The notes under the pieces are model-generated. The model saw nothing but the letters and a program-made list of their open reading frames with translations, did no database searches and was not told where the DNA came from. From assembly GCA_041662545.1 (NCBI GenBank), contig JBAZSH010000004.1, forward strand, positions 1,803 through 65,802: DNA of 64,000 nucleotides. Reading direction: 5' to 3'. The stretch comes from Minisyncoccota bacterium (GTDB taxonomy: Bacteria; Patescibacteriota; Minisyncoccia; Phycocordibacterales; DSPV01). Position 1 is the stretch's first letter, and each line of letters begins with the position of its first letter. Shown here one piece after another: positions 1 to 64,000 of the stretch. Position numbers and translations under genes: made by a program.

Positions 1-360
1 AATGACAATCGGTTTCAAACCAAGTTCCAAAGATTTTTTCAAAACGAAACGAGTTTGGGGCATCGGCCCTTCCTGGGCATCAACTAAAATAAGCACGGTA
101 TCGATGGCACGCAAAACTCGTTCCACTTCGGAACTAAAATCGGCGTGACCTGGCGTATCCACGATGTTGATTTTAGTGTCTTTCCAAAAAACAGAAGTGT
201 TCTTGGAATAGATGGTAATACCGCGTTCTTTTTCCAAATCATTAGAATCCATACTGGAAGAAGCATCAGAAAACATCCCTGTCTGACGCATCAAAGCGTC
301 GGTCAAAGTGGTCTTGCCGTGGTCCACATGGGCGATAATGGCTATGTTGCGAATTTCCAT
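1..360 (-). CDS. typA: GTP-binding protein TypA/BipA, N-terminal 120 codons; the gene continues beyond the window start
   Basis: The reverse translation from the ATG at 358-360 reads [24 protein letters not shown]...[16 protein letters not shown]...[20 protein letters not shown]. This carries translational-GTPase G1-G3 motifs that match BipA. The ORF track misses it because it runs off the window edge. Confidence 0.8.
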
Positions 361-455
361 CGCCACATTAAAACAAATTTAGTGGCACTTTGTCAAATGG
401 AAGAAGTGGACTTCGCCCTTGCTTTAAGAAAAAAATCGTGTAAAATATAGAAATT

Positions 456-773
456 ATGGAATTTGCAGTTATTCAAACAGGTGGCAAGCAATACAAGGTC
501 TCCGTTGGAGATACGGTTCGCATTGAGAAAATTCCCGGCGAACACAAAAAGGGTGACCAGATCACCTTTGATAAAGTGTTGCTGGTTGATAACGGCAAAG
601 ACACAACTATTGGCACGCCTTTTATCACTGGGGCGAAAGTAGAAGCAGAGTTGGTAGAAATCGGCCGGACAAAAAAAATCATAGTGGTCAAATACAAACC
701 AAAAAGCCGCTACATGATCCGCCAAGGCCACCGTCAGCATTTTTTTAAAGTCAAAATTCTAGCAATCAAATAA
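456..773 (+). CDS. rplU: 50S ribosomal protein L21
   Basis: MEFAVIQTGGKQYKVSVGDTVRIEKI... is a classic bL21 N-terminus. The size is 105 aa. Confidence 0.85.
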   Translation: MEFAVIQTGGKQYKVSVGDTVRIEKIPGEHKKGDQITFDKVLLVDNGKDTTIGTPFITGAKVEAELVEIGRTKKIIVVKYKPKSRYMIRQGHRQHFFKVKILAIK

Positions 774-913
774 TAGTCAAATTCTTTCTCGGCACAAGTT
801 TTTTGGGAGCACGGATATTTTTTTGCTAAAAAATTCCTCGTGCTCGCCCCAGTCGGGCTCGCAAGCCTCCCAAAAACTTGCGCCTTCAACGAATTTGACT
901 TTATGCTACAAAA

Positions 914-1531
914 TTAAGCTCGATTGCGCAGAGCATTTTTTAGAGTGTCAATGTCGGCGTATTCTAGTTCGGCACCGGTGGAAAGGCCGCGACCGAGTAG
1001 GGAAATTTTTATATTGTGTTTTTTCACCAACGGTTCCAGTAGTTTGTGAAGAAAATCAGAAGTGTTTTCGCCTTCGGGGTCAGTATTCGTCGCCAAAATA
1101 ATTTCTTTCAAATTTTCTTTGCTCATTTTTTCCACTGCTTTCAGAAACTCACGACTGCGCAACCGCCGCTCGGGATTTTTTTCTAAAATCGGCAAGGTGC
1201 CACCCAAGACAAAATAGTGGCCAGCGAAAGCGCCACTTTTTTCCATTATTTCTAAATCCACATCTCGACAGACAACCATCAGAACATCGCCGGCGCGATG
1301 TTGGTCACGACAAATATTACAATGGCTTTCTGCCATAGCGCCCCGGGCAAAATAGCGAAAACAAACAGGGCATTGTTTGATGTCCTTTTTTAAATTTTGC
1401 AAAAGCTTAATTAGCTCGTCTATATAGACACCGCCACGCAAAAGCAAGAAAAAAACAAACCGCTTTGCCTGCCGTGGGCCAATGCCGGGGAAACTGCCAA
1501 AAATTTCCGTAAGTTTTTCTATAATCGTCAT
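914..1531 (-). CDS. recR: recombination protein RecR
   Basis: It has a C4 zinc finger (CPVCFRY...CNICRD) followed by a Toprim domain. The length is 205 aa. Confidence 0.85.
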   Translation of the reverse strand: MTIIEKLTEIFGSFPGIGPRQAKRFVFFLLLRGGVYIDELIKLLQNLKKDIKQCPVCFRYFARGAMAESHCNICRDQHRAGDVLMVVCRDVDLEIMEKSGAFAGHYFVLGGTLPILEKNPERRLRSREFLKAVEKMSKENLKEIILATNTDPEGENTSDFLHKLLEPLVKKHNIKISLLGRGLSTGAELEYADIDTLKNALRNRA

Positions 1532-1533
1532 AA

Positions 1534-2925
1534 TTAAAAACTTTCATCCTTCGCCAAATCACCGAAGTCGCTTTTGTCCACACTCAAAAATGTCGCCTTC
1601 TTATCGTCAAAATAAAGTTCAACTTTGCCGGTAGGACCATTACGATGCTTCTCAATTAAAATTTCGGCGATATTCGGTTTTTCCGAATTTTCTTTATATT
1701 TATCCTCGCGATGAATAAACATTACCACATCGGCATCTTGTTCAATAGAACCCGAGTCCCTCAAATCAGACAAGCGCGGTTTGCCACCTCGCTGTTCTAC
1801 TGCCCGCGAAAGTTGTGACAAAGCCAAGACCGGCACATCCAATTCCCGCGCCAAGGTTTTCAACGAACGAGAAATTTCCGTCACCTGCTGAACCATATTA
1901 TCACTAGCTCGAGCATTGGTGGGAATCATCAATTGCAAATAATCAACAATAATCAAACTAAGATTTTTTTCCGATTTCAACCGCCGCGCCACTGAACGCA
2001 TTTTTAAAATATTACTACCCGGCTGGTCATCAATAAAAATCGGCGCTTTGGACAAACGATCCAGCGAATCGCGAATCTGTTCAAATTCTGTTTCCGCTGA
2101 CAAACGACCAGTACGCAATTTCCAAGCGTCCACCCTTGCCTCGGACGCCAACATTCGGTCAACCAATTGCTGGGAGCTCATTTCCAAAGAAAAAACGCCT
2201 ACGGTATTTTGGTGATTTATCGCCGTCTGCCGGGCGATATCCAAAGCCAAAGCGGTTTTGCCCATTGATGGTCGCGCCGCCAAAATTATCAAGTCGGATT
2301 TTTGCAAACCTGATAATTTATTATCCAACTCCGGAAAACCTGTCGGCAAACCGCGCAAATTATCTTTGGACTTATGAAGCCGATCCAATCTTTCCCAGGC
2401 CTCGCCCAACGCTTCTTTCAATTCAATAAATTTGTGAGTGAAAGAAGAATTACTAACTTCAAAAATCTGCTTCTCGGCCTTATCCAAAACTTCCGCGATA
2501 TCTTGCGCTTCGTCATAACCCAAAGAAGTGATATTTTCTGCCGCCATAATCAATTGGCGCATCATAAATTTTCTCTGGACAATTTCAGCATAATGCTTGG
2601 CATTGGCGGCAGAAGGCACACTACCCAAAAGTTCGGTTAGATAAAGATTGCCACCGGCTCGTTCCAATAATTCTTTTTCCTTGAGCCGTGAAGCCATAGA
2701 CAACAAATCAATCGGCTGACTTTTGCCGAACAATTCCAACATCGTCTCATAAATTATTTTATGCCGATCGGAATAAAATGATTTGCCACTTACCACATCC
2801 ACCACATCATAAATCACATCGGGACGCGTCATAATAGAACCGAGTAAAGCGCGCTCGGCATCAATATTTTGCGGCGGGATTTTACTAACCGCCGTCAAGA
2901 ATGCTCCGGTAGTCAAATTGTCCAT
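1534..2925 (-). CDS. dnaB: replicative DNA helicase DnaB
   Basis: The Walker A motif AARPSMGKTALALDIA and the DnaB C-terminal RecA-like domain are present. The length is 463 aa. Confidence 0.9.
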   Translation of the reverse strand: MDNLTTGAFLTAVSKIPPQNIDAERALLGSIMTRPDVIYDVVDVVSGKSFYSDRHKIIYETMLELFGKSQPIDLLSMASRLKEKELLERAGGNLYLTELLGSVPSAANAKHYAEIVQRKFMMRQLIMAAENITSLGYDEAQDIAEVLDKAEKQIFEVSNSSFTHKFIELKEALGEAWERLDRLHKSKDNLRGLPTGFPELDNKLSGLQKSDLIILAARPSMGKTALALDIARQTAINHQNTVGVFSLEMSSQQLVDRMLASEARVDAWKLRTGRLSAETEFEQIRDSLDRLSKAPIFIDDQPGSNILKMRSVARRLKSEKNLSLIIVDYLQLMIPTNARASDNMVQQVTEISRSLKTLARELDVPVLALSQLSRAVEQRGGKPRLSDLRDSGSIEQDADVVMFIHREDKYKENSEKPNIAEILIEKHRNGPTGKVELYFDDKKATFLSVDKSDFGDLAKDESF

Positions 2926-2994
2926 AATCGGATTCTAGCACGCCAATAAAATTGTCAAAAAGAAAATGTGGGTAGAGTGTGGAATTGATGGGGA

Positions 2995-4440
2995 TTATTT
3001 ATGGAGTTCGGGACCAGTCGGCGTGTCTTTAACTTGATAGCCCTTTTGAGCCAACTCTTTACGAATAGTGTCGGCCTTAGCAAAATTTTGTTCGCGCCGC
3101 GCTTCTTCTCGCTCGTCTATTAGCGTCTTAATCGCGCTGGGCCACTTTTCCGGCGAAAGTTGCGACATTTTCATTTCTTTGGAAAGCGCGGCGCGGTCAG
3201 CTAAACCTAAACCAAAAATCTTGTCAAAATAAAGAATGGTTGCTCGTTTATCTTCCTTGGCAAGATTTTTGTCTTTCACTACATCCCAGAGCAAAGCCAA
3301 AGCTTTCGGCGTATCCAGATCATCGCTGATGGCAGCTGAAAATTTTTCGGAATAGTCAGTGTTAATTTTACCAAGCTTGATGCCCCATTCTTCCACTAAA
3401 AGTTTTTTCAGCCGAAACAACGCCTTATCAGCACCTTCTAACACCTCCCAAGTAAAATTGACCGGCGAACGATAGTGGGCACTAAGCAACCATAACCGAT
3501 AGGCAAGTGGCGAGAAGCCGCGACCAGCAATATTTTTCAACGAAACAGTATTGCCCAACGACTTGGAAATTTTCCGGCCTTCAATGGTAATAAATTCATT
3601 GTGCAACCAATAATTGACGAATTTTTTATTGGTCGCCGCTTCCGATTGGGCAATCTCGTTTGGATGATGAGTCCCCAATAAATCAATACCACCGGTATGG
3701 ATATCAAAATGCTTGCCTAAATATTTCATACTCATAGCCGAACACTCAATGTGCCAGCCGGGGAAACCCTTGCCCCAAGGCGAGTTCCAACCAAGATCAT
3801 CGGAAAATTTCCAAAGAGCAAAATCGGCTGGATTAATCTTTTCTGTATTTTCTTCCACTCGCGCTCCCACTTCCAATTGCTGTTGTTTTTTATTACCCAA
3901 CTCACCGTAAGTAGAAAATTTTACCGTATCAAAATACAAACCATCGCTGATTTTGTAACCATAGCCTTTTTCCATCAGGGTTTGAATTAAAGCAATTTGT
4001 TCAGGAATGTGATCAGAGGCAAGCGGAAAAGTCGTGTCTTTAGTATTAACATTAAGGTCTGCCAAATCTTTTTTGAAAGCGCTCAAATAAAAACCACCGA
4101 GGTCGCGCATCGCTTCCAAAGTAATTGGTTTGTTTTCTCGCTTCAATGCTTTGGTCATCTTGTCTTCACCGGCATCACCATCGCTAACCAAATGGCCAAT
4201 ATCGGTAGCATTGATCACTTGTTTTATAATAAATCGGCGTTCTGTAAAAACTCTTTTTAATAAATCAGCAAGTAGAAAAGAACGCAAATTGCCAATATGG
4301 ACAAAATCATAAACCGTCGGACCGCAATGATACATATTTACTTCGCCTTCTTTTATCGGCTTGAAATCTTCTTTCTGCCCAGACAAAGTATTGAAAAACC
4401 TTACCGCGGATAATGGTTGCGGTTCTTTTGCTGTTTTCAT
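2995..4440 (-). CDS. cysS: cysteinyl-tRNA synthetase. The ORF track extends to 4470, but the likely start is the Met at 4440 (MKTAKEPQ...).
   Basis: It carries the HIGH-like motif MYHCGPTVYDFVHIGN, the Zn/Cys-binding motif GWHIECSAM and the KMSKS-like motif KISKSLGN. Confidence 0.85.
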   Translation of the reverse strand: MKTAKEPQPLSAVRFFNTLSGQKEDFKPIKEGEVNMYHCGPTVYDFVHIGNLRSFLLADLLKRVFTERRFIIKQVINATDIGHLVSDGDAGEDKMTKALKRENKPITLEAMRDLGGFYLSAFKKDLADLNVNTKDTTFPLASDHIPEQIALIQTLMEKGYGYKISDGLYFDTVKFSTYGELGNKKQQQLEVGARVEENTEKINPADFALWKFSDDLGWNSPWGKGFPGWHIECSAMSMKYLGKHFDIHTGGIDLLGTHHPNEIAQSEAATNKKFVNYWLHNEFITIEGRKISKSLGNTVSLKNIAGRGFSPLAYRLWLLSAHYRSPVNFTWEVLEGADKALFRLKKLLVEEWGIKLGKINTDYSEKFSAAISDDLDTPKALALLWDVVKDKNLAKEDKRATILYFDKIFGLGLADRAALSKEMKMSQLSPEKWPSAIKTLIDEREEARREQNFAKADTIRKELAQKGYQVKDTPTGPELHK

Positions 4441-4536
4441 AAAAATCTTCCCCCAAAATCCCATATCCATAGTATAGCGCGCCTTTTAAGAAAGGGGTAT
4501 AATTGGGAAACAATTTAATAATTAGCTAATTTTTCT

Positions 4537-5562
4537 ATGGCAAAAAAAATAAAGGTGGCGATTAATGGTTTTGGTCGGATTGGTCGAGCATTTTTTAAGA
4601 TAGCGGAAAAACGGCCAGAGTTAGAAGTGGTGGCGGTCAATGACTTAGGCGACATTGAAAACTTCGTTTATCTTCTGCGTCACGACACAGTTTATAAAAC
4701 CGAAGGTCTTGAAGTAAAAGCCAAATCGGACAAATCAGCTTTGGTTGTTAATGACCGCGAAATTTTATACTTCAGCGAAAAAGACCCCATAAATTTGCCA
4801 TGGAAAAAATTAGGCATTGATGTGGTGGTGGAAGCCACCGGCTTGTTTACCAGTTTTGAAAAAGCCAAAGTTCATCTAACTGCTGGCGCTAAAAAAGTTG
4901 TCATTTCGGCACCAGCCAAAGACATGCCGAAAGATGACAGCGAAGCCACAGTGCTACTCGGCATTAATGAAGAAAAATTAGCTAAATGTAAAATTTCTTC
5001 AAATGCTTCCTGCACCACCAATGCCGCCAGTCCGGTTATTGCCATTTTGCACGAAGCGCTGGGTATTGAAAAAGCCCTGCTCAACACCGTCCACGCTTAT
5101 ACTGCCAGCCAAGCAATTGTTGATGGCCCAAATAAAAAAGATTTCCGCGAAGGCCGAGCAGCAGCGCAAAATATCGTGCCGTCTTCAACTGGCGCCGCCA
5201 TCGCCGTAACCAAAGCTTTTCCTCAACTTACTGGTTTGTTTGATGGTATTTCGCTCCGCGTGCCAGTGGTAACTGGTTCCATTGCCGACATCACTTTTAT
5301 TTCCAAAAAACAAACTTCCACTGAGGAGGTAAATAAAATTTTGCGAAAGGCAGCTAAAGAAAAAAGGTGGCAGGGGATTTTTGCTGTTAATGAAGACGAG
5401 CCCGTTTCTTCCGACATTGTCGGCGACCAGCACGCTTCCATCGCCGATTTGAAAATGACTCGCGTCGTTGGTGGTAATTTGGTAAAAGTACTTGCCTGGT
5501 ATGACAACGAAATGGGCTACGCTTATACCTTAGTGGAACATGTTATAAAAATCAGCCTATGA
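4537..5562 (+). CDS. gap: glyceraldehyde-3-phosphate dehydrogenase
   Basis: INGFGRIGR is an NAD-binding motif and ASCTTNAASPVI is the catalytic Cys region. Confidence 0.9.
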   Translation: MAKKIKVAINGFGRIGRAFFKIAEKRPELEVVAVNDLGDIENFVYLLRHDTVYKTEGLEVKAKSDKSALVVNDREILYFSEKDPINLPWKKLGIDVVVEATGLFTSFEKAKVHLTAGAKKVVISAPAKDMPKDDSEATVLLGINEEKLAKCKISSNASCTTNAASPVIAILHEALGIEKALLNTVHAYTASQAIVDGPNKKDFREGRAAAQNIVPSSTGAAIAVTKAFPQLTGLFDGISLRVPVVTGSIADITFISKKQTSTEEVNKILRKAAKEKRWQGIFAVNEDEPVSSDIVGDQHASIADLKMTRVVGGNLVKVLAWYDNEMGYAYTLVEHVIKISL

Positions 5563-6044
5563 GAATTTTAATCGCCTCAGATCATGCCGGTTTTGAATTG
5601 AAAAATACTCTTTTCAATTTTTTGAAAGAGAAAAATTTTGAGGTGGTGGATTGCGGGCCGGATAAATTGGACAAGGAAGATGACTATCCTGATTTTGTCG
5701 CGCCAGTGGCGAAAGAAATTTCCACCGACGAAACGGGAAAAACTTTCGGCATTGTCATCGGCGGTTCTGGCCAAGGTGAAGCTATGTGTGCCAACCGTTT
5801 TCCGCGCGTCCGCGCGGTGGTTTTCTATGGGAATCCGGAGAGGTCAGACCTCTCTTCAGATTTGAGGTCTGACCTCATTAAACTCACGCGTCAGCACAAT
5901 AATGCCAATGTTCTAGCGATTGGCGCGAGGTTTGTATCCAAAGAAGAAGCGAAAAAGGCCGTGCTACTTTGGCTAGAAACACCTTTTGGCGGCGAGACAC
6001 GCCATCTCCGTCGGATTGAAAAAATTGATAAATCAGCACTATGA
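5559..6044 (+). CDS. rpiB: ribose-5-phosphate isomerase B (RpiB/LacAB family). It carries an in-frame REP-like insertion encoding ERSDLSSDLRSDL.
   Basis: MRILIASDHAGFELK...GIVIGGSGQGEAMCANR is RpiB-like. It overlaps the gap stop codon. Confidence 0.75.
   Translation: MRILIASDHAGFELKNTLFNFLKEKNFEVVDCGPDKLDKEDDYPDFVAPVAKEISTDETGKTFGIVIGGSGQGEAMCANRFPRVRAVVFYGNPERSDLSSDLRSDLIKLTRQHNNANVLAIGARFVSKEEAKKAVLLWLETPFGGETRHLRRIEKIDKSAL
5841..5875. repeat. in-frame REP-like inverted doublet in rpiB
   Basis: AGGTCAGACCT-ctcttcagatttg-AGGTCTGACCT. Confidence 0.85.
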
Positions 6045-6667
6045 TTGAAATTGTACCGGCAATTTTGCCAAAAAATTTTGAGGACTTTGAAGATTTGGAC
6101 AACAAATTGTCGCGACTTGAAAACCAAGTGGAATTAGCGCAAATTGATATTTGTAATCCAAAGATTTTTGAAAAAACTGGATTGCCCCATTGGCAAAATT
6201 TTGGTTTAGAAGTTGACTTAATGTTTAAAGAAGCGGAAAGAGAAGTTGGTTGGCTCATTGGTCTAAGAACTATCAGATTCATTATCCACCCAAACCTAAG
6301 CCGAATAGAAAAAGTAAAAGAGATGCTGGAAGACTTAAAAGGAGTAGTTTACTTCGGTATCGCTTTGGATTGGCAAAATTCTCTTAAAGATCTAGAACCT
6401 TTTATTGGACTAATTGACACCATACAAGTAATGGGCATAAAAAAAATCGGTTTTCAGGGCGAACCGTTCGAAGAATCAACTATTGACAAAGTGATGACAT
6501 TAAGAAAAAAATACCCCGAACTTGCGATTAGTGTTGATGGGGGAGTAAATTTGGAAAACGCACCACAACTAATTAAAGCTGGCGCAACTCGTTTAGTTAT
6601 TGGCTCAGCGATTTTTGGAAGCGGTGATTTGAAAGCAGTAATAGAAAAATTTAAAAAATTGGGATGA
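6041..6667 (+). CDS. rpe: ribulose-phosphate 3-epimerase-like TIM-barrel protein
   Basis: ISVDGGVNLENAPQLIKAGATRLVIGSAIF resembles the RPE C-terminal motif. It sits between rpiB and tkt, in pentose-phosphate context. Confidence 0.55.
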   Translation: MIEIVPAILPKNFEDFEDLDNKLSRLENQVELAQIDICNPKIFEKTGLPHWQNFGLEVDLMFKEAEREVGWLIGLRTIRFIIHPNLSRIEKVKEMLEDLKGVVYFGIALDWQNSLKDLEPFIGLIDTIQVMGIKKIGFQGEPFEESTIDKVMTLRKKYPELAISVDGGVNLENAPQLIKAGATRLVIGSAIFGSGDLKAVIEKFKKLG

Positions 6668-7536
6668 GTATCAGTCAAGAAAAAATTAAACAATTGGAAC
6701 GAAAGGCAAAGGAGATTCGCCGAACGGTGATTGAAGCACTGATGAATGCTGGTTCTGGACATACCGCCGGTCCGTTGGGTATGGCGGATATTTTTGCTTA
6801 TCTTTTTTTTCACGCCTTAAATCACGACCCAAAAAAACCAAACTGGCCCGAGCGCGATCGATTGATTGTTTCCAACGGCCATATTTGTCCGGTGCTTTAC
6901 GCGGCAATGGCTAACACCGGCTATTTTCCGGTAAAGGATTTAATCAACGGCTTGCGAAAATTCGGCTCACCATTTCAAGGCCATCCGCATCGCGATTTTT
7001 TACCAGCATTGGAAACCAGTTCTGGCCCACTCGGTGAAGGATTATCACAGGCGGCAGGCATGGCACTAGCAGAGAGAGCAGATTTCGGAATTCAAGGTCG
7101 AACCTTGGATCTGAAAAAAGGTTCGACCTTTATGTCCAAATTCTTCTTTTGTATTCTCTCCGACGCAGAATTACAAGAAGGTAATATCTGGGAAGCAGTG
7201 ATGCTGGCGGCAAAAGAAAAACTTGGCAATTTAATCGCTATTGTTGACCACAACAAAATTCAAATCGATGGTTGGACCGAAGAAATTATGCCCTTGGAAC
7301 CATTACGAGAAAAGTGGGAGGCCTTCGGCTGGCACACGGCAGAAATTAATGGCCACGATTTTCAAGAATTAGATACGGCAATTTCGGCAGCAAAAATTTT
7401 CCACACCAAACCATCGGTTATTATCGCCCACACCATTGCCGGCAAGGGTGTCAAAGAATTTGAAAATAAACCCGAATGGCACGGCCGCGCACCAAGCAAA
7501 GAGGAAGGGGAGAGGGCATTAAAAGAACTTCAATAG
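6664..7536 (+). CDS. tktA: transketolase N-terminal (TPP-binding) subunit of a split transketolase. It carries an in-frame REP-like insertion encoding QGRTLDLKKGSTF.
   Basis: It has GHTAGPLGMADIF and a TPP-binding fold. The length is 290 aa, and a separate C-terminal half lies at 8165. Confidence 0.8.
   Translation: MSISQEKIKQLERKAKEIRRTVIEALMNAGSGHTAGPLGMADIFAYLFFHALNHDPKKPNWPERDRLIVSNGHICPVLYAAMANTGYFPVKDLINGLRKFGSPFQGHPHRDFLPALETSSGPLGEGLSQAAGMALAERADFGIQGRTLDLKKGSTFMSKFFFCILSDAELQEGNIWEAVMLAAKEKLGNLIAIVDHNKIQIDGWTEEIMPLEPLREKWEAFGWHTAEINGHDFQELDTAISAAKIFHTKPSVIIAHTIAGKGVKEFENKPEWHGRAPSKEEGERALKELQ
7094..7131. repeat. in-frame REP-like inverted doublet in the transketolase N-terminal gene
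   Basis: AAGGTCGAACCTT-ggatctgaaaa-AAGGTTCGACCTT. Confidence 0.85.
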
Positions 7537-7537
7537 T

Positions 7538-7852
7538 ATGGAAATAACCTATCTTTACAAAGATATTCAAAAATTTTTTGATTTTCTTGACAGGGCCACA
7601 GCTTTAAAAACAGTTCGTCTTGTTCAACTGCTTTCAGTGAGAGAATACCATCTAACTATGCCGTATAGTAAAAAGATCGGGAAAAATCTTTATGAGCTTC
7701 GTGTGGTTAATACTCAAAATGTTAGGGTTTTCTATACTTTTCATCAAGAAAAAATTGTCCTTCTTCATGCGGTGTATAAGAAAACTCAAAAACTTAAAAA
7801 GAGAACTTTGGAAATAGTGGGACAGAGACTCCGAAACTTGCAATTAAGATAA
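7538..7852 (+). CDS. HigB-like toxin (Gp49/RelE-ParE superfamily)
   Basis: LGKNLYELRVVNTQNVRVFYTFHQEKIVLLHAVYKKTQKLKKRTLE matches the Gp49/HigB consensus. An XRE antitoxin gene lies immediately downstream. Confidence 0.65.
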   Translation: MEITYLYKDIQKFFDFLDRATALKTVRLVQLLSVREYHLTMPYSKKIGKNLYELRVVNTQNVRVFYTFHQEKIVLLHAVYKKTQKLKKRTLEIVGQRLRNLQLR

Positions 7853-7875
7853 CATATATGTTATCATAACCTTAT

Positions 7876-8163
7876 ATGAAAAAGACAAAAATAAAATTAA
7901 TACCGTTTAGCACTATTACACACCAACTTTTAAAAGACCCGGAGTTTAGAAAGGTGTATGAGGAGTCGGCATTTGAGTTTGAGATAATCAAAGCGATTAT
8001 TCGTATTCGGGCGCAGAAAAAATTTACCCAACGAGAACTCGCCAAAAATATCGGGGTCGCTCAATCGTCGCTGGCGCGGTTTGAATCCGGCAGAATTAAT
8101 CCTACTCTTTCATTCCTAAAAAAAGTGACAAGGGGATTGGGATTACGATTGATGGTGAAATAG
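7876..8163 (+). CDS. HigA-like antitoxin, an XRE-family HTH transcriptional regulator
   Basis: FTQRELAKNIGVAQSSLARFESGRINPTLSFLKKVTRGLGLRL is an HTH_XRE signature. Confidence 0.65.
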   Translation: MKKTKIKLIPFSTITHQLLKDPEFRKVYEESAFEFEIIKAIIRIRAQKKFTQRELAKNIGVAQSSLARFESGRINPTLSFLKKVTRGLGLRLMVK

Positions 8164-8164
8164 A

Positions 8165-9181
8165 ATGTTTGAATCAAAATCAAAACTAAAATCTACGCGC
8201 GCTGGGTTTGGTGAAGGATTAGTACTGGCTGGGGAAAAAGACGAGCGGGTGGTAGCGCTGACGGCGAATTTGAAAGAGTCGGTTTGTATGAGCGCCTTCG
8301 CCGAAAAATTTCCCGAGCGGTTTTTTGATGTCGGCGTGGCAGAACAAAATTTAGTTGGGGTAGCCAGCGGTTTAGCGGCAATGGATAAAATTCCATTCAT
8401 CGGTTCATTCGCGATTTTTTCACCAGGTAGAAATTGGGAGCAAATCCGCACAACTATTTGCTACAACAATCAGCCGGTAAAAATTGTTGGCTCGCACAGC
8501 GGACTTTCCGCTTCGCTGGACGGCGGCAGCCACCAAATGCTGGAAGACATCGCCTTGACGCGAGTTTTACCAAATATGATTGTCCTCTCGCCCTGCGATG
8601 CCATTGAAGCGAAAAAAATGGTGGTGGCTGCCGCCGAAATTGATAAACCGGTCTACATCCGCCTCTCGCGAGCCGAAACACCAATTATTACCAGCGAAGA
8701 GGCGCCGTTTGAAATTGGGGAGGCAGAAATCATATTTCAGAAAAAAAGGTCAGACCTTTCTGAAAAAAGGTTAAACCTTAAATCTGAAGAAAGGTTTAAC
8801 CTTGAGGAATCCGAAATCGGAATCATTGCCACCGGCACAATGGTTTATAGAGCATTGCTGGCAGCAAAAGAATTAAAAGAAACCGGCATAGGTGTTTCGG
8901 TAATAAATTTATCAACCATCAAACCGCTTGATGAAAAAGCCATCATAAAATTAGCGGGAGAAACGGGCGCGATTGTAACGGTAGAAGAACATCAAATTGC
9001 CGGTGGTATGGGTAGCGCGGTTGCCGAACTTTTAGCAGAAAAATTACCAACACCAATTGAATTCATTGGTGTCCGTGACCAATTTGGCCAAACGGGCAAG
9101 TATGAAGAATTGATAAATCTTTACGGCTTAAATATTTTGCAAATCAAACAAGCTGTCCGACGAGTGTTAAAAAGGAAATAA
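8165..9181 (+). CDS. tktB: transketolase C-terminal (pyrimidine-binding) subunit. It carries an in-frame REP-like insertion encoding KRSDLSEKRLNLKSEERFNLEE.
   Basis: It has the Transket_pyr and C-terminal domains (FDVGVAEQNLVGVASGLA). The length is 338 aa. Confidence 0.8.
   Translation: MFESKSKLKSTRAGFGEGLVLAGEKDERVVALTANLKESVCMSAFAEKFPERFFDVGVAEQNLVGVASGLAAMDKIPFIGSFAIFSPGRNWEQIRTTICYNNQPVKIVGSHSGLSASLDGGSHQMLEDIALTRVLPNMIVLSPCDAIEAKKMVVAAAEIDKPVYIRLSRAETPIITSEEAPFEIGEAEIIFQKKRSDLSEKRLNLKSEERFNLEESEIGIIATGTMVYRALLAAKELKETGIGVSVINLSTIKPLDEKAIIKLAGETGAIVTVEEHQIAGGMGSAVAELLAEKLPTPIEFIGVRDQFGQTGKYEELINLYGLNILQIKQAVRRVLKRK
8756..8813. repeat. in-frame REP-like triplet in the transketolase C-terminal gene
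   Basis: AAGGTCAGACCTT ... AAGGTTAAACCTT ... AAGGTTTAACCTT. Confidence 0.85.
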
Positions 9182-9194
9182 TTTTGTCTATATA

Positions 9195-9938
9195 TTATTC
9201 GTTAAATACATCAAGAAACTGGGTATCATGAATTTTTTTAACTAGTTTATATGTTTTACTTATTTTTGTTATAGCTTTGATTATGGCATCAACATCTTCT
9301 GAAACAGCCACTATCGCTTCCTCACACCTTTTGTTATCTGCTTCGGAATTTGCCATTTTACGACCTTCGGCCTTAACAGCAGAAGCAAGTTTAAGTAATT
9401 CACCTGTAAAAGCTGTGGAACCGCTCATATCTAGTTCAGTACTGAAACCGGTCTCTGGATCTTTAATTGCGTTTAGGATTGTTGATAGACCTAATGATTT
9501 TTGAGATTTTAATTCATAACTAATGCCGTTTTTAATTGTTGCTATTACAGCAGCGCGATCTCCTCGCATATATCCTTCAATTACTGATGTATTTCCCATT
9601 AAACCGGCTAATTTTTGCTGAATTTCTGTTGACAAATCATTGACTTGATCTTTTACTTCACCAATTAAGTCATAAAAAATTCTCTTTTCTTCATTAAACT
9701 TTCTGCCCCATTCTCTAATTTTTTCTAACTTTTCTTTATCTCCACCAGTTAATTTCTCTAATTCTTTCCATTGTTCCAACATCTGCTTTTTAAGTTTTTG
9801 TAGATGGGCCATATCAGTCACTTTTTTAATCTGTTCTGCTGTGTCTCTAAAATGACGAATGGCTGTTTCAAAAGCAATTTTCTTGGCTTCATCTGTCTCG
9901 CCAAAATCCTTTACAAGTTCAACAAAAATCGCGGTCAA
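9195..9938 (-). CDS. hypothetical protein of 247 aa, AT-rich
   Basis: It is a long ORF with no recognisable motif. Confidence 0.4.
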   Translation of the reverse strand: MTAIFVELVKDFGETDEAKKIAFETAIRHFRDTAEQIKKVTDMAHLQKLKKQMLEQWKELEKLTGGDKEKLEKIREWGRKFNEEKRIFYDLIGEVKDQVNDLSTEIQQKLAGLMGNTSVIEGYMRGDRAAVIATIKNGISYELKSQKSLGLSTILNAIKDPETGFSTELDMSGSTAFTGELLKLASAVKAEGRKMANSEADNKRCEEAIVAVSEDVDAIIKAITKISKTYKLVKKIHDTQFLDVFNE

Positions 9939-10094
9939 GAGTATCTCTAACCTCTTCTGTGGCTTCTTTTTTTTGGGGGGGCTTATAGCTTTCAGGTTTC
10001 ATATTTTCAAGTATACCACTCTTAATTTATAGCGCAAACACATCGGAGAGGTCAGGCGCTTGCATAAAAAAATAGGGCTTGTTAAAATGATTTT

Positions 10095-10725
10095 ATGATT
10101 AGGTACTATCAAAAAAAATGGCTTTACGCTCATTGAACTTCTGGTGGTAATTTCTATTATCTCGCTTTTGTCCAGTGTAGTTTTATCTTCTCTCTCTTCC
10201 GCCCGAGCAAAAGCGAGAGATGCGAAAAGATTATTTGAAATTAAACAAATACAAACTGCGCTACAATTATATGCAAGTAATAATGACGGTAATTATCCTT
10301 CTACAGGTTCACTTCACAATGTATATATGGATCCAGGTTGCGCACCACATAATTCTGGTGGAGATGTTGTTGGTACACAACAAAACTGGATTCCTGGATT
10401 AGTGCCAACTTATATATCTATTTTACCCAAAGACCCAATTGGTGTCTCTCAAGTTCCAGGCCAAACAGGCTTCAATGCATGTTACATGTATTCAAGTGAC
10501 GGCACCGGCTATCTCTTGAGCGCGTATGGCACAGTTGAAGGAAGTTCAAATGGTGGAAAGATGGATTCAAATTTTGGTTATCGAGAAATGTTTTATAATA
10601 GCAACGGTCAAGATCAGCAGTGTTATAACACAATCAACTATTCCGGGTTCATTCTTATTAGAAGAAAATCTTTTACACTAACAAACTTAACACCAAATGA
10701 TATGCATGGATGTTATACTCTTTGA
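10095..10725 (+). CDS. type IV pilin / pseudopilin-like protein. The prepilin leader MIRYYQK- at 10095 is out of frame with the body because of an A8 run.
   Basis: In frame with the 10144 ORF, the upstream sequence encodes ...NGFTLIELLVVISIISLL, a canonical prepilin cleavage/methylation motif. The ATG at 10095 reads MIRYYQKK in the -1 frame relative to the body. Removing one A from the run at 10111-10118 fuses them. Confidence 0.6.
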
Positions 10726-10782
10726 TAATTGGTATTCCTCTTCTATTGCATCAACAAATTATTGTTTATGTAATCCACCATA

Positions 10783-11787
10783 CTAACCACTAACTTTTTT
10801 TAGACCATAATCAGACGGCGCTTTGGCGAGTAATTCTTCCAGCGCCGGGCGGGTGAGCAATCCTTGATGCGCGCCGACGAATTGGATAACCGAACGGGCA
10901 TTGATGGGCGCCCAAAGCATTGCCTCACGCGGGGTTTTTCCTAAAATTAAAGCCGAAACGAAAGTAGCGGCATAGGCATCGCCAGCGCCGGTCCTTTCCA
11001 CCGGCGGTTTTGAATTAGGATAAGTCGGCATAAAAACAGCGCCTTCGCTATTGTGAATATAAGCGCCGTTTGCGCCGTTTGTAACAATGGCATTTTTCGC
11101 TCCCAAATTATGAAACTGCCGGACGGACTCCGCTCCATATTCATTAAGATTAAGTAATTTTCTAGCTTCTTCTCTATTACAAGCAAAAACATCAGAACGG
11201 CGAATAAACGGCAATAATTTTTCCAAGCCCAAAGAAAATTGAAAAGTGCCGGGCTGAAAAGCTAATCGGACATCGGGATTGGCTTCCAAATATTTTAAAA
11301 TTTCTTCTTGATATTTTTCCGAATCGGCCCCAATGGAACTTAAATAAATCCATTTTGGTTTTCCAAAAACTGGTAGGGCACGCTCGTAGGATTCGTGTCT
11401 AACCAAAATCGTCCGCTCGTCCTCATACCACAAAACATAATTAAGATTGGTCGGCGTATTTTTGTGGACAAATGCATAATCAATAGAAATCTTTTCTCTT
11501 TGAAGTGTCGCTAAACAATCTTTGCCATTTTTATCATCACCAAGATTAGTAACAACAGCGACAGAAAGTCCGAGCCGAGCCGCCGCAACGGCGGCATTAC
11601 TAGCGTTGCCAGTCGCGTAAATAATGTTGGCGGATTTATAGGGAATTTTTTGACCAAACGCCAAACACAACTCGCAACCTTCGCGATTCAAATTACAGTG
11701 AACCGAAGCATTTTCCAGACGAATAAAAGCGTCTATCGCGATATCGCCAATTGCTAAAAAGTCCACTGGTTTTTTATTGAAAAACAT
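10783..11787 (-). CDS. PfkB-family carbohydrate kinase (ribokinase-like)
   Basis: It has an N-terminal GG motif and the TGAGDAYAATFV anion-hole motif. Confidence 0.75.
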   Translation of the reverse strand: MFFNKKPVDFLAIGDIAIDAFIRLENASVHCNLNREGCELCLAFGQKIPYKSANIIYATGNASNAAVAAARLGLSVAVVTNLGDDKNGKDCLATLQREKISIDYAFVHKNTPTNLNYVLWYEDERTILVRHESYERALPVFGKPKWIYLSSIGADSEKYQEEILKYLEANPDVRLAFQPGTFQFSLGLEKLLPFIRRSDVFACNREEARKLLNLNEYGAESVRQFHNLGAKNAIVTNGANGAYIHNSEGAVFMPTYPNSKPPVERTGAGDAYAATFVSALILGKTPREAMLWAPINARSVIQFVGAHQGLLTRPALEELLAKAPSDYGLKKVSG

Positions 11788-11790
11788 TTT

Positions 11791-12000
11791 CTAAATTCTC
11801 ATAAACAAAATCACCGAAGCAATGAAAAAAATAATGGCGGCGGCGATTAAAACATAATTGGCAGTGGACTCGTTGGTAATGCCAAACCAGCGCATAACCA
11901 AACCAACTATACCTCGACTACCCGTTTGCCACCGTTGTGGTCGTTGTGGCGTAAAACGAGTGTTGTTTTCATTTTCTCCATAAAATTCTACATCTGACAT
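11791..12000 (-). CDS. small hypothetical membrane protein
   Basis: It is 69 aa with a C-terminal TM helix and is tightly packed between its neighbours. Confidence 0.3.
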   Translation of the reverse strand: MSDVEFYGENENNTRFTPQRPQRWQTGSRGIVGLVMRWFGITNESTANYVLIAAAIIFFIASVILFMRI

Positions 12001-12009
12001 ATTTTAAAA

Positions 12010-12981
12010 TTAATTAGTAATTTCATTCAACGGCTTTTGACCACCAAAAAAAGCTATTAGATTTTCTGCCGCTTTTTGTGCCATATCACTTCTGGTTTCC
12101 GCCGTCGCCGAAGCAATGTGTGGCGTTAAAACGACATTGGGCAAGTCCTTAAGACCAGCCGCCAAAACCGGCTCATTTTCAAAAACATCCAAAGCCGCTC
12201 CTTTAATAATACCTCTTTTCAAAGCGTCCACCAGCGCGACTTCGTCCACCACCGGCCCGCGGGAAGTATTGACAAGATAAGCGGTTTTTTTCATTAAGGC
12301 CAACCGTTCAGCATTGATTAAATGTTTGGTTTCTGGCAAAAGTGGCACATGTAAGCTGATCACATCAGCTTGTTGTAAAACCTCTTCAACACTCTTAAAT
12401 TCGGCACTAATCTCTTCTTCTAATTTTTCGTTGTGAACCACATCGTGATAAATAATTTTCATACCAAAACCCAAGGCCAGTTTTCTCGCCACTTCCGCGC
12501 CAATTCTGCCGGCGCCTAAAATACCCAAGGTTTTTCCTTGTAAATCGATACCCCAGAAAAGCATCGGGTCCCAACCGTCATATTTGCCGGCGCGAACAAA
12601 ATTATCGCCTTCCACAATTCGACAAGTCAAGGCCAGCAGCAAAGCCAGCGCGTGCTCGGCAACACTTTCGGTGGAAGCGCCGGGTGTATTGGTAATCACG
12701 ATGCCACGATTTTTGGCTTCAACAATATCAATATTATTAAAACCAACAGCGTAATTAGCGAAGATTTTTGTCGTCGGTGAGGCATTAAAAATTTCAGCGT
12801 CAATTTGATCGGTCAGCAAGCAAAGCACACCATCGTAGTTACCATCACCAAGAATTTTCACTAGTTCGGCTTTTGGCAATAGTTCACTTTTGTCGCGCAA
12901 TTCAACATTGTGCCCTTTGTCCTTGAGCATTTGAACACCAACTTCCGGAATTTTGTGAGTTATAAATATTTTTGCCATCAA
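12010..12981 (-). CDS. D-isomer-specific 2-hydroxyacid dehydrogenase (glyoxylate/hydroxypyruvate reductase-like)
   Basis: It has the NAD-binding motif GILGAGRIGAEVA and a catalytic R/E/H arrangement. The length is 323 aa. Confidence 0.7.
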   Translation of the reverse strand: MMAKIFITHKIPEVGVQMLKDKGHNVELRDKSELLPKAELVKILGDGNYDGVLCLLTDQIDAEIFNASPTTKIFANYAVGFNNIDIVEAKNRGIVITNTPGASTESVAEHALALLLALTCRIVEGDNFVRAGKYDGWDPMLFWGIDLQGKTLGILGAGRIGAEVARKLALGFGMKIIYHDVVHNEKLEEEISAEFKSVEEVLQQADVISLHVPLLPETKHLINAERLALMKKTAYLVNTSRGPVVDEVALVDALKRGIIKGAALDVFENEPVLAAGLKDLPNVVLTPHIASATAETRSDMAQKAAENLIAFFGGQKPLNEITN

Positions 12982-13844
12982 ACTTTATTAAAAATTTTTA
13001 ATTTTTCCTCTACAACCTTTTGTACCGCCTTCATTGGTTCTTTCAGATATTTATAGGGCGTGGTTTCTTCCAAATTTTCCTGAAGCGATTTTTGCAGCGC
13101 TTGGCGATAGGCAACGCGCAATTCGGTATTGATGTGAACAATCGCTACCCCTACATCAATCGCTTTCTGAAATTCTGCTGGTGAATTACCCGAACCACCG
13201 TGAAGAACCAAAGGAATTTTCGCGGTTTCGCTGATTTCTTTTATTCGCCCAATATTCAAAGATGGGTCTTTTCCACCACGAAGCATACCGTGAAAATTAC
13301 CTACAGCTGGTGCTAATAAATCTACACCGGTTTCTTCAACAAATTTTTGTGCTTCCTCTGGCTTGGTTAAATTTTCTGCCGAAAGTTGAACGCCAGCAGG
13401 TAGAACATCGTGAATTTTTGACGACTTGCCGATAAAACCGATTTCGCCTTCGGTGATAATTTCCGGATTTTTTGCCCGAGCATAGTCAACACATTGTTTG
13501 GTAATTTTAATATTTTCTGCCAAAGGTAATTCACTACCATCAAACATTGCCGCGTCAAAACCAGCATCCACAACTTCTTTGTAGCGCTCAAAACTAGAAG
13601 TATGGTCAGCGTTTATAAAAATCGGTAAATTATACTGATCACGCAAACTTTTCACTAGGGCCACCGCTTGTCGCACGCCAACGAAATCCCGCTCGCCATC
13701 GGACAAACCAATAATCACCGGCAATTCCAAACTTTTGGCCGCATTGAAAATTCCCCAAAGCGCCTCTAAGTTGGAAATATTAAAATGACCAATGGCAACT
13801 TTTTTCGCCCGCGCCTCCGCCAAACATTCCCGCAAAGTTTTCAT
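12978..13844 (-). CDS. fba: class II fructose-bisphosphate aldolase
   Basis: It has the motifs LHGGSG and NADHTSS and the class II FBA fold. Confidence 0.8.
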   Translation of the reverse strand: MKTLRECLAEARAKKVAIGHFNISNLEALWGIFNAAKSLELPVIIGLSDGERDFVGVRQAVALVKSLRDQYNLPIFINADHTSSFERYKEVVDAGFDAAMFDGSELPLAENIKITKQCVDYARAKNPEIITEGEIGFIGKSSKIHDVLPAGVQLSAENLTKPEEAQKFVEETGVDLLAPAVGNFHGMLRGGKDPSLNIGRIKEISETAKIPLVLHGGSGNSPAEFQKAIDVGVAIVHINTELRVAYRQALQKSLQENLEETTPYKYLKEPMKAVQKVVEEKLKIFNKV

Positions 13845-13899
13845 ATCAATATTGTAGCATATTCAGATTTCTCCACAAAAATGCTAGAATTAAAAATCT

Positions 13900-16800
13900 A
13901 TGGACAAATCGAAAACGGCCGAACGAGAGGAAAAAATTCTTAAGTTTTGGCGCGACAATAAAATTTTTGAAAAATCATTGGAAAAACCCGCGCCAAATGG
14001 GGAATTTACTTTTTATGATGGACCGCCTTTCGCTAGTGGTACACCTCATTTTGGTCATCTTCTGCCAACTTCTATCAAAGACGCGGTGCCGCGCTTTTGG
14101 ACAATGCGCGGTTTTCGAGTGGCACGCCGTTGGGGTTGGGATTGCCACGGTTTACCGGTAGAAAATTTAGTAGAAAAAGAATTGGGTCTGAAATCAAAAA
14201 AAGAAATAGAAAATTATGGGGTGGAAAAATTCAATGCGGTCGCGCGAGAGAGTGTCTTGCGCTATGCCGATATTTGGCGCGAGCAAATTCCGCGCTTCGG
14301 CCGGTTTGTGGATATGGATAACGATTACCGAACGATGGACGCTAATTACACCGAGAGTGTCTGGTGGGCCTTCAAAACACTTCACGGAAAAAATCTAATT
14401 TATGAGGGTTTCAAGCCAATGCATCTTTGCCCCCATTGCGGTACCACGCTTTCAAATTTTGAAGTGGCGCAGGGTTATAAAGATATCGCGGATATTTCAG
14501 TATATGCGAAGTTTAAAACTGATGATAAAACTTTCTTGCTGGCTTGGACCACTACACCGTGGACTTTACCGGGTAATGTCGCATTGGCGGTGGGAAAAGA
14601 TATTGATTATGTAAGGGTAGGAATAATGAATAAGGAATTAGGAATTAGGGAAGAATATATTTTGGCAAAAGCGCGGTTAGTTGTTTTGAAACAGGAATAT
14701 GAAATTTTAGAAGAATTCAAAGGAGAAAAATTGGTAGGTAAATCATATGAGCCAATTTTTGATTATTATAAAGGTCAGACCTTGGGGAATCGAGACCGGG
14801 GTTGGAAAATTTACGCCGCAGATTTTGTAACCACCGAAGACGGCACCGGCATTGTCCACATCGCGCCGGCTTTCGGCGAGGCCGATATGAAATTGGGCGA
14901 AAAAGAAAAATTGCCTTTTGTTCAGCATGTTGGTGTTGATGGAAAATTTAAGAGCGAAGTTTCTGATTTTGCTGGCCAAGATGTCAAACCAAAAGATGAC
15001 CCGACTCGTGCCGATGTCGCTGTGTTAAAATTTCTAGCCGCTAAAAATCTTTTATTCGCCAAAGAAAAAATTACTCACTCCTATCCGCATTGCTGGCGCT
15101 GCGAAACACCGCTTTTGAATTACGCCGCTTCTTCGTGGTTCGTAAAAGTGACGGCATTGAAAAATAAATTACTTGCCGAAAATGAAAAAATTCACTGGGT
15201 GCCGGAAACAATAGGGAAGTATCGTTTCGGTAATTGGCTGGCCGAAGCGCGAGATTGGGCAATTTCCCGCTCACGCTTCTGGGGCGCGCCATTGCCCGTT
15301 TGGCGTTGCGACAAATGCGGAAAATTGGAAATCATCGGCTCAATTGAAGATATAAAAAAACACCTGAAACCGCGCAATCGCTATATTGTAATGCGCCACG
15401 GCGAGTCGGAAAATAATGTAAAGGGAATTTTAAACACTGATTTAAAAAATAATGTTTTTCATCTGACTGAAAATGGAAAAGCTCAAACTAGAGAAAGTGC
15501 TGAAAAATTAGCGGTGGAAAAAATTGATTTGATTTTTGCTTCACCTTTTGCCCGAACAATCGATACCGCCGAGCTTGTCCGAGAAAAACTCGGTTTACCG
15601 AAAGAAAATTTGGTGATAGATGAGCGGCTAAAAGAAATTTCTGGCACTGAATTTGAGGGTTCGCCAGAAAGTGGTTATGGTAAATTTTACAAAAATTTTG
15701 AGGAAAGGTTTACAAAACGACCAAATGGCGGTGAAAATTATTTGGAGATAAAGAAGCGACTGGGAGATTTTCTTCAAGAAATTGACACTAAACACACTGG
15801 AAAAAACATTTTAATTGTTACTCACGGAGCGCCGGCTTGGCTCCTAGAACATACCGCCCTCGGTCTAACACCAAAACAAATGGCGCAGGTCTGGAAAAGA
15901 GAATCACTTTTACCAAACAGCCAATATCGAGAATTCTCCTTTCTTTCTTTGCCCCTTAACGAAAATCATGAATTAGATTTACATCGACCATTTATTGACT
16001 CCATCGAATTTGATTGCGCTTGTTCCGAAAAAATGCGACGAGTGCCGGAAGTTTTTGATTGCTGGTTTGAAAGCGGCTCAATGCCTTTTGCCGAATGGCA
16101 CTATCCCTTCGACTCCGCTCAGGGCAAGCCCTTTGAAAAAATTTTTAATCCTAAGCCCGGCTGGTTTCAAAAAGCAAAAAGATTTCCAGCCGACTTTATT
16201 GCTGAAGGATTGGATCAAACCCGCGGCTGGTTTTATTCCATGCTGGTGCTTGGTGTCGCTTTGTTCGGCAAATCACCTTACAAAAATGTAATCGTGAATG
16301 GTTTAGTTCTAGCCGAAGACGGCCGGAAAATGTCAAAAAGCTTAAAAAATTATCCGGACCTTATGCCGACCGTTGAAAAATATGGCGCCGACGCCATCCG
16401 TCTATATCTTTTGTCATCGCCAGCAGTGAGGGCTGAAGATGCTCGATTTTCCGAAAAGGGTGTGGATGAAGTGGCAAAAAAAGTCCTCGGCCGACTTGAT
16501 AATGTTTTGGCTTTTTATTTGCTTTACGCGGATAAAAATTTAACCAATGACCGTCAACCAACAACCAGCAACATTTTGGACCAATGGATACTGGCGCGAT
16601 TAAACCAACTTATCAGTGAGGTAACAAAGGCGATGGAAAATTATGAACTAGACAAGGCGGCGCGGCCGATCGGCGACTTCGTGGATGATTTGTCCACTTG
16701 GTATTTGCGCCGCTCCCGCGAGCGTATTAAAAACGGCGATGGGGACGGCCGCGCCGCGCTAGCAACTCTGCGTTTCGTATTGTTGGAACTTTCAAAAATA

Positions 16801-17379
16801 ATTGCGCCCTTTACGCCGTTTTTCTCGGAATATTTGTATAAAACAGTTGGCGGCGAAAAAGAAAGTGTGCATTTGGATAATTGGCCCGCCTGCAAGGCAG
16901 ACGGGCGAGGCGTTGCGGGCGGGCCCGAGACCAACTTACTTGAGGAAATGAAAGAGGTGCGACGGATAGTTTCATTGGCTTTGGAAGCACGAGCAAAAGC
17001 GAATATAAAAGTCCGACAACCGCTCGCTTCGCTTCGCATTAAATTTGGCATCAATTCACATATGGTTAATTTAATAAAAGATGAAGTGAATGTGAAGGAA
17101 ATTACTTTTAGCAACGAACTGAAAAATGAAGTGGAATTAGATACCACTATTACACCTGAGTTAAAAAGGGAAGGGAACTATCGGGAAGCGGTGCGACAAA
17201 TTCAAGAATTGCGAAAAGAAAAAGGCCTACGGCCCGGCCAATTGGCAACTCTCGCCACTTCAGCCCAAATTGCCTCCACTGGTTTGCTTCAAGAATTTGA
17301 GGATGATTTAAAACACTCCGCCTCGCTGGAAAGAATAAATCACGGTGTTTTAGCCGAGGGCGATTTTGAGTTGCGTTAA
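13900..17379 (+). CDS. ileS: isoleucyl-tRNA synthetase, with an internal ~200-aa histidine-phosphatase (PGM-like) domain insertion and one REP singlet
   Basis: It has PPFASGTPHFGHLL (a HIGH-type motif), the editing domain, a zinc knuckle WRCDKCG and KMSKSLKN. The segment RNRYIVMRHGESENN...IVTHGAPAWL is inserted before HRPFIDSIEF. Confidence 0.85.
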   Translation: MDKSKTAEREEKILKFWRDNKIFEKSLEKPAPNGEFTFYDGPPFASGTPHFGHLLPTSIKDAVPRFWTMRGFRVARRWGWDCHGLPVENLVEKELGLKSKKEIENYGVEKFNAVARESVLRYADIWREQIPRFGRFVDMDNDYRTMDANYTESVWWAFKTLHGKNLIYEGFKPMHLCPHCGTTLSNFEVAQGYKDIADISVYAKFKTDDKTFLLAWTTTPWTLPGNVALAVGKDIDYVRVGIMNKELGIREEYILAKARLVVLKQEYEILEEFKGEKLVGKSYEPIFDYYKGQTLGNRDRGWKIYAADFVTTEDGTGIVHIAPAFGEADMKLGEKEKLPFVQHVGVDGKFKSEVSDFAGQDVKPKDDPTRADVAVLKFLAAKNLLFAKEKITHSYPHCWRCETPLLNYAASSWFVKVTALKNKLLAENEKIHWVPETIGKYRFGNWLAEARDWAISRSRFWGAPLPVWRCDKCGKLEIIGSIEDIKKHLKPRNRYIVMRHGESENNVKGILNTDLKNNVFHLTENGKAQTRESAEKLAVEKIDLIFASPFARTIDTAELVREKLGLPKENLVIDERLKEISGTEFEGSPESGYGKFYKNFEERFTKRPNGGENYLEIKKRLGDFLQEIDTKHTGKNILIVTHGAPAWLLEHTALGLTPKQMAQVWKRESLLPNSQYREFSFLSLPLNENHELDLHRPFIDSIEFDCACSEKMRRVPEVFDCWFESGSMPFAEWHYPFDSAQGKPFEKIFNPKPGWFQKAKRFPADFIAEGLDQTRGWFYSMLVLGVALFGKSPYKNVIVNGLVLAEDGRKMSKSLKNYPDLMPTVEKYGADAIRLYLLSSPAVRAEDARFSEKGVDEVAKKVLGRLDNVLAFYLLYADKNLTNDRQPTTSNILDQWILARLNQLISEVTKAMENYELDKAARPIGDFVDDLSTWYLRRSRERIKNGDGDGRAALATLRFVLLELSKIIAPFTPFFSEYLYKTVGGEKESVHLDNWPACKADGRGVAGGPETNLLEEMKEVRRIVSLALEARAKANIKVRQPLASLRIKFGINSHMVNLIKDEVNVKEITFSNELKNEVELDTTITPELKREGNYREAVRQIQELRKEKGLRPGQLATLATSAQIASTGLLQEFEDDLKHSASLERINHGVLAEGDFELR
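14771..14783. repeat. REP-like singlet AAGGTCAGACCTT in ileS
   Basis: It is an exact 13-mer shared with the other copies. Confidence 0.5.
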
Positions 17380-17405
17380 GCCGTTTAGTATCCTATGATT
17401 GCCCA

Positions 17406-18419
17406 ATGAGTTTTTTTTCTCCCAAGTTAGGTATTGATTTAGGAACGACCAACACTCTGGTTTTTGTACCCGGGCGGGGCATTGTCTTAAATGAACCGTC
17501 GGTGGTAGCGATTAATGAAGATGACAAAAAAATTCTCGCCGTCGGCATTGAAGCAAAAAAAATGATTGGCCGAACGCCGGAATCCATCACTGCTTATCGA
17601 CCATTGAAAGACGGAGTGATTGCCGACTATCGCGTTACCGAAGCGATGCTCCGTTATTTCATAAACAAAGCACTCGGCAAATGGAGTTTTTTCAAACCGG
17701 AAGTTATGGTCTCGGTGCCAGCCGGCATCACTTCCACCGAACGCCGTGCGGTGGTGGAAGCGGCGATTAAAGCTGGCGCCCGCAGCGCCTATGTGGTTAA
17801 AGAACCAGTGCTGGCAGCCATCGGCGCCGGTATTCCTATTCACGAGCCAGTAGGCCATATGGTGGTGGACATCGGTGGCGGAACAATTGATGTGGCGGTA
17901 ATTTCGCTTGGGGGAATTGTTTCTTCCACTTCGGTAAAATGCGCCGGCGATCGCTTGGATGCCGCCATTGCCGATTACATTAAAAAAACTTTTAACTTGG
18001 TAATCGGCGACAAGATGGCGGAAAAAATAAAAATTGAAATTGGCTCAGCGGTAACAGTAGAAGAAGAATTGTCGATGGAAGTTAAGGGGCGAGATTTCGT
18101 TACCGGTTTGCCCAGAACGACAGAAATAAAAACCAATGAAATTGTTCGTGCAATTACCCGAGAACTGCGCGAGATGATTAAAGCCATTCGTGATGTCTTG
18201 CAAGAAACGCCGCCGGAATTGGCAGCTGATATTATTGATCATGGAGTAATTATGACCGGCGGTTCTTCGCAACTGCGAAATTTTCCGGAATTGGTTTTGC
18301 GTCGCACCGGAGTCAAGGCAGTTCTGGCCAAGGACCCGATTTTCTGCGTCGCCAAAGGCACTGGTATCGCCCTTGAACATTTGGGCACTTATAAGAAAAG
18401 CATTATCGCCAAAAGATAA
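17406..18419 (+). CDS. mreB: rod shape-determining protein MreB
   Basis: It has GIDLGTTNTLVFV and the actin-like ATPase fold. Confidence 0.9.
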   Translation: MSFFSPKLGIDLGTTNTLVFVPGRGIVLNEPSVVAINEDDKKILAVGIEAKKMIGRTPESITAYRPLKDGVIADYRVTEAMLRYFINKALGKWSFFKPEVMVSVPAGITSTERRAVVEAAIKAGARSAYVVKEPVLAAIGAGIPIHEPVGHMVVDIGGGTIDVAVISLGGIVSSTSVKCAGDRLDAAIADYIKKTFNLVIGDKMAEKIKIEIGSAVTVEEELSMEVKGRDFVTGLPRTTEIKTNEIVRAITRELREMIKAIRDVLQETPPELAADIIDHGVIMTGGSSQLRNFPELVLRRTGVKAVLAKDPIFCVAKGTGIALEHLGTYKKSIIAKR

Positions 18420-18420
18420 A

Positions 18421-19113
18421 ATGATTTCTTTTGGAAATGGTCCGCTCCATCACGCCTATTTAATAGAAGGGGAGCGGCGAAGCGCGCATCTGGCGTTAAA
18501 CCGGTTTTTTGAAAATGAATTGAAATTAAAAATCCGGGGTAATCCCGATTTACTTTTTGTTGAATACGATACTTTTACCATTGACGAAGCGCGGGCGCTC
18601 AAAGATTGGCAAAGCAAGCGGCCGGCGGTCGGCGAAAGAAAATTTTTCGTCTTGGCGCTAAACAGCGCCACCAGCGAAGCGCAAAATTCACTTTTGAAGG
18701 TGTTGGAAGAGCCGACCGCCGGCACTCATTTCTTTTTAATCGCGCCGGCGGCGGAAATTTTTCTGCTCACCGTCCAATCAAGATTATCTATTATAAAATT
18801 TACCAGCGAAAGTGTTGACGACAGAACAGGGGAAGCAGAAAAATTTTTGAAATTAAATATCGGCGAACGATTGGCTTTCGCCAAATCGTTTGCCGACGAA
18901 ATCACCGATGGCAAGAAAACCAAAACCGATGCCATAAAATTTTTGGATACCGTTGAACTGGTTCTGCGAGAAAAAAATTTCGCCGACCCGACGGTTTTTG
19001 AACAATTGCTCCAATCCAAAATTTTCCTGCGCAGTTCCGGAGCATCAGTAAAAATGCTCCTGGAAAATCTGGCTTTACATTTTAGAGATAACTCCTTTTT
19101 GACAAAAAAATAG
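18421..19113 (+). CDS. holB: DNA polymerase III delta-prime subunit-like protein
   Basis: HAYLIEG, FTIDEAR and NSLLKVLEEP are AAA+ clamp-loader motifs. The start at 18421 is preferred over the overlapping 18373. Confidence 0.65.
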   Translation: MISFGNGPLHHAYLIEGERRSAHLALNRFFENELKLKIRGNPDLLFVEYDTFTIDEARALKDWQSKRPAVGERKFFVLALNSATSEAQNSLLKVLEEPTAGTHFFLIAPAAEIFLLTVQSRLSIIKFTSESVDDRTGEAEKFLKLNIGERLAFAKSFADEITDGKKTKTDAIKFLDTVELVLREKNFADPTVFEQLLQSKIFLRSSGASVKMLLENLALHFRDNSFLTKK

Positions 19114-19185
19114 TTAGGACTATTGTATGAGACGGAATACCTGGTTTGGTCTTTAATCTTGACCCTCAACAACAAAGGAAAAAGG

Positions 19186-19395
19186 ATGAACGATAAGTAT
19201 CTGCGGAGCCTAGCGAAATCACTCAGTTACAGAATTTGTGGAACCATTGTAACTTCTACTCTCGTTTTCTTATTTACGGAGAAGTGGTTTCTCTCGCTTA
19301 CTGTGGGCGCGGCGGAATTCTTTTTAAAGATAGTTTTCTTCTATATCCATGAGCGAGTGTGGTGCATGGTTAAATGGGGAAAAGGTTACCCCTAA
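19186..19395 (+). CDS. small DUF2061-like membrane protein
   Basis: LRSLAKSLSYRICGTIVTSTLVFLFT...IVFFYIHERVW matches the DUF2061 pattern. Confidence 0.5.
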   Translation: MNDKYLRSLAKSLSYRICGTIVTSTLVFLFTEKWFLSLTVGAAEFFLKIVFFYIHERVWCMVKWGKGYP

Positions 19396-19504
19396 GCCAC
19401 CCTGGGCCGATTACACTTTGTAGTCGGCTCTATTTTAAAATGGATTCTAACCCAATTAAAGTTTTCTTTTACCATATCAAAAATTATATCACAACTTTCA
19501 AAAA

Positions 19505-19591
19505 CGGAGGAGGTGGGATTCGGACCCACGAGACCCTTTAAGAGGTCCACGGTTTAGCAAACCGTTCCGTTAACCGCTCCGGCACTCCTCC
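19505..19591 (-). tRNA. tRNA-Ser (anticodon GCT)
   Basis: It has the acceptor pair GGAGGAG/CTCCTCC, a long variable arm and an anticodon loop TTGCTAA. CCA is not encoded. Confidence 0.8.
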
Positions 19592-19680
19592 AAACAACCA
19601 GATACACGATATCATAAAAACCGAGTTTTTCCACTTTGCCCTTTACTTACAAAATAGTATACTATGTAAATAATAAGTGT

Positions 19681-20214
19681 ATGTTTAGCGACCCGGAAAA
19701 AAATTTGGACCAGTTTGACTTGCAGAAGGGAATGCGGGTAGCGGACTTCGGTGCCGGCAGCGGTTTTTATGTGCTCACCGCCGCTAAATTGGTAGGCGAC
19801 AAAGGCAAGGTCTATGCGGTAGATATTCAAAAAGATTTGTTAGTCCGTTTAAAAAAAGAAGCGGCGGTAAAAAAAATCCTAAACATTGAAATTGTCTGGG
19901 GCGATCTGGAAAAAGTAGGTGGAGCAAAACTAGAAGATAATTCGGTAGATCGGGTAATTGTCTCAAATCTGTTGTTTCAAATTAATGGCAAAGAAAATCT
20001 GGCAAAAGAAGCTATGCGAATTTTAAAACCCGGGGGAAAAATTTTAGCAATTGATTGGATTGAATCTTTCGGCAACCTCGGCCCGCGAACAGAAAATGTT
20101 TTCGGCAAAGAAACAGCGCGAACGCTTTTTGAAAATGCCGGCTTCTCTTTGGAAAAAACAATTGATGCCGGCGCCCATCATTACGGTTTAATATTTTCTA
20201 AAAAGAAAAAATGA
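19681..20214 (+). CDS. class I SAM-dependent methyltransferase
   Basis: VADFGAGSGFY is SAM-binding motif I, and ILKPGGKILAI is also present. Confidence 0.7.
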   Translation: MFSDPEKNLDQFDLQKGMRVADFGAGSGFYVLTAAKLVGDKGKVYAVDIQKDLLVRLKKEAAVKKILNIEIVWGDLEKVGGAKLEDNSVDRVIVSNLLFQINGKENLAKEAMRILKPGGKILAIDWIESFGNLGPRTENVFGKETARTLFENAGFSLEKTIDAGAHHYGLIFSKKKK

Positions 20215-21470
20215 AAAATGTTTCAATCTTCCAACTAGTCTTAATCGCTGTCTTTGTAGTAGCGGCCATTGGTGGTCTGATTTTATTCGCCAGTTATAAA
20301 GGCTCTTCGTCTGGGTTAAATGTCCCCACGGCCGAAGTTTGGGGCGTGATTCCAACCACACAATTTTCCGCCATCAAAACGGCCTTTGAAAAAGACAAAA
20401 CTTTCAAAATAAATTACACGGAAAAATCATCGACGGCCTTTTACGGCGACTTGATAGAAGCGCTGGCGGCTGGCATTGGCCCCGACCTGATTATTATTCC
20501 TGAAAATCTTTTGTCTAAACTAAACTCCAAAATTTTTGAAATTCCTTTTGCTAGTATGTCCGAAAGAACTTTCCGCGACACCTTCTTGGATGAAGGTGGC
20601 TTATTCGTAACTCCCACCGGCATTACCGCTTTGCCGTTCAGTGTTGACCCACTGATTATGTATTGGAATCGCGACACTTTCGCTTCAGCCGGCCTCGCTA
20701 AACCACCGGCCGTTTGGGATGAATTCATTCAATTGGCGCAAGTTTTAACCAACAAAGATTCAAACGGTAATGTTTTCCGTAGCGCCGTCGCTTTGGGTGA
20801 ATTTGATAATATTAATAATGCCAAAGAAATTCTGTCGGCCTTATTGATCCAAATTGGAGCGCCACCTTTTGTCGCCATAAATGATAGTGCCAGCGCCAAT
20901 GCGGTTACCACTCTAAATTTTTACACTCAATTCTCTAATCCACTCGGCTTAACTTATTCTTGGAATAAAAGTTTGCCTAATTCACGCGATATGTTTTTGG
21001 CCGGTGATTTGGCGATTTATTTCGGTTTTGCTTCGGAATTGGCTAATTTAAGAACAAAAAACCCCAATCTTTATTTTGATGTTGCTGTCTTTCCCCAACC
21101 AAAAAGTGCCAAGAATTCGGTTACTTTCGGCAAACTTTACGGAGTAGCAGTTCTAAAATCTGCTCGTGATATTGCCAATTCCGTTCGTATTGCTGGACTT
21201 TTAACTTCGGCGACAGCAGGTGGAGCAATGTATCAAGCCGGCGGATTACCGCCGGTACGCCGTGATTTGCTTTCAGTAAAACCAACCGATGCCTACGGCG
21301 CGCTGTTCTACAATGCGGCGCTGATGTCGCGTGGCTGGCTTGACCCTGATTACTATTCCACCTCGTCAGCTTTCAAAGAAATGGTTGAGTCGGTCTCGTC
21401 CGGCAAAGCCCGCCCCAGCGAAGCGGTAACGAGAATGGAGCAGGAGATAGGAAAACTTATAACAAAATAA
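20211..21470 (+). CDS. membrane-anchored extracellular solute-binding-protein-like (SBP_bac_1-like) protein. It is an orphan, with no adjacent permease genes.
   Basis: It has an N-terminal TM helix. ALPFSVDPLIMYWNRDTFASAGLAKPPAVWDEF resembles the family-1 SBP motif. Confidence 0.45.
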   Translation: MKNVSIFQLVLIAVFVVAAIGGLILFASYKGSSSGLNVPTAEVWGVIPTTQFSAIKTAFEKDKTFKINYTEKSSTAFYGDLIEALAAGIGPDLIIIPENLLSKLNSKIFEIPFASMSERTFRDTFLDEGGLFVTPTGITALPFSVDPLIMYWNRDTFASAGLAKPPAVWDEFIQLAQVLTNKDSNGNVFRSAVALGEFDNINNAKEILSALLIQIGAPPFVAINDSASANAVTTLNFYTQFSNPLGLTYSWNKSLPNSRDMFLAGDLAIYFGFASELANLRTKNPNLYFDVAVFPQPKSAKNSVTFGKLYGVAVLKSARDIANSVRIAGLLTSATAGGAMYQAGGLPPVRRDLLSVKPTDAYGALFYNAALMSRGWLDPDYYSTSSAFKEMVESVSSGKARPSEAVTRMEQEIGKLITK

Positions 21471-24092
21471 ATGCGTTTTTCACTTTCCATAATTATTTTC
21501 ACTTTATTATTTATTGCCATCGCGGCGCCGTTTTCGGCCCAAGCGGTTTGGACACCAGGCGATGCAATTGTGCCCTGTGATGGGAGTGTCACACATCCTT
21601 GTGATTTCAATGCATTAATAGTTCTCACCAACAACATTATTGACTTTCTTATTTATCTTTCAGTACTGATTGCCGTGGCAATGTTCGCTTATGCCGGTTT
21701 TCTTTACCTCACTTCTGTTGGCGACACCGGCAAAATGAAAGAAGCTCACACCATTTTTACCAATGCCGCTTACGGCTTCATCTTCGTCCTCGCCGCTTGG
21801 CTAATTGTGACTTTGATTTTGAGTGCTTTGGCCTCAAGGGCGTTTTGCGAATCAGCGGCGGCTAAAATTATTATGAGTCAGGAACAGATAGATAAATGTC
21901 GGCAGGGGAGTTCACCCGATGATACTATCCCTGTTGTTCCTCCGATAGTTCCTCCAATGGTGCCACCAGTCGTACCACCCATTGTTCCACCGGGCGCATC
22001 TGTCGCCCCCATCATTTCTTCTGTTTCTGCACCCGCATCATCAATTACTACTTCTAATGCAATTATTTCTTGGACAACCAACGAAGCGTCAAATTCAATT
22101 GTTGATTATGGTTTGACCACTTCATATGGCTCACAAACTTTATTGCCTAGTGATTCAGTAACTTCTCATTATGTTTCTCTCGTTGGATTATCACCGAACA
22201 CCACTTATCATTACCGCGTTAGTTCAAGAGGCGCGACCAGTAACAATCCGATAAATTCCCCCGATTACACTTTTACCACACAACCAGCCGCCATTGTAAT
22301 TGATGAGCCACCACCATCTCGTCCACCGCCCCCACCCCCAAACACCCCTCCTATTTTCGCCTCTATAGAGGCGAAAACTGTTAATGAAAATGCCCCCTTA
22401 CTCTTTACTCTTGTAGCTACTGATGTCAATGAAGACACACTGACATATTCAGCATCTGGTATTCCAACTGGCGCTTCGTTTAATACTTCAAATAAAACTT
22501 TTTCTTGGACACCAAGCTATTCACAATCGGGAAATTACACAGTTACATTTTCGGTCAGTGATGGAAAAGATGGCACGGATTCTAAAGCGGTAGATATTGC
22601 GGTTACAAACACACTCGCACCCTGCGAGGGTATCAATCCCGACTTCGCGACTCACGCCGGTGAGCAGATTGATAGTAGAATCAGACTAGCTTCTCCGTCA
22701 ACCGGGCTTGATCTTTTTTCAGATTTTTATTCAGCCGTTGGAATGACAGGCCGTAATTTTGTTGCCTTGGCTAATAAACCTGAATCGCTGACATGGAATA
22801 ACAATTCCTGGACAAAGAAGGGGACAACGCTTGATTTTACCGGAGTAGCCGCCTGGAATGACTGGGGTGGCTCATCTAATCCCACTTATCAAGGCGCGGC
22901 CACTCTTATTACTCCCAAACATTTCGTAACCGCTACCCACATTAAATTACCAGTTGGAGCAAAAGTAACATTTATTAAGCCCAATGGCGAAACTGTTACC
23001 AGAACAGTCACTAATTTAGTAGATATACCCAACAGCGATGTGACCGTGGAAATGCTTGACAGTGCCGTTGATTCTTCCATAAGACCTTTTCAAGTTATGG
23101 ACATTGCAACATTTTGGGGGCTCTTTGATGGTATTCCAGGATCATCGGGAGTGCCAATCGCCCTGTTCCATCAACTGCGTAAAACTTCTGTACACGCCTT
23201 GGGTGTAAACTATGAAAACCCGTATGGGTTTATTCCACATAATCCGAGTTCTTCTGGGACAAGGGCAAGTTTTTATTATTCTATAGAAAATGGCGATTCT
23301 GGCCAACCGGGATTTTTAATCGTTGAAGATGAGCCAGTACTTCTTTTTGTAAATTTTGATAGGGTGAAGGGGTCAAATATTGGCTCTCGCATCACACAAA
23401 TCAATCAGGCCATAAATTCTTTGGGAAGCGGTGGTTATAGCGCCGAATTATATGCTCCGTCTTCTTGTTTTACAAAACATCCAATTACTCCCGCTATCAC
23501 TTCTATTTATACAAATATTGGTTCCATCAGTTGTCTTCAAAATGCGCCGACCTGTTCTATGGAAATATTGGGCGTCGGTTTTACGCCTCAAAATAACACG
23601 GTAAGAGTCGGAACATTAAATATCGGTAATTTCTCTTCATATAATAGTGGAACCGCGATTAAGGATATTGATATTCCAACTGATATCGTTGCCGGCGCTT
23701 ACGATGTCGTGGTTTCCAATAGTAAAGGTACATCAAATGCCAAACCATTCATAATGCTGTCTTACTCCTCAATGCCGTTTGTCGCATCGGTCTCTCCTTC
23801 TTCCGGCCCAATGGGTTCAACCATCACTCTAATAGGCGCAAACTTTTCAGAGAAACACACAAACAATATCCGATTCTCGCCTACTACCGGTTTTGAGCCC
23901 GAAATTTCTATTCAATCTAAAAATGTAACTCAAAACGGGACACGGATTACCATTACTCTTCCAAACGATCCAAACGGCGATTACCCAGTCGGTAGAATCT
24001 TTAAGATCTGGGTTGATAACAATGAATTCGGCTACAGCGACGAAAATCCGGACTACGAAAGCAATCCGGCGACATTTACGGTGGCACAATAA
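21471..24092 (+). CDS. giant secreted multidomain protein: a VirB2/TrbC-like pilin N-terminus, then proline-rich linkers, FN3, an Ig-like (PIG) domain, a trypsin-like domain and IPT/TIG domains
   Basis: The N-terminal ~120 aa are homologous to the small pilin-like paralogs at 26355, 26974 and 27455. TATH...GDSGQPGF is an S1-protease-like His/Ser motif. WTTNEASNSIVDYGLTTSYGS is an FN3 motif. Confidence 0.6.
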   Translation: MRFSLSIIIFTLLFIAIAAPFSAQAVWTPGDAIVPCDGSVTHPCDFNALIVLTNNIIDFLIYLSVLIAVAMFAYAGFLYLTSVGDTGKMKEAHTIFTNAAYGFIFVLAAWLIVTLILSALASRAFCESAAAKIIMSQEQIDKCRQGSSPDDTIPVVPPIVPPMVPPVVPPIVPPGASVAPIISSVSAPASSITTSNAIISWTTNEASNSIVDYGLTTSYGSQTLLPSDSVTSHYVSLVGLSPNTTYHYRVSSRGATSNNPINSPDYTFTTQPAAIVIDEPPPSRPPPPPPNTPPIFASIEAKTVNENAPLLFTLVATDVNEDTLTYSASGIPTGASFNTSNKTFSWTPSYSQSGNYTVTFSVSDGKDGTDSKAVDIAVTNTLAPCEGINPDFATHAGEQIDSRIRLASPSTGLDLFSDFYSAVGMTGRNFVALANKPESLTWNNNSWTKKGTTLDFTGVAAWNDWGGSSNPTYQGAATLITPKHFVTATHIKLPVGAKVTFIKPNGETVTRTVTNLVDIPNSDVTVEMLDSAVDSSIRPFQVMDIATFWGLFDGIPGSSGVPIALFHQLRKTSVHALGVNYENPYGFIPHNPSSSGTRASFYYSIENGDSGQPGFLIVEDEPVLLFVNFDRVKGSNIGSRITQINQAINSLGSGGYSAELYAPSSCFTKHPITPAITSIYTNIGSISCLQNAPTCSMEILGVGFTPQNNTVRVGTLNIGNFSSYNSGTAIKDIDIPTDIVAGAYDVVVSNSKGTSNAKPFIMLSYSSMPFVASVSPSSGPMGSTITLIGANFSEKHTNNIRFSPTTGFEPEISIQSKNVTQNGTRITITLPNDPNGDYPVGRIFKIWVDNNEFGYSDENPDYESNPATFTVAQ

Positions 24093-24160
24093 ATATTCTT
24101 ACACTTATTATTCACTATAGGAAATTATAAGTGTATAGGGAAATCTATAATCTAGAAATA

Positions 24161-24175
24161 CCAGGTCTGACCTGG
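24161..24175. repeat. intergenic REP-like singlet CCAGGTCTGACCTGG
   Basis: It has the same GGTCTGACC core. It lies downstream of the 873-aa gene. Confidence 0.5.
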
Positions 24176-24204
24176 TAAATCAAAAAATAAATAAAAATTG
24201 GCAA

Positions 24205-24233
24205 GAAAAAACCCCCGGTGTTGCCATCGGGGG
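24205..24233 (-). terminator. intrinsic terminator for the minus-strand SPFH operon
   Basis: On the minus strand the stem CCCCCG...CGGGGG is followed by a T-run. Confidence 0.6.
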
Positions 24234-24263
24234 TGTGTTTGCGACTTTATGTCGCGAAGAACT

Positions 24264-25022
24264 TTAGTCAACAGCACGAAGCCAGATTGACACCTCCTCG
24301 CCATTTGGATACCGCTCGAACCCTTGAAAAAAGGTTGGATTGGTATCAGTTGACGGCACAGGACTCAGCCACCAATTTCCTTTCTGGAACGGTAGAGACA
24401 ATTGTTCGAAAGTTCCGTCACTGTAGTAATAAACCGTCACTTGGCTCTGTGGCAAATAAACCTCAAAGTCAATGCGCGCTTTATCATGAAATGAACCACC
24501 ATAGTAGGTAATTTTTGCCCCAAATAGATTGTTCCTTTGTGTTGGGTCCAATCCTTTCACCTTATCGGACTTCAAACAACCGTATCTCCACTTCTTATCT
24601 GTCACTGATTTGGTAATAGAGACCCCAGTTGCTTTCGGCAAAATCATTTCCTTACCTGCCGACACCATTGAAACCAAAAGGCAGGTGAGTGTTAGAAGTA
24701 ATGCTACTACCCCGACTATTTGTGGTTTGGCATATTTCAACAGGATTACACTAACAACGAATCCAAGTTGAATGAACCAGAACCCGTTCGTCTTTAGCCA
24801 GTGTCCGAAAAATTCCGGAAAGCACTGCCAGATGAGAATCAAGCAAAACACTTGTCCTCCGATGGCGAGTAGCCATCCGAGGTTTCCAGTAGTATTTTTA
24901 AACCACTGTCCGGCAGTGCCATTATTGAGTCCCGGTACTTTGATTTTTGTCATCACGCCACCCATGGTTTTAAAAGCGACGATGACAATGGCCACAGCCA
25001 GTCCAATTAGTAGGATTTTCAT
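24264..25022 (-). CDS. hypothetical polytopic membrane protein, co-oriented with and 1 nt after the SPFH gene
   Basis: It has four predicted TM helices followed by a soluble C-terminal domain. It may be an NfeD-like partner. Confidence 0.45.
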   Translation of the reverse strand: MKILLIGLAVAIVIVAFKTMGGVMTKIKVPGLNNGTAGQWFKNTTGNLGWLLAIGGQVFCLILIWQCFPEFFGHWLKTNGFWFIQLGFVVSVILLKYAKPQIVGVVALLLTLTCLLVSMVSAGKEMILPKATGVSITKSVTDKKWRYGCLKSDKVKGLDPTQRNNLFGAKITYYGGSFHDKARIDFEVYLPQSQVTVYYYSDGTFEQLSLPFQKGNWWLSPVPSTDTNPTFFQGFERYPNGEEVSIWLRAVD

Positions 25023-26210
25023 TTAGTTTCCTTTCGGTGTGTTGGGTGTGGAAATTCCAACTTTTTTGGCCATTTCCATGATACCGCCAATAGAACTGTA
25101 GAGCTCACTGCCCGGTATGATGCTGTAATTGGCACTTTGCAGGGCCGTTTGTATCACTTTGAGATGAAGCGCCAGTTGACCGGCTTTTGTGCCAGTTACT
25201 TTGCGCAAAGCGTCAATACCTGCCGCTTCTGCTTTCAACAGTGCCTCTCTTGCAGCAGCGTCGCCTAAACCCTTGTCTGTTAGGTATGATTTCTCGCCAG
25301 CTCCTTCAAGTTCTCGAGCTTGTCGTGCCCCTTCCGCTGTTGTGATGGTCTGTTGTTTTTCAAGTTTTTTGGCAATAACATTTCTCAACTGTTCATTGAC
25401 TGTTTTGCCAAAATCAACATCCACCAATTGGACATTGATGACATTGACACCCCAGCTTTCTTCTGGTTCAGAATTAGGTTTTTCTCCCACCAGAATTTCA
25501 ACAGAATCCTTAAGCGAATTGTTGATTTTGCCTCGGTCGCGGATGATTAATGGGGGAGTTCTCTTTGCAAACTCAATTCCCGTTACCGTTTCGGTTGTGT
25601 CGCGCATTTGTTTAATGGCGGAATCCAATGTTCCGATATTCGTTAGAAAACGCAGATATGAACCTTTCCTTATCTGGAATCTGACGATAATACTAACTTC
25701 CGGTGTCATCCGGTTGTTTATTGGTTCATCTTTGAATGCCGTCATGTCAGCTTTGAATTCATTGTCAACTGCCTCTGGTGAAGCGGTCGGGACTCGAATT
25801 GGTTGAACCATTCCCGATCTAGTGTTTTGGTCAGTGCTTGATTTATCTACTTCTTCCGGTTCACCTGGAAATTGCCTCTGTATGACTAAGCGTGTTTCTT
25901 TTTTGAGTTCACAGATAGCAAATGGCACGAGAACCAACCCTGACTCGACTTCACATCTTGGGTCACCGAACAAGAGTATCCCGCCCAATTCTGTTGGTCC
26001 GACAATCTTGATGCTGAGTGCAGCGTATAATAACTGCACCGCGATGATTATGTAGCCTGCATTCAATTCATTACGAGGGTCGATAACAATGGCGATTCCG
26101 GCCGCGATGATCGTTGCGAGGTTAGCAATGAGAAATGTCCAGAACATTTTATTTTTCCATTCTTTTTGGGTTTTCTCATTGAACTTGCCAGCGTTTGTTA
26201 CTCCATTCAT
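25023..26210 (-). CDS. SPFH / band-7 (stomatin/prohibitin/HflKC-like) membrane protein
   Basis: It has an N-terminal TM helix. The SPFH core has a coiled-coil alanine-rich stretch TAEGARQARELEGAGEK. Confidence 0.7.
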   Translation of the reverse strand: MNGVTNAGKFNEKTQKEWKNKMFWTFLIANLATIIAAGIAIVIDPRNELNAGYIIIAVQLLYAALSIKIVGPTELGGILLFGDPRCEVESGLVLVPFAICELKKETRLVIQRQFPGEPEEVDKSSTDQNTRSGMVQPIRVPTASPEAVDNEFKADMTAFKDEPINNRMTPEVSIIVRFQIRKGSYLRFLTNIGTLDSAIKQMRDTTETVTGIEFAKRTPPLIIRDRGKINNSLKDSVEILVGEKPNSEPEESWGVNVINVQLVDVDFGKTVNEQLRNVIAKKLEKQQTITTAEGARQARELEGAGEKSYLTDKGLGDAAAREALLKAEAAGIDALRKVTGTKAGQLALHLKVIQTALQSANYSIIPGSELYSSIGGIMEMAKKVGISTPNTPKGN

Positions 26211-26354
26211 AGTTTTCCTTTTGTTCCTGTTGTTTCAGTTGTTATTTAATTGTCAACGCCATGAAAATGGCTGACAAAATCTGCCCAAGATATTAGCATA
26301 ATATTTATTAGCTGTCAAATTTGCGGTAAAAACTGGCGGTGGTAAAATATTGGT

Positions 26355-26756
26355 ATGAAGTTTTTGAAAATAAAAGGGACAACAATTTTACTTTTCTTAT
26401 TTGCTATTGTATTAATGCCAGTTTTTTCTTTTGCGGTTGATGATGTAACTATCTCCGCCACAATCGACAACCCCCTGTCAGCAGGTTCGCTATTCTGTTT
26501 TCTGAAAGATATTTTGGATGTGTTTTTGACGGTTGGAATAATTATCGCTGTTTTGTTTATGGTCTATGCCGGCTTTTTGTTCGTGACGGCGCGAGGGGCC
26601 GAAGCTCAACTCACCACTGCCAAAAAAGCATTTCTCGGTGCCGTCATCGGCACCGCTATTATTATGGGAGTGTGGGTGATTGCCCAAGCGATTGTCGGCA
26701 CTATCAATGCTATTCGCGATCCAGGTGCGGCCATCAGCATATCAACTTGTCCGTAA
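26355..26756 (+). CDS. VirB2/TrbC-like pilin-family small membrane protein (paralog 1)
   Basis: It has a signal peptide and two TM helices (IIAVLFMVYAGFLFVT...AFLGAVIGTAIIMGVWVIAQ). It is homologous to the N-terminus of the 21471 protein. Confidence 0.55.
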   Translation: MKFLKIKGTTILLFLFAIVLMPVFSFAVDDVTISATIDNPLSAGSLFCFLKDILDVFLTVGIIIAVLFMVYAGFLFVTARGAEAQLTTAKKAFLGAVIGTAIIMGVWVIAQAIVGTINAIRDPGAAISISTCP

Positions 26757-26781
26757 TATAGAAAAGAATTAAAATATAATT

Positions 26782-26964
26782 ATGAAAAAAATCAGAAAAG
26801 AAAAAAAGACCGCCAGAGACCATTTTGTAATTTTGATTAGAGAAATTCGTCTACTGCGAGAAATATTGAGGAATAACACCAAAATGATTCGTTCAGTAAT
26901 AATCCCTTTGCTTGCCAAACGCAACAAAGAAATTGATTTTCTAAAAACCCAAGTCGGTGTTTAA
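26782..26964 (+). CDS. small basic hypothetical protein
   Basis: It is a 60-aa ORF between pilin paralogs. Coding status is uncertain. Confidence 0.2.
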   Translation: MKKIRKEKKTARDHFVILIREIRLLREILRNNTKMIRSVIIPLLAKRNKEIDFLKTQVGV

Positions 26965-26973
26965 TTAAAAATA

Positions 26974-27345
26974 ATGAACCTCACCAAAAACCAAAAACTC
27001 CAAAAACTTTTCTCCATCGTCGCCCTCGCCGTCGTTCTGCTTTTGCCAATAATGTCTTATGCCGCCACTACTGATTTTAAGACATTGGTAAGTGGAATTA
27101 CTACTGGAATTCTTGCGCCACTTGTCCCTCTTATAATCGGTTTAGCAGTAATAGTATTCCTTTGGGGGGTATTAAAATTTATTACCGCCGCGGGAGACGA
27201 AAAGAAGAGAAAAGAAGGGAAAGATTTTATAATCTGGGGGTTGGTAGGTATAACGATAATGTTTTCAATTTGGGGTCTAGTAAAAATATTGACTGGTACG
27301 CTTAACTTGGACAATACCATACCAACGATTCCTCAGTTATCTTAA
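26974..27345 (+). CDS. VirB2/TrbC-like pilin-family small membrane protein (paralog 2)
   Basis: GLAVIVFLWGVLKFITAAGDEKKRKEGKDFIIWGLVGI. It is a paralog of the 27455 protein. Confidence 0.55.
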   Translation: MNLTKNQKLQKLFSIVALAVVLLLPIMSYAATTDFKTLVSGITTGILAPLVPLIIGLAVIVFLWGVLKFITAAGDEKKRKEGKDFIIWGLVGITIMFSIWGLVKILTGTLNLDNTIPTIPQLS

Positions 27346-27454
27346 GTTTTCCACAGGTAGCTTGTTGTATGGTGTTTTATCTGGTAACCTTAAATGGTGT
27401 TAAAAACCAAAGGTCGTTGAAGGTTTTTTATTAATTTTACTAAAATTATAATAA

Positions 27455-27808
27455 ATGAAATCAAAACTTATTAAAATTACTTCGCTCGCAGCTTTGGCCT
27501 TACCACTTGTCGCATCGGCAGCGATTAGTACAGTTTGGTTTACTGACGCAATAACTAGTATTCAAAATGTTCTGGATGCATTGGTACCTTTACTAATTGG
27601 TTTGGCGGTAATTGTATTTCTTTGGGGTGTGGTCAAATTCGTTACTGCCGCCGGAGACGAAGAAAAACGGAAAGAGGGCCGTGGCTTTATAATTTGGGGA
27701 TTAGTTGGTATTGCTATAATGATTGCCCTTTGGAGTCTTGTGGGTTTATTAACCGGTTGGACAGGTACTGGAGTCGTTGCACCCCCCACACCTCCTTTAC
27801 TTCCTTAG
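27455..27808 (+). CDS. VirB2/TrbC-like pilin-family small membrane protein (paralog 3)
   Basis: GLAVIVFLWGVVKFVTAAGDEEKRKEGRGFIIWGLVGI. It is about 80% identical to paralog 2 in the core. Confidence 0.55.
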   Translation: MKSKLIKITSLAALALPLVASAAISTVWFTDAITSIQNVLDALVPLLIGLAVIVFLWGVVKFVTAAGDEEKRKEGRGFIIWGLVGIAIMIALWSLVGLLTGWTGTGVVAPPTPPLLP

Positions 27809-27840
27809 TTTTTTCCCAAACCGACTCTGAAATTCAACTT

Positions 27841-27875
27841 CCGCCCCGACTTTCGTCGGGGCGGTTTGGTTTTGT
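27841..27875 (+). terminator. intrinsic terminator
   Basis: CCGCCCCGAC-tttc-GTCGGGGCGG is followed by TTTGGTTTTG. Confidence 0.7.
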
Positions 27876-27879
27876 CAAC

Positions 27880-28194
27880 GGCGAGGTTGACAGCTCAATT
27901 GATGGCGCTATGATTATTCGAGATGACTGAACCGTGAAGATGTTCTTTGCGGAAGCACCTAAAACCAAACAGGAACCAAATATGTCAGCAAAACAACTGC
28001 CCATACCCAACGGGGGTTTACCCACCGCAACAATGATTCTTGGGCGAGACCCGAGGGGACCAGTTCCAACTTGCCGAGTAGTCAGGCGATCCGACGCGAT
28101 GTCAACTTGGGAAGAGTGGCGACAAGTTCCCATTTTGGAACAAAGCAACTCAAGGCCTCGGAGAACAAAGCCAATCGGCTGACAGTTTTCGCAA
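27880..28194 (+). ncRNA. candidate structured non-coding RNA. It is a GC-rich untranslated region between two terminators, and its identity is unknown.
   Basis: About 300 nt at roughly 50% GC sit in a genome of roughly 40% GC. No ORF in the region is credible. It contains local hairpins, for example GTCAACggcgagGTTGAC, and ends at the terminator at 28195. Confidence 0.25.
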
Positions 28195-28220
28195 GTCCCG
28201 CCCTGGCGGGACTTTTTTTA
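28195..28220 (+). terminator. intrinsic terminator
   Basis: GTCCCGCC-ctg-GCGGGAC is followed by TTTTTTTA. Confidence 0.7.
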
Positions 28221-28367
28221 TTCCCCCAATGCGATATAATTACGGAAACAGCGGAAAGAACAAATTTTAAAAATTCTAGGTGGGGGCGTGCCAAATTGTG
28301 ATGTCTGCGAACAATTTGGGGTTAAGGAATTTTTAAAATTTAGTTCTTGGAGCTGTTACCCAAATCA

Positions 28368-30005
28368 ATGGAAGACGATAATAAAATAACCTATTTCGCC
28401 GAAACTGACGCTCGAGGCAAACGAACGCCTTTTGGCATAAAAAATAAAGACCGCTCCCGCCACACTTATGTCATCGGAAAAACCGGCATGGGCAAATCCA
28501 CATTGCTGGAAAATATGGCAATTCAAGATATTAGAAACGGTGAAGGTTTAGCTTTCATTGACCCGCACGGCAAAAGCGCCGAAATGCTTTTGGATTATGT
28601 GCCAGCAGAAAGAACCAAAGATGTTCTCTATATCGCACCCTTTGATTTGGATTTCCCAATTTCTTTCAATGTAATGGAAGATGTCGGCGTAGACAGCAGA
28701 CATTTGGTGGTCTCTGGTTTAATGAGCGCTTTCAAAAAAATCTGGGTGGACGCCTGGAGCGCGCGGATGGAATACATTTTAACCAATACCTTGCTGGCCC
28801 TTTTAGAATATCCCGACGCCACTTTATTATCAGTCAATCGAGTTTTGGCTGATAAAGAATATCGCAAAAAAGTAGTGGAAAATATTACCGATCCGTCGGT
28901 AAAAGCTTTTTGGACCGAAGAATTCGCTAAATACACTGACCGCTTTGCCCAAGAAGCCACTCCGGCCATTCAAAACAAAGTCGGTCAGTTCACTTCTAAT
29001 CCACTCATCAGAAATATTATCGGCCAGCCGAAATCGTCTTTTGATTTGCGGAAAATAATGGACGAGCGAAAAATTTTAATCGTCAATCTTTCAAAAGGCC
29101 GGGTGGGCGAAGTCAATGCCGATTTACTGGGTAGTATGCTAATTACAAAAATTTATCTGGCGGCAATGTCACGCGCTGATTTGTCAGGCAGTAATTTGCG
29201 AAAATTGCCGCACTTCAATTTATATGTTGACGAATTCCAATCATTTGCCAATGAAAGTTTTGCTAACATTTTATCGGAAGCCAGAAAATACAAACTCAAT
29301 CTATTTTTGGCCCATCAATATATTGAACAAATGTCGGAAGAGGTGAGGGCGGCGGTCTTCGGCAATGTCGGAACAATGGTTTGCTTCCGGGTAGGCGCCT
29401 ACGACGCTGAAGTATTGGAAAAAGAATTCGCACCAGCTTTTACCGCTGAAGATTTGGTCAGTTTAGGTTTTACTCAAATTTATTTGAAATTAATGATTAA
29501 TGGCGTCAGCTCGCCACCGTTTTCCGCAACCACTCTAGCGCCACTGGAACAACCGTTAATTTCCTACAAAAACGACATTGTTACTAACTCGCGCAAAACT
29601 TACGCCAAATCACGGGTAGAAGTGGAAAACGCTATTCGCCTTTGGAGTCAGCCAATCACTCCACTCATTAAACCGAAAATTGCGCCAGTAGTAACACCAG
29701 CATCGCCATCCCGCCTCGTCCCGCCCGACCGGCGGGCAGGCGGCGGGCAAACACCAAAATCACCTCCAAAACCGGCACCGGTTATCCAAAAACCCGCTTT
29801 CCATAAACCTTTTCACTTAAATGAATTGCAGAAAACCCCACCAGTTATCAATACCGACAAAACTCAAAATCCAAAAAATGTTTCTGACCTACGCAAAGCG
29901 CTAAAAGTAGTTTTGGAAAAGAAAGAAGAAAAAGTCGAGAAAAAAGTAGATGAAGTGCCAGAGGAAGTTTTGAAAAAAACCTTGGGCTTGGATGAGAAAA
30001 AGTAA
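28368..30005 (+). CDS. type IV secretion coupling-protein-like ATPase (VirD4/TraG/TrwB family-like) with a Pro/Lys-rich C-terminal tail
   Basis: It has a Walker A motif VIGKTGMGKST, a DPHGK motif (as in DPKG of T4CPs) and a Walker B motif NLYVDEFQSF. An alternative TTG start lies at 28347. Confidence 0.5.
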   Translation: MEDDNKITYFAETDARGKRTPFGIKNKDRSRHTYVIGKTGMGKSTLLENMAIQDIRNGEGLAFIDPHGKSAEMLLDYVPAERTKDVLYIAPFDLDFPISFNVMEDVGVDSRHLVVSGLMSAFKKIWVDAWSARMEYILTNTLLALLEYPDATLLSVNRVLADKEYRKKVVENITDPSVKAFWTEEFAKYTDRFAQEATPAIQNKVGQFTSNPLIRNIIGQPKSSFDLRKIMDERKILIVNLSKGRVGEVNADLLGSMLITKIYLAAMSRADLSGSNLRKLPHFNLYVDEFQSFANESFANILSEARKYKLNLFLAHQYIEQMSEEVRAAVFGNVGTMVCFRVGAYDAEVLEKEFAPAFTAEDLVSLGFTQIYLKLMINGVSSPPFSATTLAPLEQPLISYKNDIVTNSRKTYAKSRVEVENAIRLWSQPITPLIKPKIAPVVTPASPSRLVPPDRRAGGGQTPKSPPKPAPVIQKPAFHKPFHLNELQKTPPVINTDKTQNPKNVSDLRKALKVVLEKKEEKVEKKVDEVPEEVLKKTLGLDEKK

Positions 30006-31491
30006 CACAATAAAATTTTTGCTGATAATATTTTTTTTGGTACTGATGCCACGATTGGTTTTGCCTGCCCGCCATTGCCAAGCTCAGGCTTTGGCAGGCG
30101 GGGCAGTAGTGGAAATTAGTGAGATTATGTATGATCCAAAAGACACTGACACCAATGCTGGCGGGGAATGGATTGAAATTCACAACACTGATTCTCAAAT
30201 TATTGACTTAACTCAATGGATTTTTTTTGATAATGATACCAATCACAAAATCACTGCCGACAATAGTATCGAAGTGCCAGCTGGTGGCTACGCTGTGATT
30301 TCTAGCAATCTGGAATATTTCAAAAGTTTTTTCGCCAATTATTCCGGGCTTTTGTTTAAGACCTCGTTTTCATTAAACGATGGGGAACCTCTGGCGATAA
30401 AAAGTAATAAGGATGCGGCACCTTCAGATTCAGTAACTTATTCTTCCGACTGGGGGGCCAAAAATGACGGCAATTCTTTGCAAAAAATTAGTGGTCAATG
30501 GAAAGTCGGAGCACCGACACCTGGTGTTGCCAATGTTGCCAGTTCAAACACCTCCAACGACAATCCGCCGACCGATACGCCAACCGGAGAACAAAGCTCC
30601 AACACTAGCCAAACCTCTTCAACCGGCGCCGGCGAAAAACCACCGGAAATGAAAATAGAAATCGTTGCCAATAAAACGGTGGTGGTTGGCGCAGACGCCT
30701 TGTTAGCTGGCAAAGCCTTGGGCGCCGATGGCAAGCCCTTGGATAATGTTCGTTTTCTTTGGAATTTTGGCGATGGCGAAACAAGAGAAGGACAAAATGT
30801 TTTGCATCGTTTTCGTTTCCCCAGCGAATATATTGTTACTTTGGATATCGCCTACGGCAAATGGAGCTCAACGGCTCGCGCTACAATCACAGCCGTCAAA
30901 TCACCATTAACCATATCGCGGATAGAAGAAGGTCCAGCTGGTTTTGTAGAAATTGCCAATGGCGGCAACACTGAATTAGATTTGTTCGGTTGGTATTTAA
31001 AATCTGGAAATACTTCTTTTTTAATTCCAAAAAACACCATCATCGGCGGGGGCAAAAAAATAATTTTTCCCAGTGAAGTGACGAAACTTGATGCTGTCAA
31101 TGTTCTACTTTTATACCCCAATGGAGTAACGGCCGTTGGTTATGAAAAACCCGCTCCAGATCCTGCTCCGCCTCCAGAAAAAATTATTGAAACGAAAATA
31201 ATAACACCGCCTGCGAAACCGGTGAGTTTCCCCGAGTCAGACTCGGGAAATTCGCAGGTCAAACCTGCGAAAACAGAAATAAAAGAAGAAATAGCGGCGG
31301 TTTACAAAGCGGTAGAGGGTGCAGAAATAACAAAGATTGCAGAAGCGACACCAGAAAATAGCGGCGGTTTGGGAATTTGGCTTCTTGCCTTAGGTGGCTT
31401 AATTGTGTTATCACTGGGGGCACTTGCTTTCACCAAACATAAGCCGAGCTTGATTCCAAACGAGACAGAAGAATACAAAATTATTGAATAA
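29992..31491 (+). CDS. cell-surface protein with two lamin-tail domains (LTD), a PKD-like domain and a C-terminal membrane anchor
   Basis: EISEIMYDPKDTD..GEWIEIHN...GGYAVI...NDGEPLAIK is the LTD signature, and it is repeated as FVEIANGGNTELDLFGWYL. FLWNFGDGETREGQNVLHRF is PKD-like. It has a C-terminal TM helix. Confidence 0.7.
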   Translation: MRKSNTIKFLLIIFFLVLMPRLVLPARHCQAQALAGGAVVEISEIMYDPKDTDTNAGGEWIEIHNTDSQIIDLTQWIFFDNDTNHKITADNSIEVPAGGYAVISSNLEYFKSFFANYSGLLFKTSFSLNDGEPLAIKSNKDAAPSDSVTYSSDWGAKNDGNSLQKISGQWKVGAPTPGVANVASSNTSNDNPPTDTPTGEQSSNTSQTSSTGAGEKPPEMKIEIVANKTVVVGADALLAGKALGADGKPLDNVRFLWNFGDGETREGQNVLHRFRFPSEYIVTLDIAYGKWSSTARATITAVKSPLTISRIEEGPAGFVEIANGGNTELDLFGWYLKSGNTSFLIPKNTIIGGGKKIIFPSEVTKLDAVNVLLLYPNGVTAVGYEKPAPDPAPPPEKIIETKIITPPAKPVSFPESDSGNSQVKPAKTEIKEEIAAVYKAVEGAEITKIAEATPENSGGLGIWLLALGGLIVLSLGALAFTKHKPSLIPNETEEYKIIE

Positions 31492-31494
31492 AAA

Positions 31495-32625
31495 ATGGCA
31501 AAAAAAATCCTAATTTTCTCTGTCGCTTATCGGCCATTTATCGGCGGAGCGGAAGTGGCGATAGAAGAAATCACCAAACGATTGGCGAGTGATTTTTCTT
31601 TTGACTTAATCACGGTTAATTTGGACGGCCGCCAAAAACGCGAGGAAAATATTGGTAATGTTAATATCTTCAGAGTCGGCTCCAGCGCTCTGGGTAAATT
31701 TTTGTTTCCGTTTAGGGCGCTTTTGGCGGCAGGCAAACTTCACCGACAAAATCATTACGACAGCACTTGGGCAATTATGGCCAATTATGCCGGCTTTGCC
31801 GCTTTATTTTTCAAAATTTTTCATCCAGCTGTGCCTTTTGTTCTAACTTTACAAGAAGGCGACCCGATTCCAGAAATCAGGCGCAAGGTTTGGTTCGTTT
31901 GGCCGATTTTTAAAATGATTTTCCAACGCGCCGATAAGGTAACGGCAATTTCCAATTATCTGGCACAATGGGGTAAAACAATGGGCGCGAAAAATGTGGA
32001 AGTAATACCGAACGGGGTAGATATAGAGAAGTTTAATCCCGATTTTGCGACGCAAAATCGAGGAAATAAAATCCTGATAACTACCTCGCGGCTGGTGAAA
32101 AAGAATGGGGTGGGAGATATTATTGAGGCCTTAAAACTTTTGCCAGAAAATTTAAAACTGATAATTGTCGGTTCTGGCGAATTGGAGAAAAGTTTAAAGT
32201 TTAAAGTCAAAAGTCTAAAGTTGGAAGAGAGAGTAAGATTTCTAGGTTTTGTAGAACCTGAAAAAATTCCCGAATATCTCTGGACTTCTGATATTTTTAT
32301 CCGCCCTTCACTATCCGAGGGTTTGGGTAATTCGTTCATTGAAGCGATGACAGCTGGTTTACCGATTATTGGCACATCAGTTGGCGGTATTCCGGATTTT
32401 CTTTTTCCTCCCGAAAGGTCAGACCTTAAATCTGGAGAAAGGTCTGACCTTATTCCCACAGGGCTCTTCTGCGAACCAAACAATCCCCAAAGCATTGCCG
32501 AAAAAGTGAAATTACTTTTGGCTGATAATTCACTCCGGCAAAAAATTATCGCCAATGGCCAAAAATTGGTTGCTGAAAAATATGATTGGAATCTTATCGC
32601 CAACCAAATGCGCCAGGTGTTGTAA
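31495..32625 (+). CDS. family-4 glycosyltransferase (GT4). It carries an in-frame REP-like insertion encoding PERSDLKSGERSDLIP.
   Basis: EGLGNSFIEAMTAGLPIIGTSVGGIPDF is the EX7E motif region. Confidence 0.75.
   Translation: MAKKILIFSVAYRPFIGGAEVAIEEITKRLASDFSFDLITVNLDGRQKREENIGNVNIFRVGSSALGKFLFPFRALLAAGKLHRQNHYDSTWAIMANYAGFAALFFKIFHPAVPFVLTLQEGDPIPEIRRKVWFVWPIFKMIFQRADKVTAISNYLAQWGKTMGAKNVEVIPNGVDIEKFNPDFATQNRGNKILITTSRLVKKNGVGDIIEALKLLPENLKLIIVGSGELEKSLKFKVKSLKLEERVRFLGFVEPEKIPEYLWTSDIFIRPSLSEGLGNSFIEAMTAGLPIIGTSVGGIPDFLFPPERSDLKSGERSDLIPTGLFCEPNNPQSIAEKVKLLLADNSLRQKIIANGQKLVAEKYDWNLIANQMRQVL
32415..32451. repeat. in-frame REP-like inverted doublet in the GT4 gene
   Basis: AAGGTCAGACCTT-aaatctggaga-AAGGTCTGACCTT. 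Confidence 0.85.
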
Positions 32626-32846
32626 CCAGTTAAATAGAGCCGTATTTTGGCATATTTTGACATTGGATAAAAGAAAATTAAAATAGGGTTGACAGAAATA
32701 CTTATCTATGCTAACCTATTGGCATCAATAAGCCAAAAGCTTGTTGGGTCATTAGTGAGTTCTTCTCGAACTTACATCACAGCTTCCGAATGACTCGGTC
32801 GCGTGATCCATAAAGGTAATGGGAAATCTCTTGAAAGGAGATAAAC

Positions 32847-33347
32847 ATGAGAAATCCAGACCCCCAGTACATCGTCAACCTCATCAACAACTTCGTCGGC
32901 CAAGCCCAAATTGGTCGGCTCACTAACTATCCAGACAAATACACAAGTGTGTGGAGTCTGTACCCAGTGATCGGGTGCACAATCGAAGCTCGGCTGAAGT
33001 CGTCGAATGCGGAAACGCTCGGACGAATCATCGAGTACAGCGATTGGAACGTCTGGGTGGGAAAACCGCGTCTTGAGCGGAAGCAATGCATGGGAACAGT
33101 TGTGAATGACCTGAAAACAGGTTTTCCAACTCCGTTGTTCCCCCTGCTTCCCAACGGACTCTGCCACGGGCTCTGCGGTCGCGAGTTGCTTGAAAGAGCA
33201 GCGCTTGTCACCATCCTGATGATCATCGTGGATATGATTCAACAGGAATGGTACAAGATGGACCGAGAACTTGAAGCCGACGAGAAGGAGCAGGAGCATC
33301 GGCGTCAGTACCATCGCTACCAGGCCGGCCAAGATTATGTGGCCTGA
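32847..33347 (+). CDS. hypothetical protein encoded on a GC-rich islet
   Basis: There is a strong SD site AAAGGAG 7 nt upstream of the ATG, and the GC content is about 52% against roughly 40% nearby. It is chosen over the overlapping minus-strand ORF 32772..33332. Confidence 0.5.
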   Translation: MRNPDPQYIVNLINNFVGQAQIGRLTNYPDKYTSVWSLYPVIGCTIEARLKSSNAETLGRIIEYSDWNVWVGKPRLERKQCMGTVVNDLKTGFPTPLFPLLPNGLCHGLCGRELLERAALVTILMIIVDMIQQEWYKMDRELEADEKEQEHRRQYHRYQAGQDYVA

Positions 33348-33368
33348 CCACTTTCATCCACACAACAA

Positions 33369-33399
33369 GCCCAACACTCCGGTGTCGGGCTTTTCTTTT
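33369..33399 (+). terminator. intrinsic terminator of the GC-rich islet gene
   Basis: AGCCCAACAC-tccg-GTGTCGGGCT is followed by TTTTCTTTT. Confidence 0.55.
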
Positions 33400-33597
33400 A
33401 CTTTGAGCGTAGCCCTCGCCTTTGAGGATAGCCCGGAGGCGAGCTTGCTTGGTACGATGTGGCGTAATTTTGTTTTAGAAAATTATGCCACAGCGGAAGC
33501 CGCCGAGGATTAAGGAAACCGGCCGCAGGAGCCGGTTTCCGCTATCCGAAAAGGCGAAGGGCGAGCGATGGTTGCCTTTTTGGAGAATTCCCGTATA

Positions 33598-34338
33598 ATG
33601 CCTTTTATGATTTTATTGAAGGCAAAAAAGCGCGAGCCGAAGGTAAGTTTGGCTAAAATGAGAAAAAGCGGCGAATTGCCAGCGGTTTTTTATGGCAAAA
33701 AAGAAAAAACCACATCAATCAGCGTGGCTCTTAAGGATTTTGTCAAGGTTTGGGAAGAAGCCGGCGAGAGCTCGGTGGTTAGTTTGAAAATTGAAGGCAG
33801 CGAAGATTTGGAGGCGTTGATTCAAGATGTGGATTCTGATCCTGTTCGTTCCACCCCCCGCCATGCCGATTTTTATGTTTTTGAAAAAGGTAAAAAACTA
33901 CAAATCAAAACCCCGATTGAATTTACCGGCGTTTCGCCGGCAGTTAAAGATTTGGGTGCGGTTTTGTTAAAAGTTTTGCACGAACTTTCCATTGAAGCCC
34001 TACCAAAAGACCTGCCTAAGAAAATTGAAGTGGACATCAGCACACTTAAAAATTTCGGCGACACCATCGTGGCTAAAGATCTCAAATTGCCAGCCGGCGT
34101 TTCGTTGGAAGAAAATCCGGAAGAAGTAGTTGCTTCCGTTTTTGAACCGAAAGAAGAAAAAGAAGAAGAAATACCGACTCCTGATTTGTCTGCAATTGAA
34201 GTAGAAAAGAAAGGCAAGGAGGCCAAAGAAGGTGAAGGAGTTGAGCCCGCCGCCGCCCCGTCAGAACAGGGCTCTGGCGTGGCAAAGCCTGCTGCCGGCA
34301 AAGAAACAAAAGTTGGCAAGGAACCAAAAGGGAAATGA
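33598..34338 (+). CDS. rplY: 50S ribosomal protein L25 / general stress protein Ctc, with a long Lys/Glu-rich C-terminal tail
   Basis: It has LPAVFYGKKEK and the bL25 beta-barrel domain. Confidence 0.7.
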   Translation: MPFMILLKAKKREPKVSLAKMRKSGELPAVFYGKKEKTTSISVALKDFVKVWEEAGESSVVSLKIEGSEDLEALIQDVDSDPVRSTPRHADFYVFEKGKKLQIKTPIEFTGVSPAVKDLGAVLLKVLHELSIEALPKDLPKKIEVDISTLKNFGDTIVAKDLKLPAGVSLEENPEEVVASVFEPKEEKEEEIPTPDLSAIEVEKKGKEAKEGEGVEPAAAPSEQGSGVAKPAAGKETKVGKEPKGK

Positions 34339-35630
34339 AGTTCTTATTAAAAAACTCTTTCGTTATTGTCAGCTTTCTCTTGCTGACTAGTTTTGCTTTC
34401 GCCCAAAATATTTCCGAGGTGGTGACCAACCGCCGAGCAGAGTTAGAAAGTCAACTGGTTGGTTTGCAAAAAGAAATTGACGCCCAGCAACAAATTTTAA
34501 AAGACAAACAGCGCGAAAGCGTTTCTTTAGAGCGAGACATCGCCATCTTAACCGCCAAAATTGACTCCGCCAAACTTTCCATCCGAGCCCGAGCTTTGGA
34601 AATAGAAAAACTGAATCAGGATATCAACGGCAAGGAAAAAACCATCACCAACCTATCGGCAAAAATTGACCGTGAGTTGGCTTCATTGGCGGACCTGCTT
34701 CGCAAAACCCGCGAATTGGATAATTTCTCCATCGCTGAATTTGCCCTAAGCGGTAATGACCTCTCAGCTTTTTTCGGCGATTTGGACACCTTCCAAACCA
34801 TTAAGGCGTCACTGGCGCAATCCTTTGACACCTTGCGTTCCACCAAAACAACCACCGAGGGAGAAAAAAATTCACTGGAAGGTAAAGTCAAAGAAGAAAC
34901 CGACCTAAAAAAAATCCAGGAATTGGAACGAAAAAAAATAGAACAACGGGAAGCGGAGAAAAAAGAAATTTTGAAAGTTTCTCGTGGCGTAGAATCGGTC
35001 TATCAGCAGATAATCAAAGATAAAGAAAAAACCGCTGCCCAAATCAGAGCAGAATTATTCGCCTTGCGTGGATCGGCGGCAATTCCTTTTGAAAAAGCTT
35101 ATGAATACGCAGCTCATGTTTCGCAAAAGACCGGCGTTCGGGCAGCATTAATTCTTGGAATCATCGCCGAAGAATCCAATCTCGGTGAAAATGTCGGCAC
35201 GGGCAATTGGAAAGTAGATATGAAAGCGCCACGCGATACTGTGCCATTTTTGGACATTACCTCTCGACTTGGCTTAAACCCAGACGCTATGCCAGTTTCT
35301 AAAAAACCCTGGTATGGTTATGGAGGGGCTATGGGGCCAGCACAATTTATTCCTTCCACTTGGATTTTATATGAAGACCGCATCGCCTCGGCGACTGGCC
35401 ATAATCCTCCCAATCCTTGGTTGCCGGAGGACGCTTTTATGGCCACGGGTTTACTGATGGCGGATAATGGCGCCGATAAAAAAACTTATGCCGCCGAACG
35501 CCTTGCCGCTCTTCGTTATCTTGCTGGTTGGACAAATGCCACCAAATCGGCTTACGCTTTTTATGGTAATGATGTGATGGACCTAGCCGACAAATACCAA
35601 CGCCAAATTGACATTCTGAATGCGAATTGA
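34335..35630 (+). CDS. secreted coiled-coil protein with a C-terminal lytic transglycosylase (SLT_2/MltB-like) domain
   Basis: It has a signal peptide and long coiled coils. GAMGPAQFIPSTW is a lytic transglycosylase motif. Confidence 0.6.
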   Translation: MKFLLKNSFVIVSFLLLTSFAFAQNISEVVTNRRAELESQLVGLQKEIDAQQQILKDKQRESVSLERDIAILTAKIDSAKLSIRARALEIEKLNQDINGKEKTITNLSAKIDRELASLADLLRKTRELDNFSIAEFALSGNDLSAFFGDLDTFQTIKASLAQSFDTLRSTKTTTEGEKNSLEGKVKEETDLKKIQELERKKIEQREAEKKEILKVSRGVESVYQQIIKDKEKTAAQIRAELFALRGSAAIPFEKAYEYAAHVSQKTGVRAALILGIIAEESNLGENVGTGNWKVDMKAPRDTVPFLDITSRLGLNPDAMPVSKKPWYGYGGAMGPAQFIPSTWILYEDRIASATGHNPPNPWLPEDAFMATGLLMADNGADKKTYAAERLAALRYLAGWTNATKSAYAFYGNDVMDLADKYQRQIDILNAN

Positions 35631-35642
35631 TAATGTGTTTTT

Positions 35643-35873
35643 ATGAAAAAAGAGATTCATCCAAAATATTTTGATAAAGCCGAAGTGACTTGCGCTTGTG
35701 GCAATAAGTTCACCGTTGGCTCCACTATGGAAAAAATTCATGTGGAAATTTGTAGCGCCTGCCATCCATTCTATACTGGTGGCGATAAAAGCATTGACGC
35801 GGCTGGCCGAGTCCATAAATTCAAAGCCAGACAGGCGAAAGCGGTTTCAAAAAAACCGAAAGCCAAATCTTAA
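35643..35873 (+). CDS. rpmE: 50S ribosomal protein L31
   Basis: MKKEIHPKY...CACGNKF...[10 protein letters not shown]. Confidence 0.85.
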
Positions 35874-36812
35874 ATGGACTACAAAACCAATCCCAAAACG
35901 GCTTATCTTGCCGAGACCTTAGACAAACTCGCTAAAGAAGAAGAGGAAGTTTTAGCATTGGCAAAAACTGATAAAGGAATGGGCGACCTGGCAACAGAAG
36001 AATTAAAAAATATCCAAATCCAAAAAGAAGCACTTGAAAAACAAATTGCCGAAATTGTTGCCGTTGAAAAAACTGAGGAAGAATTCCCAAACGAAATGAT
36101 TATGGAAATCCGAGCCGGCGTCGGTGGGGAAGAGGCGGCATTGTTCGCCGAAGAATTGGCAATAATGTATCAAAAATTCGCCGCCAAAAATAATTGGCAA
36201 TGGACACCGGTTTACAAATCAGAAAGCGCCTTAGGTGGTTTTAAAGAGGCAGTCTTTGAAATTCGTGGCAAAGACACTTTCAAAAATTTACGCTGGGAAA
36301 CCGGCGTCCATCGCATTCAACGGGTGCCAGCAACGGAAAAAACTGGCCGGGTCCACACTTCTACTGCTTCAGTGGCGGTCTTGCCATTGCGAAAAAAAAA
36401 TAATTTTTCTATCAATCCTGCTGATTTGGAAATGGAATTTTCCCGAGCCGGTGGTAAAGGTGGCCAAAATGTCAACAAAGTGGAGACCGCTGTTCGCTTA
36501 ATTCACAAACCGACTGGCCTTGATGTGCGTTCCACTTCGGAAAGAAGTCAAGCGCGAAACCGCGAAAAAGCATTGGTAATTTTATCGGCTAAACTGGAAA
36601 ACTTAAAGGAAAGGGAAGATGCGGCAAAATTTGCCAAAAACCGCAAAGACCAAATCGGCACGGCTGACCGCTCGGAAAAAATTCGCACCTATAATGTCCT
36701 TCAGGATCGCGTTACCGACCACCGCCTAAAAGAAAGCTGGCACAACATTGCAGCAATTTTAAACGGTGGCTTAGAATCAATCGTAGAACAACTTGCCGCT
36801 TCGCTAGCTTAA
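35874..36812 (+). CDS. prfA: peptide chain release factor 1
   Basis: It has the PAT tripeptide region [14 protein letters not shown] and the GGQ motif ([11 protein letters not shown]). Confidence 0.85.
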
Positions 36813-36829
36813 TGTTAAACTGCTCGACT

Positions 36830-37561
36830 ATGAAGCCAGTAAAAGAAAAATCAGTAAAAATAAACGACCCGCTAATTGAAGCGATGTTTGAGGCCGGCGC
36901 TCATTTCGCCTTGTCCAAAACCCGTCGTCACCCTTCGGCCAAACCCTATATTTTCGGCGCTAAAAACACGGTAGAAATTTTTGACTTGGAGAAAACCAAA
37001 ACCTGTTTAGAAAATGTTAAAAATTTTATATCGGAAATGGCCAGTCGGGGTGAAATGCTCCTGTTGGTCAGTGGTAAATTTGAGGCGAGAGACGCCATAA
37101 AAAATGCTGCCAGCTCAATCGGCCAACCGTTTGTCGCCGGCCGCTGGATTGGTGGTGCAATCACAAACTTTGGTGAAATCCGCAAAAGAGTGGATAAACT
37201 TTTGGAAATGAGAACCAAAAGAGCAAGTGGTGAATTCGCTAAATACACAAAAAAAGAACAATTGCTTTTGGACAGAGAATTAGATGATCTAGAGAAACTT
37301 TTTGGTGGTTTGACCACAATGACTACCATACCTAAAGCGGTGTTCGTTGTTGATCCAGCCAAAGAAAAGACCGTCGTAGCTGAAGCCCATCGTAAAAAAA
37401 TCCCCGTGGTTGCTCTAGCAAATTCCGACTGCGACTTCTCCGAAATTGATTATCCCATTCCCGCCAATGATAGTTCCATCAAAAGTGTCTCGTTTTTTGT
37501 CAATGAAATTGCTAACGCCTATAGGCAAGGAAAAAACAAAAAAACTGATGCCAATAACTAA
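36830..37561 (+). CDS. rpsB: 30S ribosomal protein S2
   Basis: FEAGAHFALSKTRRHPSAKPYIFGAKN...VDPAKEKTVVAEAHRKKIPVVALANSD. Confidence 0.85.
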   Translation: MKPVKEKSVKINDPLIEAMFEAGAHFALSKTRRHPSAKPYIFGAKNTVEIFDLEKTKTCLENVKNFISEMASRGEMLLLVSGKFEARDAIKNAASSIGQPFVAGRWIGGAITNFGEIRKRVDKLLEMRTKRASGEFAKYTKKEQLLLDRELDDLEKLFGGLTTMTTIPKAVFVVDPAKEKTVVAEAHRKKIPVVALANSDCDFSEIDYPIPANDSSIKSVSFFVNEIANAYRQGKNKKTDANN

Positions 37562-38132
37562 TGAACAAATAAAAAACCTGCGCGACACGACTGGTGTTTC
37601 GGTAATGCAATGTAAAAAAGCGCTGGAAGAGGCTAAGGGCGACGACGAAAAAGCCCTATTGATTCTCCGCAAAAAAAGTGGAGACATCGCCGCTAAAAAG
37701 AAAGATCGCACCCTAGGCGCTGGTGCCGTAGCCGCTTATGTTCACAATAATGCCGCCGTCGGAGCAATGGTAGAATTGCTTTCGGAAACCGATTTCGTTT
37801 CCAATAATGAAGAATTTCGAAAAATCGCTTACGATATTGCCATGCACATAACTGCCTCTAATCCAGAATTCTTGAAACGCGCCGATGTGCCTGAAAGCGA
37901 ACTTAAAAAAGTGGAGGAATTGTTTGCTGATGAAATCAAAGACAAACCAACAGCAATCCACAGCAAAATTCTGGAAGGTAAATTAAACGCCCACTTTAAA
38001 GAACGGGTGTTATTGGAACAGTCATTCATTAAAAATCAGGACATAACAATCCAAGAATTAATTGATGCGGCAATCCAAAAATTTGGCGAAAAAATAGCAA
38101 TTGGCCGTTTTGCCCGATTTTCGGTAAAATAA
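37548..38132 (+). CDS. tsf: elongation factor Ts
   Basis: It has an N-terminal UBA-like segment IKNLRDTTGVSVMQCKKALEEA. It lies immediately after rpsB in the conserved order. Confidence 0.85.
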   Translation: MPITNEQIKNLRDTTGVSVMQCKKALEEAKGDDEKALLILRKKSGDIAAKKKDRTLGAGAVAAYVHNNAAVGAMVELLSETDFVSNNEEFRKIAYDIAMHITASNPEFLKRADVPESELKKVEELFADEIKDKPTAIHSKILEGKLNAHFKERVLLEQSFIKNQDITIQELIDAAIQKFGEKIAIGRFARFSVK

Positions 38133-38138
38133 GTCAAT

Positions 38139-38534
38139 ATGATTACTATCCTAATAGTTTTCTACAGCTCTTTTGCCTTAATCGCTTTGATGGTGGCATT
38201 AAAGTTAATAGAACAAAACAGTAGTGTAAAAATATTGGCACGATTCAGCGCCACCGCCGAACCAGTCGTCAAAAAAATTGCTGACGGCACAAAACACAAT
38301 TTGACTGGCCACCTGAATATCCGCCGCCTCGGACTTTTGACTATTTTAACCCTGCGAACAATAGAGAAGTTTTTGCTCTCGGCTCAAATAAAAATCCGCC
38401 GACTAAATGAAATCTTGACAAGAAAGGTTCGTTATCACAATCTAAATAAGCCGAGGGGCACGGCCTCATTTTTCCTCAAAGACATCACTGATTACAAAAA
38501 TCATCTGCCTCACAAGGAAACTCCTGATTTTTAA
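38139..38534 (+). CDS. hypothetical membrane protein
   Basis: It is a 131-aa ORF with an N-terminal TM helix. Confidence 0.35.
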   Translation: MITILIVFYSSFALIALMVALKLIEQNSSVKILARFSATAEPVVKKIADGTKHNLTGHLNIRRLGLLTILTLRTIEKFLLSAQIKIRRLNEILTRKVRYHNLNKPRGTASFFLKDITDYKNHLPHKETPDF

Positions 38535-38535
38535 T

Positions 38536-38608
38536 GCCACCTTAGCTCAGTTGGTAGAGCAACGCTTTTGTAAAGCGAAGGTCCTCGGTTCGAGTCCGAG
38601 AGGTGGCT
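38536..38608 (+). tRNA. tRNA-Thr (anticodon TGT)
   Basis: It has the acceptor pair GCCACCT/AGGTGGC, an anticodon loop TTTGTAA and the T-loop GGTTCGAGTCC. Confidence 0.85.
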
Positions 38609-38638
38609 AACAATAAAATTTTCTGATATATTTTCTGT

Positions 38639-39340
38639 ATGGATAAAAAGCAACCGAACGGCCATATTCACCCGATTTCTGGTGCAATTTTGCAAATCAG
38701 CGAAATCTTTAACGAGCTCGGTTTTGCTGTGGCCGAAGGGCCAGAACTGGAAGACGAGTGGCATAATTTTGACGCCTTGAATGTACCAAAAGATCACCCT
38801 TCGCGCGATATGCAGGACACCTTTTGGTTAAAGGATGGGGGATTGCTTCGCACTCACACAAGCCCGGTACAAATCCGCTATATGGAACAAAAAATCAAAG
38901 AGGGTATAAAGCCACCCTATCGCATCATCGTGCCCGGTAAAGTTTTCCGCAATGAAGCCACCGACGCCACTCACGAAGCCCAATTCTTTCAATGCGAGGG
39001 ATTATATGTTGACAAGGAAGTATCGCTGGCGCAACTCAAATGGACTCTGCTTTATTTTTTCAAAAAATATCTTGGCCAAAACGCGGAAATTAGATTACGG
39101 CCAAGTTTTTTTCCTTTCACCGAACCGTCGGTAGAAGTGGATGTGAAATACGGCGACAAATGGTTAGAGATGGCTGGCGCTGGTTTAGTTCATCCAAATG
39201 TTTTCAAGTCGGTCGGCTTGGAAGGTTATACCGGTTTCGCTTTTGGCAGCACTATTGACCGATTGATTATGGTCAAATATGGTGTCCCCGACATCCGCCA
39301 GCTTTACTCCGGTGATTTGCGATTAGTAAATCAGTTTTAG
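38639..39340 (+). CDS. pheS: phenylalanyl-tRNA synthetase alpha subunit (catalytic core only, 233 aa)
   Basis: It has class II motifs 1 to 3 (HPSRDMQDTFW, FRNEATDATH and GFAFGSTIDRLIM). Confidence 0.85.
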   Translation: MDKKQPNGHIHPISGAILQISEIFNELGFAVAEGPELEDEWHNFDALNVPKDHPSRDMQDTFWLKDGGLLRTHTSPVQIRYMEQKIKEGIKPPYRIIVPGKVFRNEATDATHEAQFFQCEGLYVDKEVSLAQLKWTLLYFFKKYLGQNAEIRLRPSFFPFTEPSVEVDVKYGDKWLEMAGAGLVHPNVFKSVGLEGYTGFAFGSTIDRLIMVKYGVPDIRQLYSGDLRLVNQF

Positions 39341-39349
39341 AATAAATCT

Positions 39350-41206
39350 ATGCTTATTTCCTATAACTGGCTTCAGAGATATTTTGAAAAAAAACTACCA
39401 ACAGCAGAAAAGGTGGCTGAAATTTTAACATTCAGTGCTTTTGAAATTGAGAGCGTTGAATCCCTCGACAAACTAGGGACAGAAGAAAAAGATTTTGTTC
39501 TGGATGTGAAAGTCCTGCCCGACCGCGCCCATTACGCGCTTTGCCATCGTGGCATCGCTAGAGAATTGGCGGCGGCAAAACCAGATTTACGGATGTCAGA
39601 CATCCGTCATTTACAGACATCTGACATCTGTAAATTGAAGCTTTTGAAAATAGAAATTGATAACCTCACTGACTGTCGCCGTTACATCGGCCGCCAGATA
39701 GAGGGTGTGAAGGTTGAACCTTCACCAGATTGGATAAAAAAACTGTTGGCTTCCGTTGGTCAGCGTTCAATAAATAACATCGTAGACGCGGGAAATTTCG
39801 TAATGTTTGATATGAATCAACCACTTCACGCTTTTGATGCTGACAAAGTAAAAGGCACCATTCAAATTCGTAGGGCAAAAAAAGGCGAAAAAATTATCAC
39901 TTTGGATGATAAAGAAATTGTCCTTGACCCAGAAATTTTAATTATCGCAGATGACGAAGGGCCACTAGCAATCGCCGGTATCAAGGGTGGTAAAAAAACC
40001 CAAGTAACAGAAAAAACGAAAAATATAATCTTGGAATCAGCTAATTTCAATCCAACACTCATCAGAAAAACCGCCCAAAAATTGAATCTCCAAACTGATG
40101 CCTCCAAGCGTTTTGAAAATGACCTTTCGCCAGCCATTGCCGAGACAGCAATAAACGAATTGTCGACATTAATTGCTGAAGTTTCGCCCAACGCCAAATT
40201 CGGTGAATTAGTAGATGAATATCCCAAACCGGTAAAACAGAAAATCGTTAAAGTTTCTCCTGATTTTGTCGCCCAAAAACTTGGTGTAAAAATTTCCGAA
40301 AAAGAAATCGCGGATATTCTAGCGCGACTTAATATTGTCAACAGTATTATTCCAGCTGAAAGAATGGATCTACAAATTCCCGAGGACTTGGTGGAAGAAA
40401 TCGGCCGGCTTTATGGCTATGATAAAATTCCAGCGGAAAAATTGCCACCCGGTAAAACAAAACCAGAAATTAATAAAAATTTTTACTGGGAAAATCGCAT
40501 CCGACAAATTTTAATGGAATTGGGCTTCTCCGAAATTATGACTTCTTCTTTTCGGCCGAAAGGGGATTTAGAAATAGAAAAACCGCTAGCTTCCGATAAA
40601 GCTTTTTTGCGAACCCAACTCGCCGACCAACTAGCTATCAATTTAAAATTAAATACGCTCAATGCGCCACTCTTGGGTTTGAAAAAGGTAAAAATTTTTG
40701 AAATCGGTAGAGTGTTCCCAAAAAATGGCGAGGGGACCCATCTGGCACTCAACGATTTTGCCGAAGCCAAAACTGCTTTGGAAAAAATTCTCGGCGAAAA
40801 GATTACCACCTCGAGTCGCGATGACATTTTGGAAATCAATCTTGGCGCGCTGATAGAAAACCTTCCTGAACCAAAGACAACAAGGTTAAACCTTGAAGAG
40901 CAGAAAGGTTCAACCTTTAAATCTTTCTCACTCTATCCTTTTATCGTTCGCGATATCGCGGTTTTTGTGCCAACAGATGTTACAGCCGAAAAACTCTGGA
41001 TGACAATTGAAAAGGGAATTGGCAAAGAAAAAAATTTACTAATTAATCATTATCTTTTTGACGAATATCAAAAAGCCGACAAAAAATCTCTAGCTTTTCG
41101 ATTAATTTTTCAAGCGCCAGACCGCACCCTAACCGATACTGAAGCCAATAAAATTATGGGAAAAGTTACCGCCACCGTCTCTCAAAATAACTGGCAAGTA
41201 AGATAG
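39350..41206 (+). CDS. pheT: phenylalanyl-tRNA synthetase beta subunit (shortened, 618 aa). It carries two different in-frame palindromic insertions.
   Basis: MLISYNWLQRYF and the B3/4, B5 and FDX-ACB-like domains are present. One insertion encodes DIRHLQTSDICKL and the other PKTTRLNLEEQKGSTFKS. Confidence 0.8.
   Translation: MLISYNWLQRYFEKKLPTAEKVAEILTFSAFEIESVESLDKLGTEEKDFVLDVKVLPDRAHYALCHRGIARELAAAKPDLRMSDIRHLQTSDICKLKLLKIEIDNLTDCRRYIGRQIEGVKVEPSPDWIKKLLASVGQRSINNIVDAGNFVMFDMNQPLHAFDADKVKGTIQIRRAKKGEKIITLDDKEIVLDPEILIIADDEGPLAIAGIKGGKKTQVTEKTKNIILESANFNPTLIRKTAQKLNLQTDASKRFENDLSPAIAETAINELSTLIAEVSPNAKFGELVDEYPKPVKQKIVKVSPDFVAQKLGVKISEKEIADILARLNIVNSIIPAERMDLQIPEDLVEEIGRLYGYDKIPAEKLPPGKTKPEINKNFYWENRIRQILMELGFSEIMTSSFRPKGDLEIEKPLASDKAFLRTQLADQLAINLKLNTLNAPLLGLKKVKIFEIGRVFPKNGEGTHLALNDFAEAKTALEKILGEKITTSSRDDILEINLGALIENLPEPKTTRLNLEEQKGSTFKSFSLYPFIVRDIAVFVPTDVTAEKLWMTIEKGIGKEKNLLINHYLFDEYQKADKKSLAFRLIFQAPDRTLTDTEANKIMGKVTATVSQNNWQVR
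39586..39634. repeat. second-family in-frame palindromic insertion in pheT
   Basis: The sequence is TTACGGATGTCAGACATCCGTCA followed by TTTACAGACATCTGACATCTGTAAA. It shares the GTCAGAC core. Confidence 0.6.
40883..40919. repeat. in-frame REP-like inverted doublet in pheT
   Basis: AAGGTTAAACCTT-gaagagcaga-AAGGTTCAACCTT. Confidence 0.85.
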
Positions 41207-41207
41207 T

Positions 41208-43016
41208 ATGAACAACATCCGCAATTTTTGTATTATCGCTCACATTGATCACGGCAAAAGCACACTGGCTGATCGGTTTTTGGAGTTGACCGGTACCATT
41301 GAAAAAAGAAAAATGACTGATCAGGTTTTAGACCGAATGGAGTTGGAACAAGAAAGGGGAATTACGATAAAAATGAAACCGGTCCGGATGATCTATGGTA
41401 ATTATATTTTGAATTTAGTTGATACGCCGGGGCACATTGATTTTTCCTATGAAGTATCGCGGGCCTTGCGGGCAGTGGAAGGCGCGATTTTGTTGGTGGA
41501 CGCTACTCAAGGCGTGCAAGCGCAAACTCTAACTACTTTGGAAATGGCGCGCGAAGCGGGGCTCAAAATTATTCCCGTTGTCACTAAAATTGATTCTCCT
41601 CTCGCTCTAATTGAAGAAACTAAAACGGAGTTGGCAAAAGTTTTAGATTGTTCTGTGGAAGAAATTTTGGAAGTATCAGGTAAAACAGGAGAAGGAGTAG
41701 AACAGTTGCTGAAAGTTATCATTGAAAAAGTGCCCTGCCCGTCCGATAGGCGGGCTCCGCCAAAAACCCTAAAAACCGACGACTCTGGAAATTTCCGCGG
41801 TCTAATTTTTGACTTCAAATATTCAAACCACACCGGCGTTACTGTTTATCTGCGGGTTTTTGGTGGCGCAATTTCCAAAAAAGATAAGCTGGCTTTCGTT
41901 GCCAGCAAAAGAAAATTTTTACCGATTGAGATCGGGATTTTTTCACCATTGGAAATACCAACTGAAACACTGACGGCTGGAGAAATCGGCTATATCACCA
42001 CCGGCATCAAAGAACCGGGCATAGCTTTAGTCGGAGACACGGTTGTATCTGCCGATAAAAATTTGCTGGCGCTCGAAGGTTACCTTGCGCCCAAACCGGT
42101 CGTCTGGGCTTCCATCTATCCAGAAAGCCAAAACAATTGGAATGATTTACGCCAAGCATTGGGGCGACTGAGTTTATCGGACTCTTCCTTTTCTTATGAA
42201 GAAGAATCTTCGGGAACTTTAGGGCGAGGTTTTCGTTGCGGTTTTCTTGGTATGCTCCATTTGGAAATTGTTGCCGAGCGCCTTCGTCGAGAATTTAATT
42301 TGTCATTGGTGGTCACTCTGCCTTCCATTACCTATGAAATTTTGGACAAGAAAAATAAAAAGCGAACCATTTACTCGCCTAGCCAATTTCCCAACGACGG
42401 CGAAATTCTAAAAATTTATGAGCCCTGGGCAAAAGTTAAAATCATCACACCGGCTGATTATCTTGGTGAAATTATTCAATTGGTTCATCGCCACGAGGCG
42501 ATAGTCATACAAACCGAAACCTTCGGCGGCAATCGCAATTCTTTGGAATTGGATATGCCTTTGCGAGAATTAATGCGCGACTTTTTTGATGAAATTAAAA
42601 GTGCCACGGCTGGCTTTGCTTCATTGTCATATAAAATCACCGAGCCAAAAGAGGCCGATGTTGTCAAAATGGAAATCTTAGTTGCCGAAGAACCAGTGCC
42701 AGCTTTCGCTCGTATCATTTCTCGTCTCCGACTTCAAGAAGAAGCTGACGCGGCGGTGGAAAAACTTTACAAAATTCTGCCGAGACAAATGTTCACCACC
42801 AAAATCCAAGCCAAAGCCCTCGGCCGAATTATCGCCTCACGAACTTTGAAGGCCCTGCGTAAAGATGTTACCGGCTACCTTTATGGTGGCGACATCACTC
42901 GCAAAAGAAAACTTTGGGAGCAACAAAAAGAAGGCAAAAAGCGCCTGAAGGAGCAGGGTAGAGGCAGAGTAAACATCCCGCCCTCGGTTTTTCTGAAGAT
43001 GATAAAGAAGGATTAA
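41208..43016 (+). CDS. lepA: elongation factor 4 (LepA)
   Basis: IRNFCIIAHIDHGKSTLADR, DTPGHIDF and the LepA C-terminal domain are present. Confidence 0.9.
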   Translation: MNNIRNFCIIAHIDHGKSTLADRFLELTGTIEKRKMTDQVLDRMELEQERGITIKMKPVRMIYGNYILNLVDTPGHIDFSYEVSRALRAVEGAILLVDATQGVQAQTLTTLEMAREAGLKIIPVVTKIDSPLALIEETKTELAKVLDCSVEEILEVSGKTGEGVEQLLKVIIEKVPCPSDRRAPPKTLKTDDSGNFRGLIFDFKYSNHTGVTVYLRVFGGAISKKDKLAFVASKRKFLPIEIGIFSPLEIPTETLTAGEIGYITTGIKEPGIALVGDTVVSADKNLLALEGYLAPKPVVWASIYPESQNNWNDLRQALGRLSLSDSSFSYEEESSGTLGRGFRCGFLGMLHLEIVAERLRREFNLSLVVTLPSITYEILDKKNKKRTIYSPSQFPNDGEILKIYEPWAKVKIITPADYLGEIIQLVHRHEAIVIQTETFGGNRNSLELDMPLRELMRDFFDEIKSATAGFASLSYKITEPKEADVVKMEILVAEEPVPAFARIISRLRLQEEADAAVEKLYKILPRQMFTTKIQAKALGRIIASRTLKALRKDVTGYLYGGDITRKRKLWEQQKEGKKRLKEQGRGRVNIPPSVFLKMIKKD

Positions 43017-43178
43017 CCACTATTAAAAAATCGGGGTGTAAAGCAAAACCATACTGACTGAAACAAGAATACCAAGCACTATCCAAACCATCCTGATTCT
43101 TTTTTTATTCTGTTGGGAAAAAAGCATCGTCATTTTTTTATGATATCATATTATCTTGGATTACAAAATATCAATAAT

Positions 43179-43553
43179 ATGTTACCAAAAATCAAAAAAA
43201 TCTTTTTTGCCCAATGGAAAACCGCGATTATGATAATTTTGGTGATATTCGCCGGTCGAGCAGCCTTCAATATTTATGGCCGATATCAAGACAGCCGAGC
43301 CAGTTTAGCGTTGATAGAAAAAGAATTGACGACAATAGAAAATAAAAAAACGACCTTGGAAAAAACCACGACAGCATTAAAAACCGAAGAGGGGATTAAG
43401 GAAGAAATTCGACAAAAATATCAAGTTGCCCAAGACGGCGAGCAGTTAATAGTAATTATTGATGATGAACAAAAAAAACCAACTGAAACTCCGGAAAAAC
43501 GGACGGGAATTTGGCAACCGATCTTAAAGTTTTTCGGCCTAGAGCGGAATTAG
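43179..43553 (+). CDS. septum formation initiator (FtsB/DivIC-like) protein
   Basis: It has a TM helix, a coiled coil and EEIRQKYQVAQDGEQLIVII (the DivIC motif). Confidence 0.55.
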   Translation: MLPKIKKIFFAQWKTAIMIILVIFAGRAAFNIYGRYQDSRASLALIEKELTTIENKKTTLEKTTTALKTEEGIKEEIRQKYQVAQDGEQLIVIIDDEQKKPTETPEKRTGIWQPILKFFGLERN

Positions 43554-43615
43554 TTTAGTGGCAGAACGAGTGCTTCCCAAGCATTAGACGCGAGTCCGAT
43601 TCTCGCATTCCGCAA
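43545..43615 (+). tRNA. tRNA-Gly (anticodon CCC)
   Basis: It has the acceptor pair GCGGAAT/ATTCCGC and an anticodon loop TTCCCAA. It overlaps the last 9 nt of the upstream ORF. Confidence 0.8.
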
Positions 43616-43640
43616 AATAATTTGCTATAATCTCCGCATT

Positions 43641-43877
43641 ATGAAAAAAGTAACAATTTACTCCACCGCCTCGTGTATGTATTGCAAACTGGCGAAAGAT
43701 TTTTTTAATGAGCATAACATCAAATATGAAGAATTTGATGTGGGCAATGATTTGGAAAAAAGGCGAGAGATGGTAGAAAAAAGCGACCAAATGGGCGTGC
43801 CGGTAATTCAAGTGGGTGATGAAATTATCGTCGGTTTCAACAAAGCTCTCCTTTTGGACTTATTAAAAATTAAATAG
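43641..43877 (+). CDS. glutaredoxin-like protein (NrdH/Grx family)
   Basis: It has a CMYC redox motif and a thioredoxin fold (VPVIQVGDEIIVGF). Confidence 0.75.
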   Translation: MKKVTIYSTASCMYCKLAKDFFNEHNIKYEEFDVGNDLEKRREMVEKSDQMGVPVIQVGDEIIVGFNKALLLDLLKIK

Positions 43878-43883
43878 TGACTA

Positions 43884-43955
43884 GCTCTCATAGTTCAACG
43901 GATAGAACGGCGCACTCCTAACGCGCAGATCCAAGTTCAATTCTTGGTGAGGGCA
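43884..43955 (+). tRNA. tRNA-Arg (anticodon CCT)
   Basis: It has the acceptor pair GCTCTCA/TGAGGGC, an anticodon loop CTCCTAA and the T-loop GTTCAATTC. Confidence 0.75.
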
Positions 43956-44035
43956 CTTGACAGATAAATCACACTATGCTAGGATATTAGGTAGTAAACA
44001 AAAGGCCTTTTAGGGCCTATTCCGTTCATTGACAT

Positions 44036-44251
44036 ATGATAGAAAAACACAAAATCGTCACAACGGTAGTGTTGGGGCTGGCGGTAGTTATACTACTGCT
44101 TTGCCGCTCCATTGCTCCAAAAGAAAGGGCAGCGGAACAACAGGTCGTTGAGACCAATGCAGTTTCTTCCGCGCAGGCGGAGAAAGTCATCAGTAATGCT
44201 GATGGTTCAGTCATTGTGCGAGACAAAGGTGCCTCGTTCAAGATTCGGTAG
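44036..44251 (+). CDS. small membrane-anchored hypothetical protein, the first gene of a GC-rich islet
   Basis: It is 71 aa with one TM helix. The GC content is about 55%. Confidence 0.35.
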   Translation: MIEKHKIVTTVVLGLAVVILLLCRSIAPKERAAEQQVVETNAVSSAQAEKVISNADGSVIVRDKGASFKIR

Positions 44252-44311
44252 TCGGTCAGTCAGTAAACAACAAAAAAACAGAAACGCAGACAAACAGAAA
44301 GAAACAGCAGT

Positions 44312-45397
44312 ATGAAAAAAACAGCAATCAAGTCAATCGTGGCAATGTTCATTGCCTTCACCATCATCGCCTTCAGCGCCTACGCTCAAGATCCGCCCAA
44401 TCCGCCCACCAGTGGTGGTAGCGGAGGAGGTGGAAGCAGTCCGGTCATCACCGCCCTGCCGATGATCCAATCCCAAGATGCCCTGCGCAACTATGCGCTC
44501 GACATCGCCAGGTTCGGCACGAGGAGCGTCAATGCTCCGACGCTGGACTGGAACTGGGTTGGGAACATCAACTACACCAACGCAACCGGCGCCTACGGCG
44601 AGCAAATATTGGACAAGTTGTTCAACGCAGAGTTCGTCTATCGACTGACAAATCCCGAGGACAAAATCTCCGGTTATGTCTATCTTTACGACGCCAAATT
44701 CGGCAACGACAACAATCCAAATATGTTGTTCTTCGGCAATGCCAGCTACACGCTGGCTGACCTCAAAGTCAGCAAGCCACAGTACAACATTTGGATGCAG
44801 AGCATTCCGCTCCCTCTCTCCAATGTGAGTTCCGCAGAGGTTCTCGCTTTGGATGAAGATGGCAAGACGGCACGGCGCGAGTCATTGGACATCAACAATG
44901 GACAACCCAAGCTCAATCCCTGGTTTGCAGGAGCGCCAAATGGCATCCTGGCTGTGAAATTCCAGGACGGTTCGTTGGTTACCTATGACCTCGCCAGTCC
45001 GACCGGCGAAGTGCCAGTCGGTTCTCACGAGTCGGCGGCGTGGAAAGTGGACGGCCACTATGTCTACAAAACCGGCGAGAAGCCGACTAGGGTGAAAATC
45101 ATTGAGACATGGCAACGGCCTTCGGTTCTTCTGGAAGCCACCGCCCCTCAGTACATCGTCATTGATGTCCTCGGGATTGTCCAAATGGATGGGAAAACCA
45201 TCTTTGAGCGACCTGTGTCAATGGAAGTAACTCGCCAGGACAGTGGAGAAACGGCGACAGTCGTCTTGAACAATGAGATGACCGACCCGCCGAAGGTGTT
45301 GTTCCCAGCCGGACAATTCCGAATCCGGTTCAACTGGACCAACTTCGGAAAGCCCAACAATATCTACACCGGCCCCACCGACGGCGGCAAGGGCTAA
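44312..45397 (+). CDS. secreted hypothetical protein on a GC-rich islet
   Basis: It has a signal peptide followed by a Gly-rich linker. The GC content is about 57%. A terminator follows at 45422. Confidence 0.55.
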   Translation: MKKTAIKSIVAMFIAFTIIAFSAYAQDPPNPPTSGGSGGGGSSPVITALPMIQSQDALRNYALDIARFGTRSVNAPTLDWNWVGNINYTNATGAYGEQILDKLFNAEFVYRLTNPEDKISGYVYLYDAKFGNDNNPNMLFFGNASYTLADLKVSKPQYNIWMQSIPLPLSNVSSAEVLALDEDGKTARRESLDINNGQPKLNPWFAGAPNGILAVKFQDGSLVTYDLASPTGEVPVGSHESAAWKVDGHYVYKTGEKPTRVKIIETWQRPSVLLEATAPQYIVIDVLGIVQMDGKTIFERPVSMEVTRQDSGETATVVLNNEMTDPPKVLFPAGQFRIRFNWTNFGKPNNIYTGPTDGGKG

Positions 45398-45421
45398 AGC
45401 CCAACTGACAAGTGCGATTCA

Positions 45422-45453
45422 AGCCCCGATGTAAACATCGGGGCTTTTCTTTT
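45422..45453 (+). terminator. intrinsic terminator
   Basis: AGCCCCGATG-taaa-CATCGGGGCT is followed by TTTTCTTTT. Confidence 0.7.
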
Positions 45454-45488
45454 ACAAATTATCATAATATACTTTAGATTATGAAATG

Positions 45489-45596
45489 TCGTTGAAGGCG
45501 TATATTGAGCGGGGGCTTGCGAGCGCGACTGGCGCGAGCACGAGGAAAATTTTAGTAAAAATTTATCCGTGCCCCGCGAGACATATGCCGAAAAAG
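45489..45596. repeat. copy 1 of a duplicated ~108-bp non-coding element (the other copy is at 54527..54634)
   Basis: It shares TCGTTGAAGG...GGCTTGCGAGCGCGACTGGCGCGAGCACGAGGAAAATTT...AAATTTATCCGTGC...ATATG.GCCGAAAAAG with copy 2. The central 39 nt are identical. Confidence 0.6.
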
Positions 45597-45612
45597 GCAT
45601 TTCATAAACAAT

Positions 45613-45873
45613 ATGACCGACGAAGAAAAAGAAATTTTGGAAAGAACTTACGAATTGGCAAAAGACACCAACGACAAAGTGTCCCGCCTTTACCGCAGTC
45701 ACCGATGGGGGAGAGCGATCAAAATTATTTATTGGGTGGCAATTATTGGTATGTCCCTCGGCGCCTACTGGCTCATTCAACCCTATGTAGACCAACTCAA
45801 AGAAGTTTACAGCGGCGTCGGCGACACCGTTGACACCATTCGCACCACCAGCCAAAACTTGCTAGGTTTTTAA
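45613..45873 (+). CDS. small hypothetical membrane protein
   Basis: It is 86 aa with one TM helix. Confidence 0.35.
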   Translation: MTDEEKEILERTYELAKDTNDKVSRLYRSHRWGRAIKIIYWVAIIGMSLGAYWLIQPYVDQLKEVYSGVGDTVDTIRTTSQNLLGF

Positions 45874-45879
45874 AAAGCA

Positions 45880-46215
45880 TTGAGATATAATATAATTAAA
45901 TTAATGGAACCAACATCAACTGAACAAAAAACTGACAAGCCGGTTTCGCTTGTTGTCGGAATCATCGTTTTGATTCTGACCGTTGCCATTGTCATATATT
46001 TTTTCACCAGCACCAATGTTAGCAAAAATCCTCAGGTAATAATGGAAAACAATAGAACATCGTTATTGGCAAGAATAAACACCGTCAACCAGGCACCCTT
46101 GACCCGCGAAGAAAAAATAAATATTCTTGAAAAGTATGGCGGGGCTCAAACCTCTCAATATAATTTTACCGACGAGGAAAAAGTAAAAATTTTAAAAGCG
46201 TTGAATGGGAAATAG
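45880..46215 (+). CDS. hypothetical membrane-anchored protein
   Basis: It is 111 aa with an N-terminal TM helix. Confidence 0.35.
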   Translation: MRYNIIKLMEPTSTEQKTDKPVSLVVGIIVLILTVAIVIYFFTSTNVSKNPQVIMENNRTSLLARINTVNQAPLTREEKINILEKYGGAQTSQYNFTDEEKVKILKALNGK

Positions 46216-46271
46216 ATATCCCCAAATGGTAGGTCTTGACATTGATTATCCGTTTGTATATACTTTTAGAT

Positions 46272-46499
46272 ATGGATACGACAATGTTAATAAAAACTAA
46301 AAAAAATCTTAAATTACAAGCGCAGGAACTGGCCAGCGACCTCGGTTTTTCTTTGACAGATATTATCAATGCGTCTTTAAGGCAATTCATTATTAATCAA
46401 GGTATGACAATTTCTAAAATACCTACGGAGAACTTAGATATATATACCAATAAAAATAATATACTTTCTGCGTATCAAGCGTCCTTGAAAGAATTTTAA
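46272..46499 (+). CDS. RelB/DinJ-family antitoxin
   Basis: NLKLQAQELASDLGFSLTDIINASLRQFI aligns with DinJ DLKNQAADVLAGMGLTISDLVR. A RelE/YafQ-like gene follows 7 nt downstream. Confidence 0.55.
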   Translation: MDTTMLIKTKKNLKLQAQELASDLGFSLTDIINASLRQFIINQGMTISKIPTENLDIYTNKNNILSAYQASLKEF

Positions 46500-46505
46500 A
46501 ACGAT

Positions 46506-46775
46506 ATGATTCTTTTAAAAACAAAGAATTACAAAAAAAGTGCGGCTTCTTTGCCAAAAAAAGATCAGAATTTGCTCTCTTCTCGAGAGAAGTTGTTGGC
46601 AGAGAATATATTTCATCCAAAACTTCACACTAAAAAATTAAAAGGATTTCCGACCGACAAAGTTTTTTCTTTTAGAATTACGCGTGTATGTAGAGGAATA
46701 TTTCGTTTAAGGGAACAAGATGTTGTCTTGTTTGCAATTGGTCATCGTAAAGATATTTATCAGTCCTTAAAATGA
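46506..46775 (+). CDS. RelE/YafQ-family toxin (mRNA interferase-like)
   Basis: FSFRITRVCRGIFRLREQDVVLFAIGHRKDIY is the RelE/ParE C-terminal signature. Confidence 0.55.
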   Translation: MILLKTKNYKKSAASLPKKDQNLLSSREKLLAENIFHPKLHTKKLKGFPTDKVFSFRITRVCRGIFRLREQDVVLFAIGHRKDIYQSLK

Positions 46776-46853
46776 TTCAAGGTTATCCACAGGACGATTC
46801 ACGACATCGTCTACCCCCTAAATAATCTAAATAATGTATGATATAATAAAATT

Positions 46854-47519
46854 ATGGAAGATATAAAAAAAATTCACCCGGCTTTGCTCTCAATAATTTC
46901 CATTGCTGTTTTTGTGGTAAGTTTTATCGGCGCTCCCTATATTTTTGCGCAAACCGCATTTGACTTTTCGCTTTCAAGTGGAGATAAAAGTGTAGTTCAG
47001 GGTAGTTCGGTTTCAAATACAATAACTACCACCCCAACCCCAACATCGGGAACTCCAACTCCAGTTTCTTTTAATGTTTCTGGATTGCCACCAAATAGCT
47101 CGGCATCTTTTTCACCTGCTTCCTGCACTCCGCCTTGCGCGCCAACAATAACTATCTCAACAGACCCCTCAACTCCCGCTGGCGTATATCCTATTACCGT
47201 CGTCGGAATATCTAATGCTCTCGCCCCATCTGGCGCAGGGATATGGAATCTAATCAGTGGTAGTTCGTTCAATGGTGATGGAATTTGTCGATATGAATTC
47301 TCGTGTGACGATATTCTGAATAGTCCGGTAGAACCAGAATATAATGGCACTTCTAATTCAGTAATTCGAAATGGCGTTAGTTGTTCAAACATTGGTGTAA
47401 ATTCAACCTGCATATACAGCTACTTCGAGACACCCTGTGGTGGCGGGTCGGGTGAAAATAAAGGGGTAAGTATTGGTTCTATGGGGTATAAACGGGTCTA
47501 TAAATGTGTTGCCAATTAA
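46854..47519 (+). CDS. secreted Thr/Pro/Ser-rich hypothetical protein
   Basis: It has a signal peptide and TM helix, a low-complexity TTTPTPTSGTPTP stretch and a Cys-rich C-terminus. Confidence 0.45.
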   Translation: MEDIKKIHPALLSIISIAVFVVSFIGAPYIFAQTAFDFSLSSGDKSVVQGSSVSNTITTTPTPTSGTPTPVSFNVSGLPPNSSASFSPASCTPPCAPTITISTDPSTPAGVYPITVVGISNALAPSGAGIWNLISGSSFNGDGICRYEFSCDDILNSPVEPEYNGTSNSVIRNGVSCSNIGVNSTCIYSYFETPCGGGSGENKGVSIGSMGYKRVYKCVAN

Positions 47520-50500
47520 TTATGTTCACAAACAGAAAAAACTTTTTTATCATCCTTTACGTCATTACATTTATATTTGTGGGGCTGATTACTTTTGCTG
47601 TTCCGGTGAATAGTCAAACGGGGACAAATCTTATTACTTTTTTTGTCAATGGTAGTCCCCATTCTTACAATACATTAAATTCGAGTGGTAATAATATCAT
47701 TCAAGCAGTTGAAACTTCAGGACCGCCAAATACAGCAGGTGGCGCTGTTTCAAACCCTATTATATATCTTAACGAGGGCCAACCATACACACTTACCTAT
47801 ACACTTACTCTCAATTCAGGCACTGCTCCTAATATTCGATTGGTTAGTGGTCGAGATGGCAGAAGCAATTATACATATCCACAAAATTCTGGATTGAATA
47901 TTGTTGCGCAAACCGGAACTCGTTCTTATGTATTTACACCAACATTTGCAAGTGGATATTTAGAAGTTTCAGTTACCAGTGGTGCAAAAACAAACTTCTC
48001 TATGACAAATATCAGTGTTGTCTATTCGGGAACTATCAAGGAATATACAGGTAAGTATGTGATCGAGAGTCCGAGTTCGAGCCCTTTTGTTTCGTCAACT
48101 TGCCTAGATGGTTCGGCTCTAGTTGGTTTCAATCTTGACAATATGGGTGATAATTATAAAAAAATTGGCAGTTTGTATTGTTGGGGAACATCTGCAAATT
48201 TAGGAGATTTGGGACCCGTGACTCAACACTCAAATAAGTTTGTGGTTGAAAGTCCAAATCAGATTGATTTATCAACTTGTCCAAGCGGTTCGGTTTTAGT
48301 TGGATTCAATCTTGATGATATGGGTGACGATTATAAAAAAACCGGTAGTTTATATTGTCGTGAGTTTCAAGGTGGAACAGTAAATTTGGAAACTGTCACG
48401 AAGTACCCGAATAAATATGTAATTGAAAGTCCCTATCAAATGACTTGGGGGACTTGTCCAAATGAATCGGTTTTAGTTGGATTCAATCTTGATAATGTTG
48501 GTATAAATTTTTCCAGAACTGGTAGTTTGTATTGTCGTAAAATCACATTAGCTCCTCCTCCACCAACCAGCATCCCCCACTCCACCACTTTTAATTTGAC
48601 GGTAACGGAATCAACAAAGCCCGCGCCGACGAATGTTACTGTTGTACAAGGGCCTTGTAATGGAACAAGTGCGACAAGCGCATCGCTGGAAATCTCGTGG
48701 GATAAGATTCAAACAGCAAAAGAGTATAAATTATATAGAATACCGACAACTCCAGCCGAAAAAACTTCACCTGTTACCGTTGAACAGCCGACTTCTGGAG
48801 CAACAAAGGTGGTGTATCTTGATAAAGGTTTAGTCAGCAAAAGTGATCTTGGTTACGGCTATGAAATTTCAGCGGTGTATCCTAATGGAGAAAGCATAAA
48901 AGTAAAAAGTGTTCCTTGGGCTAATCCAACTAAAGAATGTCTGTCTAACGAGTCATCTGTATCTTTGTCTTGTTCCGGTATATCAGACTATCTTCCTGCT
49001 TGTGTGGTGGAATACAACAGTAGCTTGGTTGATGGTTTGGTAAGTTTAACTCCCATTGGTAGTGGTTGGAATTCCTGTACGCCAAGTTCAATTCCAACGC
49101 ACTCCGGCTGGAATGGGGGAATTGGAACATGGCTTGTCAGTACGCCTATTATTAACCCAGCTTATGTCTATCCAACATCCTCGAATCTTTTAGCTTATTA
49201 CAAATTTGACGACGGCACAGCGCCCGACTTTTCTGGTAGTGACAATAATGGAACAGTAAATGGCGCGACTGCCACAGCAGGGGAGTTTGATGGCGCCTTG
49301 TCTTTCAACGGAACGACTAATTATGTTGATACAAAAGATTTTAGTTTTAGCAAAGATGAAAGTTTTACTTTTAGTGTCTGGGCAAAGACCCCATCATTTA
49401 CGGCATCTAAAGTTATATTCGGTAAACCAAACCCCAATTGGGAATATACTTTTATGACAGACGGGACAAATGCTGTCCGGTTTGTGTATTGGAATACTAC
49501 TGGGAGCAGGGGGGCAATAGAAATGTATTCCCCTTCTAATTCATTCCCAAACAATACTTGGACTCATTTTGTAATTTCGTATAATGGCCCAGCAAAACAG
49601 GCAAAAATGTATATAAATGGAATTGAAAAAGCCAGTCATAGTAGTGTTAGTGATGCATTTCAAAATAGAACAAACAATCTATGGATTGGGGCTGGTTATT
49701 ACGCTTGGGCGCAAAGATATTTCAACGGAAGTATTGATGATTTCCGCATATACAATAGAGCACTAACGGCAAATGAAGTCCAAGCACTTTATTATAATGA
49801 CTTTAAAGCTTCGGGTGATAAATATGCTGCAGGCTCGCTAATTAAAAACCAATACGAGTTTAAATTCAGTTGTGAAAAGGATGGGGGATTGTCGTATGAC
49901 TTTGAAAAAGTAAATGTCTGCGTCAAACCACCCGTCGTGCCAATCACCGCAACGGCGCAAGATTCTTCCTCCATTAAAGTAGAATGGACCAAACCTAATA
50001 TTGACCCTGTTTTTGATTTAACTTATACCCTTAAGCGATGGAGCACTAATCCCAACGATAAATTCACTGTTTGTAGCGACAAAAACATAAACAAATGCAC
50101 TGATGATAATTTAAGTGCCAACACTAATTATACATACCAATTAGAAACCTCCACAACCAATTTATGCGGAACGGGATTGTTAACATCACTTTCAGCGACA
50201 AAAAATGTTACAACTCCTGTTCTTGTAATTCCTGATTTTAGCTTATCGGCCACTGGTCCAATCAAAATAACTTCCATTGGTAGCACTGCTGGTAAAAGTT
50301 CCACAGCTACAACTATAACAATCAACCCAAGTGATGGTTTTGACAAAAATGTCCAATTATCTCTTGAGTCTGTCACAAAAAACGGCGCGACAATTGAAAT
50401 AGCAAAATTTATTCCTAACTTTTCATACGACAATCTTGATAAGAATAAATATCTAACTGGCTCCACACTGACTATTAAATCTAATGAGATTAGTCCTATT

Positions 50501-50614
50501 GATGGCGGAAAATATATTCTAAAAATCAAGGGGGTGGGGGATGGGGTAGTGCCTAAATACGCGACAGTAGAGCTAACAGTCAACGCTTTCTCATTCTTCT
50601 ACCGAGAATATTGA
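47504..50614 (+). CDS. giant secreted protein (1036 aa). It has a threefold LVGFNLDxMGDxYKKxGSLYC repeat, FN3-like domains and a LamG/concanavalin-A-like lectin domain.
   Basis: It has an N-terminal TM/signal segment, three tandem ~60-aa repeats, and AYYKFDDG...FNGSIDDFRIYNRALTANEV (the Laminin_G_3 signature). Confidence 0.6.
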   Translation: MCCQLIMFTNRKNFFIILYVITFIFVGLITFAVPVNSQTGTNLITFFVNGSPHSYNTLNSSGNNIIQAVETSGPPNTAGGAVSNPIIYLNEGQPYTLTYTLTLNSGTAPNIRLVSGRDGRSNYTYPQNSGLNIVAQTGTRSYVFTPTFASGYLEVSVTSGAKTNFSMTNISVVYSGTIKEYTGKYVIESPSSSPFVSSTCLDGSALVGFNLDNMGDNYKKIGSLYCWGTSANLGDLGPVTQHSNKFVVESPNQIDLSTCPSGSVLVGFNLDDMGDDYKKTGSLYCREFQGGTVNLETVTKYPNKYVIESPYQMTWGTCPNESVLVGFNLDNVGINFSRTGSLYCRKITLAPPPPTSIPHSTTFNLTVTESTKPAPTNVTVVQGPCNGTSATSASLEISWDKIQTAKEYKLYRIPTTPAEKTSPVTVEQPTSGATKVVYLDKGLVSKSDLGYGYEISAVYPNGESIKVKSVPWANPTKECLSNESSVSLSCSGISDYLPACVVEYNSSLVDGLVSLTPIGSGWNSCTPSSIPTHSGWNGGIGTWLVSTPIINPAYVYPTSSNLLAYYKFDDGTAPDFSGSDNNGTVNGATATAGEFDGALSFNGTTNYVDTKDFSFSKDESFTFSVWAKTPSFTASKVIFGKPNPNWEYTFMTDGTNAVRFVYWNTTGSRGAIEMYSPSNSFPNNTWTHFVISYNGPAKQAKMYINGIEKASHSSVSDAFQNRTNNLWIGAGYYAWAQRYFNGSIDDFRIYNRALTANEVQALYYNDFKASGDKYAAGSLIKNQYEFKFSCEKDGGLSYDFEKVNVCVKPPVVPITATAQDSSSIKVEWTKPNIDPVFDLTYTLKRWSTNPNDKFTVCSDKNINKCTDDNLSANTNYTYQLETSTTNLCGTGLLTSLSATKNVTTPVLVIPDFSLSATGPIKITSIGSTAGKSSTATTITINPSDGFDKNVQLSLESVTKNGATIEIAKFIPNFSYDNLDKNKYLTGSTLTIKSNEISPIDGGKYILKIKGVGDGVVPKYATVELTVNAFSFFYREY

Positions 50615-50718
50615 CTTTTGTCTTAAAAAATGTTCTGTTGTTGCTTTAGCTTTCTTTTTGTTGTATCATTACGATAGAAGATGCTTGTCAACAACAAACA
50701 ATGGGAGGAGAGTAAGCT

Positions 50719-51762
50719 ATGAAAAGATTAGTGTTTTTTGCCTTTATTTTAGTGGCAGGGGCGCTCTTCGCTTCCGCCGCTATTTACCCAAATCGGGTTA
50801 ACTGGCTTCCAACAACGGAAGTGGACATCGTGTCCTACAAACGCGCGGAGATCAACAAAATCCGGATCAATCTCTATGTGTTGAATGTTAACGGAAATTA
50901 CAACCCTGTTGATGTTTCCGCCAACACTGGATTATACAGATGGAAGGTAGCAAGTTGGGATCTTGAAGGGGTAACTTCCAACAAGATTTCGTCCTACTTG
51001 AACAGTTTTCTTGCGGGCGATGACCCTGGAACCAATTCCTACTATGTGATGATTACGTGGGAGGCGTGGTATGACTCCGATGGGATTTCCTGCACTTTTG
51101 CTCCGAATGGTTTTTGGGGCATAAACCAAGTTCTTGGAACCCAAGTGATAGCCAAGTCCCCGATGTTCTATTTTCCGAGATTGAACGGCAAACCGGTTAT
51201 TCCGGCAGAAGCGTTTAACTTGTCGGCAAACTGGACTTCAGGATACGCTGGAATTCCAGCAATCGGTAAAGGAATCAAGTGGGTGGATTACTTGGGACCA
51301 GTGTGTGGATACATTCCAACAAAAAATGGTGGCAATCCGACTGGTTTCCCAGGAAATCAAAACAATGGGTTCATCTATGTAAGCACCCAGACAATCTTAG
51401 ATGCCGCCAAGGTTGCCAAAGAGACGGGAGAGAAAGCCACCTTTACCGTCTGGTACGACGAAAGTCGGACCGACGGCACCGAGTGGAATCTCGCCAACAG
51501 TGTGAAGCGGGAGATTATCCCGCCACAACTCTCCATCAGCGGTCCTGAAAACGGACTGCTGAAAATCGCGTTTTCCGGCATTTTGTCCGGAAGCGCTTAC
51601 ACATTGGAGCGTTCTCCGATGCCAAGCTTTCCGACGACAAACATCGTTGGAACAGTTATCTCGGACACAAACGGGATTGCGGTTTGGTACTACAATCTAG
51701 TTCTCGCTCCGAGAATGTTCTTTAGAGCTCGTCCCGCGACAAGCGGAGAAACGGCTCGCTAA
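50719..51762 (+). CDS. secreted hypothetical protein on a GC-rich islet
   Basis: There is a strong SD site GGGAGGAG upstream. It has a signal peptide. The GC content is about 52%. A terminator follows at 51792. Confidence 0.55.
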   Translation: MKRLVFFAFILVAGALFASAAIYPNRVNWLPTTEVDIVSYKRAEINKIRINLYVLNVNGNYNPVDVSANTGLYRWKVASWDLEGVTSNKISSYLNSFLAGDDPGTNSYYVMITWEAWYDSDGISCTFAPNGFWGINQVLGTQVIAKSPMFYFPRLNGKPVIPAEAFNLSANWTSGYAGIPAIGKGIKWVDYLGPVCGYIPTKNGGNPTGFPGNQNNGFIYVSTQTILDAAKVAKETGEKATFTVWYDESRTDGTEWNLANSVKREIIPPQLSISGPENGLLKIAFSGILSGSAYTLERSPMPSFPTTNIVGTVISDTNGIAVWYYNLVLAPRMFFRARPATSGETAR

Positions 51763-51791
51763 GTCAAGGCCTTACCTTGACCTAACTATCA

Positions 51792-51821
51792 CCCCCCGAT
51801 GCTCATCGGGGGGATTTTTTA
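51792..51821 (+). terminator. intrinsic terminator
   Basis: CCCCCCGATG-ct-CATCGGGGGG is followed by ATTTTTT. Confidence 0.7.
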
Positions 51822-51847
51822 TTAATTTTTTGGTCTAATGGTAAATA

Positions 51848-53449
51848 CTATTTCTTTCCACTCAAACCAAACCTTACATCCCACATTTCTGGTAGATTAT
51901 GTTTTTTGTGCCATTCCAAGTACAAATCATCAGCGCTCATTGTGATGTAATCACCTTGCGAATAGCCAAGACCAGAAGCAATCTTATGAATATCTTCAGG
52001 TTTACCCTCTATTTCAATCCAGCAACCAAATGGGTATAAATCAAGAGTTATTTCAGAAGAAGTTTTATCTATAAACAATACCCTGATCTTCTCGTAAGAA
52101 TTTTCTTCCACAAAATCTCCTTGAAGAGATATCATGGCAAGTGCTTCATCAAAACAATTTCCCTTATATACTATTTCCTCAATTTCCTTTTTTACCCCAT
52201 TTTCAATAGAAACTCGATACTTGTTGGTAGCGTCGATACTCTGAAACTCAAAATTATCTAGAATCCGAAGACGAATTTTCTTTTTATCTTCTTTTCTGCC
52301 ATAAACGATATCGCGAATATATTCAGTTCTGGAATAAGAGGTAATTTTTCTAATCTTTTTCAAAACTGAAGAAATGTCTGATACGGGAAGTTTTATTTCT
52401 TGTTCCGTGTGAGAATGGTCGCGTTGCACAACATAAGTCACTTTCTTGCCATCTTCCAAAACTGGAAGTGGATGTAAACTGGGGGGAGTTATAGTCCTGA
52501 AAACCTCCACAACCAACATAGTGGGGAAATTGGGATGAGTTTTGATAATATCAACTTCGTGATGATCTTCAGGTATTGTTGTTACATGTTGGTAGTAGAT
52601 TTTTTCTTTAATTTTTATGGGAATAAATTTATGTCTTAAATCTTTTACTAAGAGTGGCTTATTAATTCCACCAGCAATAGTAGTACTTTTCGTCTTTGAA
52701 TACATTGGCATGGTTGTTGTAAAAAGAGCTTCTATCCCTTTTGATTTATAGTGTTTGGCGACCAAACCATCCATTAAAGAGATGGCATTAGTGGGAGAGC
52801 CCGGTAAAGTATAAAATCGGGTCAGTTCAATGGCCTTATTTGGATCAATTCCATTCGCAAGTAAAGCGTCTCTTTTGTATTGTTTTGCTATGGCCGATGG
52901 CTCAGTGGTTTCAATAGCCCACGGCATGTCATCACCCGAAAAGTAAAAACCGAAAGTCTCTCCTCTGGGACGGTCTCGGTGTATATAATGTAAGTCACTT
53001 GAAAATAACGAAATAATTCTCTCATCGTGAACAATTCTAAACTCAACATTGAAAGACCTGTTCGCATTTTTTGCAACCAACTTTTCGTTTTCCCAACATA
53101 ATTCCAGTCGATCTTTTACATTAAGATCATGATATTTTCCTTTTAATCCTCGGAAAAGATACTCCAAATCGAAATTTGATTTTTCAAGGCGATTTTCAAT
53201 TAATTTCAGTTGTTCTTCAATAATAAACTGAATCACCTCGTCGGTAATATCTTTAGGGTCAAAAGTTGTTAATCTGAATAAGGTTTGATGTTCCAAATCT
53301 TGAGGGTCATATAATTTATCTTTTGGTAAAAACAAATTAACCTTTTTTCTTAATTCAGAAATAGTCGAATTTGATCCCCACATCTTTTCCAAATCATAGT
53401 TAATGACATTTAAGGAGAGTCTTTTCTGCTGTTCTTTAAGAGATGCCAT
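51848..53449 (-). CDS. hypothetical 533-aa protein with a C-terminal CYTH (triphosphate tunnel metalloenzyme / CyaB-like) domain, AT-rich
   Basis: In the C-terminal ~170 aa, EYIRDIVYGRKEDKKKIRLRIL...EITLDLYPFGCWIEIEG resembles the CYTH pattern. The N-terminal 350 aa are unassigned. Confidence 0.4.
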   Translation of the reverse strand: MASLKEQQKRLSLNVINYDLEKMWGSNSTISELRKKVNLFLPKDKLYDPQDLEHQTLFRLTTFDPKDITDEVIQFIIEEQLKLIENRLEKSNFDLEYLFRGLKGKYHDLNVKDRLELCWENEKLVAKNANRSFNVEFRIVHDERIISLFSSDLHYIHRDRPRGETFGFYFSGDDMPWAIETTEPSAIAKQYKRDALLANGIDPNKAIELTRFYTLPGSPTNAISLMDGLVAKHYKSKGIEALFTTTMPMYSKTKSTTIAGGINKPLLVKDLRHKFIPIKIKEKIYYQHVTTIPEDHHEVDIIKTHPNFPTMLVVEVFRTITPPSLHPLPVLEDGKKVTYVVQRDHSHTEQEIKLPVSDISSVLKKIRKITSYSRTEYIRDIVYGRKEDKKKIRLRILDNFEFQSIDATNKYRVSIENGVKKEIEEIVYKGNCFDEALAMISLQGDFVEENSYEKIRVLFIDKTSSEITLDLYPFGCWIEIEGKPEDIHKIASGLGYSQGDYITMSADDLYLEWHKKHNLPEMWDVRFGLSGKK

Positions 53450-53455
53450 GATAGA

Positions 53456-53974
53456 ATGTTTAATAATAACTCAATAACCTCAATGACAACTATATCACAC
53501 AGAGATAATGCCGAAAAGTATGAAGATGACCTAAAACGAACAGCAGGCGACGCTTTATTTGCTATTTCAAAAATGCCAAAGCCTGTTATTTTGTTTTCTG
53601 GACCGATATCGACTGGTGGTTTTGGTTCTGTCGCAAACAACATAGAATGTCTATTATCTTTTATTTCTGAAAGCTCAAAAAGGGAAATTTCGGTATTCAA
53701 TCAAATCGTATATGAAAGACGGCTTGATTGTATTTTGAAAGACCATAAAGATTACGACTATCCTTTACTAAATTATTTTTATAAACCAATTCTAGAATCT
53801 AGAAAAATAAATGGGTTAGTTTTTTTACCTCTTTGGCAATCAAGTGTTGGAAGCACATGGGAACATAATTTTGCGACATCGATTGGAATCCCAATATTTT
53901 ATTCGGAACACATGCTTGTTGAAGAAGTTGAAAAATTTTACTCGGACTTGAAAAATAAAATTAAACCTTTTTAA
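53456..53974 (+). CDS. nucleoside 2-deoxyribosyltransferase-like / DUF4406-like Rossmann protein, transcribed divergently from the CYTH protein
   Basis: PVILFSGPISTGG...VFLPLWQSSVGSTWEHNFATSIGIPIFY resembles the NDT/DUF4406 pattern (a glycine-rich start and a conserved E). Confidence 0.35.
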   Translation: MFNNNSITSMTTISHRDNAEKYEDDLKRTAGDALFAISKMPKPVILFSGPISTGGFGSVANNIECLLSFISESSKREISVFNQIVYERRLDCILKDHKDYDYPLLNYFYKPILESRKINGLVFLPLWQSSVGSTWEHNFATSIGIPIFYSEHMLVEEVEKFYSDLKNKIKPF

Positions 53975-54089
53975 CAGATACTGGCGATAGCAAATTTAGG
54001 TTAGATTTTATTTTCATAAATAATTTTAAAAATCTTGCTTAAAAAGGAAAAAAGAGATAAAGTTTATAAAGTAAAAAATTTATTTATAC

Positions 54090-54165
54090 GCTGGGATAGC
54101 TCAGTTAGTAGAGCATTCGCCTGAAGAGCGAAGGGTCCCCGGTGCAAACCCGGGTCCCAGCACCA
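54090..54165 (+). tRNA. tRNA-Phe (anticodon GAA), with the 3' CCA encoded
   Basis: It has the acceptor pair GCTGGGA/TCCCAGC, an anticodon loop CTGAAGA and the T-arm CCCGGTGCAAACCCGGG. Confidence 0.85.
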
Positions 54166-54283
54166 AAAAAGTTAGTTTCAAAAAAATTCTAGCGCAAGGG
54201 TAGGGGTGCGCGATTGATGGCTGTCTCGTCTCAAAATGTATATTGTGCGACACGACTATATATTATTCCTGCGCCGCCATATC

Positions 54284-54490
54284 CTACTTATCTTTGCCAA
54301 TTAAACCACTTGCCTTCTCCCAAACCCAACCCAAACCGGCTTTGGTGACACTCCAGGCATAACCTAAATTTTTCTGAATCAGCGGCGATTTTATCCGCTC
54401 CTCAATGTCCACACCAAACAAACTCAAAATCACGAGAGAAATAACTATAGCCAAAATCATTTTTACAAACCCTCCCCTATTTTTATTCAT
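54284..54490 (-). CDS. small hypothetical membrane protein
   Basis: It is 68 aa with one TM helix and a Trp-rich C-terminus. Confidence 0.3.
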   Translation of the reverse strand: MNKNRGGFVKMILAIVISLVILSLFGVDIEERIKSPLIQKNLGYAWSVTKAGLGWVWEKASGLIGKDK

Positions 54491-54526
54491 ATTTTTTAAC
54501 TACATACTAATAATACTGAGACAAAT

Positions 54527-54634
54527 TCGTTGAAGGTGCATATTTTTTGGAGGCTTGCGAGCGCGACTGGCGCGAGCACGAGGAAAATTTCAGTAGAAAT
54601 TTATCCGTGCTCCAGAAAAATATGTGCCGAAAAA
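54527..54634. repeat. copy 2 of the duplicated ~108-bp non-coding element
   Basis: See copy 1 at 45489..45596. The two copies are about 88% identical. Confidence 0.6.
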
Positions 54635-54644
54635 GAATTTGTCC

Positions 54645-55910
54645 TCATAAATACCTCAGTGGATCCAAATACGCCTTCGGATCGGCAATCGGCATATGAT
54701 AAACACCACCGCACACCTTACTCTTCCTATCCATCACCTGCACACCTTGAGTTGCGTAAACCGTAAAGTGAAGGTGAGGTCCCGTCGAGTAACCAGTCGC
54801 CCCGCTGTAACCGATAACCGCCCCCGTCGCCACCGGCTCTCCTTCACTGACTTTTATTAATGAGAAGTGAGCATATAAAGTTGACAGGCCATTGTTGTGT
54901 TCAATCAAAACCCATTTGCCATAGGAAGCGTTGGGGCAAACTTGATCGGTGTCGCCAGCACCCTTCACTACCCCATCCAGCGCCGCTTTGACTGGCGTGC
55001 CAACCGAAGCCCGAAAATCCACGCCGTTATGTCCATAACCATTATACACCCCAGGATTAGCGCTGGAAAACGGCGTCGTGCCAAATTTTTGAGTGATATA
55101 AACATTATCCAACGGCCAATGTAAAACACCTGAACCGTAAGCCGGCAATCTCGTCGAGTCAATGGCAATATTAAGAGCAAATTCAAAATCTGCCAATTCT
55201 TTTTCAAAAGCATCCTTAAGCGCCTGTTTTTCCGCCAAAGTTTTCTGATAATTAGCTTCTTTACTTTTAGTTACCGAAAGCAAAGTGTTGGTTTGATTTT
55301 TATTGTATTCAATAATTGATTTCTGGTCGGTTAAATTGCTACGGAAAGTTACCAAATTTTTCTTCTTCGCTTCCTCCGATCTTTTGTCCATTTCTAAACC
55401 GGCTTTAAGTATCTTAATCGCTTCCAACGCTTCGCCCACACCAGTCTTAAGCTGACTCATCGCCTCCAAATCATTCCAAAGTGTTGAAAAATTTCCACTA
55501 AGGGCAGCTTCCACAAGGGTGTTACCTTCCAATTGATAAATCTGGCGAATGGTACTGGCAATTTCTTGCCGCCGAGTCACAATATCCGCTTCTTTGTGAT
55601 GAATAGCCAAACCCAATTCTTCAATACTCAAAGACGCAGAGGCAATTTGATTTTCTGTCACCTTAAGCTCGGCGGCGAGTTTTTTCCTGGTATTTTCCAA
55701 CTCATTAATTTTCGTCTGTAGGGTCTGTTTTTCTGCCCCAGCCACCAAAAGTTTTTCTTGGTAAACGGCAATTTCCTTTTCCAAATCAGCAATAGCATTA
55801 CTTCGTTCAAAAATTTTTGCTTGTAATTCATCAATAGTCGCCGCCCTACCCACCAACGGCACCACAAAGAAAAAAACTGCCAAGAAAAAAATTACGAAAT
55901 TCTTTGTCAT
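54645..55910 (-). CDS. M23-family peptidoglycan metalloendopeptidase with an N-terminal coiled-coil domain
   Basis: HNGVDFRASVGTPVKAALDG...GYSGATGYSTGPHLHFTVY is the LytM/M23 signature. It has a signal peptide. Confidence 0.8.
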   Translation of the reverse strand: MTKNFVIFFLAVFFFVVPLVGRAATIDELQAKIFERSNAIADLEKEIAVYQEKLLVAGAEKQTLQTKINELENTRKKLAAELKVTENQIASASLSIEELGLAIHHKEADIVTRRQEIASTIRQIYQLEGNTLVEAALSGNFSTLWNDLEAMSQLKTGVGEALEAIKILKAGLEMDKRSEEAKKKNLVTFRSNLTDQKSIIEYNKNQTNTLLSVTKSKEANYQKTLAEKQALKDAFEKELADFEFALNIAIDSTRLPAYGSGVLHWPLDNVYITQKFGTTPFSSANPGVYNGYGHNGVDFRASVGTPVKAALDGVVKGAGDTDQVCPNASYGKWVLIEHNNGLSTLYAHFSLIKVSEGEPVATGAVIGYSGATGYSTGPHLHFTVYATQGVQVMDRKSKVCGGVYHMPIADPKAYLDPLRYL

Positions 55911-57286
55911 AACATTTTTATTGCTTTGTCAAGACGAGCCAAGGATTCTTCTTTGCCAAAGATTTCCAATAAAGTAAACGGGTCAGGCGATTTTTCCAAA
56001 CCAGACAAAGCCACCCGCAAAGGCCATAGAACCTCCCCTTTCCCCTCTTTTTCCGCCAGTGTCATCAATTCTGTAAGGTTGAACCTTAAGGTTGAACCTT
56101 GCGCTGCCAGAATTTCCCGCGCCCGCCCAAGGCGGGCGCGCGTTTTTCCCTCATCTTTATCTTTCTTCCACAAAAGTAGTTCCTTGGGGTATTCCGGCAT
56201 TTGGAAAAAATATGCCAGCTCTCCCCTTTCCGCCATAATTTTGATGTCGCTAAATTTACTAATTCGTTCCAACACCAATGGCGCGATTTTTTCCAAAATC
56301 TTTTCTGTTTCTGTGTCTTCCCCCAATCCCAAAACTTCTTTGATTTTTTTGATAATTGGTAATTGGTAATTAGGCATTTTCTTGATGTGTTCCCTATTCA
56401 TCCAATCCAATTTTTCCACATCAAAAATCGCGCCACTCTGCTGAACTTTTGCCAAATCAAAATTTTCTATCAATTCTTTCACAGAAAAAATCTCTTGCTC
56501 ATTGCCCGGATTCCAACCAAGCAAAGCCAAATAATTTATCAATGCTTCGGGCAAATATTCTTGCTGCCGATAAAAAGCCACCGAGACGCTTTCGCCGTGT
56601 TTCCGTTTGGAAAGTTTAGAACGATCCGGCGCGAGTATTAGTGGAATGTGAGCGTAAAACGGCTGCTTGCCCGCCGATGAGGCGGGCTCGCCATCTCCCA
56701 GCGCCCGCCAAATCAGAATTTGGCGGGGCGTATTAGAAATATGGTCCTCGCCGCGAATAATGTGCGTGATTCCCATTTCCCTATCATCCACCACATTGGC
56801 AAAATGAAAAATCGGCTCGTCCAAACTTTTGGCAATTACAAAATCGCCAAGCTCTTTGGTGTCAAAAGCAATCTCGCCTTTTATCAAATCGTTGAAAACA
56901 ATTTTTTGGCCGGGATTTTTGAAACGAATCACTTCATCGCGCTTCCCCTCCCCGCCCTCTTCTTTGGACACATAGGCCACGCCGGAATCCAAAAGTTGTC
57001 GCAAATATTTTTTATAAATCTCCAGCCGATCCGACTGGCGAAAAAATTCATCATGCTCAATCCCCAACCATTCCAAATTTTCCAAAATATCTTTTTCGTA
57101 TTCCGGCTTACCGCGTTCTTTGTCGGTATCTTCCACCCGCAAAATAAACTTCCCACCGTGTTTGCGGACAAACAAAAAATTAAACAATGCTGTTCGCGCG
57201 CCACCCAAATGTAGCCACCCCGTCGGTGACGGCGCGAAGCGCGCCCTTACTTCTTTTTCTCCTTTCTCCATTTTTTTCTCCATCAT
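55907..57286 (-). CDS. gltX: glutamyl-tRNA synthetase. It carries an in-frame REP-like tandem encoding GSTLRFNLT.
   Basis: RFAPSPTGWLHLGGARTALFNF is a HIGH-class motif, and LSKRKHG is KMSKS-like. Confidence 0.85.
   Translation of the reverse strand: MMEKKMEKGEKEVRARFAPSPTGWLHLGGARTALFNFLFVRKHGGKFILRVEDTDKERGKPEYEKDILENLEWLGIEHDEFFRQSDRLEIYKKYLRQLLDSGVAYVSKEEGGEGKRDEVIRFKNPGQKIVFNDLIKGEIAFDTKELGDFVIAKSLDEPIFHFANVVDDREMGITHIIRGEDHISNTPRQILIWRALGDGEPASSAGKQPFYAHIPLILAPDRSKLSKRKHGESVSVAFYRQQEYLPEALINYLALLGWNPGNEQEIFSVKELIENFDLAKVQQSGAIFDVEKLDWMNREHIKKMPNYQLPIIKKIKEVLGLGEDTETEKILEKIAPLVLERISKFSDIKIMAERGELAYFFQMPEYPKELLLWKKDKDEGKTRARLGRAREILAAQGSTLRFNLTELMTLAEKEGKGEVLWPLRVALSGLEKSPDPFTLLEIFGKEESLARLDKAIKML
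56075..56100. repeat. in-frame REP-like tandem in gltX
   Basis: AAGGTTGAACCTT AAGGTTGAACCTT. Confidence 0.8.
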
Positions 57287-57305
57287 TGCCCCATTTTAGC
57301 ACAAA

Positions 57306-58049
57306 TCAGCTTTTAACAGGTTTTGTCTTGATTTCGCAGGTCAAACCTGCGAAATTGTCATCTTTTTCAATATCGGCTCTTCCTAAAATAAAATCTTTCG
57401 CAAAATTCTTAAAATCTTTTGGCGAAGAAAAAACCTCGCCTAGCAACCCTTTTTCTAAAATTAGTGAATATTCTCTATTGCCAGTATAATCAGCCAAACT
57501 ACAAAAAGGATAATTTATTGCCCACCGAAAGGCGTCTTCAAAATTATCACGGGCATTTTTTAAACCTCCTGGATATAACTCCATTGGATTTTTAACCATA
57601 ATATAAACCGCCAGATAACGAAAATATTTGTCATCTTGGATAGTTCTTGCTTTATATGAACCTTGAAAAATACTTCCTGCTTCGCCATATTTCAGATTAA
57701 AATGACCAGTCATACTATTGCCGAGCTTTTGCATAAACTTTGCTATCCCACCATTGATAGTTTCTTTAGCTAATATATGAAAATGATTAGGCATTAATGT
57801 GTAAGAAAGGATGGATGTTAGAGGCTTCTGTTTTGGCCAATTAATTGGTCGATCAAATATCTTCGCACCCCTTTTTACATTTTCCTCAAGTTCTTCTTCC
57901 CAACGCTCAGAAATATATTCATCATTTAAATGACGAAGAATTTTTAAAAAACGCCAATGATCACTCTCGTCTTTTACAATCGGCAATTTTTTGGCACCTC
58001 TTTTTAAAATGTGAACATAATTTCCAACTGTGAATGGTTCTTTTCGCAT
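57306..58049 (-). mobile_element. REP-associated tyrosine transposase (RAYT)-like IS200-family HUH transposase, flanked by REP/REPIN hairpins
   Basis: YTLMPNHFHILAKE is the HuH motif and YLAVYIMVKNP is the catalytic Tyr-x4-NP motif. The length is 247 aa. A REP singlet overlaps the 3' end (57331-57355) and a REPIN doublet sits at 58078-58126 just upstream. Confidence 0.6.
57331..57355. repeat. REP-like palindrome ATTTCGCAGGTCAAACCTGCGAAAT. It encodes the RAYT C-terminus.
   Basis: It is a perfect palindrome apart from the CAAA centre. Confidence 0.8.
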
Positions 58050-58077
58050 AAAAAATGTACTTATATTATCTCGCCTA

Positions 58078-58126
58078 TTTCTGCGCAGGTCAAACCTGCG
58101 AAATTCGCAGGTTTGACCTGCGCAGA
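58078..58126. repeat. REPIN-like doublet, a 49-bp perfect palindrome made of two inverted REPs
   Basis: TTCTGCGCAGGTCAAACCTGCGAA|ATTCGCAGGTTTGACCTGCGCAGAA. Confidence 0.85.
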
Positions 58127-58146
58127 ATGCAGATTTGCTAAATTAG

Positions 58147-58578
58147 CTATTTCTTGAACTTGGAGATCTGGGCATCTGCCTGCCGAAATTTTTGCCAAGA
58201 TTTTTCTAACCGAAACATTTTACCGCGCACATCCATATAACGCCGAGACAGGTCTTCAATCAAGTCCGAAGAAAGTTTTGCCCCATAAATGCCGGCCACC
58301 TGCTCAAGATAGACGATCATTTTATTACAACCAAGCATAGCTTTTTCAAGTGTAACAACCGCCACCTTGAAATCCGAAAAACGCATACCGTGCGACTCGG
58401 CGATAAAAAGCGGAATTGAGAGAGCGCAATTGGTCATCCCTTCCAGTAAATCGTATTTAAGTTTTACCAACTCTGGCCTAATATCTTTGTAAAAAATCAC
58501 CGCGCCTTCAAGCGTCTTTTGATACACCTCTAAATCGCGAAAACTGCGAATTGGTTTTTTGGGTTTAAAAGTGTACAT
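58147..58578 (-). CDS. four-helix-bundle protein (23S rRNA intervening-sequence protein family)
   Basis: FRDLEVYQKTLEGA... matches the typical LEVWQ-type N-terminus. The length is 143 aa. Confidence 0.55.
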   Translation of the reverse strand: MYTFKPKKPIRSFRDLEVYQKTLEGAVIFYKDIRPELVKLKYDLLEGMTNCALSIPLFIAESHGMRFSDFKVAVVTLEKAMLGCNKMIVYLEQVAGIYGAKLSSDLIEDLSRRYMDVRGKMFRLEKSWQKFRQADAQISKFKK

Positions 58579-58587
58579 TTTATTAAT

Positions 58588-59853
58588 CTACACGATAATC
58601 GCTTTCCTCTCAATATTCTCTCTCGGCACCTCTACTTTTAAACCATCTTTAAATCTTACGAATCTTTTCTTTTTTCCACTTAATTTTTTCACCACATGGA
58701 GCGGATAAAATTCAAAATAATCTTTTTCGTCAAACCAACCGCATTTAAATTCAAAAAGTCGCAATCCAGTCAACCGACTCATCGCCATAGCATACCAGGT
58801 CAATTGCTCAATCGGCTGTTCTTTGGCGGCATTTGGTTTGTAATCCAGCAAATGAACGCAACCGTTACGAATCTGTATAAAGTCAATATGACCAGTCAAT
58901 AATTTCGGCATCGGGACCGGCCGTCCCGATGCCGATTTTGACTTGACTCCTGTGGTATTATTTCTTTTTAGTTCGATTAATCCATTATCAGTCACTTTAA
59001 ACTTCAACACATTTTCCATATGCTCCACATCTTCGCGCCGAATATATACCGGCACTTCAGTGGCGACAGTACAAGAATCATTGGCAATAAAAAATCTTTG
59101 CAATTCTTCATGCCGCGCTTTATTCTCCGTAACCGCTTTCAAAACAAAATTGGCAAGCAGATTGGCAAAATTTTCTTTGCTTCTAACAATCATATCGGCT
59201 TTGTCAAATTTGCTTTTTATTTCCGACATCCGCGCCCCTTCTTGGAAATATTGATGCGGGGTTTCCGAGGAAACGCTGTCAAGATATTCTTTTAGTGGCT
59301 TCAAATTCCGATTCCTAAATTCCTCCAACATCAAATAGGTTTTTGCCCTGTGATAACGAAATCGGTAAAGTTGGCGATGCGCCATTGTTACCACCTCAAC
59401 CGTCTCCTCTGGTTTACAATACTTAACCGCCCACGGCCGTAATCTTTCATAACGGCAAAGTGGCTTGTATTCCTCTATCCACCCAGAAAGCGTTTGCGGG
59501 TCCGGCGCCGAACCAAATTTTTTCTTTACCAAGGCGCAAGCGTATTCAAGAGTAAAGCCGAGATTGTAATAGCTCATACTATCAATAATTATTCTCAGTG
59601 GAAATTTTTTACCTTTGATATCTCGCGCCGTAAATGTCCGACCGCAAACGGGATTACGGCAAAGATATAATTGCGCTTCGCCAAATTTATTTTTTCTTAC
59701 GCCTCTTTTTACAAAATCCACGGACTCACAATAAGGACAAAATTCAGCAGGTTTTTGAACAATTATTTCCGTATCACGCGTAGATTTTACCGCCGTATCA
59801 CGACTTTCTTGAGTTTTTGCCACTAACCCCGTCATTCGTGATATTTTTTTCAT
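58588..59853 (-). CDS. hypothetical protein with an N-terminal transposase-type C4 zinc ribbon and a C-terminal PD-(D/E)xK-like nuclease motif
   Basis: The zinc ribbon is CPYCES...GEAQLYLCRNPVCGRTFTARD. The C-terminal motif is HIDFIQIRNGCVHLLDYKP (a D...D.K pattern). Confidence 0.35.
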   Translation of the reverse strand: MKKISRMTGLVAKTQESRDTAVKSTRDTEIIVQKPAEFCPYCESVDFVKRGVRKNKFGEAQLYLCRNPVCGRTFTARDIKGKKFPLRIIIDSMSYYNLGFTLEYACALVKKKFGSAPDPQTLSGWIEEYKPLCRYERLRPWAVKYCKPEETVEVVTMAHRQLYRFRYHRAKTYLMLEEFRNRNLKPLKEYLDSVSSETPHQYFQEGARMSEIKSKFDKADMIVRSKENFANLLANFVLKAVTENKARHEELQRFFIANDSCTVATEVPVYIRREDVEHMENVLKFKVTDNGLIELKRNNTTGVKSKSASGRPVPMPKLLTGHIDFIQIRNGCVHLLDYKPNAAKEQPIEQLTWYAMAMSRLTGLRLFEFKCGWFDEKDYFEFYPLHVVKKLSGKKKRFVRFKDGLKVEVPRENIERKAIIV

Positions 59854-59868
59854 TATTTTTTCATCAAA

Positions 59869-62800
59869 TTATTCTATTATTGGAGGTGTCGTGGACGCCA
59901 CATCAGGAGTGGTCGTAGCTGTCTCCACCGGAATTTCTATCGTTGGTGGCGGTTCTATTGGTGGAATAATTGGCGGAGTAGTCGTCCCCGTGCCTGATGT
60001 TGTCGTGGCTCCTGCGGTATCGGTCCCGGAACCCACATTCACCACCCGCGTGCTCGTCGCCGTTAAATTATTATTATCCGTCGCCGAGTAATCAATGGTG
60101 TATGAAGTGCTGGTGGAAGTGTCCAGAGAAATCGTGCTTACTTGCGCGCCATTCACAAAGTAATGCACGCTCAAATCAAGTCCATTGCTGTCTCGGGCAA
60201 TCACCCCCAAATCAACATAGGTCGCCCCAACAGAAATTTCGGCTGGATTGTTTCCTTGAATCAAAATCGTCGGGACACCAACCACCCCTTCATCCACTCC
60301 TTGATAAGGAGGGGTGCCGTCAGGCGGGGTGATGCCCCCGCCCGCCTGCACCAACATCGCTTTCAGTTGGTCTTTACTAACACAAACATCATCAACACAC
60401 AGCTGATTTTCCACCCGCACAGTGCCCACAACCAGATTAGCGATCCGTGTAAGGGTTTGACTGATGGCCACTCCCCAATCGGCAAATTTCGCTAAAATCG
60501 CCTCCGTAACCCGCGAGATAAAACTTTGGTCAGCAATAACATTGGCCGTGCTACTGGCGATAATTTGGTCAATGCTTGTTGAAGCAAAAGCTCGGGCAAG
60601 CTCGGCAGTGGAACTAGCAATTTCATTTATCCGTGTGTTCAGTTCCTGCACCCCCTTAATCACCTTCCACGAACTAACCTCCGACACGCCGTAATATCCA
60701 TCCGAACCCATTGAAACCAAATCATCATAACCAGCGGCAAGAAGTTCTTGCGCGACTACACCAGTTTTCTTGTCTCCAGAAGCGATAACTTTGTAATCTT
60801 TAATAGGCAAACCCAAGAGGTATGGTAATTCAGGCATAGCGGCAACGATGTCGGTCTTTAATCTAGCGTCTGATGAGCAGGTTGGCGTCACTCCGCCCGA
60901 CTCGGGATTCCAGGTGCAGTTGCCGTCGGTGTCAAGAAGTTGGAACATATCTCCATCACTAGTATACTCAACTGACAATTTGTAAAGGGGACTCGTCGTC
61001 CCGATGCCGACGTTGCCGGAATCCAGTAACTTAAATAAGACCGACGTCCCAGCCCCATTCCAAATTTCGTAATTCTCGCCCGTGGCAGGCAGGTATGTTT
61101 GAAGCGTGTCATCGGGTGTTATCCTAAAAATTGTCGATAAGCCACCTGCTGCCCTACGCGCTTTATATCCAGAATTGTTTCCAATGATTATAGACCCGCC
61201 AACAATTTCAAGCTTGTCGCCTGGCCCATTCGTTCCAATGCCGATGTTGCCGGTTGTTGCTTGGACTACGACAGCACTTGCAACACCCGCAGTATTTAAT
61301 TTCAAATCTCCAGTCAGAGCACTACTTCCGACAGTTACATTTTCCGAAGCATCAGCCCCTAGAACATTTCGTGCCGCTCCAGCCACGTTTTGGACTTGAT
61401 AATAGAAGGCGTTATCTATTTGAATATTTCCAACAGCCACATCCAGTTTTGCCTGTGGGTCCGTCGTCCCGATGCCGACGTTGCCGCCGTTTGGTGCTAA
61501 CAAAGTTTGTCCACTAATGTTGTCAACTTGAAATCTTGATGTTGTTTGGTCAGCACTAGTAATAATAAAACCTTGAGTTCCTACACCACCACCCGTGTTT
61601 GTTGTCGGATAAAGATATAGAAACTCATTAGCATTTAGACCAAAATTCCAATTTCCCCTGTTCCCGACAGTATCGCTAATTCTTAACGCACTGGTTGCAC
61701 CACTGACAGTTGCCGTAACTTGTAATTTAGACGCTGGACTCGTCGTCCCGATGCCGACGTTGCCGCTTGCCGTAGCGAAATATGCCGAACCAGTGGAACC
61801 AATCTGCGTGGTGGAAGCATTACCAAAAGTCTGTAAAGCAGTCCAAACATTTGCGTTTGCCATATTCAAATCAAGAGCCGACGAACCACCGAGAGAGATT
61901 GGTGAGGTGCCGACGGTAACGCTTCCGCTACTTGTCAGACCGATGGTGGAGTTGGCAAGGTAGGAATTGATGACGGAACTAGCGGGCAAGATGACGCCTC
62001 CCGAAATTGTCAGACCGTTGGTGCTGGAGAGACCAGCTGTCGCCACTCCGCCGGCGAAAGTTGAGGTAGCAGTGGAGGTAGAGGTAATCTTGGAAACCTC
62101 CAGACCATTCCAGAAGGAAGCGAATCGGGAAAGAATATCGCCTGCGAATGTTGTTGTCCCCGTGCCGGTGTAAGTGGTATTGCCCGCGACCGACAGATTG
62201 CCCGAAAGCGTAGCGTCGCCGAGGTAAGTATTATGAGCGACGATACCATTGCCAATAAAGTTATGCGTCCCTTCCACTTCTATGTCATAGACCTGCTCGG
62301 CGGGCAGTTTTTCTATCTTTACGATTTTATCCCAACGAGTAGTGTCTCTTTGTCCTTCAATAGCGATTTCCTGACCTTCTTTAATATCTATCACCTTGCG
62401 CCACATACCGTTTTTGCTGTCCACAGGGGGAGCGCTTGACAAGTAACCTCTATGGGTATAAGCTACAGGCACTATCCCCGAGGCGGAGACGTTCGTAGTC
62501 TCCGCCTCATTGTTTTTATCACTGGCGCCAACATACTCCACCAAATGACGCACAGAATTGAGGTGTATAAATTTAGAACCAAATAAACTGCGTAAATCCC
62601 CGGCGGAACTTTCTGTTGTGCTTACGAGTCGGACTGATTGTTTTTTCTCAAGCAAGTGCTTCAATACATCGTAATAATCTCCGTCACCAGTCATTACTAT
62701 CGCGGCATCATATTCGCCAATCCGACGCATCATCTCAAAAGTCATGGCGGAATCAACATCCGCTTTCGCCTCGCGTCTCGCAATGAGACGAGTTAGTACA

Positions 62801-64000
62801 AGAACCAACTCATATCCAACACGGAGTAAGGTGTCATACAAATTCGCCCTTTTCTTATTGTGAGTAGTACCACAAAAGAAAAACACACGAGAGACCCCAT
62901 AGCGACTAGTCAGATATGTATAAAGTTTTTCATAATCAACCTCCCACCCCTCACGCAAGGTAGCGTGATAAACATTGGAAGCGTCAATAAAAGCAAAAAC
63001 ACGACTATGGCTATTAACCATTGACGTGTTTTTGTCAGAGTTAAATACATTACCATCGTTGGCACATGTGATTCTCTTTAGAGAATTGATGGATGTATTT
63101 CGATTAAGTTGTCCTCCAACCCCTGTATTGGAGTGAGCGAGGGCTTGGTGCCATACCTCGCTAGCTGGCTTTATTTTATCAAAAGCAATATTTTTTGACA
63201 ACACAAAATACGGATGCTCAGCTGTGGTGCGAATGGTTTTGCCACTGGAGGTAGTAAGTTTGAAAATCGGTCTTGTTCCCATCTCCATCATAACTTTGAC
63301 TTTGCGATAAACAATTTTGCCTGTAGTTTCGTCTAAAGTTGCGATTTCGTCGCCTGGTTGAATATCCTTAATGGCGACTTCATCGTAGATGAAGTCGGAT
63401 TCCTCAAGGTCAGACCTTTCTTTAGATCCAAGGTCTGACCTTTTCCCTCCGACTTTCCCTTTCTTACGCCGTCTGCGGCGAAGTTTCGTATCTCCCGTCA
63501 CACAATGACCCATTAGATTGGTAATACCTGAAATCAATGCTCCGCCTTGAACGGCGAAGTCCGTCCCCGGCGTGCTCGTCCCCACCCCCACCTTGCCGTT
63601 AGAATCAATAATAAAAGCGGTGGAGGTGGCGGAGGCGGTGGAAGAAGAAATTGTGAACAAAGGCGTAGTGCCGAGTGAAGCGCCGGCCACCGAAAACCGA
63701 GCCCAAGGGGAAGTCGTCCCGATACCGATATTGCCTGCTGTTTCCACGCCAGAAACTGCCGAGCCGTTATACATTCCCGTCCCATACAAAACATTGCCGA
63801 TATTTAGTTGTTGCGAGCCGGTGTTGGATGGCAAGTCCACATTTTGACCAATGGCGATATTATATGCTCCGGTAGTTAGAGAAAATCCAGATTGATAACC
63901 CAAGAGAGTATTGTAATCGCTTCCAGTAGACGCAGAATATCCAGATTGATAACCGATATAAGTGCCACCTTGATTGTTGTAATTCGCAGTACCAGCTCCA
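59869..64000 (-). CDS. giant tail-fibre-like surface protein (more than 1376 aa; the 5' end lies beyond the window). It has GIGTTSP repeat modules, an S74 intramolecular-chaperone domain and an inserted intein.
   Basis: Repeats include NVGIGTTSP, NIGIGTN and GKVGVGTST. GVVAQELLAAGYDDLVSMGSDGYYGVSEV..IKGVQEL resembles the endosialidase chaperone domain. The reading frame stays open upstream of the TTG at 63903. Confidence 0.65.
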   Translation of the reverse strand, partial: GAGTANYNNQGGTYIGYQSGYSASTGSDYNTLLGYQSGFSLTTGAYNIAIGQNVDLPSNTGSQQLNIGNVLYGTGMYNGSAVSGVETAGNIGIGTTSPWARFSVAGASLGTTPLFTISSSTASATSTAFIIDSNGKVGVGTSTPGTDFAVQGGALISGITNLMGHCVTGDTKLRRRRRKKGKVGGKRSDLGSKERSDLEESDFIYDEVAIKDIQPGDEIATLDETTGKIVYRKVKVMMEMGTRPIFKLTTSSGKTIRTTAEHPYFVLSKNIAFDKIKPASEVWHQALAHSNTGVGGQLNRNTSINSLKRITCANDGNVFNSDKNTSMVNSHSRVFAFIDASNVYHATLREGWEVDYEKLYTYLTSRYGVSRVFFFCGTTHNKKRANLYDTLLRVGYELVLVLTRLIARREAKADVDSAMTFEMMRRIGEYDAAIVMTGDGDYYDVLKHLLEKKQSVRLVSTTESSAGDLRSLFGSKFIHLNSVRHLVEYVGASDKNNEAETTNVSASGIVPVAYTHRGYLSSAPPVDSKNGMWRKVIDIKEGQEIAIEGQRDTTRWDKIVKIEKLPAEQVYDIEVEGTHNFIGNGIVAHNTYLGDATLSGNLSVAGNTTYTGTGTTTFAGDILSRFASFWNGLEVSKITSTSTATSTFAGGVATAGLSSTNGLTISGGVILPASSVINSYLANSTIGLTSSGSVTVGTSPISLGGSSALDLNMANANVWTALQTFGNASTTQIGSTGSAYFATASGNVGIGTTSPASKLQVTATVSGATSALRISDTVGNRGNWNFGLNANEFLYLYPTTNTGGGVGTQGFIITSADQTTSRFQVDNISGQTLLAPNGGNVGIGTTDPQAKLDVAVGNIQIDNAFYYQVQNVAGAARNVLGADASENVTVGSSALTGDLKLNTAGVASAVVVQATTGNIGIGTNGPGDKLEIVGGSIIIGNNSGYKARRAAGGLSTIFRITPDDTLQTYLPATGENYEIWNGAGTSVLFKLLDSGNVGIGTTSPLYKLSVEYTSDGDMFQLLDTDGNCTWNPESGGVTPTCSSDARLKTDIVAAMPELPYLLGLPIKDYKVIASGDKKTGVVAQELLAAGYDDLVSMGSDGYYGVSEVSSWKVIKGVQELNTRINEIASSTAELARAFASTSIDQIIASSTANVIADQSFISRVTEAILAKFADWGVAISQTLTRIANLVVGTVRVENQLCVDDVCVSKDQLKAMLVQAGGGITPPDGTPPYQGVDEGVVGVPTILIQGNNPAEISVGATYVDLGVIARDSNGLDLSVHYFVNGAQVSTISLDTSTSTSYTIDYSATDNNNLTATSTRVVNVGSGTDTAGATTTSGTGTTTPPIIPPIEPPPTIEIPVETATTTPDVASTTPPIIE
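62230..63504 (-). mobile_element. intein (425 aa) whose central domain is a NYN/PIN-like nuclease rather than a LAGLIDADG/HNH homing endonuclease
   Basis: The splicing blocks are present: block A CVTGDTKL after the extein ...NLMGH, block B TTAEHPYF, blocks F and G VYDIEVEGTHNFIGNGIVAHN, and a +1 Thr. The central domain is the NYN domain FIDASNVYH...FFFCGT...DVDSAMTFEMM...IVMTGDGDYYDV. Confidence 0.65.
63406..63443. repeat. in-frame REP-like inverted doublet inside the intein of the giant protein
   Basis: AAGGTCAGACCTT-tctttagatcc-AAGGTCTGACCTT encodes KRSDLGSKERSDLEE. Confidence 0.85.

What the first reader, a model, noticed from the sequence alone, without database searches (positions are those of the whole stretch)
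57306..58126. Complete REPtron: a RAYT-like HUH transposase flanked by REPIN hairpins that share the core of the dispersed in-frame elements
The 247-aa minus-strand gene carries the IS200/RAYT catalytic signatures. These are the HuH motif MPNHFHIL and the catalytic tyrosine motif YIMVKNP (Y-x4-NP).

A 49-bp perfect palindrome of two inverted REPs lies immediately upstream, TTCTGCGCAGGTCAAACCTGCGAA|ATTCGCAGGTTTGACCTGCGCAGAA. A single REP, ATTTCGCAGGTCAAACCTGCGAAAT, overlaps the 3' end and supplies the last codons.

The inner core AGGTCAAACCT fits the AGGTYNRACCT consensus of the dispersed in-frame elements. The RAYT is therefore the plausible trans-acting mobiliser of that family. REPtrons are established in Proteobacteria but are not a recognised feature of CPR genomes.
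Basis: partly seen in the sequence, partly recalled or inferred. Interest (0 to 1): 0.8.

Follow-up and report, generated by a model that had tools for sequence, protein, structure and literature searches.

The report
Hairpin-bounded HUH transposase cassette in Patescibacteria
A 247-residue single-strand-DNA transposase-like gene sits between matching DNA hairpins, and the same layout recurs across Patescibacteria with a different hairpin in each genome; in close relatives this gene-plus-hairpin unit has been swapped at one fixed chromosomal site, so it is a new variant of the known REP/RAYT (REPtron) theme, not a textbook example.

Summary

The arrangement is a family trait. Of 80 homologous loci, 61 have a perfect hairpin within 120 nt upstream and 59 have one at the stop codon, against about 6 and 8 expected. 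In 45 of 50 loci with both, the two hairpins share the inner stem. Hairpin sequence differs between genomes and between paralogs in one genome.

It is not a canonical REPtron:
- The tyrosine motif is Y-x4-NP, not Y-x3-NP.
- There is no GT[AG]G foot.
- Cognate hairpins are rarely dispersed: 1 extra copy in 63 kb here, 11 in 626 kb overall.

In five related genomes (GltX 76-90% identical) the slot upstream of gltX holds four cassette types 51-59% identical, one of them inverted, between flanks 81-97% identical.

The proposed role as mobiliser of the abundant in-frame AAGGT doublets is plausible at family level, because the A-R-G-T inner stem is conserved. It is unproven for this gene and contradicted in other genomes.

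The parts
57306..58049 (-). ORF of 247 aa: a Y1 HUH (RAYT-like) tyrosine transposase/nuclease, member of a Patescibacteria-wide family
57777..57785 (-). Codons for H89-F90-H91, the HuH metal-binding motif within N88-H-F-H91
   Evidence: N88, H89 and H91 are invariant in 25 homologues. They align with EHMH of E. coli RayT.
57585..57605 (-). Codons for Y149-I-M-V-K153-N154-P155, the catalytic tyrosine motif Y-x4-NP
   Evidence: Y149, K153 and N154 are invariant. Y149 aligns with the catalytic Y115 of E. coli RayT. The motif is one residue longer than the class-2 'Y---NP' of PMC6006769.
58079..58127 (.). Upstream REP doublet (REPIN-like): a 49-nt perfect palindrome made of two inverted CGCAGGT-YAR-ACCTGCG hairpins
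   Evidence: I2. ssDNA fold -31.5 kcal/mol, z -12.5. Doublets in the same position occur in L006, L007, L024, L056, L073 and L087.
57331..57355 (.). 3' REP: a 25-nt perfect hairpin, in frame in codons about 231-239 (NFAGLTCEI)
   Evidence: (I10). The family-wide position at or near the stop codon is seen in 59 of 80 loci. Closest relatives L083 and L084 carry the same REP type at -56 and -25 from the stop.
58065..58093 (-). Promoter-like site: -35 TTGACC lies inside the gene-proximal REP, then 17 nt, then -10 GATAAT
   Evidence: 10 of 12 consensus matches. Across the family a TATAAT-like box lies between hairpin and ATG in 36 loci. In 22 of these it ends 7 nt before the ATG, and the hairpin centre usually sits about 19-23 nt upstream of it. 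Function is inferred.
57306..58146 (.). The exchangeable cassette: hairpins, promoter and gene, running from just after the stop of the upstream 143-aa gene to the RAYT-like stop codon
   Evidence: DNA identity to syntenic L089 and L090 falls from 0.82-1.00 in the flanks to 0.0-0.85 (mostly 0.3-0.7) inside. Junctions are shown. Neighbour proteins are 81-97% identical while the RAYT-like proteins are 51-59%.
31231..31271 (+). The only dispersed copy of the cognate REP in the window (31251-31271, TTCGCAGGTCAAACCTGCGAA). It is paired with a different hairpin (31231-31247, CCCGAGTCAGACTCGGG) and lies in frame (PESDSGNSQVKPAK) in an LTD/PKD surface-protein gene
39589..39607 (+). In-frame hairpin ACGGATGTCAGACATCCGT inside pheT. 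It is of the REP type that flanks the RAYT-like cassette of relatives L090 and L094, so it may be a relic of an earlier cassette type
   Evidence: The relic reading is inference.

Best explanation
The locus is a compact cassette bounded by hairpins. It encodes a Y1 (HUH) tyrosine transposase of a family that is widespread in Patescibacteria. The architecture resembles a REPtron, but the unit behaves more like a mobile or exchangeable element than a domesticated RAYT.

Shown:
- The protein has the RAYT/IS200 fold with an invariant HuH motif and tyrosine.
- Its gene is bracketed by copies of one genome-specific perfect palindrome. One copy lies where the -35 of the promoter is expected, one lies at or over the stop codon, and in many relatives a third lies in frame inside the gene.
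- Hairpin type tracks the protein subclade and the paralog.
- In close relatives, different cassette types occupy the same slot upstream of gltX, and one of them is inverted.

Inferred:
- The enzyme binds the hairpins when they extrude as single-stranded DNA, for instance on the lagging-strand template.
- It cuts and rejoins DNA near their feet through a 5'-phosphotyrosine intermediate on Y149, with H89 and H91 holding the metal.
- This would allow excision and insertion of the hairpins, of REPIN-like doublets, or of the whole cassette.
- Binding at the promoter-overlapping hairpin may autoregulate the gene.
- Occasional hairpin copies land elsewhere, including in frame in coding sequence (31251-31271).
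For: Protein:
- Pfam Y1_Tnp is above its gathering score.
- N88/H89/H91, F128-Q-G130 and Y149/K153/N154 are invariant in 25 homologues.
- AF2 model pLDDT 88. Foldseek best hit is 4er8_A at E 7.6e-5.
- hhalign puts Y149 on the catalytic Y115 of E. coli RayT.

Cognate hairpins:
- 61 of 80 loci have an upstream hairpin and 59 of 80 a stop-proximal one. Background is 0.64 per kb, so about 6 and 8 are expected.
- 45 of 50 loci with both share the inner 6-bp stem, and sequences differ between genomes.
- Two paralogs within 10 kb in L027 and L029 each have their own hairpin upstream and at the stop. In L029 each also has one inside the gene.
- The closest relatives (59-64% identity) keep the same CGCAGGT-CAG-ACCTGCG hairpin in unrelated gene neighbourhoods.

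DNA-level action:
- In 22 of 36 loci a TATAAT-like box ends 7 nt before the ATG, so the upstream hairpin is probably not transcribed.

Exchange:
- Flanking proteins are 81-97% identical but RAYT-like proteins only 51-59%, with three REP types in W, L089 and L090.
- L090 and L094 have GltX 76% identical but RAYT-like 84% identical and the same REP.
- L087 has a fourth type in the opposite orientation in the same slot, flanked by palindromes of 46-49 nt.

Dispersal:
- 11 distant cognate copies occur in 626 kb against about 0.005 expected.
Against: - No activity data exist.
- No second identical copy of the gene was seen in any locus. The only paralogs are 31-34% identical, which is unlike an active insertion sequence.
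- Cognate hairpins are rare away from the gene and mostly lie within 2 kb of it.
- Hairpin orientation up versus down is mixed: 24 direct, 17 inverted and 4 with differing loops. No conserved guide or cleavage motif was found next to the hairpins.
- L065 and L066 are syntenic over 19.5 kb with the gene in place, so inheritance is vertical at least over some time scales.
- The slot pattern could come from homologous recombination after transfer, or from differential loss in an ancestral paralog array. It need not reflect transposition.
- In this window the -10 to ATG spacing is 15 nt, not the family-typical 7 nt.
Confidence: 0.6

Rival explanations
1. The locus is a classical domesticated REPtron. 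A single-copy, vertically inherited RAYT does not move itself. It mobilises in trans the abundant in-frame AGGTYNRACCT doublets scattered through this genome.
For: - The flanking REPs and the dispersed elements share AGGT-YNR-ACCT.
- Positions -4 to -1 of the stem (A, G/A, G, T) are the conserved part of the family's hairpins in 45 genomes.
- The dispersed doublets (13-nt REP, 11-nt spacer, inverted 13-nt REP) have the same build as the doublet flanking the family gene in L062. They resemble those in L055 and L073.
- The one exact dispersed copy at 31251 sits in the same kind of in-frame doublet.
- There is one gene copy in 64 kb.
Against: - The abundant doublets have outer stems (A/G)AAGGT and a conserved ATCTGA-like spacer, unlike the CGCAGGT flanks with a 5-nt spacer.
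- Only 1 copy of the flanking subtype is dispersed.
- In ten other loci whose gene has an AGGT-type hairpin, only 2 dispersed hairpins share that core.
- L001 and L079, and largely L014, have in-frame AGGT doublets although their family genes carry unrelated hairpins.
- The doublets in gltX and in the L001/L087 orthologues are shared by descent, so they are old rather than recently mobilised.
- The cassette is not vertically inherited at this site.
Confidence: 0.25
2. The palindromes are regulatory DNA or RNA elements of the gene: an operator at the promoter and a terminator or stabiliser at the 3' end. The protein has a host function or a purely autoregulatory one, and no transposition of hairpins or cassette occurs. 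Cassette diversity would then reflect recombination only.
For: - The upstream hairpin is positioned over the inferred -35.
- The downstream hairpin is fixed at the stop codon.
- Cognate hairpins are rarely found elsewhere.
Against: - The catalytic HuH and Tyr residues are invariant across the family. That would be unnecessary for a mere binding protein.
- Distant copies of cognate hairpins do occur, far above chance.
- In-frame copies occur inside the gene and in other genes.
- The 3' hairpins lack the T-run of intrinsic terminators on the gene strand in this window.
Confidence: 0.12
3. Chance: two of the genome's many dispersed palindromes simply landed next to an IS200-like gene.
For: The window has about 14 such loci in 64 kb.
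Against: - The two flanks carry the same rare subtype, which has 4 copies in the window, 3 of them here.
- The arrangement recurs in 45-61 of 80 independent genomes, with matching hairpins that differ between genomes.
Confidence: 0.01

Closest known systems
E. coli RayT (TnpA-REP, YafM) and its REPtron; PDB 4ER8
   Same: - The HuH motif, the W/F-Q motif and the catalytic Tyr align.
- The gene is flanked by its cognate REP hairpins and REP doublets.
- Copy number is low.
   Different: - Sequence identity is 11-14%.
- The protein is 247 aa against 165 aa, with about 90 extra, mostly helical, C-terminal residues.
- The tyrosine motif is Y-x4-NP instead of Y-x3-NP.
- The REPs here are perfect, short-looped palindromes without the 5' GT[AG]G foot.
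- The flanking REP is not abundant in the sampled DNA.
- The cassette is exchanged between relatives, whereas RAYTs are reported as vertically inherited (PMC5581495).
TnpA-Y1 subclass 2.4 (Bertels group 4; Cyanobacteria and Bacteroidetes) of Quentin et al. 2018, PMC6006769
   Same: - The HuH motif is NH[IFV]H.
- REPs flank the gene and are also inserted in frame inside the tnpA-REP gene itself. This matches the in-frame internal hairpins seen here in relatives.
   Different: [quoted passage not shown]
- Here the internal copies lie before HuH (about residues 55-65) or after Y (about residue 190), and there is no foot.
- The Y motif differs, and the host phyla differ.
TnpA-Y1 subclass 2.1 (Bertels group 1, 'TIRYT'), PMC6006769
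   Same: - Median length is 238 aa.
- HuH is NH[YF]H.
- An FQ variant replaces the W motif.
- There is a C-terminal extension, and HGT is suspected.
   Different: - Subclass 2.1 genes have no REP-like hairpins nearby. This family almost always does.
- The Y motif is Y[IV]HLNP there and Y[IV]MVKN[PTV] here.
IS200/IS605 insertion sequences (IS608, ISDra2)
   Same: - A Y1 HUH transposase sits between two subterminal hairpins.
- They are the second-best structural matches.
- The unit appears in unrelated contexts and is swapped at one site.
   Different: - TnpA(IS200) is about 150 aa with Y-x3-Q.
- Those elements are multi-copy, with about 99% identical copies within a genome, and often carry tnpB.
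- Here copies are single, or paralogs are only 31-34% identical. There is no tnpB, and the hairpins are perfect.
Rickettsia palindromic elements (RPEs); comparison from my own knowledge, not tested here
   Same: Short palindromic repeats inserted in frame into protein-coding genes, including housekeeping genes.
   Different: RPEs are about 100-150 bp and have no identified cognate transposase. The elements here are hairpins of 13-25 nt, or doublets of about 40 nt, with a candidate enzyme family.

Membership tests
Y1 HUH transposase superfamily (Pfam PF01797, TnpA-Y1) | HuH metal-binding motif plus a single catalytic tyrosine on a C-terminal helix | tested here: met
   NHFH (88-91) and Y149 are invariant in 25 homologues. 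Pfam scores 29.5 bits against GA 23. Both align with the E. coli RayT HuH motif and Y115.
Y1 HUH transposase superfamily (Pfam PF01797, TnpA-Y1) | IS200/RAYT-type fold | tested here: met
   [not shown]
RAYT / TnpA-REP (class 2 of PMC6006769) in a REPtron | Tyrosine motif Y-x3-NP | tested here: not met
   The family motif is Y-[IV]-M-V-K-N-[PTV], that is Y-x4-N, one residue longer.
RAYT / TnpA-REP (class 2 of PMC6006769) in a REPtron | Passes NCBIfam REP_Tyr_transpos (NF047646) equivalog cut-off | tested here: not met
   28 bits against a cut-off of 80. It is nonetheless the only NCBIfam hit.
RAYT / TnpA-REP (class 2 of PMC6006769) in a REPtron | Gene flanked on both sides by copies of one REP family (REPtron arrangement) | tested here: met
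   Window. Family: 61 of 80 loci upstream, 59 of 80 downstream, and 45 of 50 matching.
RAYT / TnpA-REP (class 2 of PMC6006769) in a REPtron | Each paralog is associated with its own REP family | tested here: met
   In L027 and L029, two paralogs within 10 kb each have a distinct hairpin type.
RAYT / TnpA-REP (class 2 of PMC6006769) in a REPtron | REP carries a 5' GT[AG]G tetranucleotide at the foot of the hairpin (canonical subclasses) | tested here: not met
   6 of 90 flanking hairpins have GT[AG]G near the foot, and no flank position is conserved. Subclass 2.6 and class 3 are also atypical in this respect.
RAYT / TnpA-REP (class 2 of PMC6006769) in a REPtron | The flanking REP is highly repeated across the genome (tens to hundreds of copies) | tested here: inconclusive
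   There is 1 distant copy in 63 kb here and 11 in 626 kb across 45 loci, far above chance but sparse. Whole genomes were not available.
RAYT / TnpA-REP (class 2 of PMC6006769) in a REPtron | Vertical inheritance, congruent with housekeeping genes | tested here: not met
   L089 and L090 have GltX 90% identical but RAYT-like 54%. L090 and L094 have GltX 76% but RAYT-like 84%. Four cassette types occupy one slot, one of them inverted. One syntenic pair, L065/L066, is consistent with vertical descent.
RAYT / TnpA-REP (class 2 of PMC6006769) in a REPtron | Sequence-specific cleavage of REP single-stranded DNA | not testable with these tools
   Requires biochemistry.
IS200/IS605 insertion sequences (TnpA-Y1 subclass 1.1) | Short (about 150 aa) TnpA with a Y-x3-Q motif | tested here: not met
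   247 aa with Y-x4-NP. Subclass definition.
IS200/IS605 insertion sequences (TnpA-Y1 subclass 1.1) | Subterminal hairpins at both ends of the element | tested here: met
   Hairpins lie within about 8-30 nt of the cassette boundaries defined by comparison with L089, L090 and L094.
IS200/IS605 insertion sequences (TnpA-Y1 subclass 1.1) | Several near-identical copies per genome | tested here: not met
   No second copy in the window. Only 3 of 81 loci have a second family gene, at 31-34% identity. The test is limited to 2-64 kb per genome.
REPIN (REP doublet forming a hairpin) | Two inverted REPs with a short spacer that can fold into one long hairpin | tested here: met
   58079-58127 folds as a 23-bp stem at -31.5 kcal/mol.
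REPIN (REP doublet forming a hairpin) | A replicating population of many copies in the genome | tested here: inconclusive
   No other CGCAGGT-type doublet occurs in the window. AAGGT-type doublets are frequent, but they are a different subtype.

The most novel reading that the evidence does not exclude
Patescibacteria carry a previously undescribed lineage of self-contained Y1 HUH elements, each made of hairpin, leaderless promoter, gene and hairpin. These elements replace one another at preferred chromosomal slots. Successive residents leave behind 'fossil' hairpin and REPIN populations. Such relics would be the source of the short palindromic peptide-coding insertions (RSDL, QVRPA, GLT and similar) found in frame in housekeeping and surface proteins across the radiation.
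Probability: 0.3. Interest if true: 0.8.

Novelty: new variant of a known kind. Interest (0 to 1): 0.65.

Why it matters
REP/RAYT systems are the best-known case of a bacterial transposase that serves short hairpin repeats rather than itself. They have been described mainly in Proteobacteria, Cyanobacteria and Bacteroidetes.

This locus shows that ultra-small, streamlined Patescibacteria genomes carry a large sister family. It has 395 cluster representatives (one per cluster at 50% identity) at E<=1e-30. Its architecture is stereotyped and easy to recognise, and its hairpin specificity co-evolves with the protein.

The locus also offers a rare natural experiment. The same chromosomal slot is occupied by four protein/hairpin pairs in close relatives. 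That makes enzyme-hairpin specificity, cassette exchange and the origin of in-frame palindromic insertions in essential genes (gltX, pheT, transketolase, rpiB) directly testable.

For annotation, these genes are currently labelled simply 'transposase' or 'hypothetical', and at least one is called with a wrong start.

Tried and rejected
- Exact-protein look-ups of the window ORF and of the NCBI version P0001 found no contig on record. The rest of the source genome could therefore not be read, and genome-wide RAYT and REP counts were impossible.
- A profile search of PDB sequences gave only insignificant hits: ISDra2 TnpA at E 0.26, and bromodomains by chance. Fold comparison was needed instead.
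- Rfam found only sub-threshold matches to miRNA precursor families on the palindrome, so no known RNA family applies.
- PADLOC found no defence-system match for the gene or its two upstream neighbours.
- Neighbour-gene clustering over 81 loci found no conserved partner gene. The largest cluster covered 6 loci. The 143-aa four-helix-bundle gene and the Zn-ribbon/PD-(D/E)XK gene are therefore not part of the system.
- A search for a conserved guide or cleavage motif beside the hairpins found none.
- I tested whether loci with AGGT-type flanking hairpins have more dispersed AGGT elements. They do not.
- I first read L087/L088 as a possible empty-site polymorphism. That was rejected. The Y1 gene at the end of L088 is a different, classical class-2 type (YIHNNP). 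L087 does contain a family member next to gltX on the other strand.
- Four literature searches found no description of RAYT/REP systems in Patescibacteria.
Full report
**1. Observation**

ORF 57306..58049 on the minus strand encodes 247 aa containing MPNHFHIL and YIMVKNP.

A perfect 49-nt palindrome (24+1+24 nt) lies at 58079-58127, 30 nt upstream of the ATG. A 25-nt perfect hairpin (11-bp stem) lies at 57331-57355 inside the last codons, encoding NFAGLTCEI, with seven further codons before the stop.

As single-stranded DNA these fold at -31.5 and -11.7 kcal/mol, with z-scores of -12.5 and -6.1.

The core AGGTYNRACCT occurs 22 times in the window against 0.15 expected. The exact subtype CGCAGGTCAAACCTGCG occurs four times: three around this gene and one at 31253-31269.

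The only corrections are that the palindrome ends at 58127, and that the 3' hairpin is near rather than at the very end of the ORF.

**2. The protein**

- Pfam Y1_Tnp scores 29.5 bits against a gathering score of 23.
- NCBIfam REP_Tyr_transpos is the only NCBIfam hit but is far below its cut-off, 28 against 80 bits.
- There are 361 close homologues of 226-260 aa, almost all from Paceibacteria or Patescibacteria MAGs and labelled 'transposase' or unnamed.
- NCBI's version of this very gene (P0001) starts 21 codons too late. Homologues start MRKEPF/MRVEPF, like the 247-aa reading.
- In an alignment of 25 homologues, N88, H89, H91, F128-Q-G130, Y149, K153 and N154 are invariant.
- An AlphaFold model is confident, with pLDDT 88.
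- A profile alignment to E. coli RayT, taken from NC_000913.3, places NHFH on the HuH motif, FQG on the WQ motif and Y149 on the catalytic Y115.
- The tyrosine motif is Y-x4-NP throughout the family. This is one residue longer than the Y-x3-NP that defines class 2 (RAYT) proteins in Quentin et al. 2018 (PMC6006769).
- A profile search of 1.84 billion cluster representatives finds 395 at E<=1e-30 and 7099 at E<=1e-10.

**3. The hairpins are cognate to the gene**

A scan of one genome per species returned at least 493 relatives. I analysed the 80 best loci, all from different assemblies and nearly all Patescibacteria.

Enrichment:
- Perfect hairpins with stems of at least 7 bp occur within 120 nt upstream of the start in 61 of 80 loci.
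- They occur between -60 and +90 of the stop in 59 of 80 loci.
- The background in the same loci is 0.64 per kb, so about 6 and about 8 loci respectively would be expected.

Matching and specificity:
- In 45 of the 50 loci that have both, the upstream and downstream hairpins share the same inner 6-bp stem, while the sequence differs from genome to genome.
- Several loci carry doublets like the one here (L006, L007, L024, L056, L073).
- About a dozen loci carry a further in-frame copy inside the gene. Most lie about 500-580 nt before the stop, in a variable surface loop around residues 55-65.
- Three loci hold two family paralogs, 31-34% identical to the query. In L027 and L029 each paralog has its own hairpin type at each of these positions.
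- The closest relatives of the window protein (P0005, 64%; P0013, 59%) carry the same CGCAGGT-CAG-ACCTGCG hairpin. It lies at -45/-47, internally (read as SQVRPA), and at the 3' end, yet in unrelated gene neighbourhoods.

Features of the hairpins:
- No GT[AG]G foot and no conserved flanking motif exists (6 of 90 hairpins).
- Stem positions -4 to -1 from the loop are conserved family-wide as A, G/A, G, T (1.34, 0.85, 1.36 and 0.37 bits).
- Chance co-occurrence is excluded.

**4. Position relative to the promoter**

In 36 loci a TATAAT-like box lies between the upstream hairpin and the ATG. In 22 of these it ends exactly 7 nt before the ATG, which implies a leaderless transcript. The hairpin centre usually lies about 19-23 nt upstream of the box, over the expected -35.

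In the window, the best promoter-like site uses TTGACC inside the gene-proximal REP as the -35, followed by 17 nt and GATAAT (10 of 12 matches). The -10 to ATG spacing here is 15 nt, not 7.

The upstream hairpin therefore probably acts as DNA, not RNA. Autoregulation is a reasonable inference, but it is not shown.

**5. Dispersal of the cognate hairpin is modest**

Outside +/-150 nt of the gene, the cognate hairpin (7+7 bp of stem) occurs 11 times in 626 kb over 45 loci. Chance would give about 0.005. These copies are mostly intergenic and within 0.2-2 kb of the gene.

In the window the single distant copy (31251-31271) is 26 kb away. It lies in frame in an LTD/PKD surface-protein gene and is paired with a different hairpin, CCCGAGTCAGACTCGGG.

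**6. The cassette is exchanged at a fixed slot**

Relatives found through GltX show the same gene order as the window: Zn-ribbon/PD-(D/E)XK gene, 143-aa four-helix-bundle gene, RAYT-like gene, gltX. This holds in L089 and L090.

| Comparison | Identity |
|---|---|
| Neighbour proteins among W, L089, L090 | 81-97% |
| RAYT-like proteins among W, L089, L090 | 51-59% |

Each of the three has a different hairpin:
- W: CGCAGGT-YAR-ACCTGCG
- L089: CTGTGGACAC-GGC-GTGTCCACAG
- L090: ACAGATGT-CAG-ACATCCGT

DNA identity falls from 0.82-1.00 to mostly 0.3-0.7 between the stop of the 143-aa gene (58147) and the RAYT-like stop (57306). The conserved gltX promoter region resumes after that point.

The protein trees are incongruent:

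| Pair | GltX identity | RAYT-like identity | REP type |
|---|---|---|---|
| L090 vs L094 | 76% | 84% | same |
| L089 vs L090 | 90% | 54% | different |

In L087 (GltX 82% identical to the window) the gene next to gltX lies on the opposite strand. It is also a family member (NHLH, YVMVKN) and is flanked on both sides by palindromes of 46-49 nt of a fourth type.

So four cassette types, one of them inverted, occupy one slot in five related genomes. This argues against in-situ divergence and against simple vertical inheritance.

Three mechanisms remain possible:
- transposition of the whole hairpin-bounded unit;
- homologous replacement after transfer;
- differential loss from an ancestral array.

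One pair, L065/L066, is syntenic over 19.5 kb with the gene in place. No neighbour gene is conserved across the 81 loci.

**7. Relation to the dispersed in-frame elements**

The window's abundant elements are mostly doublets. They consist of a 13-nt hairpin (A/G)AAGGT-YNR-ACCTT, a spacer of about 11 nt often containing ATCTGA or its complement, and the inverted hairpin.

They lie in frame in rpiB, both transketolase genes, a GT4 glycosyltransferase, pheT, gltX and the large surface protein.

Evidence for a link:
- They share the family-conserved inner stem with the RAYT-like flanks.
- They have the same build as the doublet flanking the family gene in L062 and resemble those in L055 and L073.

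Evidence against a link to this particular gene:
- Their outer stems and spacers differ from this gene's REPs.
- Ten other loci with AGGT-type flanks show only 2 dispersed hairpins sharing that core.
- L001 and L079 have such in-frame doublets next to family genes with unrelated hairpins. L014 does too, although three of its doublets are GGAGGTC-type and a second paralog there is followed by a GGAGGC hairpin.
- Some doublets are shared by descent between genomes, namely the gltX element in W, L089 and L090 and the L001/L087 element. They are therefore old.
- The window also holds one in-frame copy of the L090-type hairpin in pheT (39589-39607). This fits a model in which earlier cassette types left relic hairpins, but that is inference.

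The mobiliser claim is therefore plausible for the enzyme family and unproven for this gene.

**8. Comparison with known systems**

- The closest system is the RAYT/REPtron (E. coli RayT, 4ER8).
- In-frame REP copies inside the transposase gene are known from TnpA-Y1 subclass 2.4.
- Length, NH[YF]H and FQ recall subclass 2.1, which lacks REPs.
- The hairpin-bounded, context-hopping unit recalls IS200/IS605. However, the protein is not of the Y-x3-Q type, and no multi-copy behaviour was seen.
- Quentin et al. do not mention any candidate-phyla lineage.
- Four literature searches found no description of such a system in Patescibacteria.

**9. Verdict**

The locus is a real, well-supported feature. 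It is a new variant of the REP/RAYT theme:
- a distinct Y motif;
- no GTAG foot;
- a stereotyped arrangement of two or three hairpins around a probably leaderless gene;
- low hairpin dispersal;
- cassette exchange at a conserved slot.

Biochemical activity, the mode of exchange and the link to the in-frame doublets remain inferred.

Noticed in passing
window 5838-5877, 7093-7131, 8745-8803, 32415-32451, 40881-40918, 56074-56100, 63406-63442 (doublets or triplets); singles at 14771-14783, 24159-24177, 39707-39725: REPIN-like doublets of (A/G)AAGGT-YNR-ACCTT hairpins, centres usually 24 nt apart. They lie in frame in rpiB, transketolase N and C genes, a GT4 glycosyltransferase, pheT, gltX and a surface protein. 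They encode peptides such as ERSDL..RSDL, GSTL and RFNL. The spacers often contain ATCTGA or its complement.
   Followed up: partly
window 56074-56100 (gltX); L089 4018-4036; L090 7125-7143: The in-frame element in gltX is orthologous in three genomes. It is a single AAAAAGGTTGAACCTTTTT in L089 and L090 and a tandem pair in the window. These insertions can therefore be old and evolve in place.
   Followed up: partly
L001 5665-5700 versus L087/L088 1196-1240: An orthologous in-frame doublet (DSSK-RSDLSVDLRSDL-SNPG) has both loop centres flipped between the two genomes (CAG..CTG versus CTG..CAG), with the spacer unchanged. This is a compensatory pair of changes that preserves pairing in the long doublet hairpin.
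   Followed up: no
window 59869-63903 (-): A 1344-aa surface-type protein carries an intein (Intein_splicing, residues 175-558) that encloses a NYN nuclease domain (302-446). It also has an Ig-like domain and a Peptidase_S74 chaperone domain. An in-frame hairpin doublet sits just before the intein.
   Followed up: partly
window 58147-59853 (-): This is a gene pair. One is a 143-aa protein with weak similarity to 23S rRNA intervening-sequence (four-helix-bundle) proteins. The other is a 421-aa protein with an IS1-type zinc ribbon and weak PD-(D/E)XK similarity. They are 90-97% identical in L089 and L090, more conserved than GltX. In L087 they are replaced by PemK/Laminin_G/RhuM genes, so the region between the surface protein and gltX is a variable island.
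   Followed up: partly
L088 1-1030 versus L087 1-930: Two assemblies share an identical GltX and are 99.8% identical over the remaining 8.9 kb of the locus, but they differ at one end. L088 has a classical class-2 Y1 gene (YIHNNP) followed by CAGATG-rich repeats and a PemK toxin gene. L087 has the end of the intein-bearing surface protein there.
   Followed up: no
family loci L002-L077, 7 nt upstream of the ATG: Most family genes have a TATAAT-like box ending exactly 7 nt before the start codon. This implies leaderless mRNAs.
   Followed up: partly
window 56118-56140 and 63375-63397: Two further perfect 10-bp-stem hairpins of unrelated sequence (CGCGCCCGCC-CAA-GGCGGGCGCG and CGACTTCATC-GTA-GATGAAGTCG) lie in frame immediately beside AAGGT-type elements, in gltX and in the surface protein.
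   Followed up: no
protein P0107 (homologue), alignment columns about 55-100: One homologue has an insertion of about 35 residues with repeated peptides (IPIIGNS..IPIIGTD). It lies in the same variable loop where other relatives carry the in-frame hairpin.
   Followed up: no
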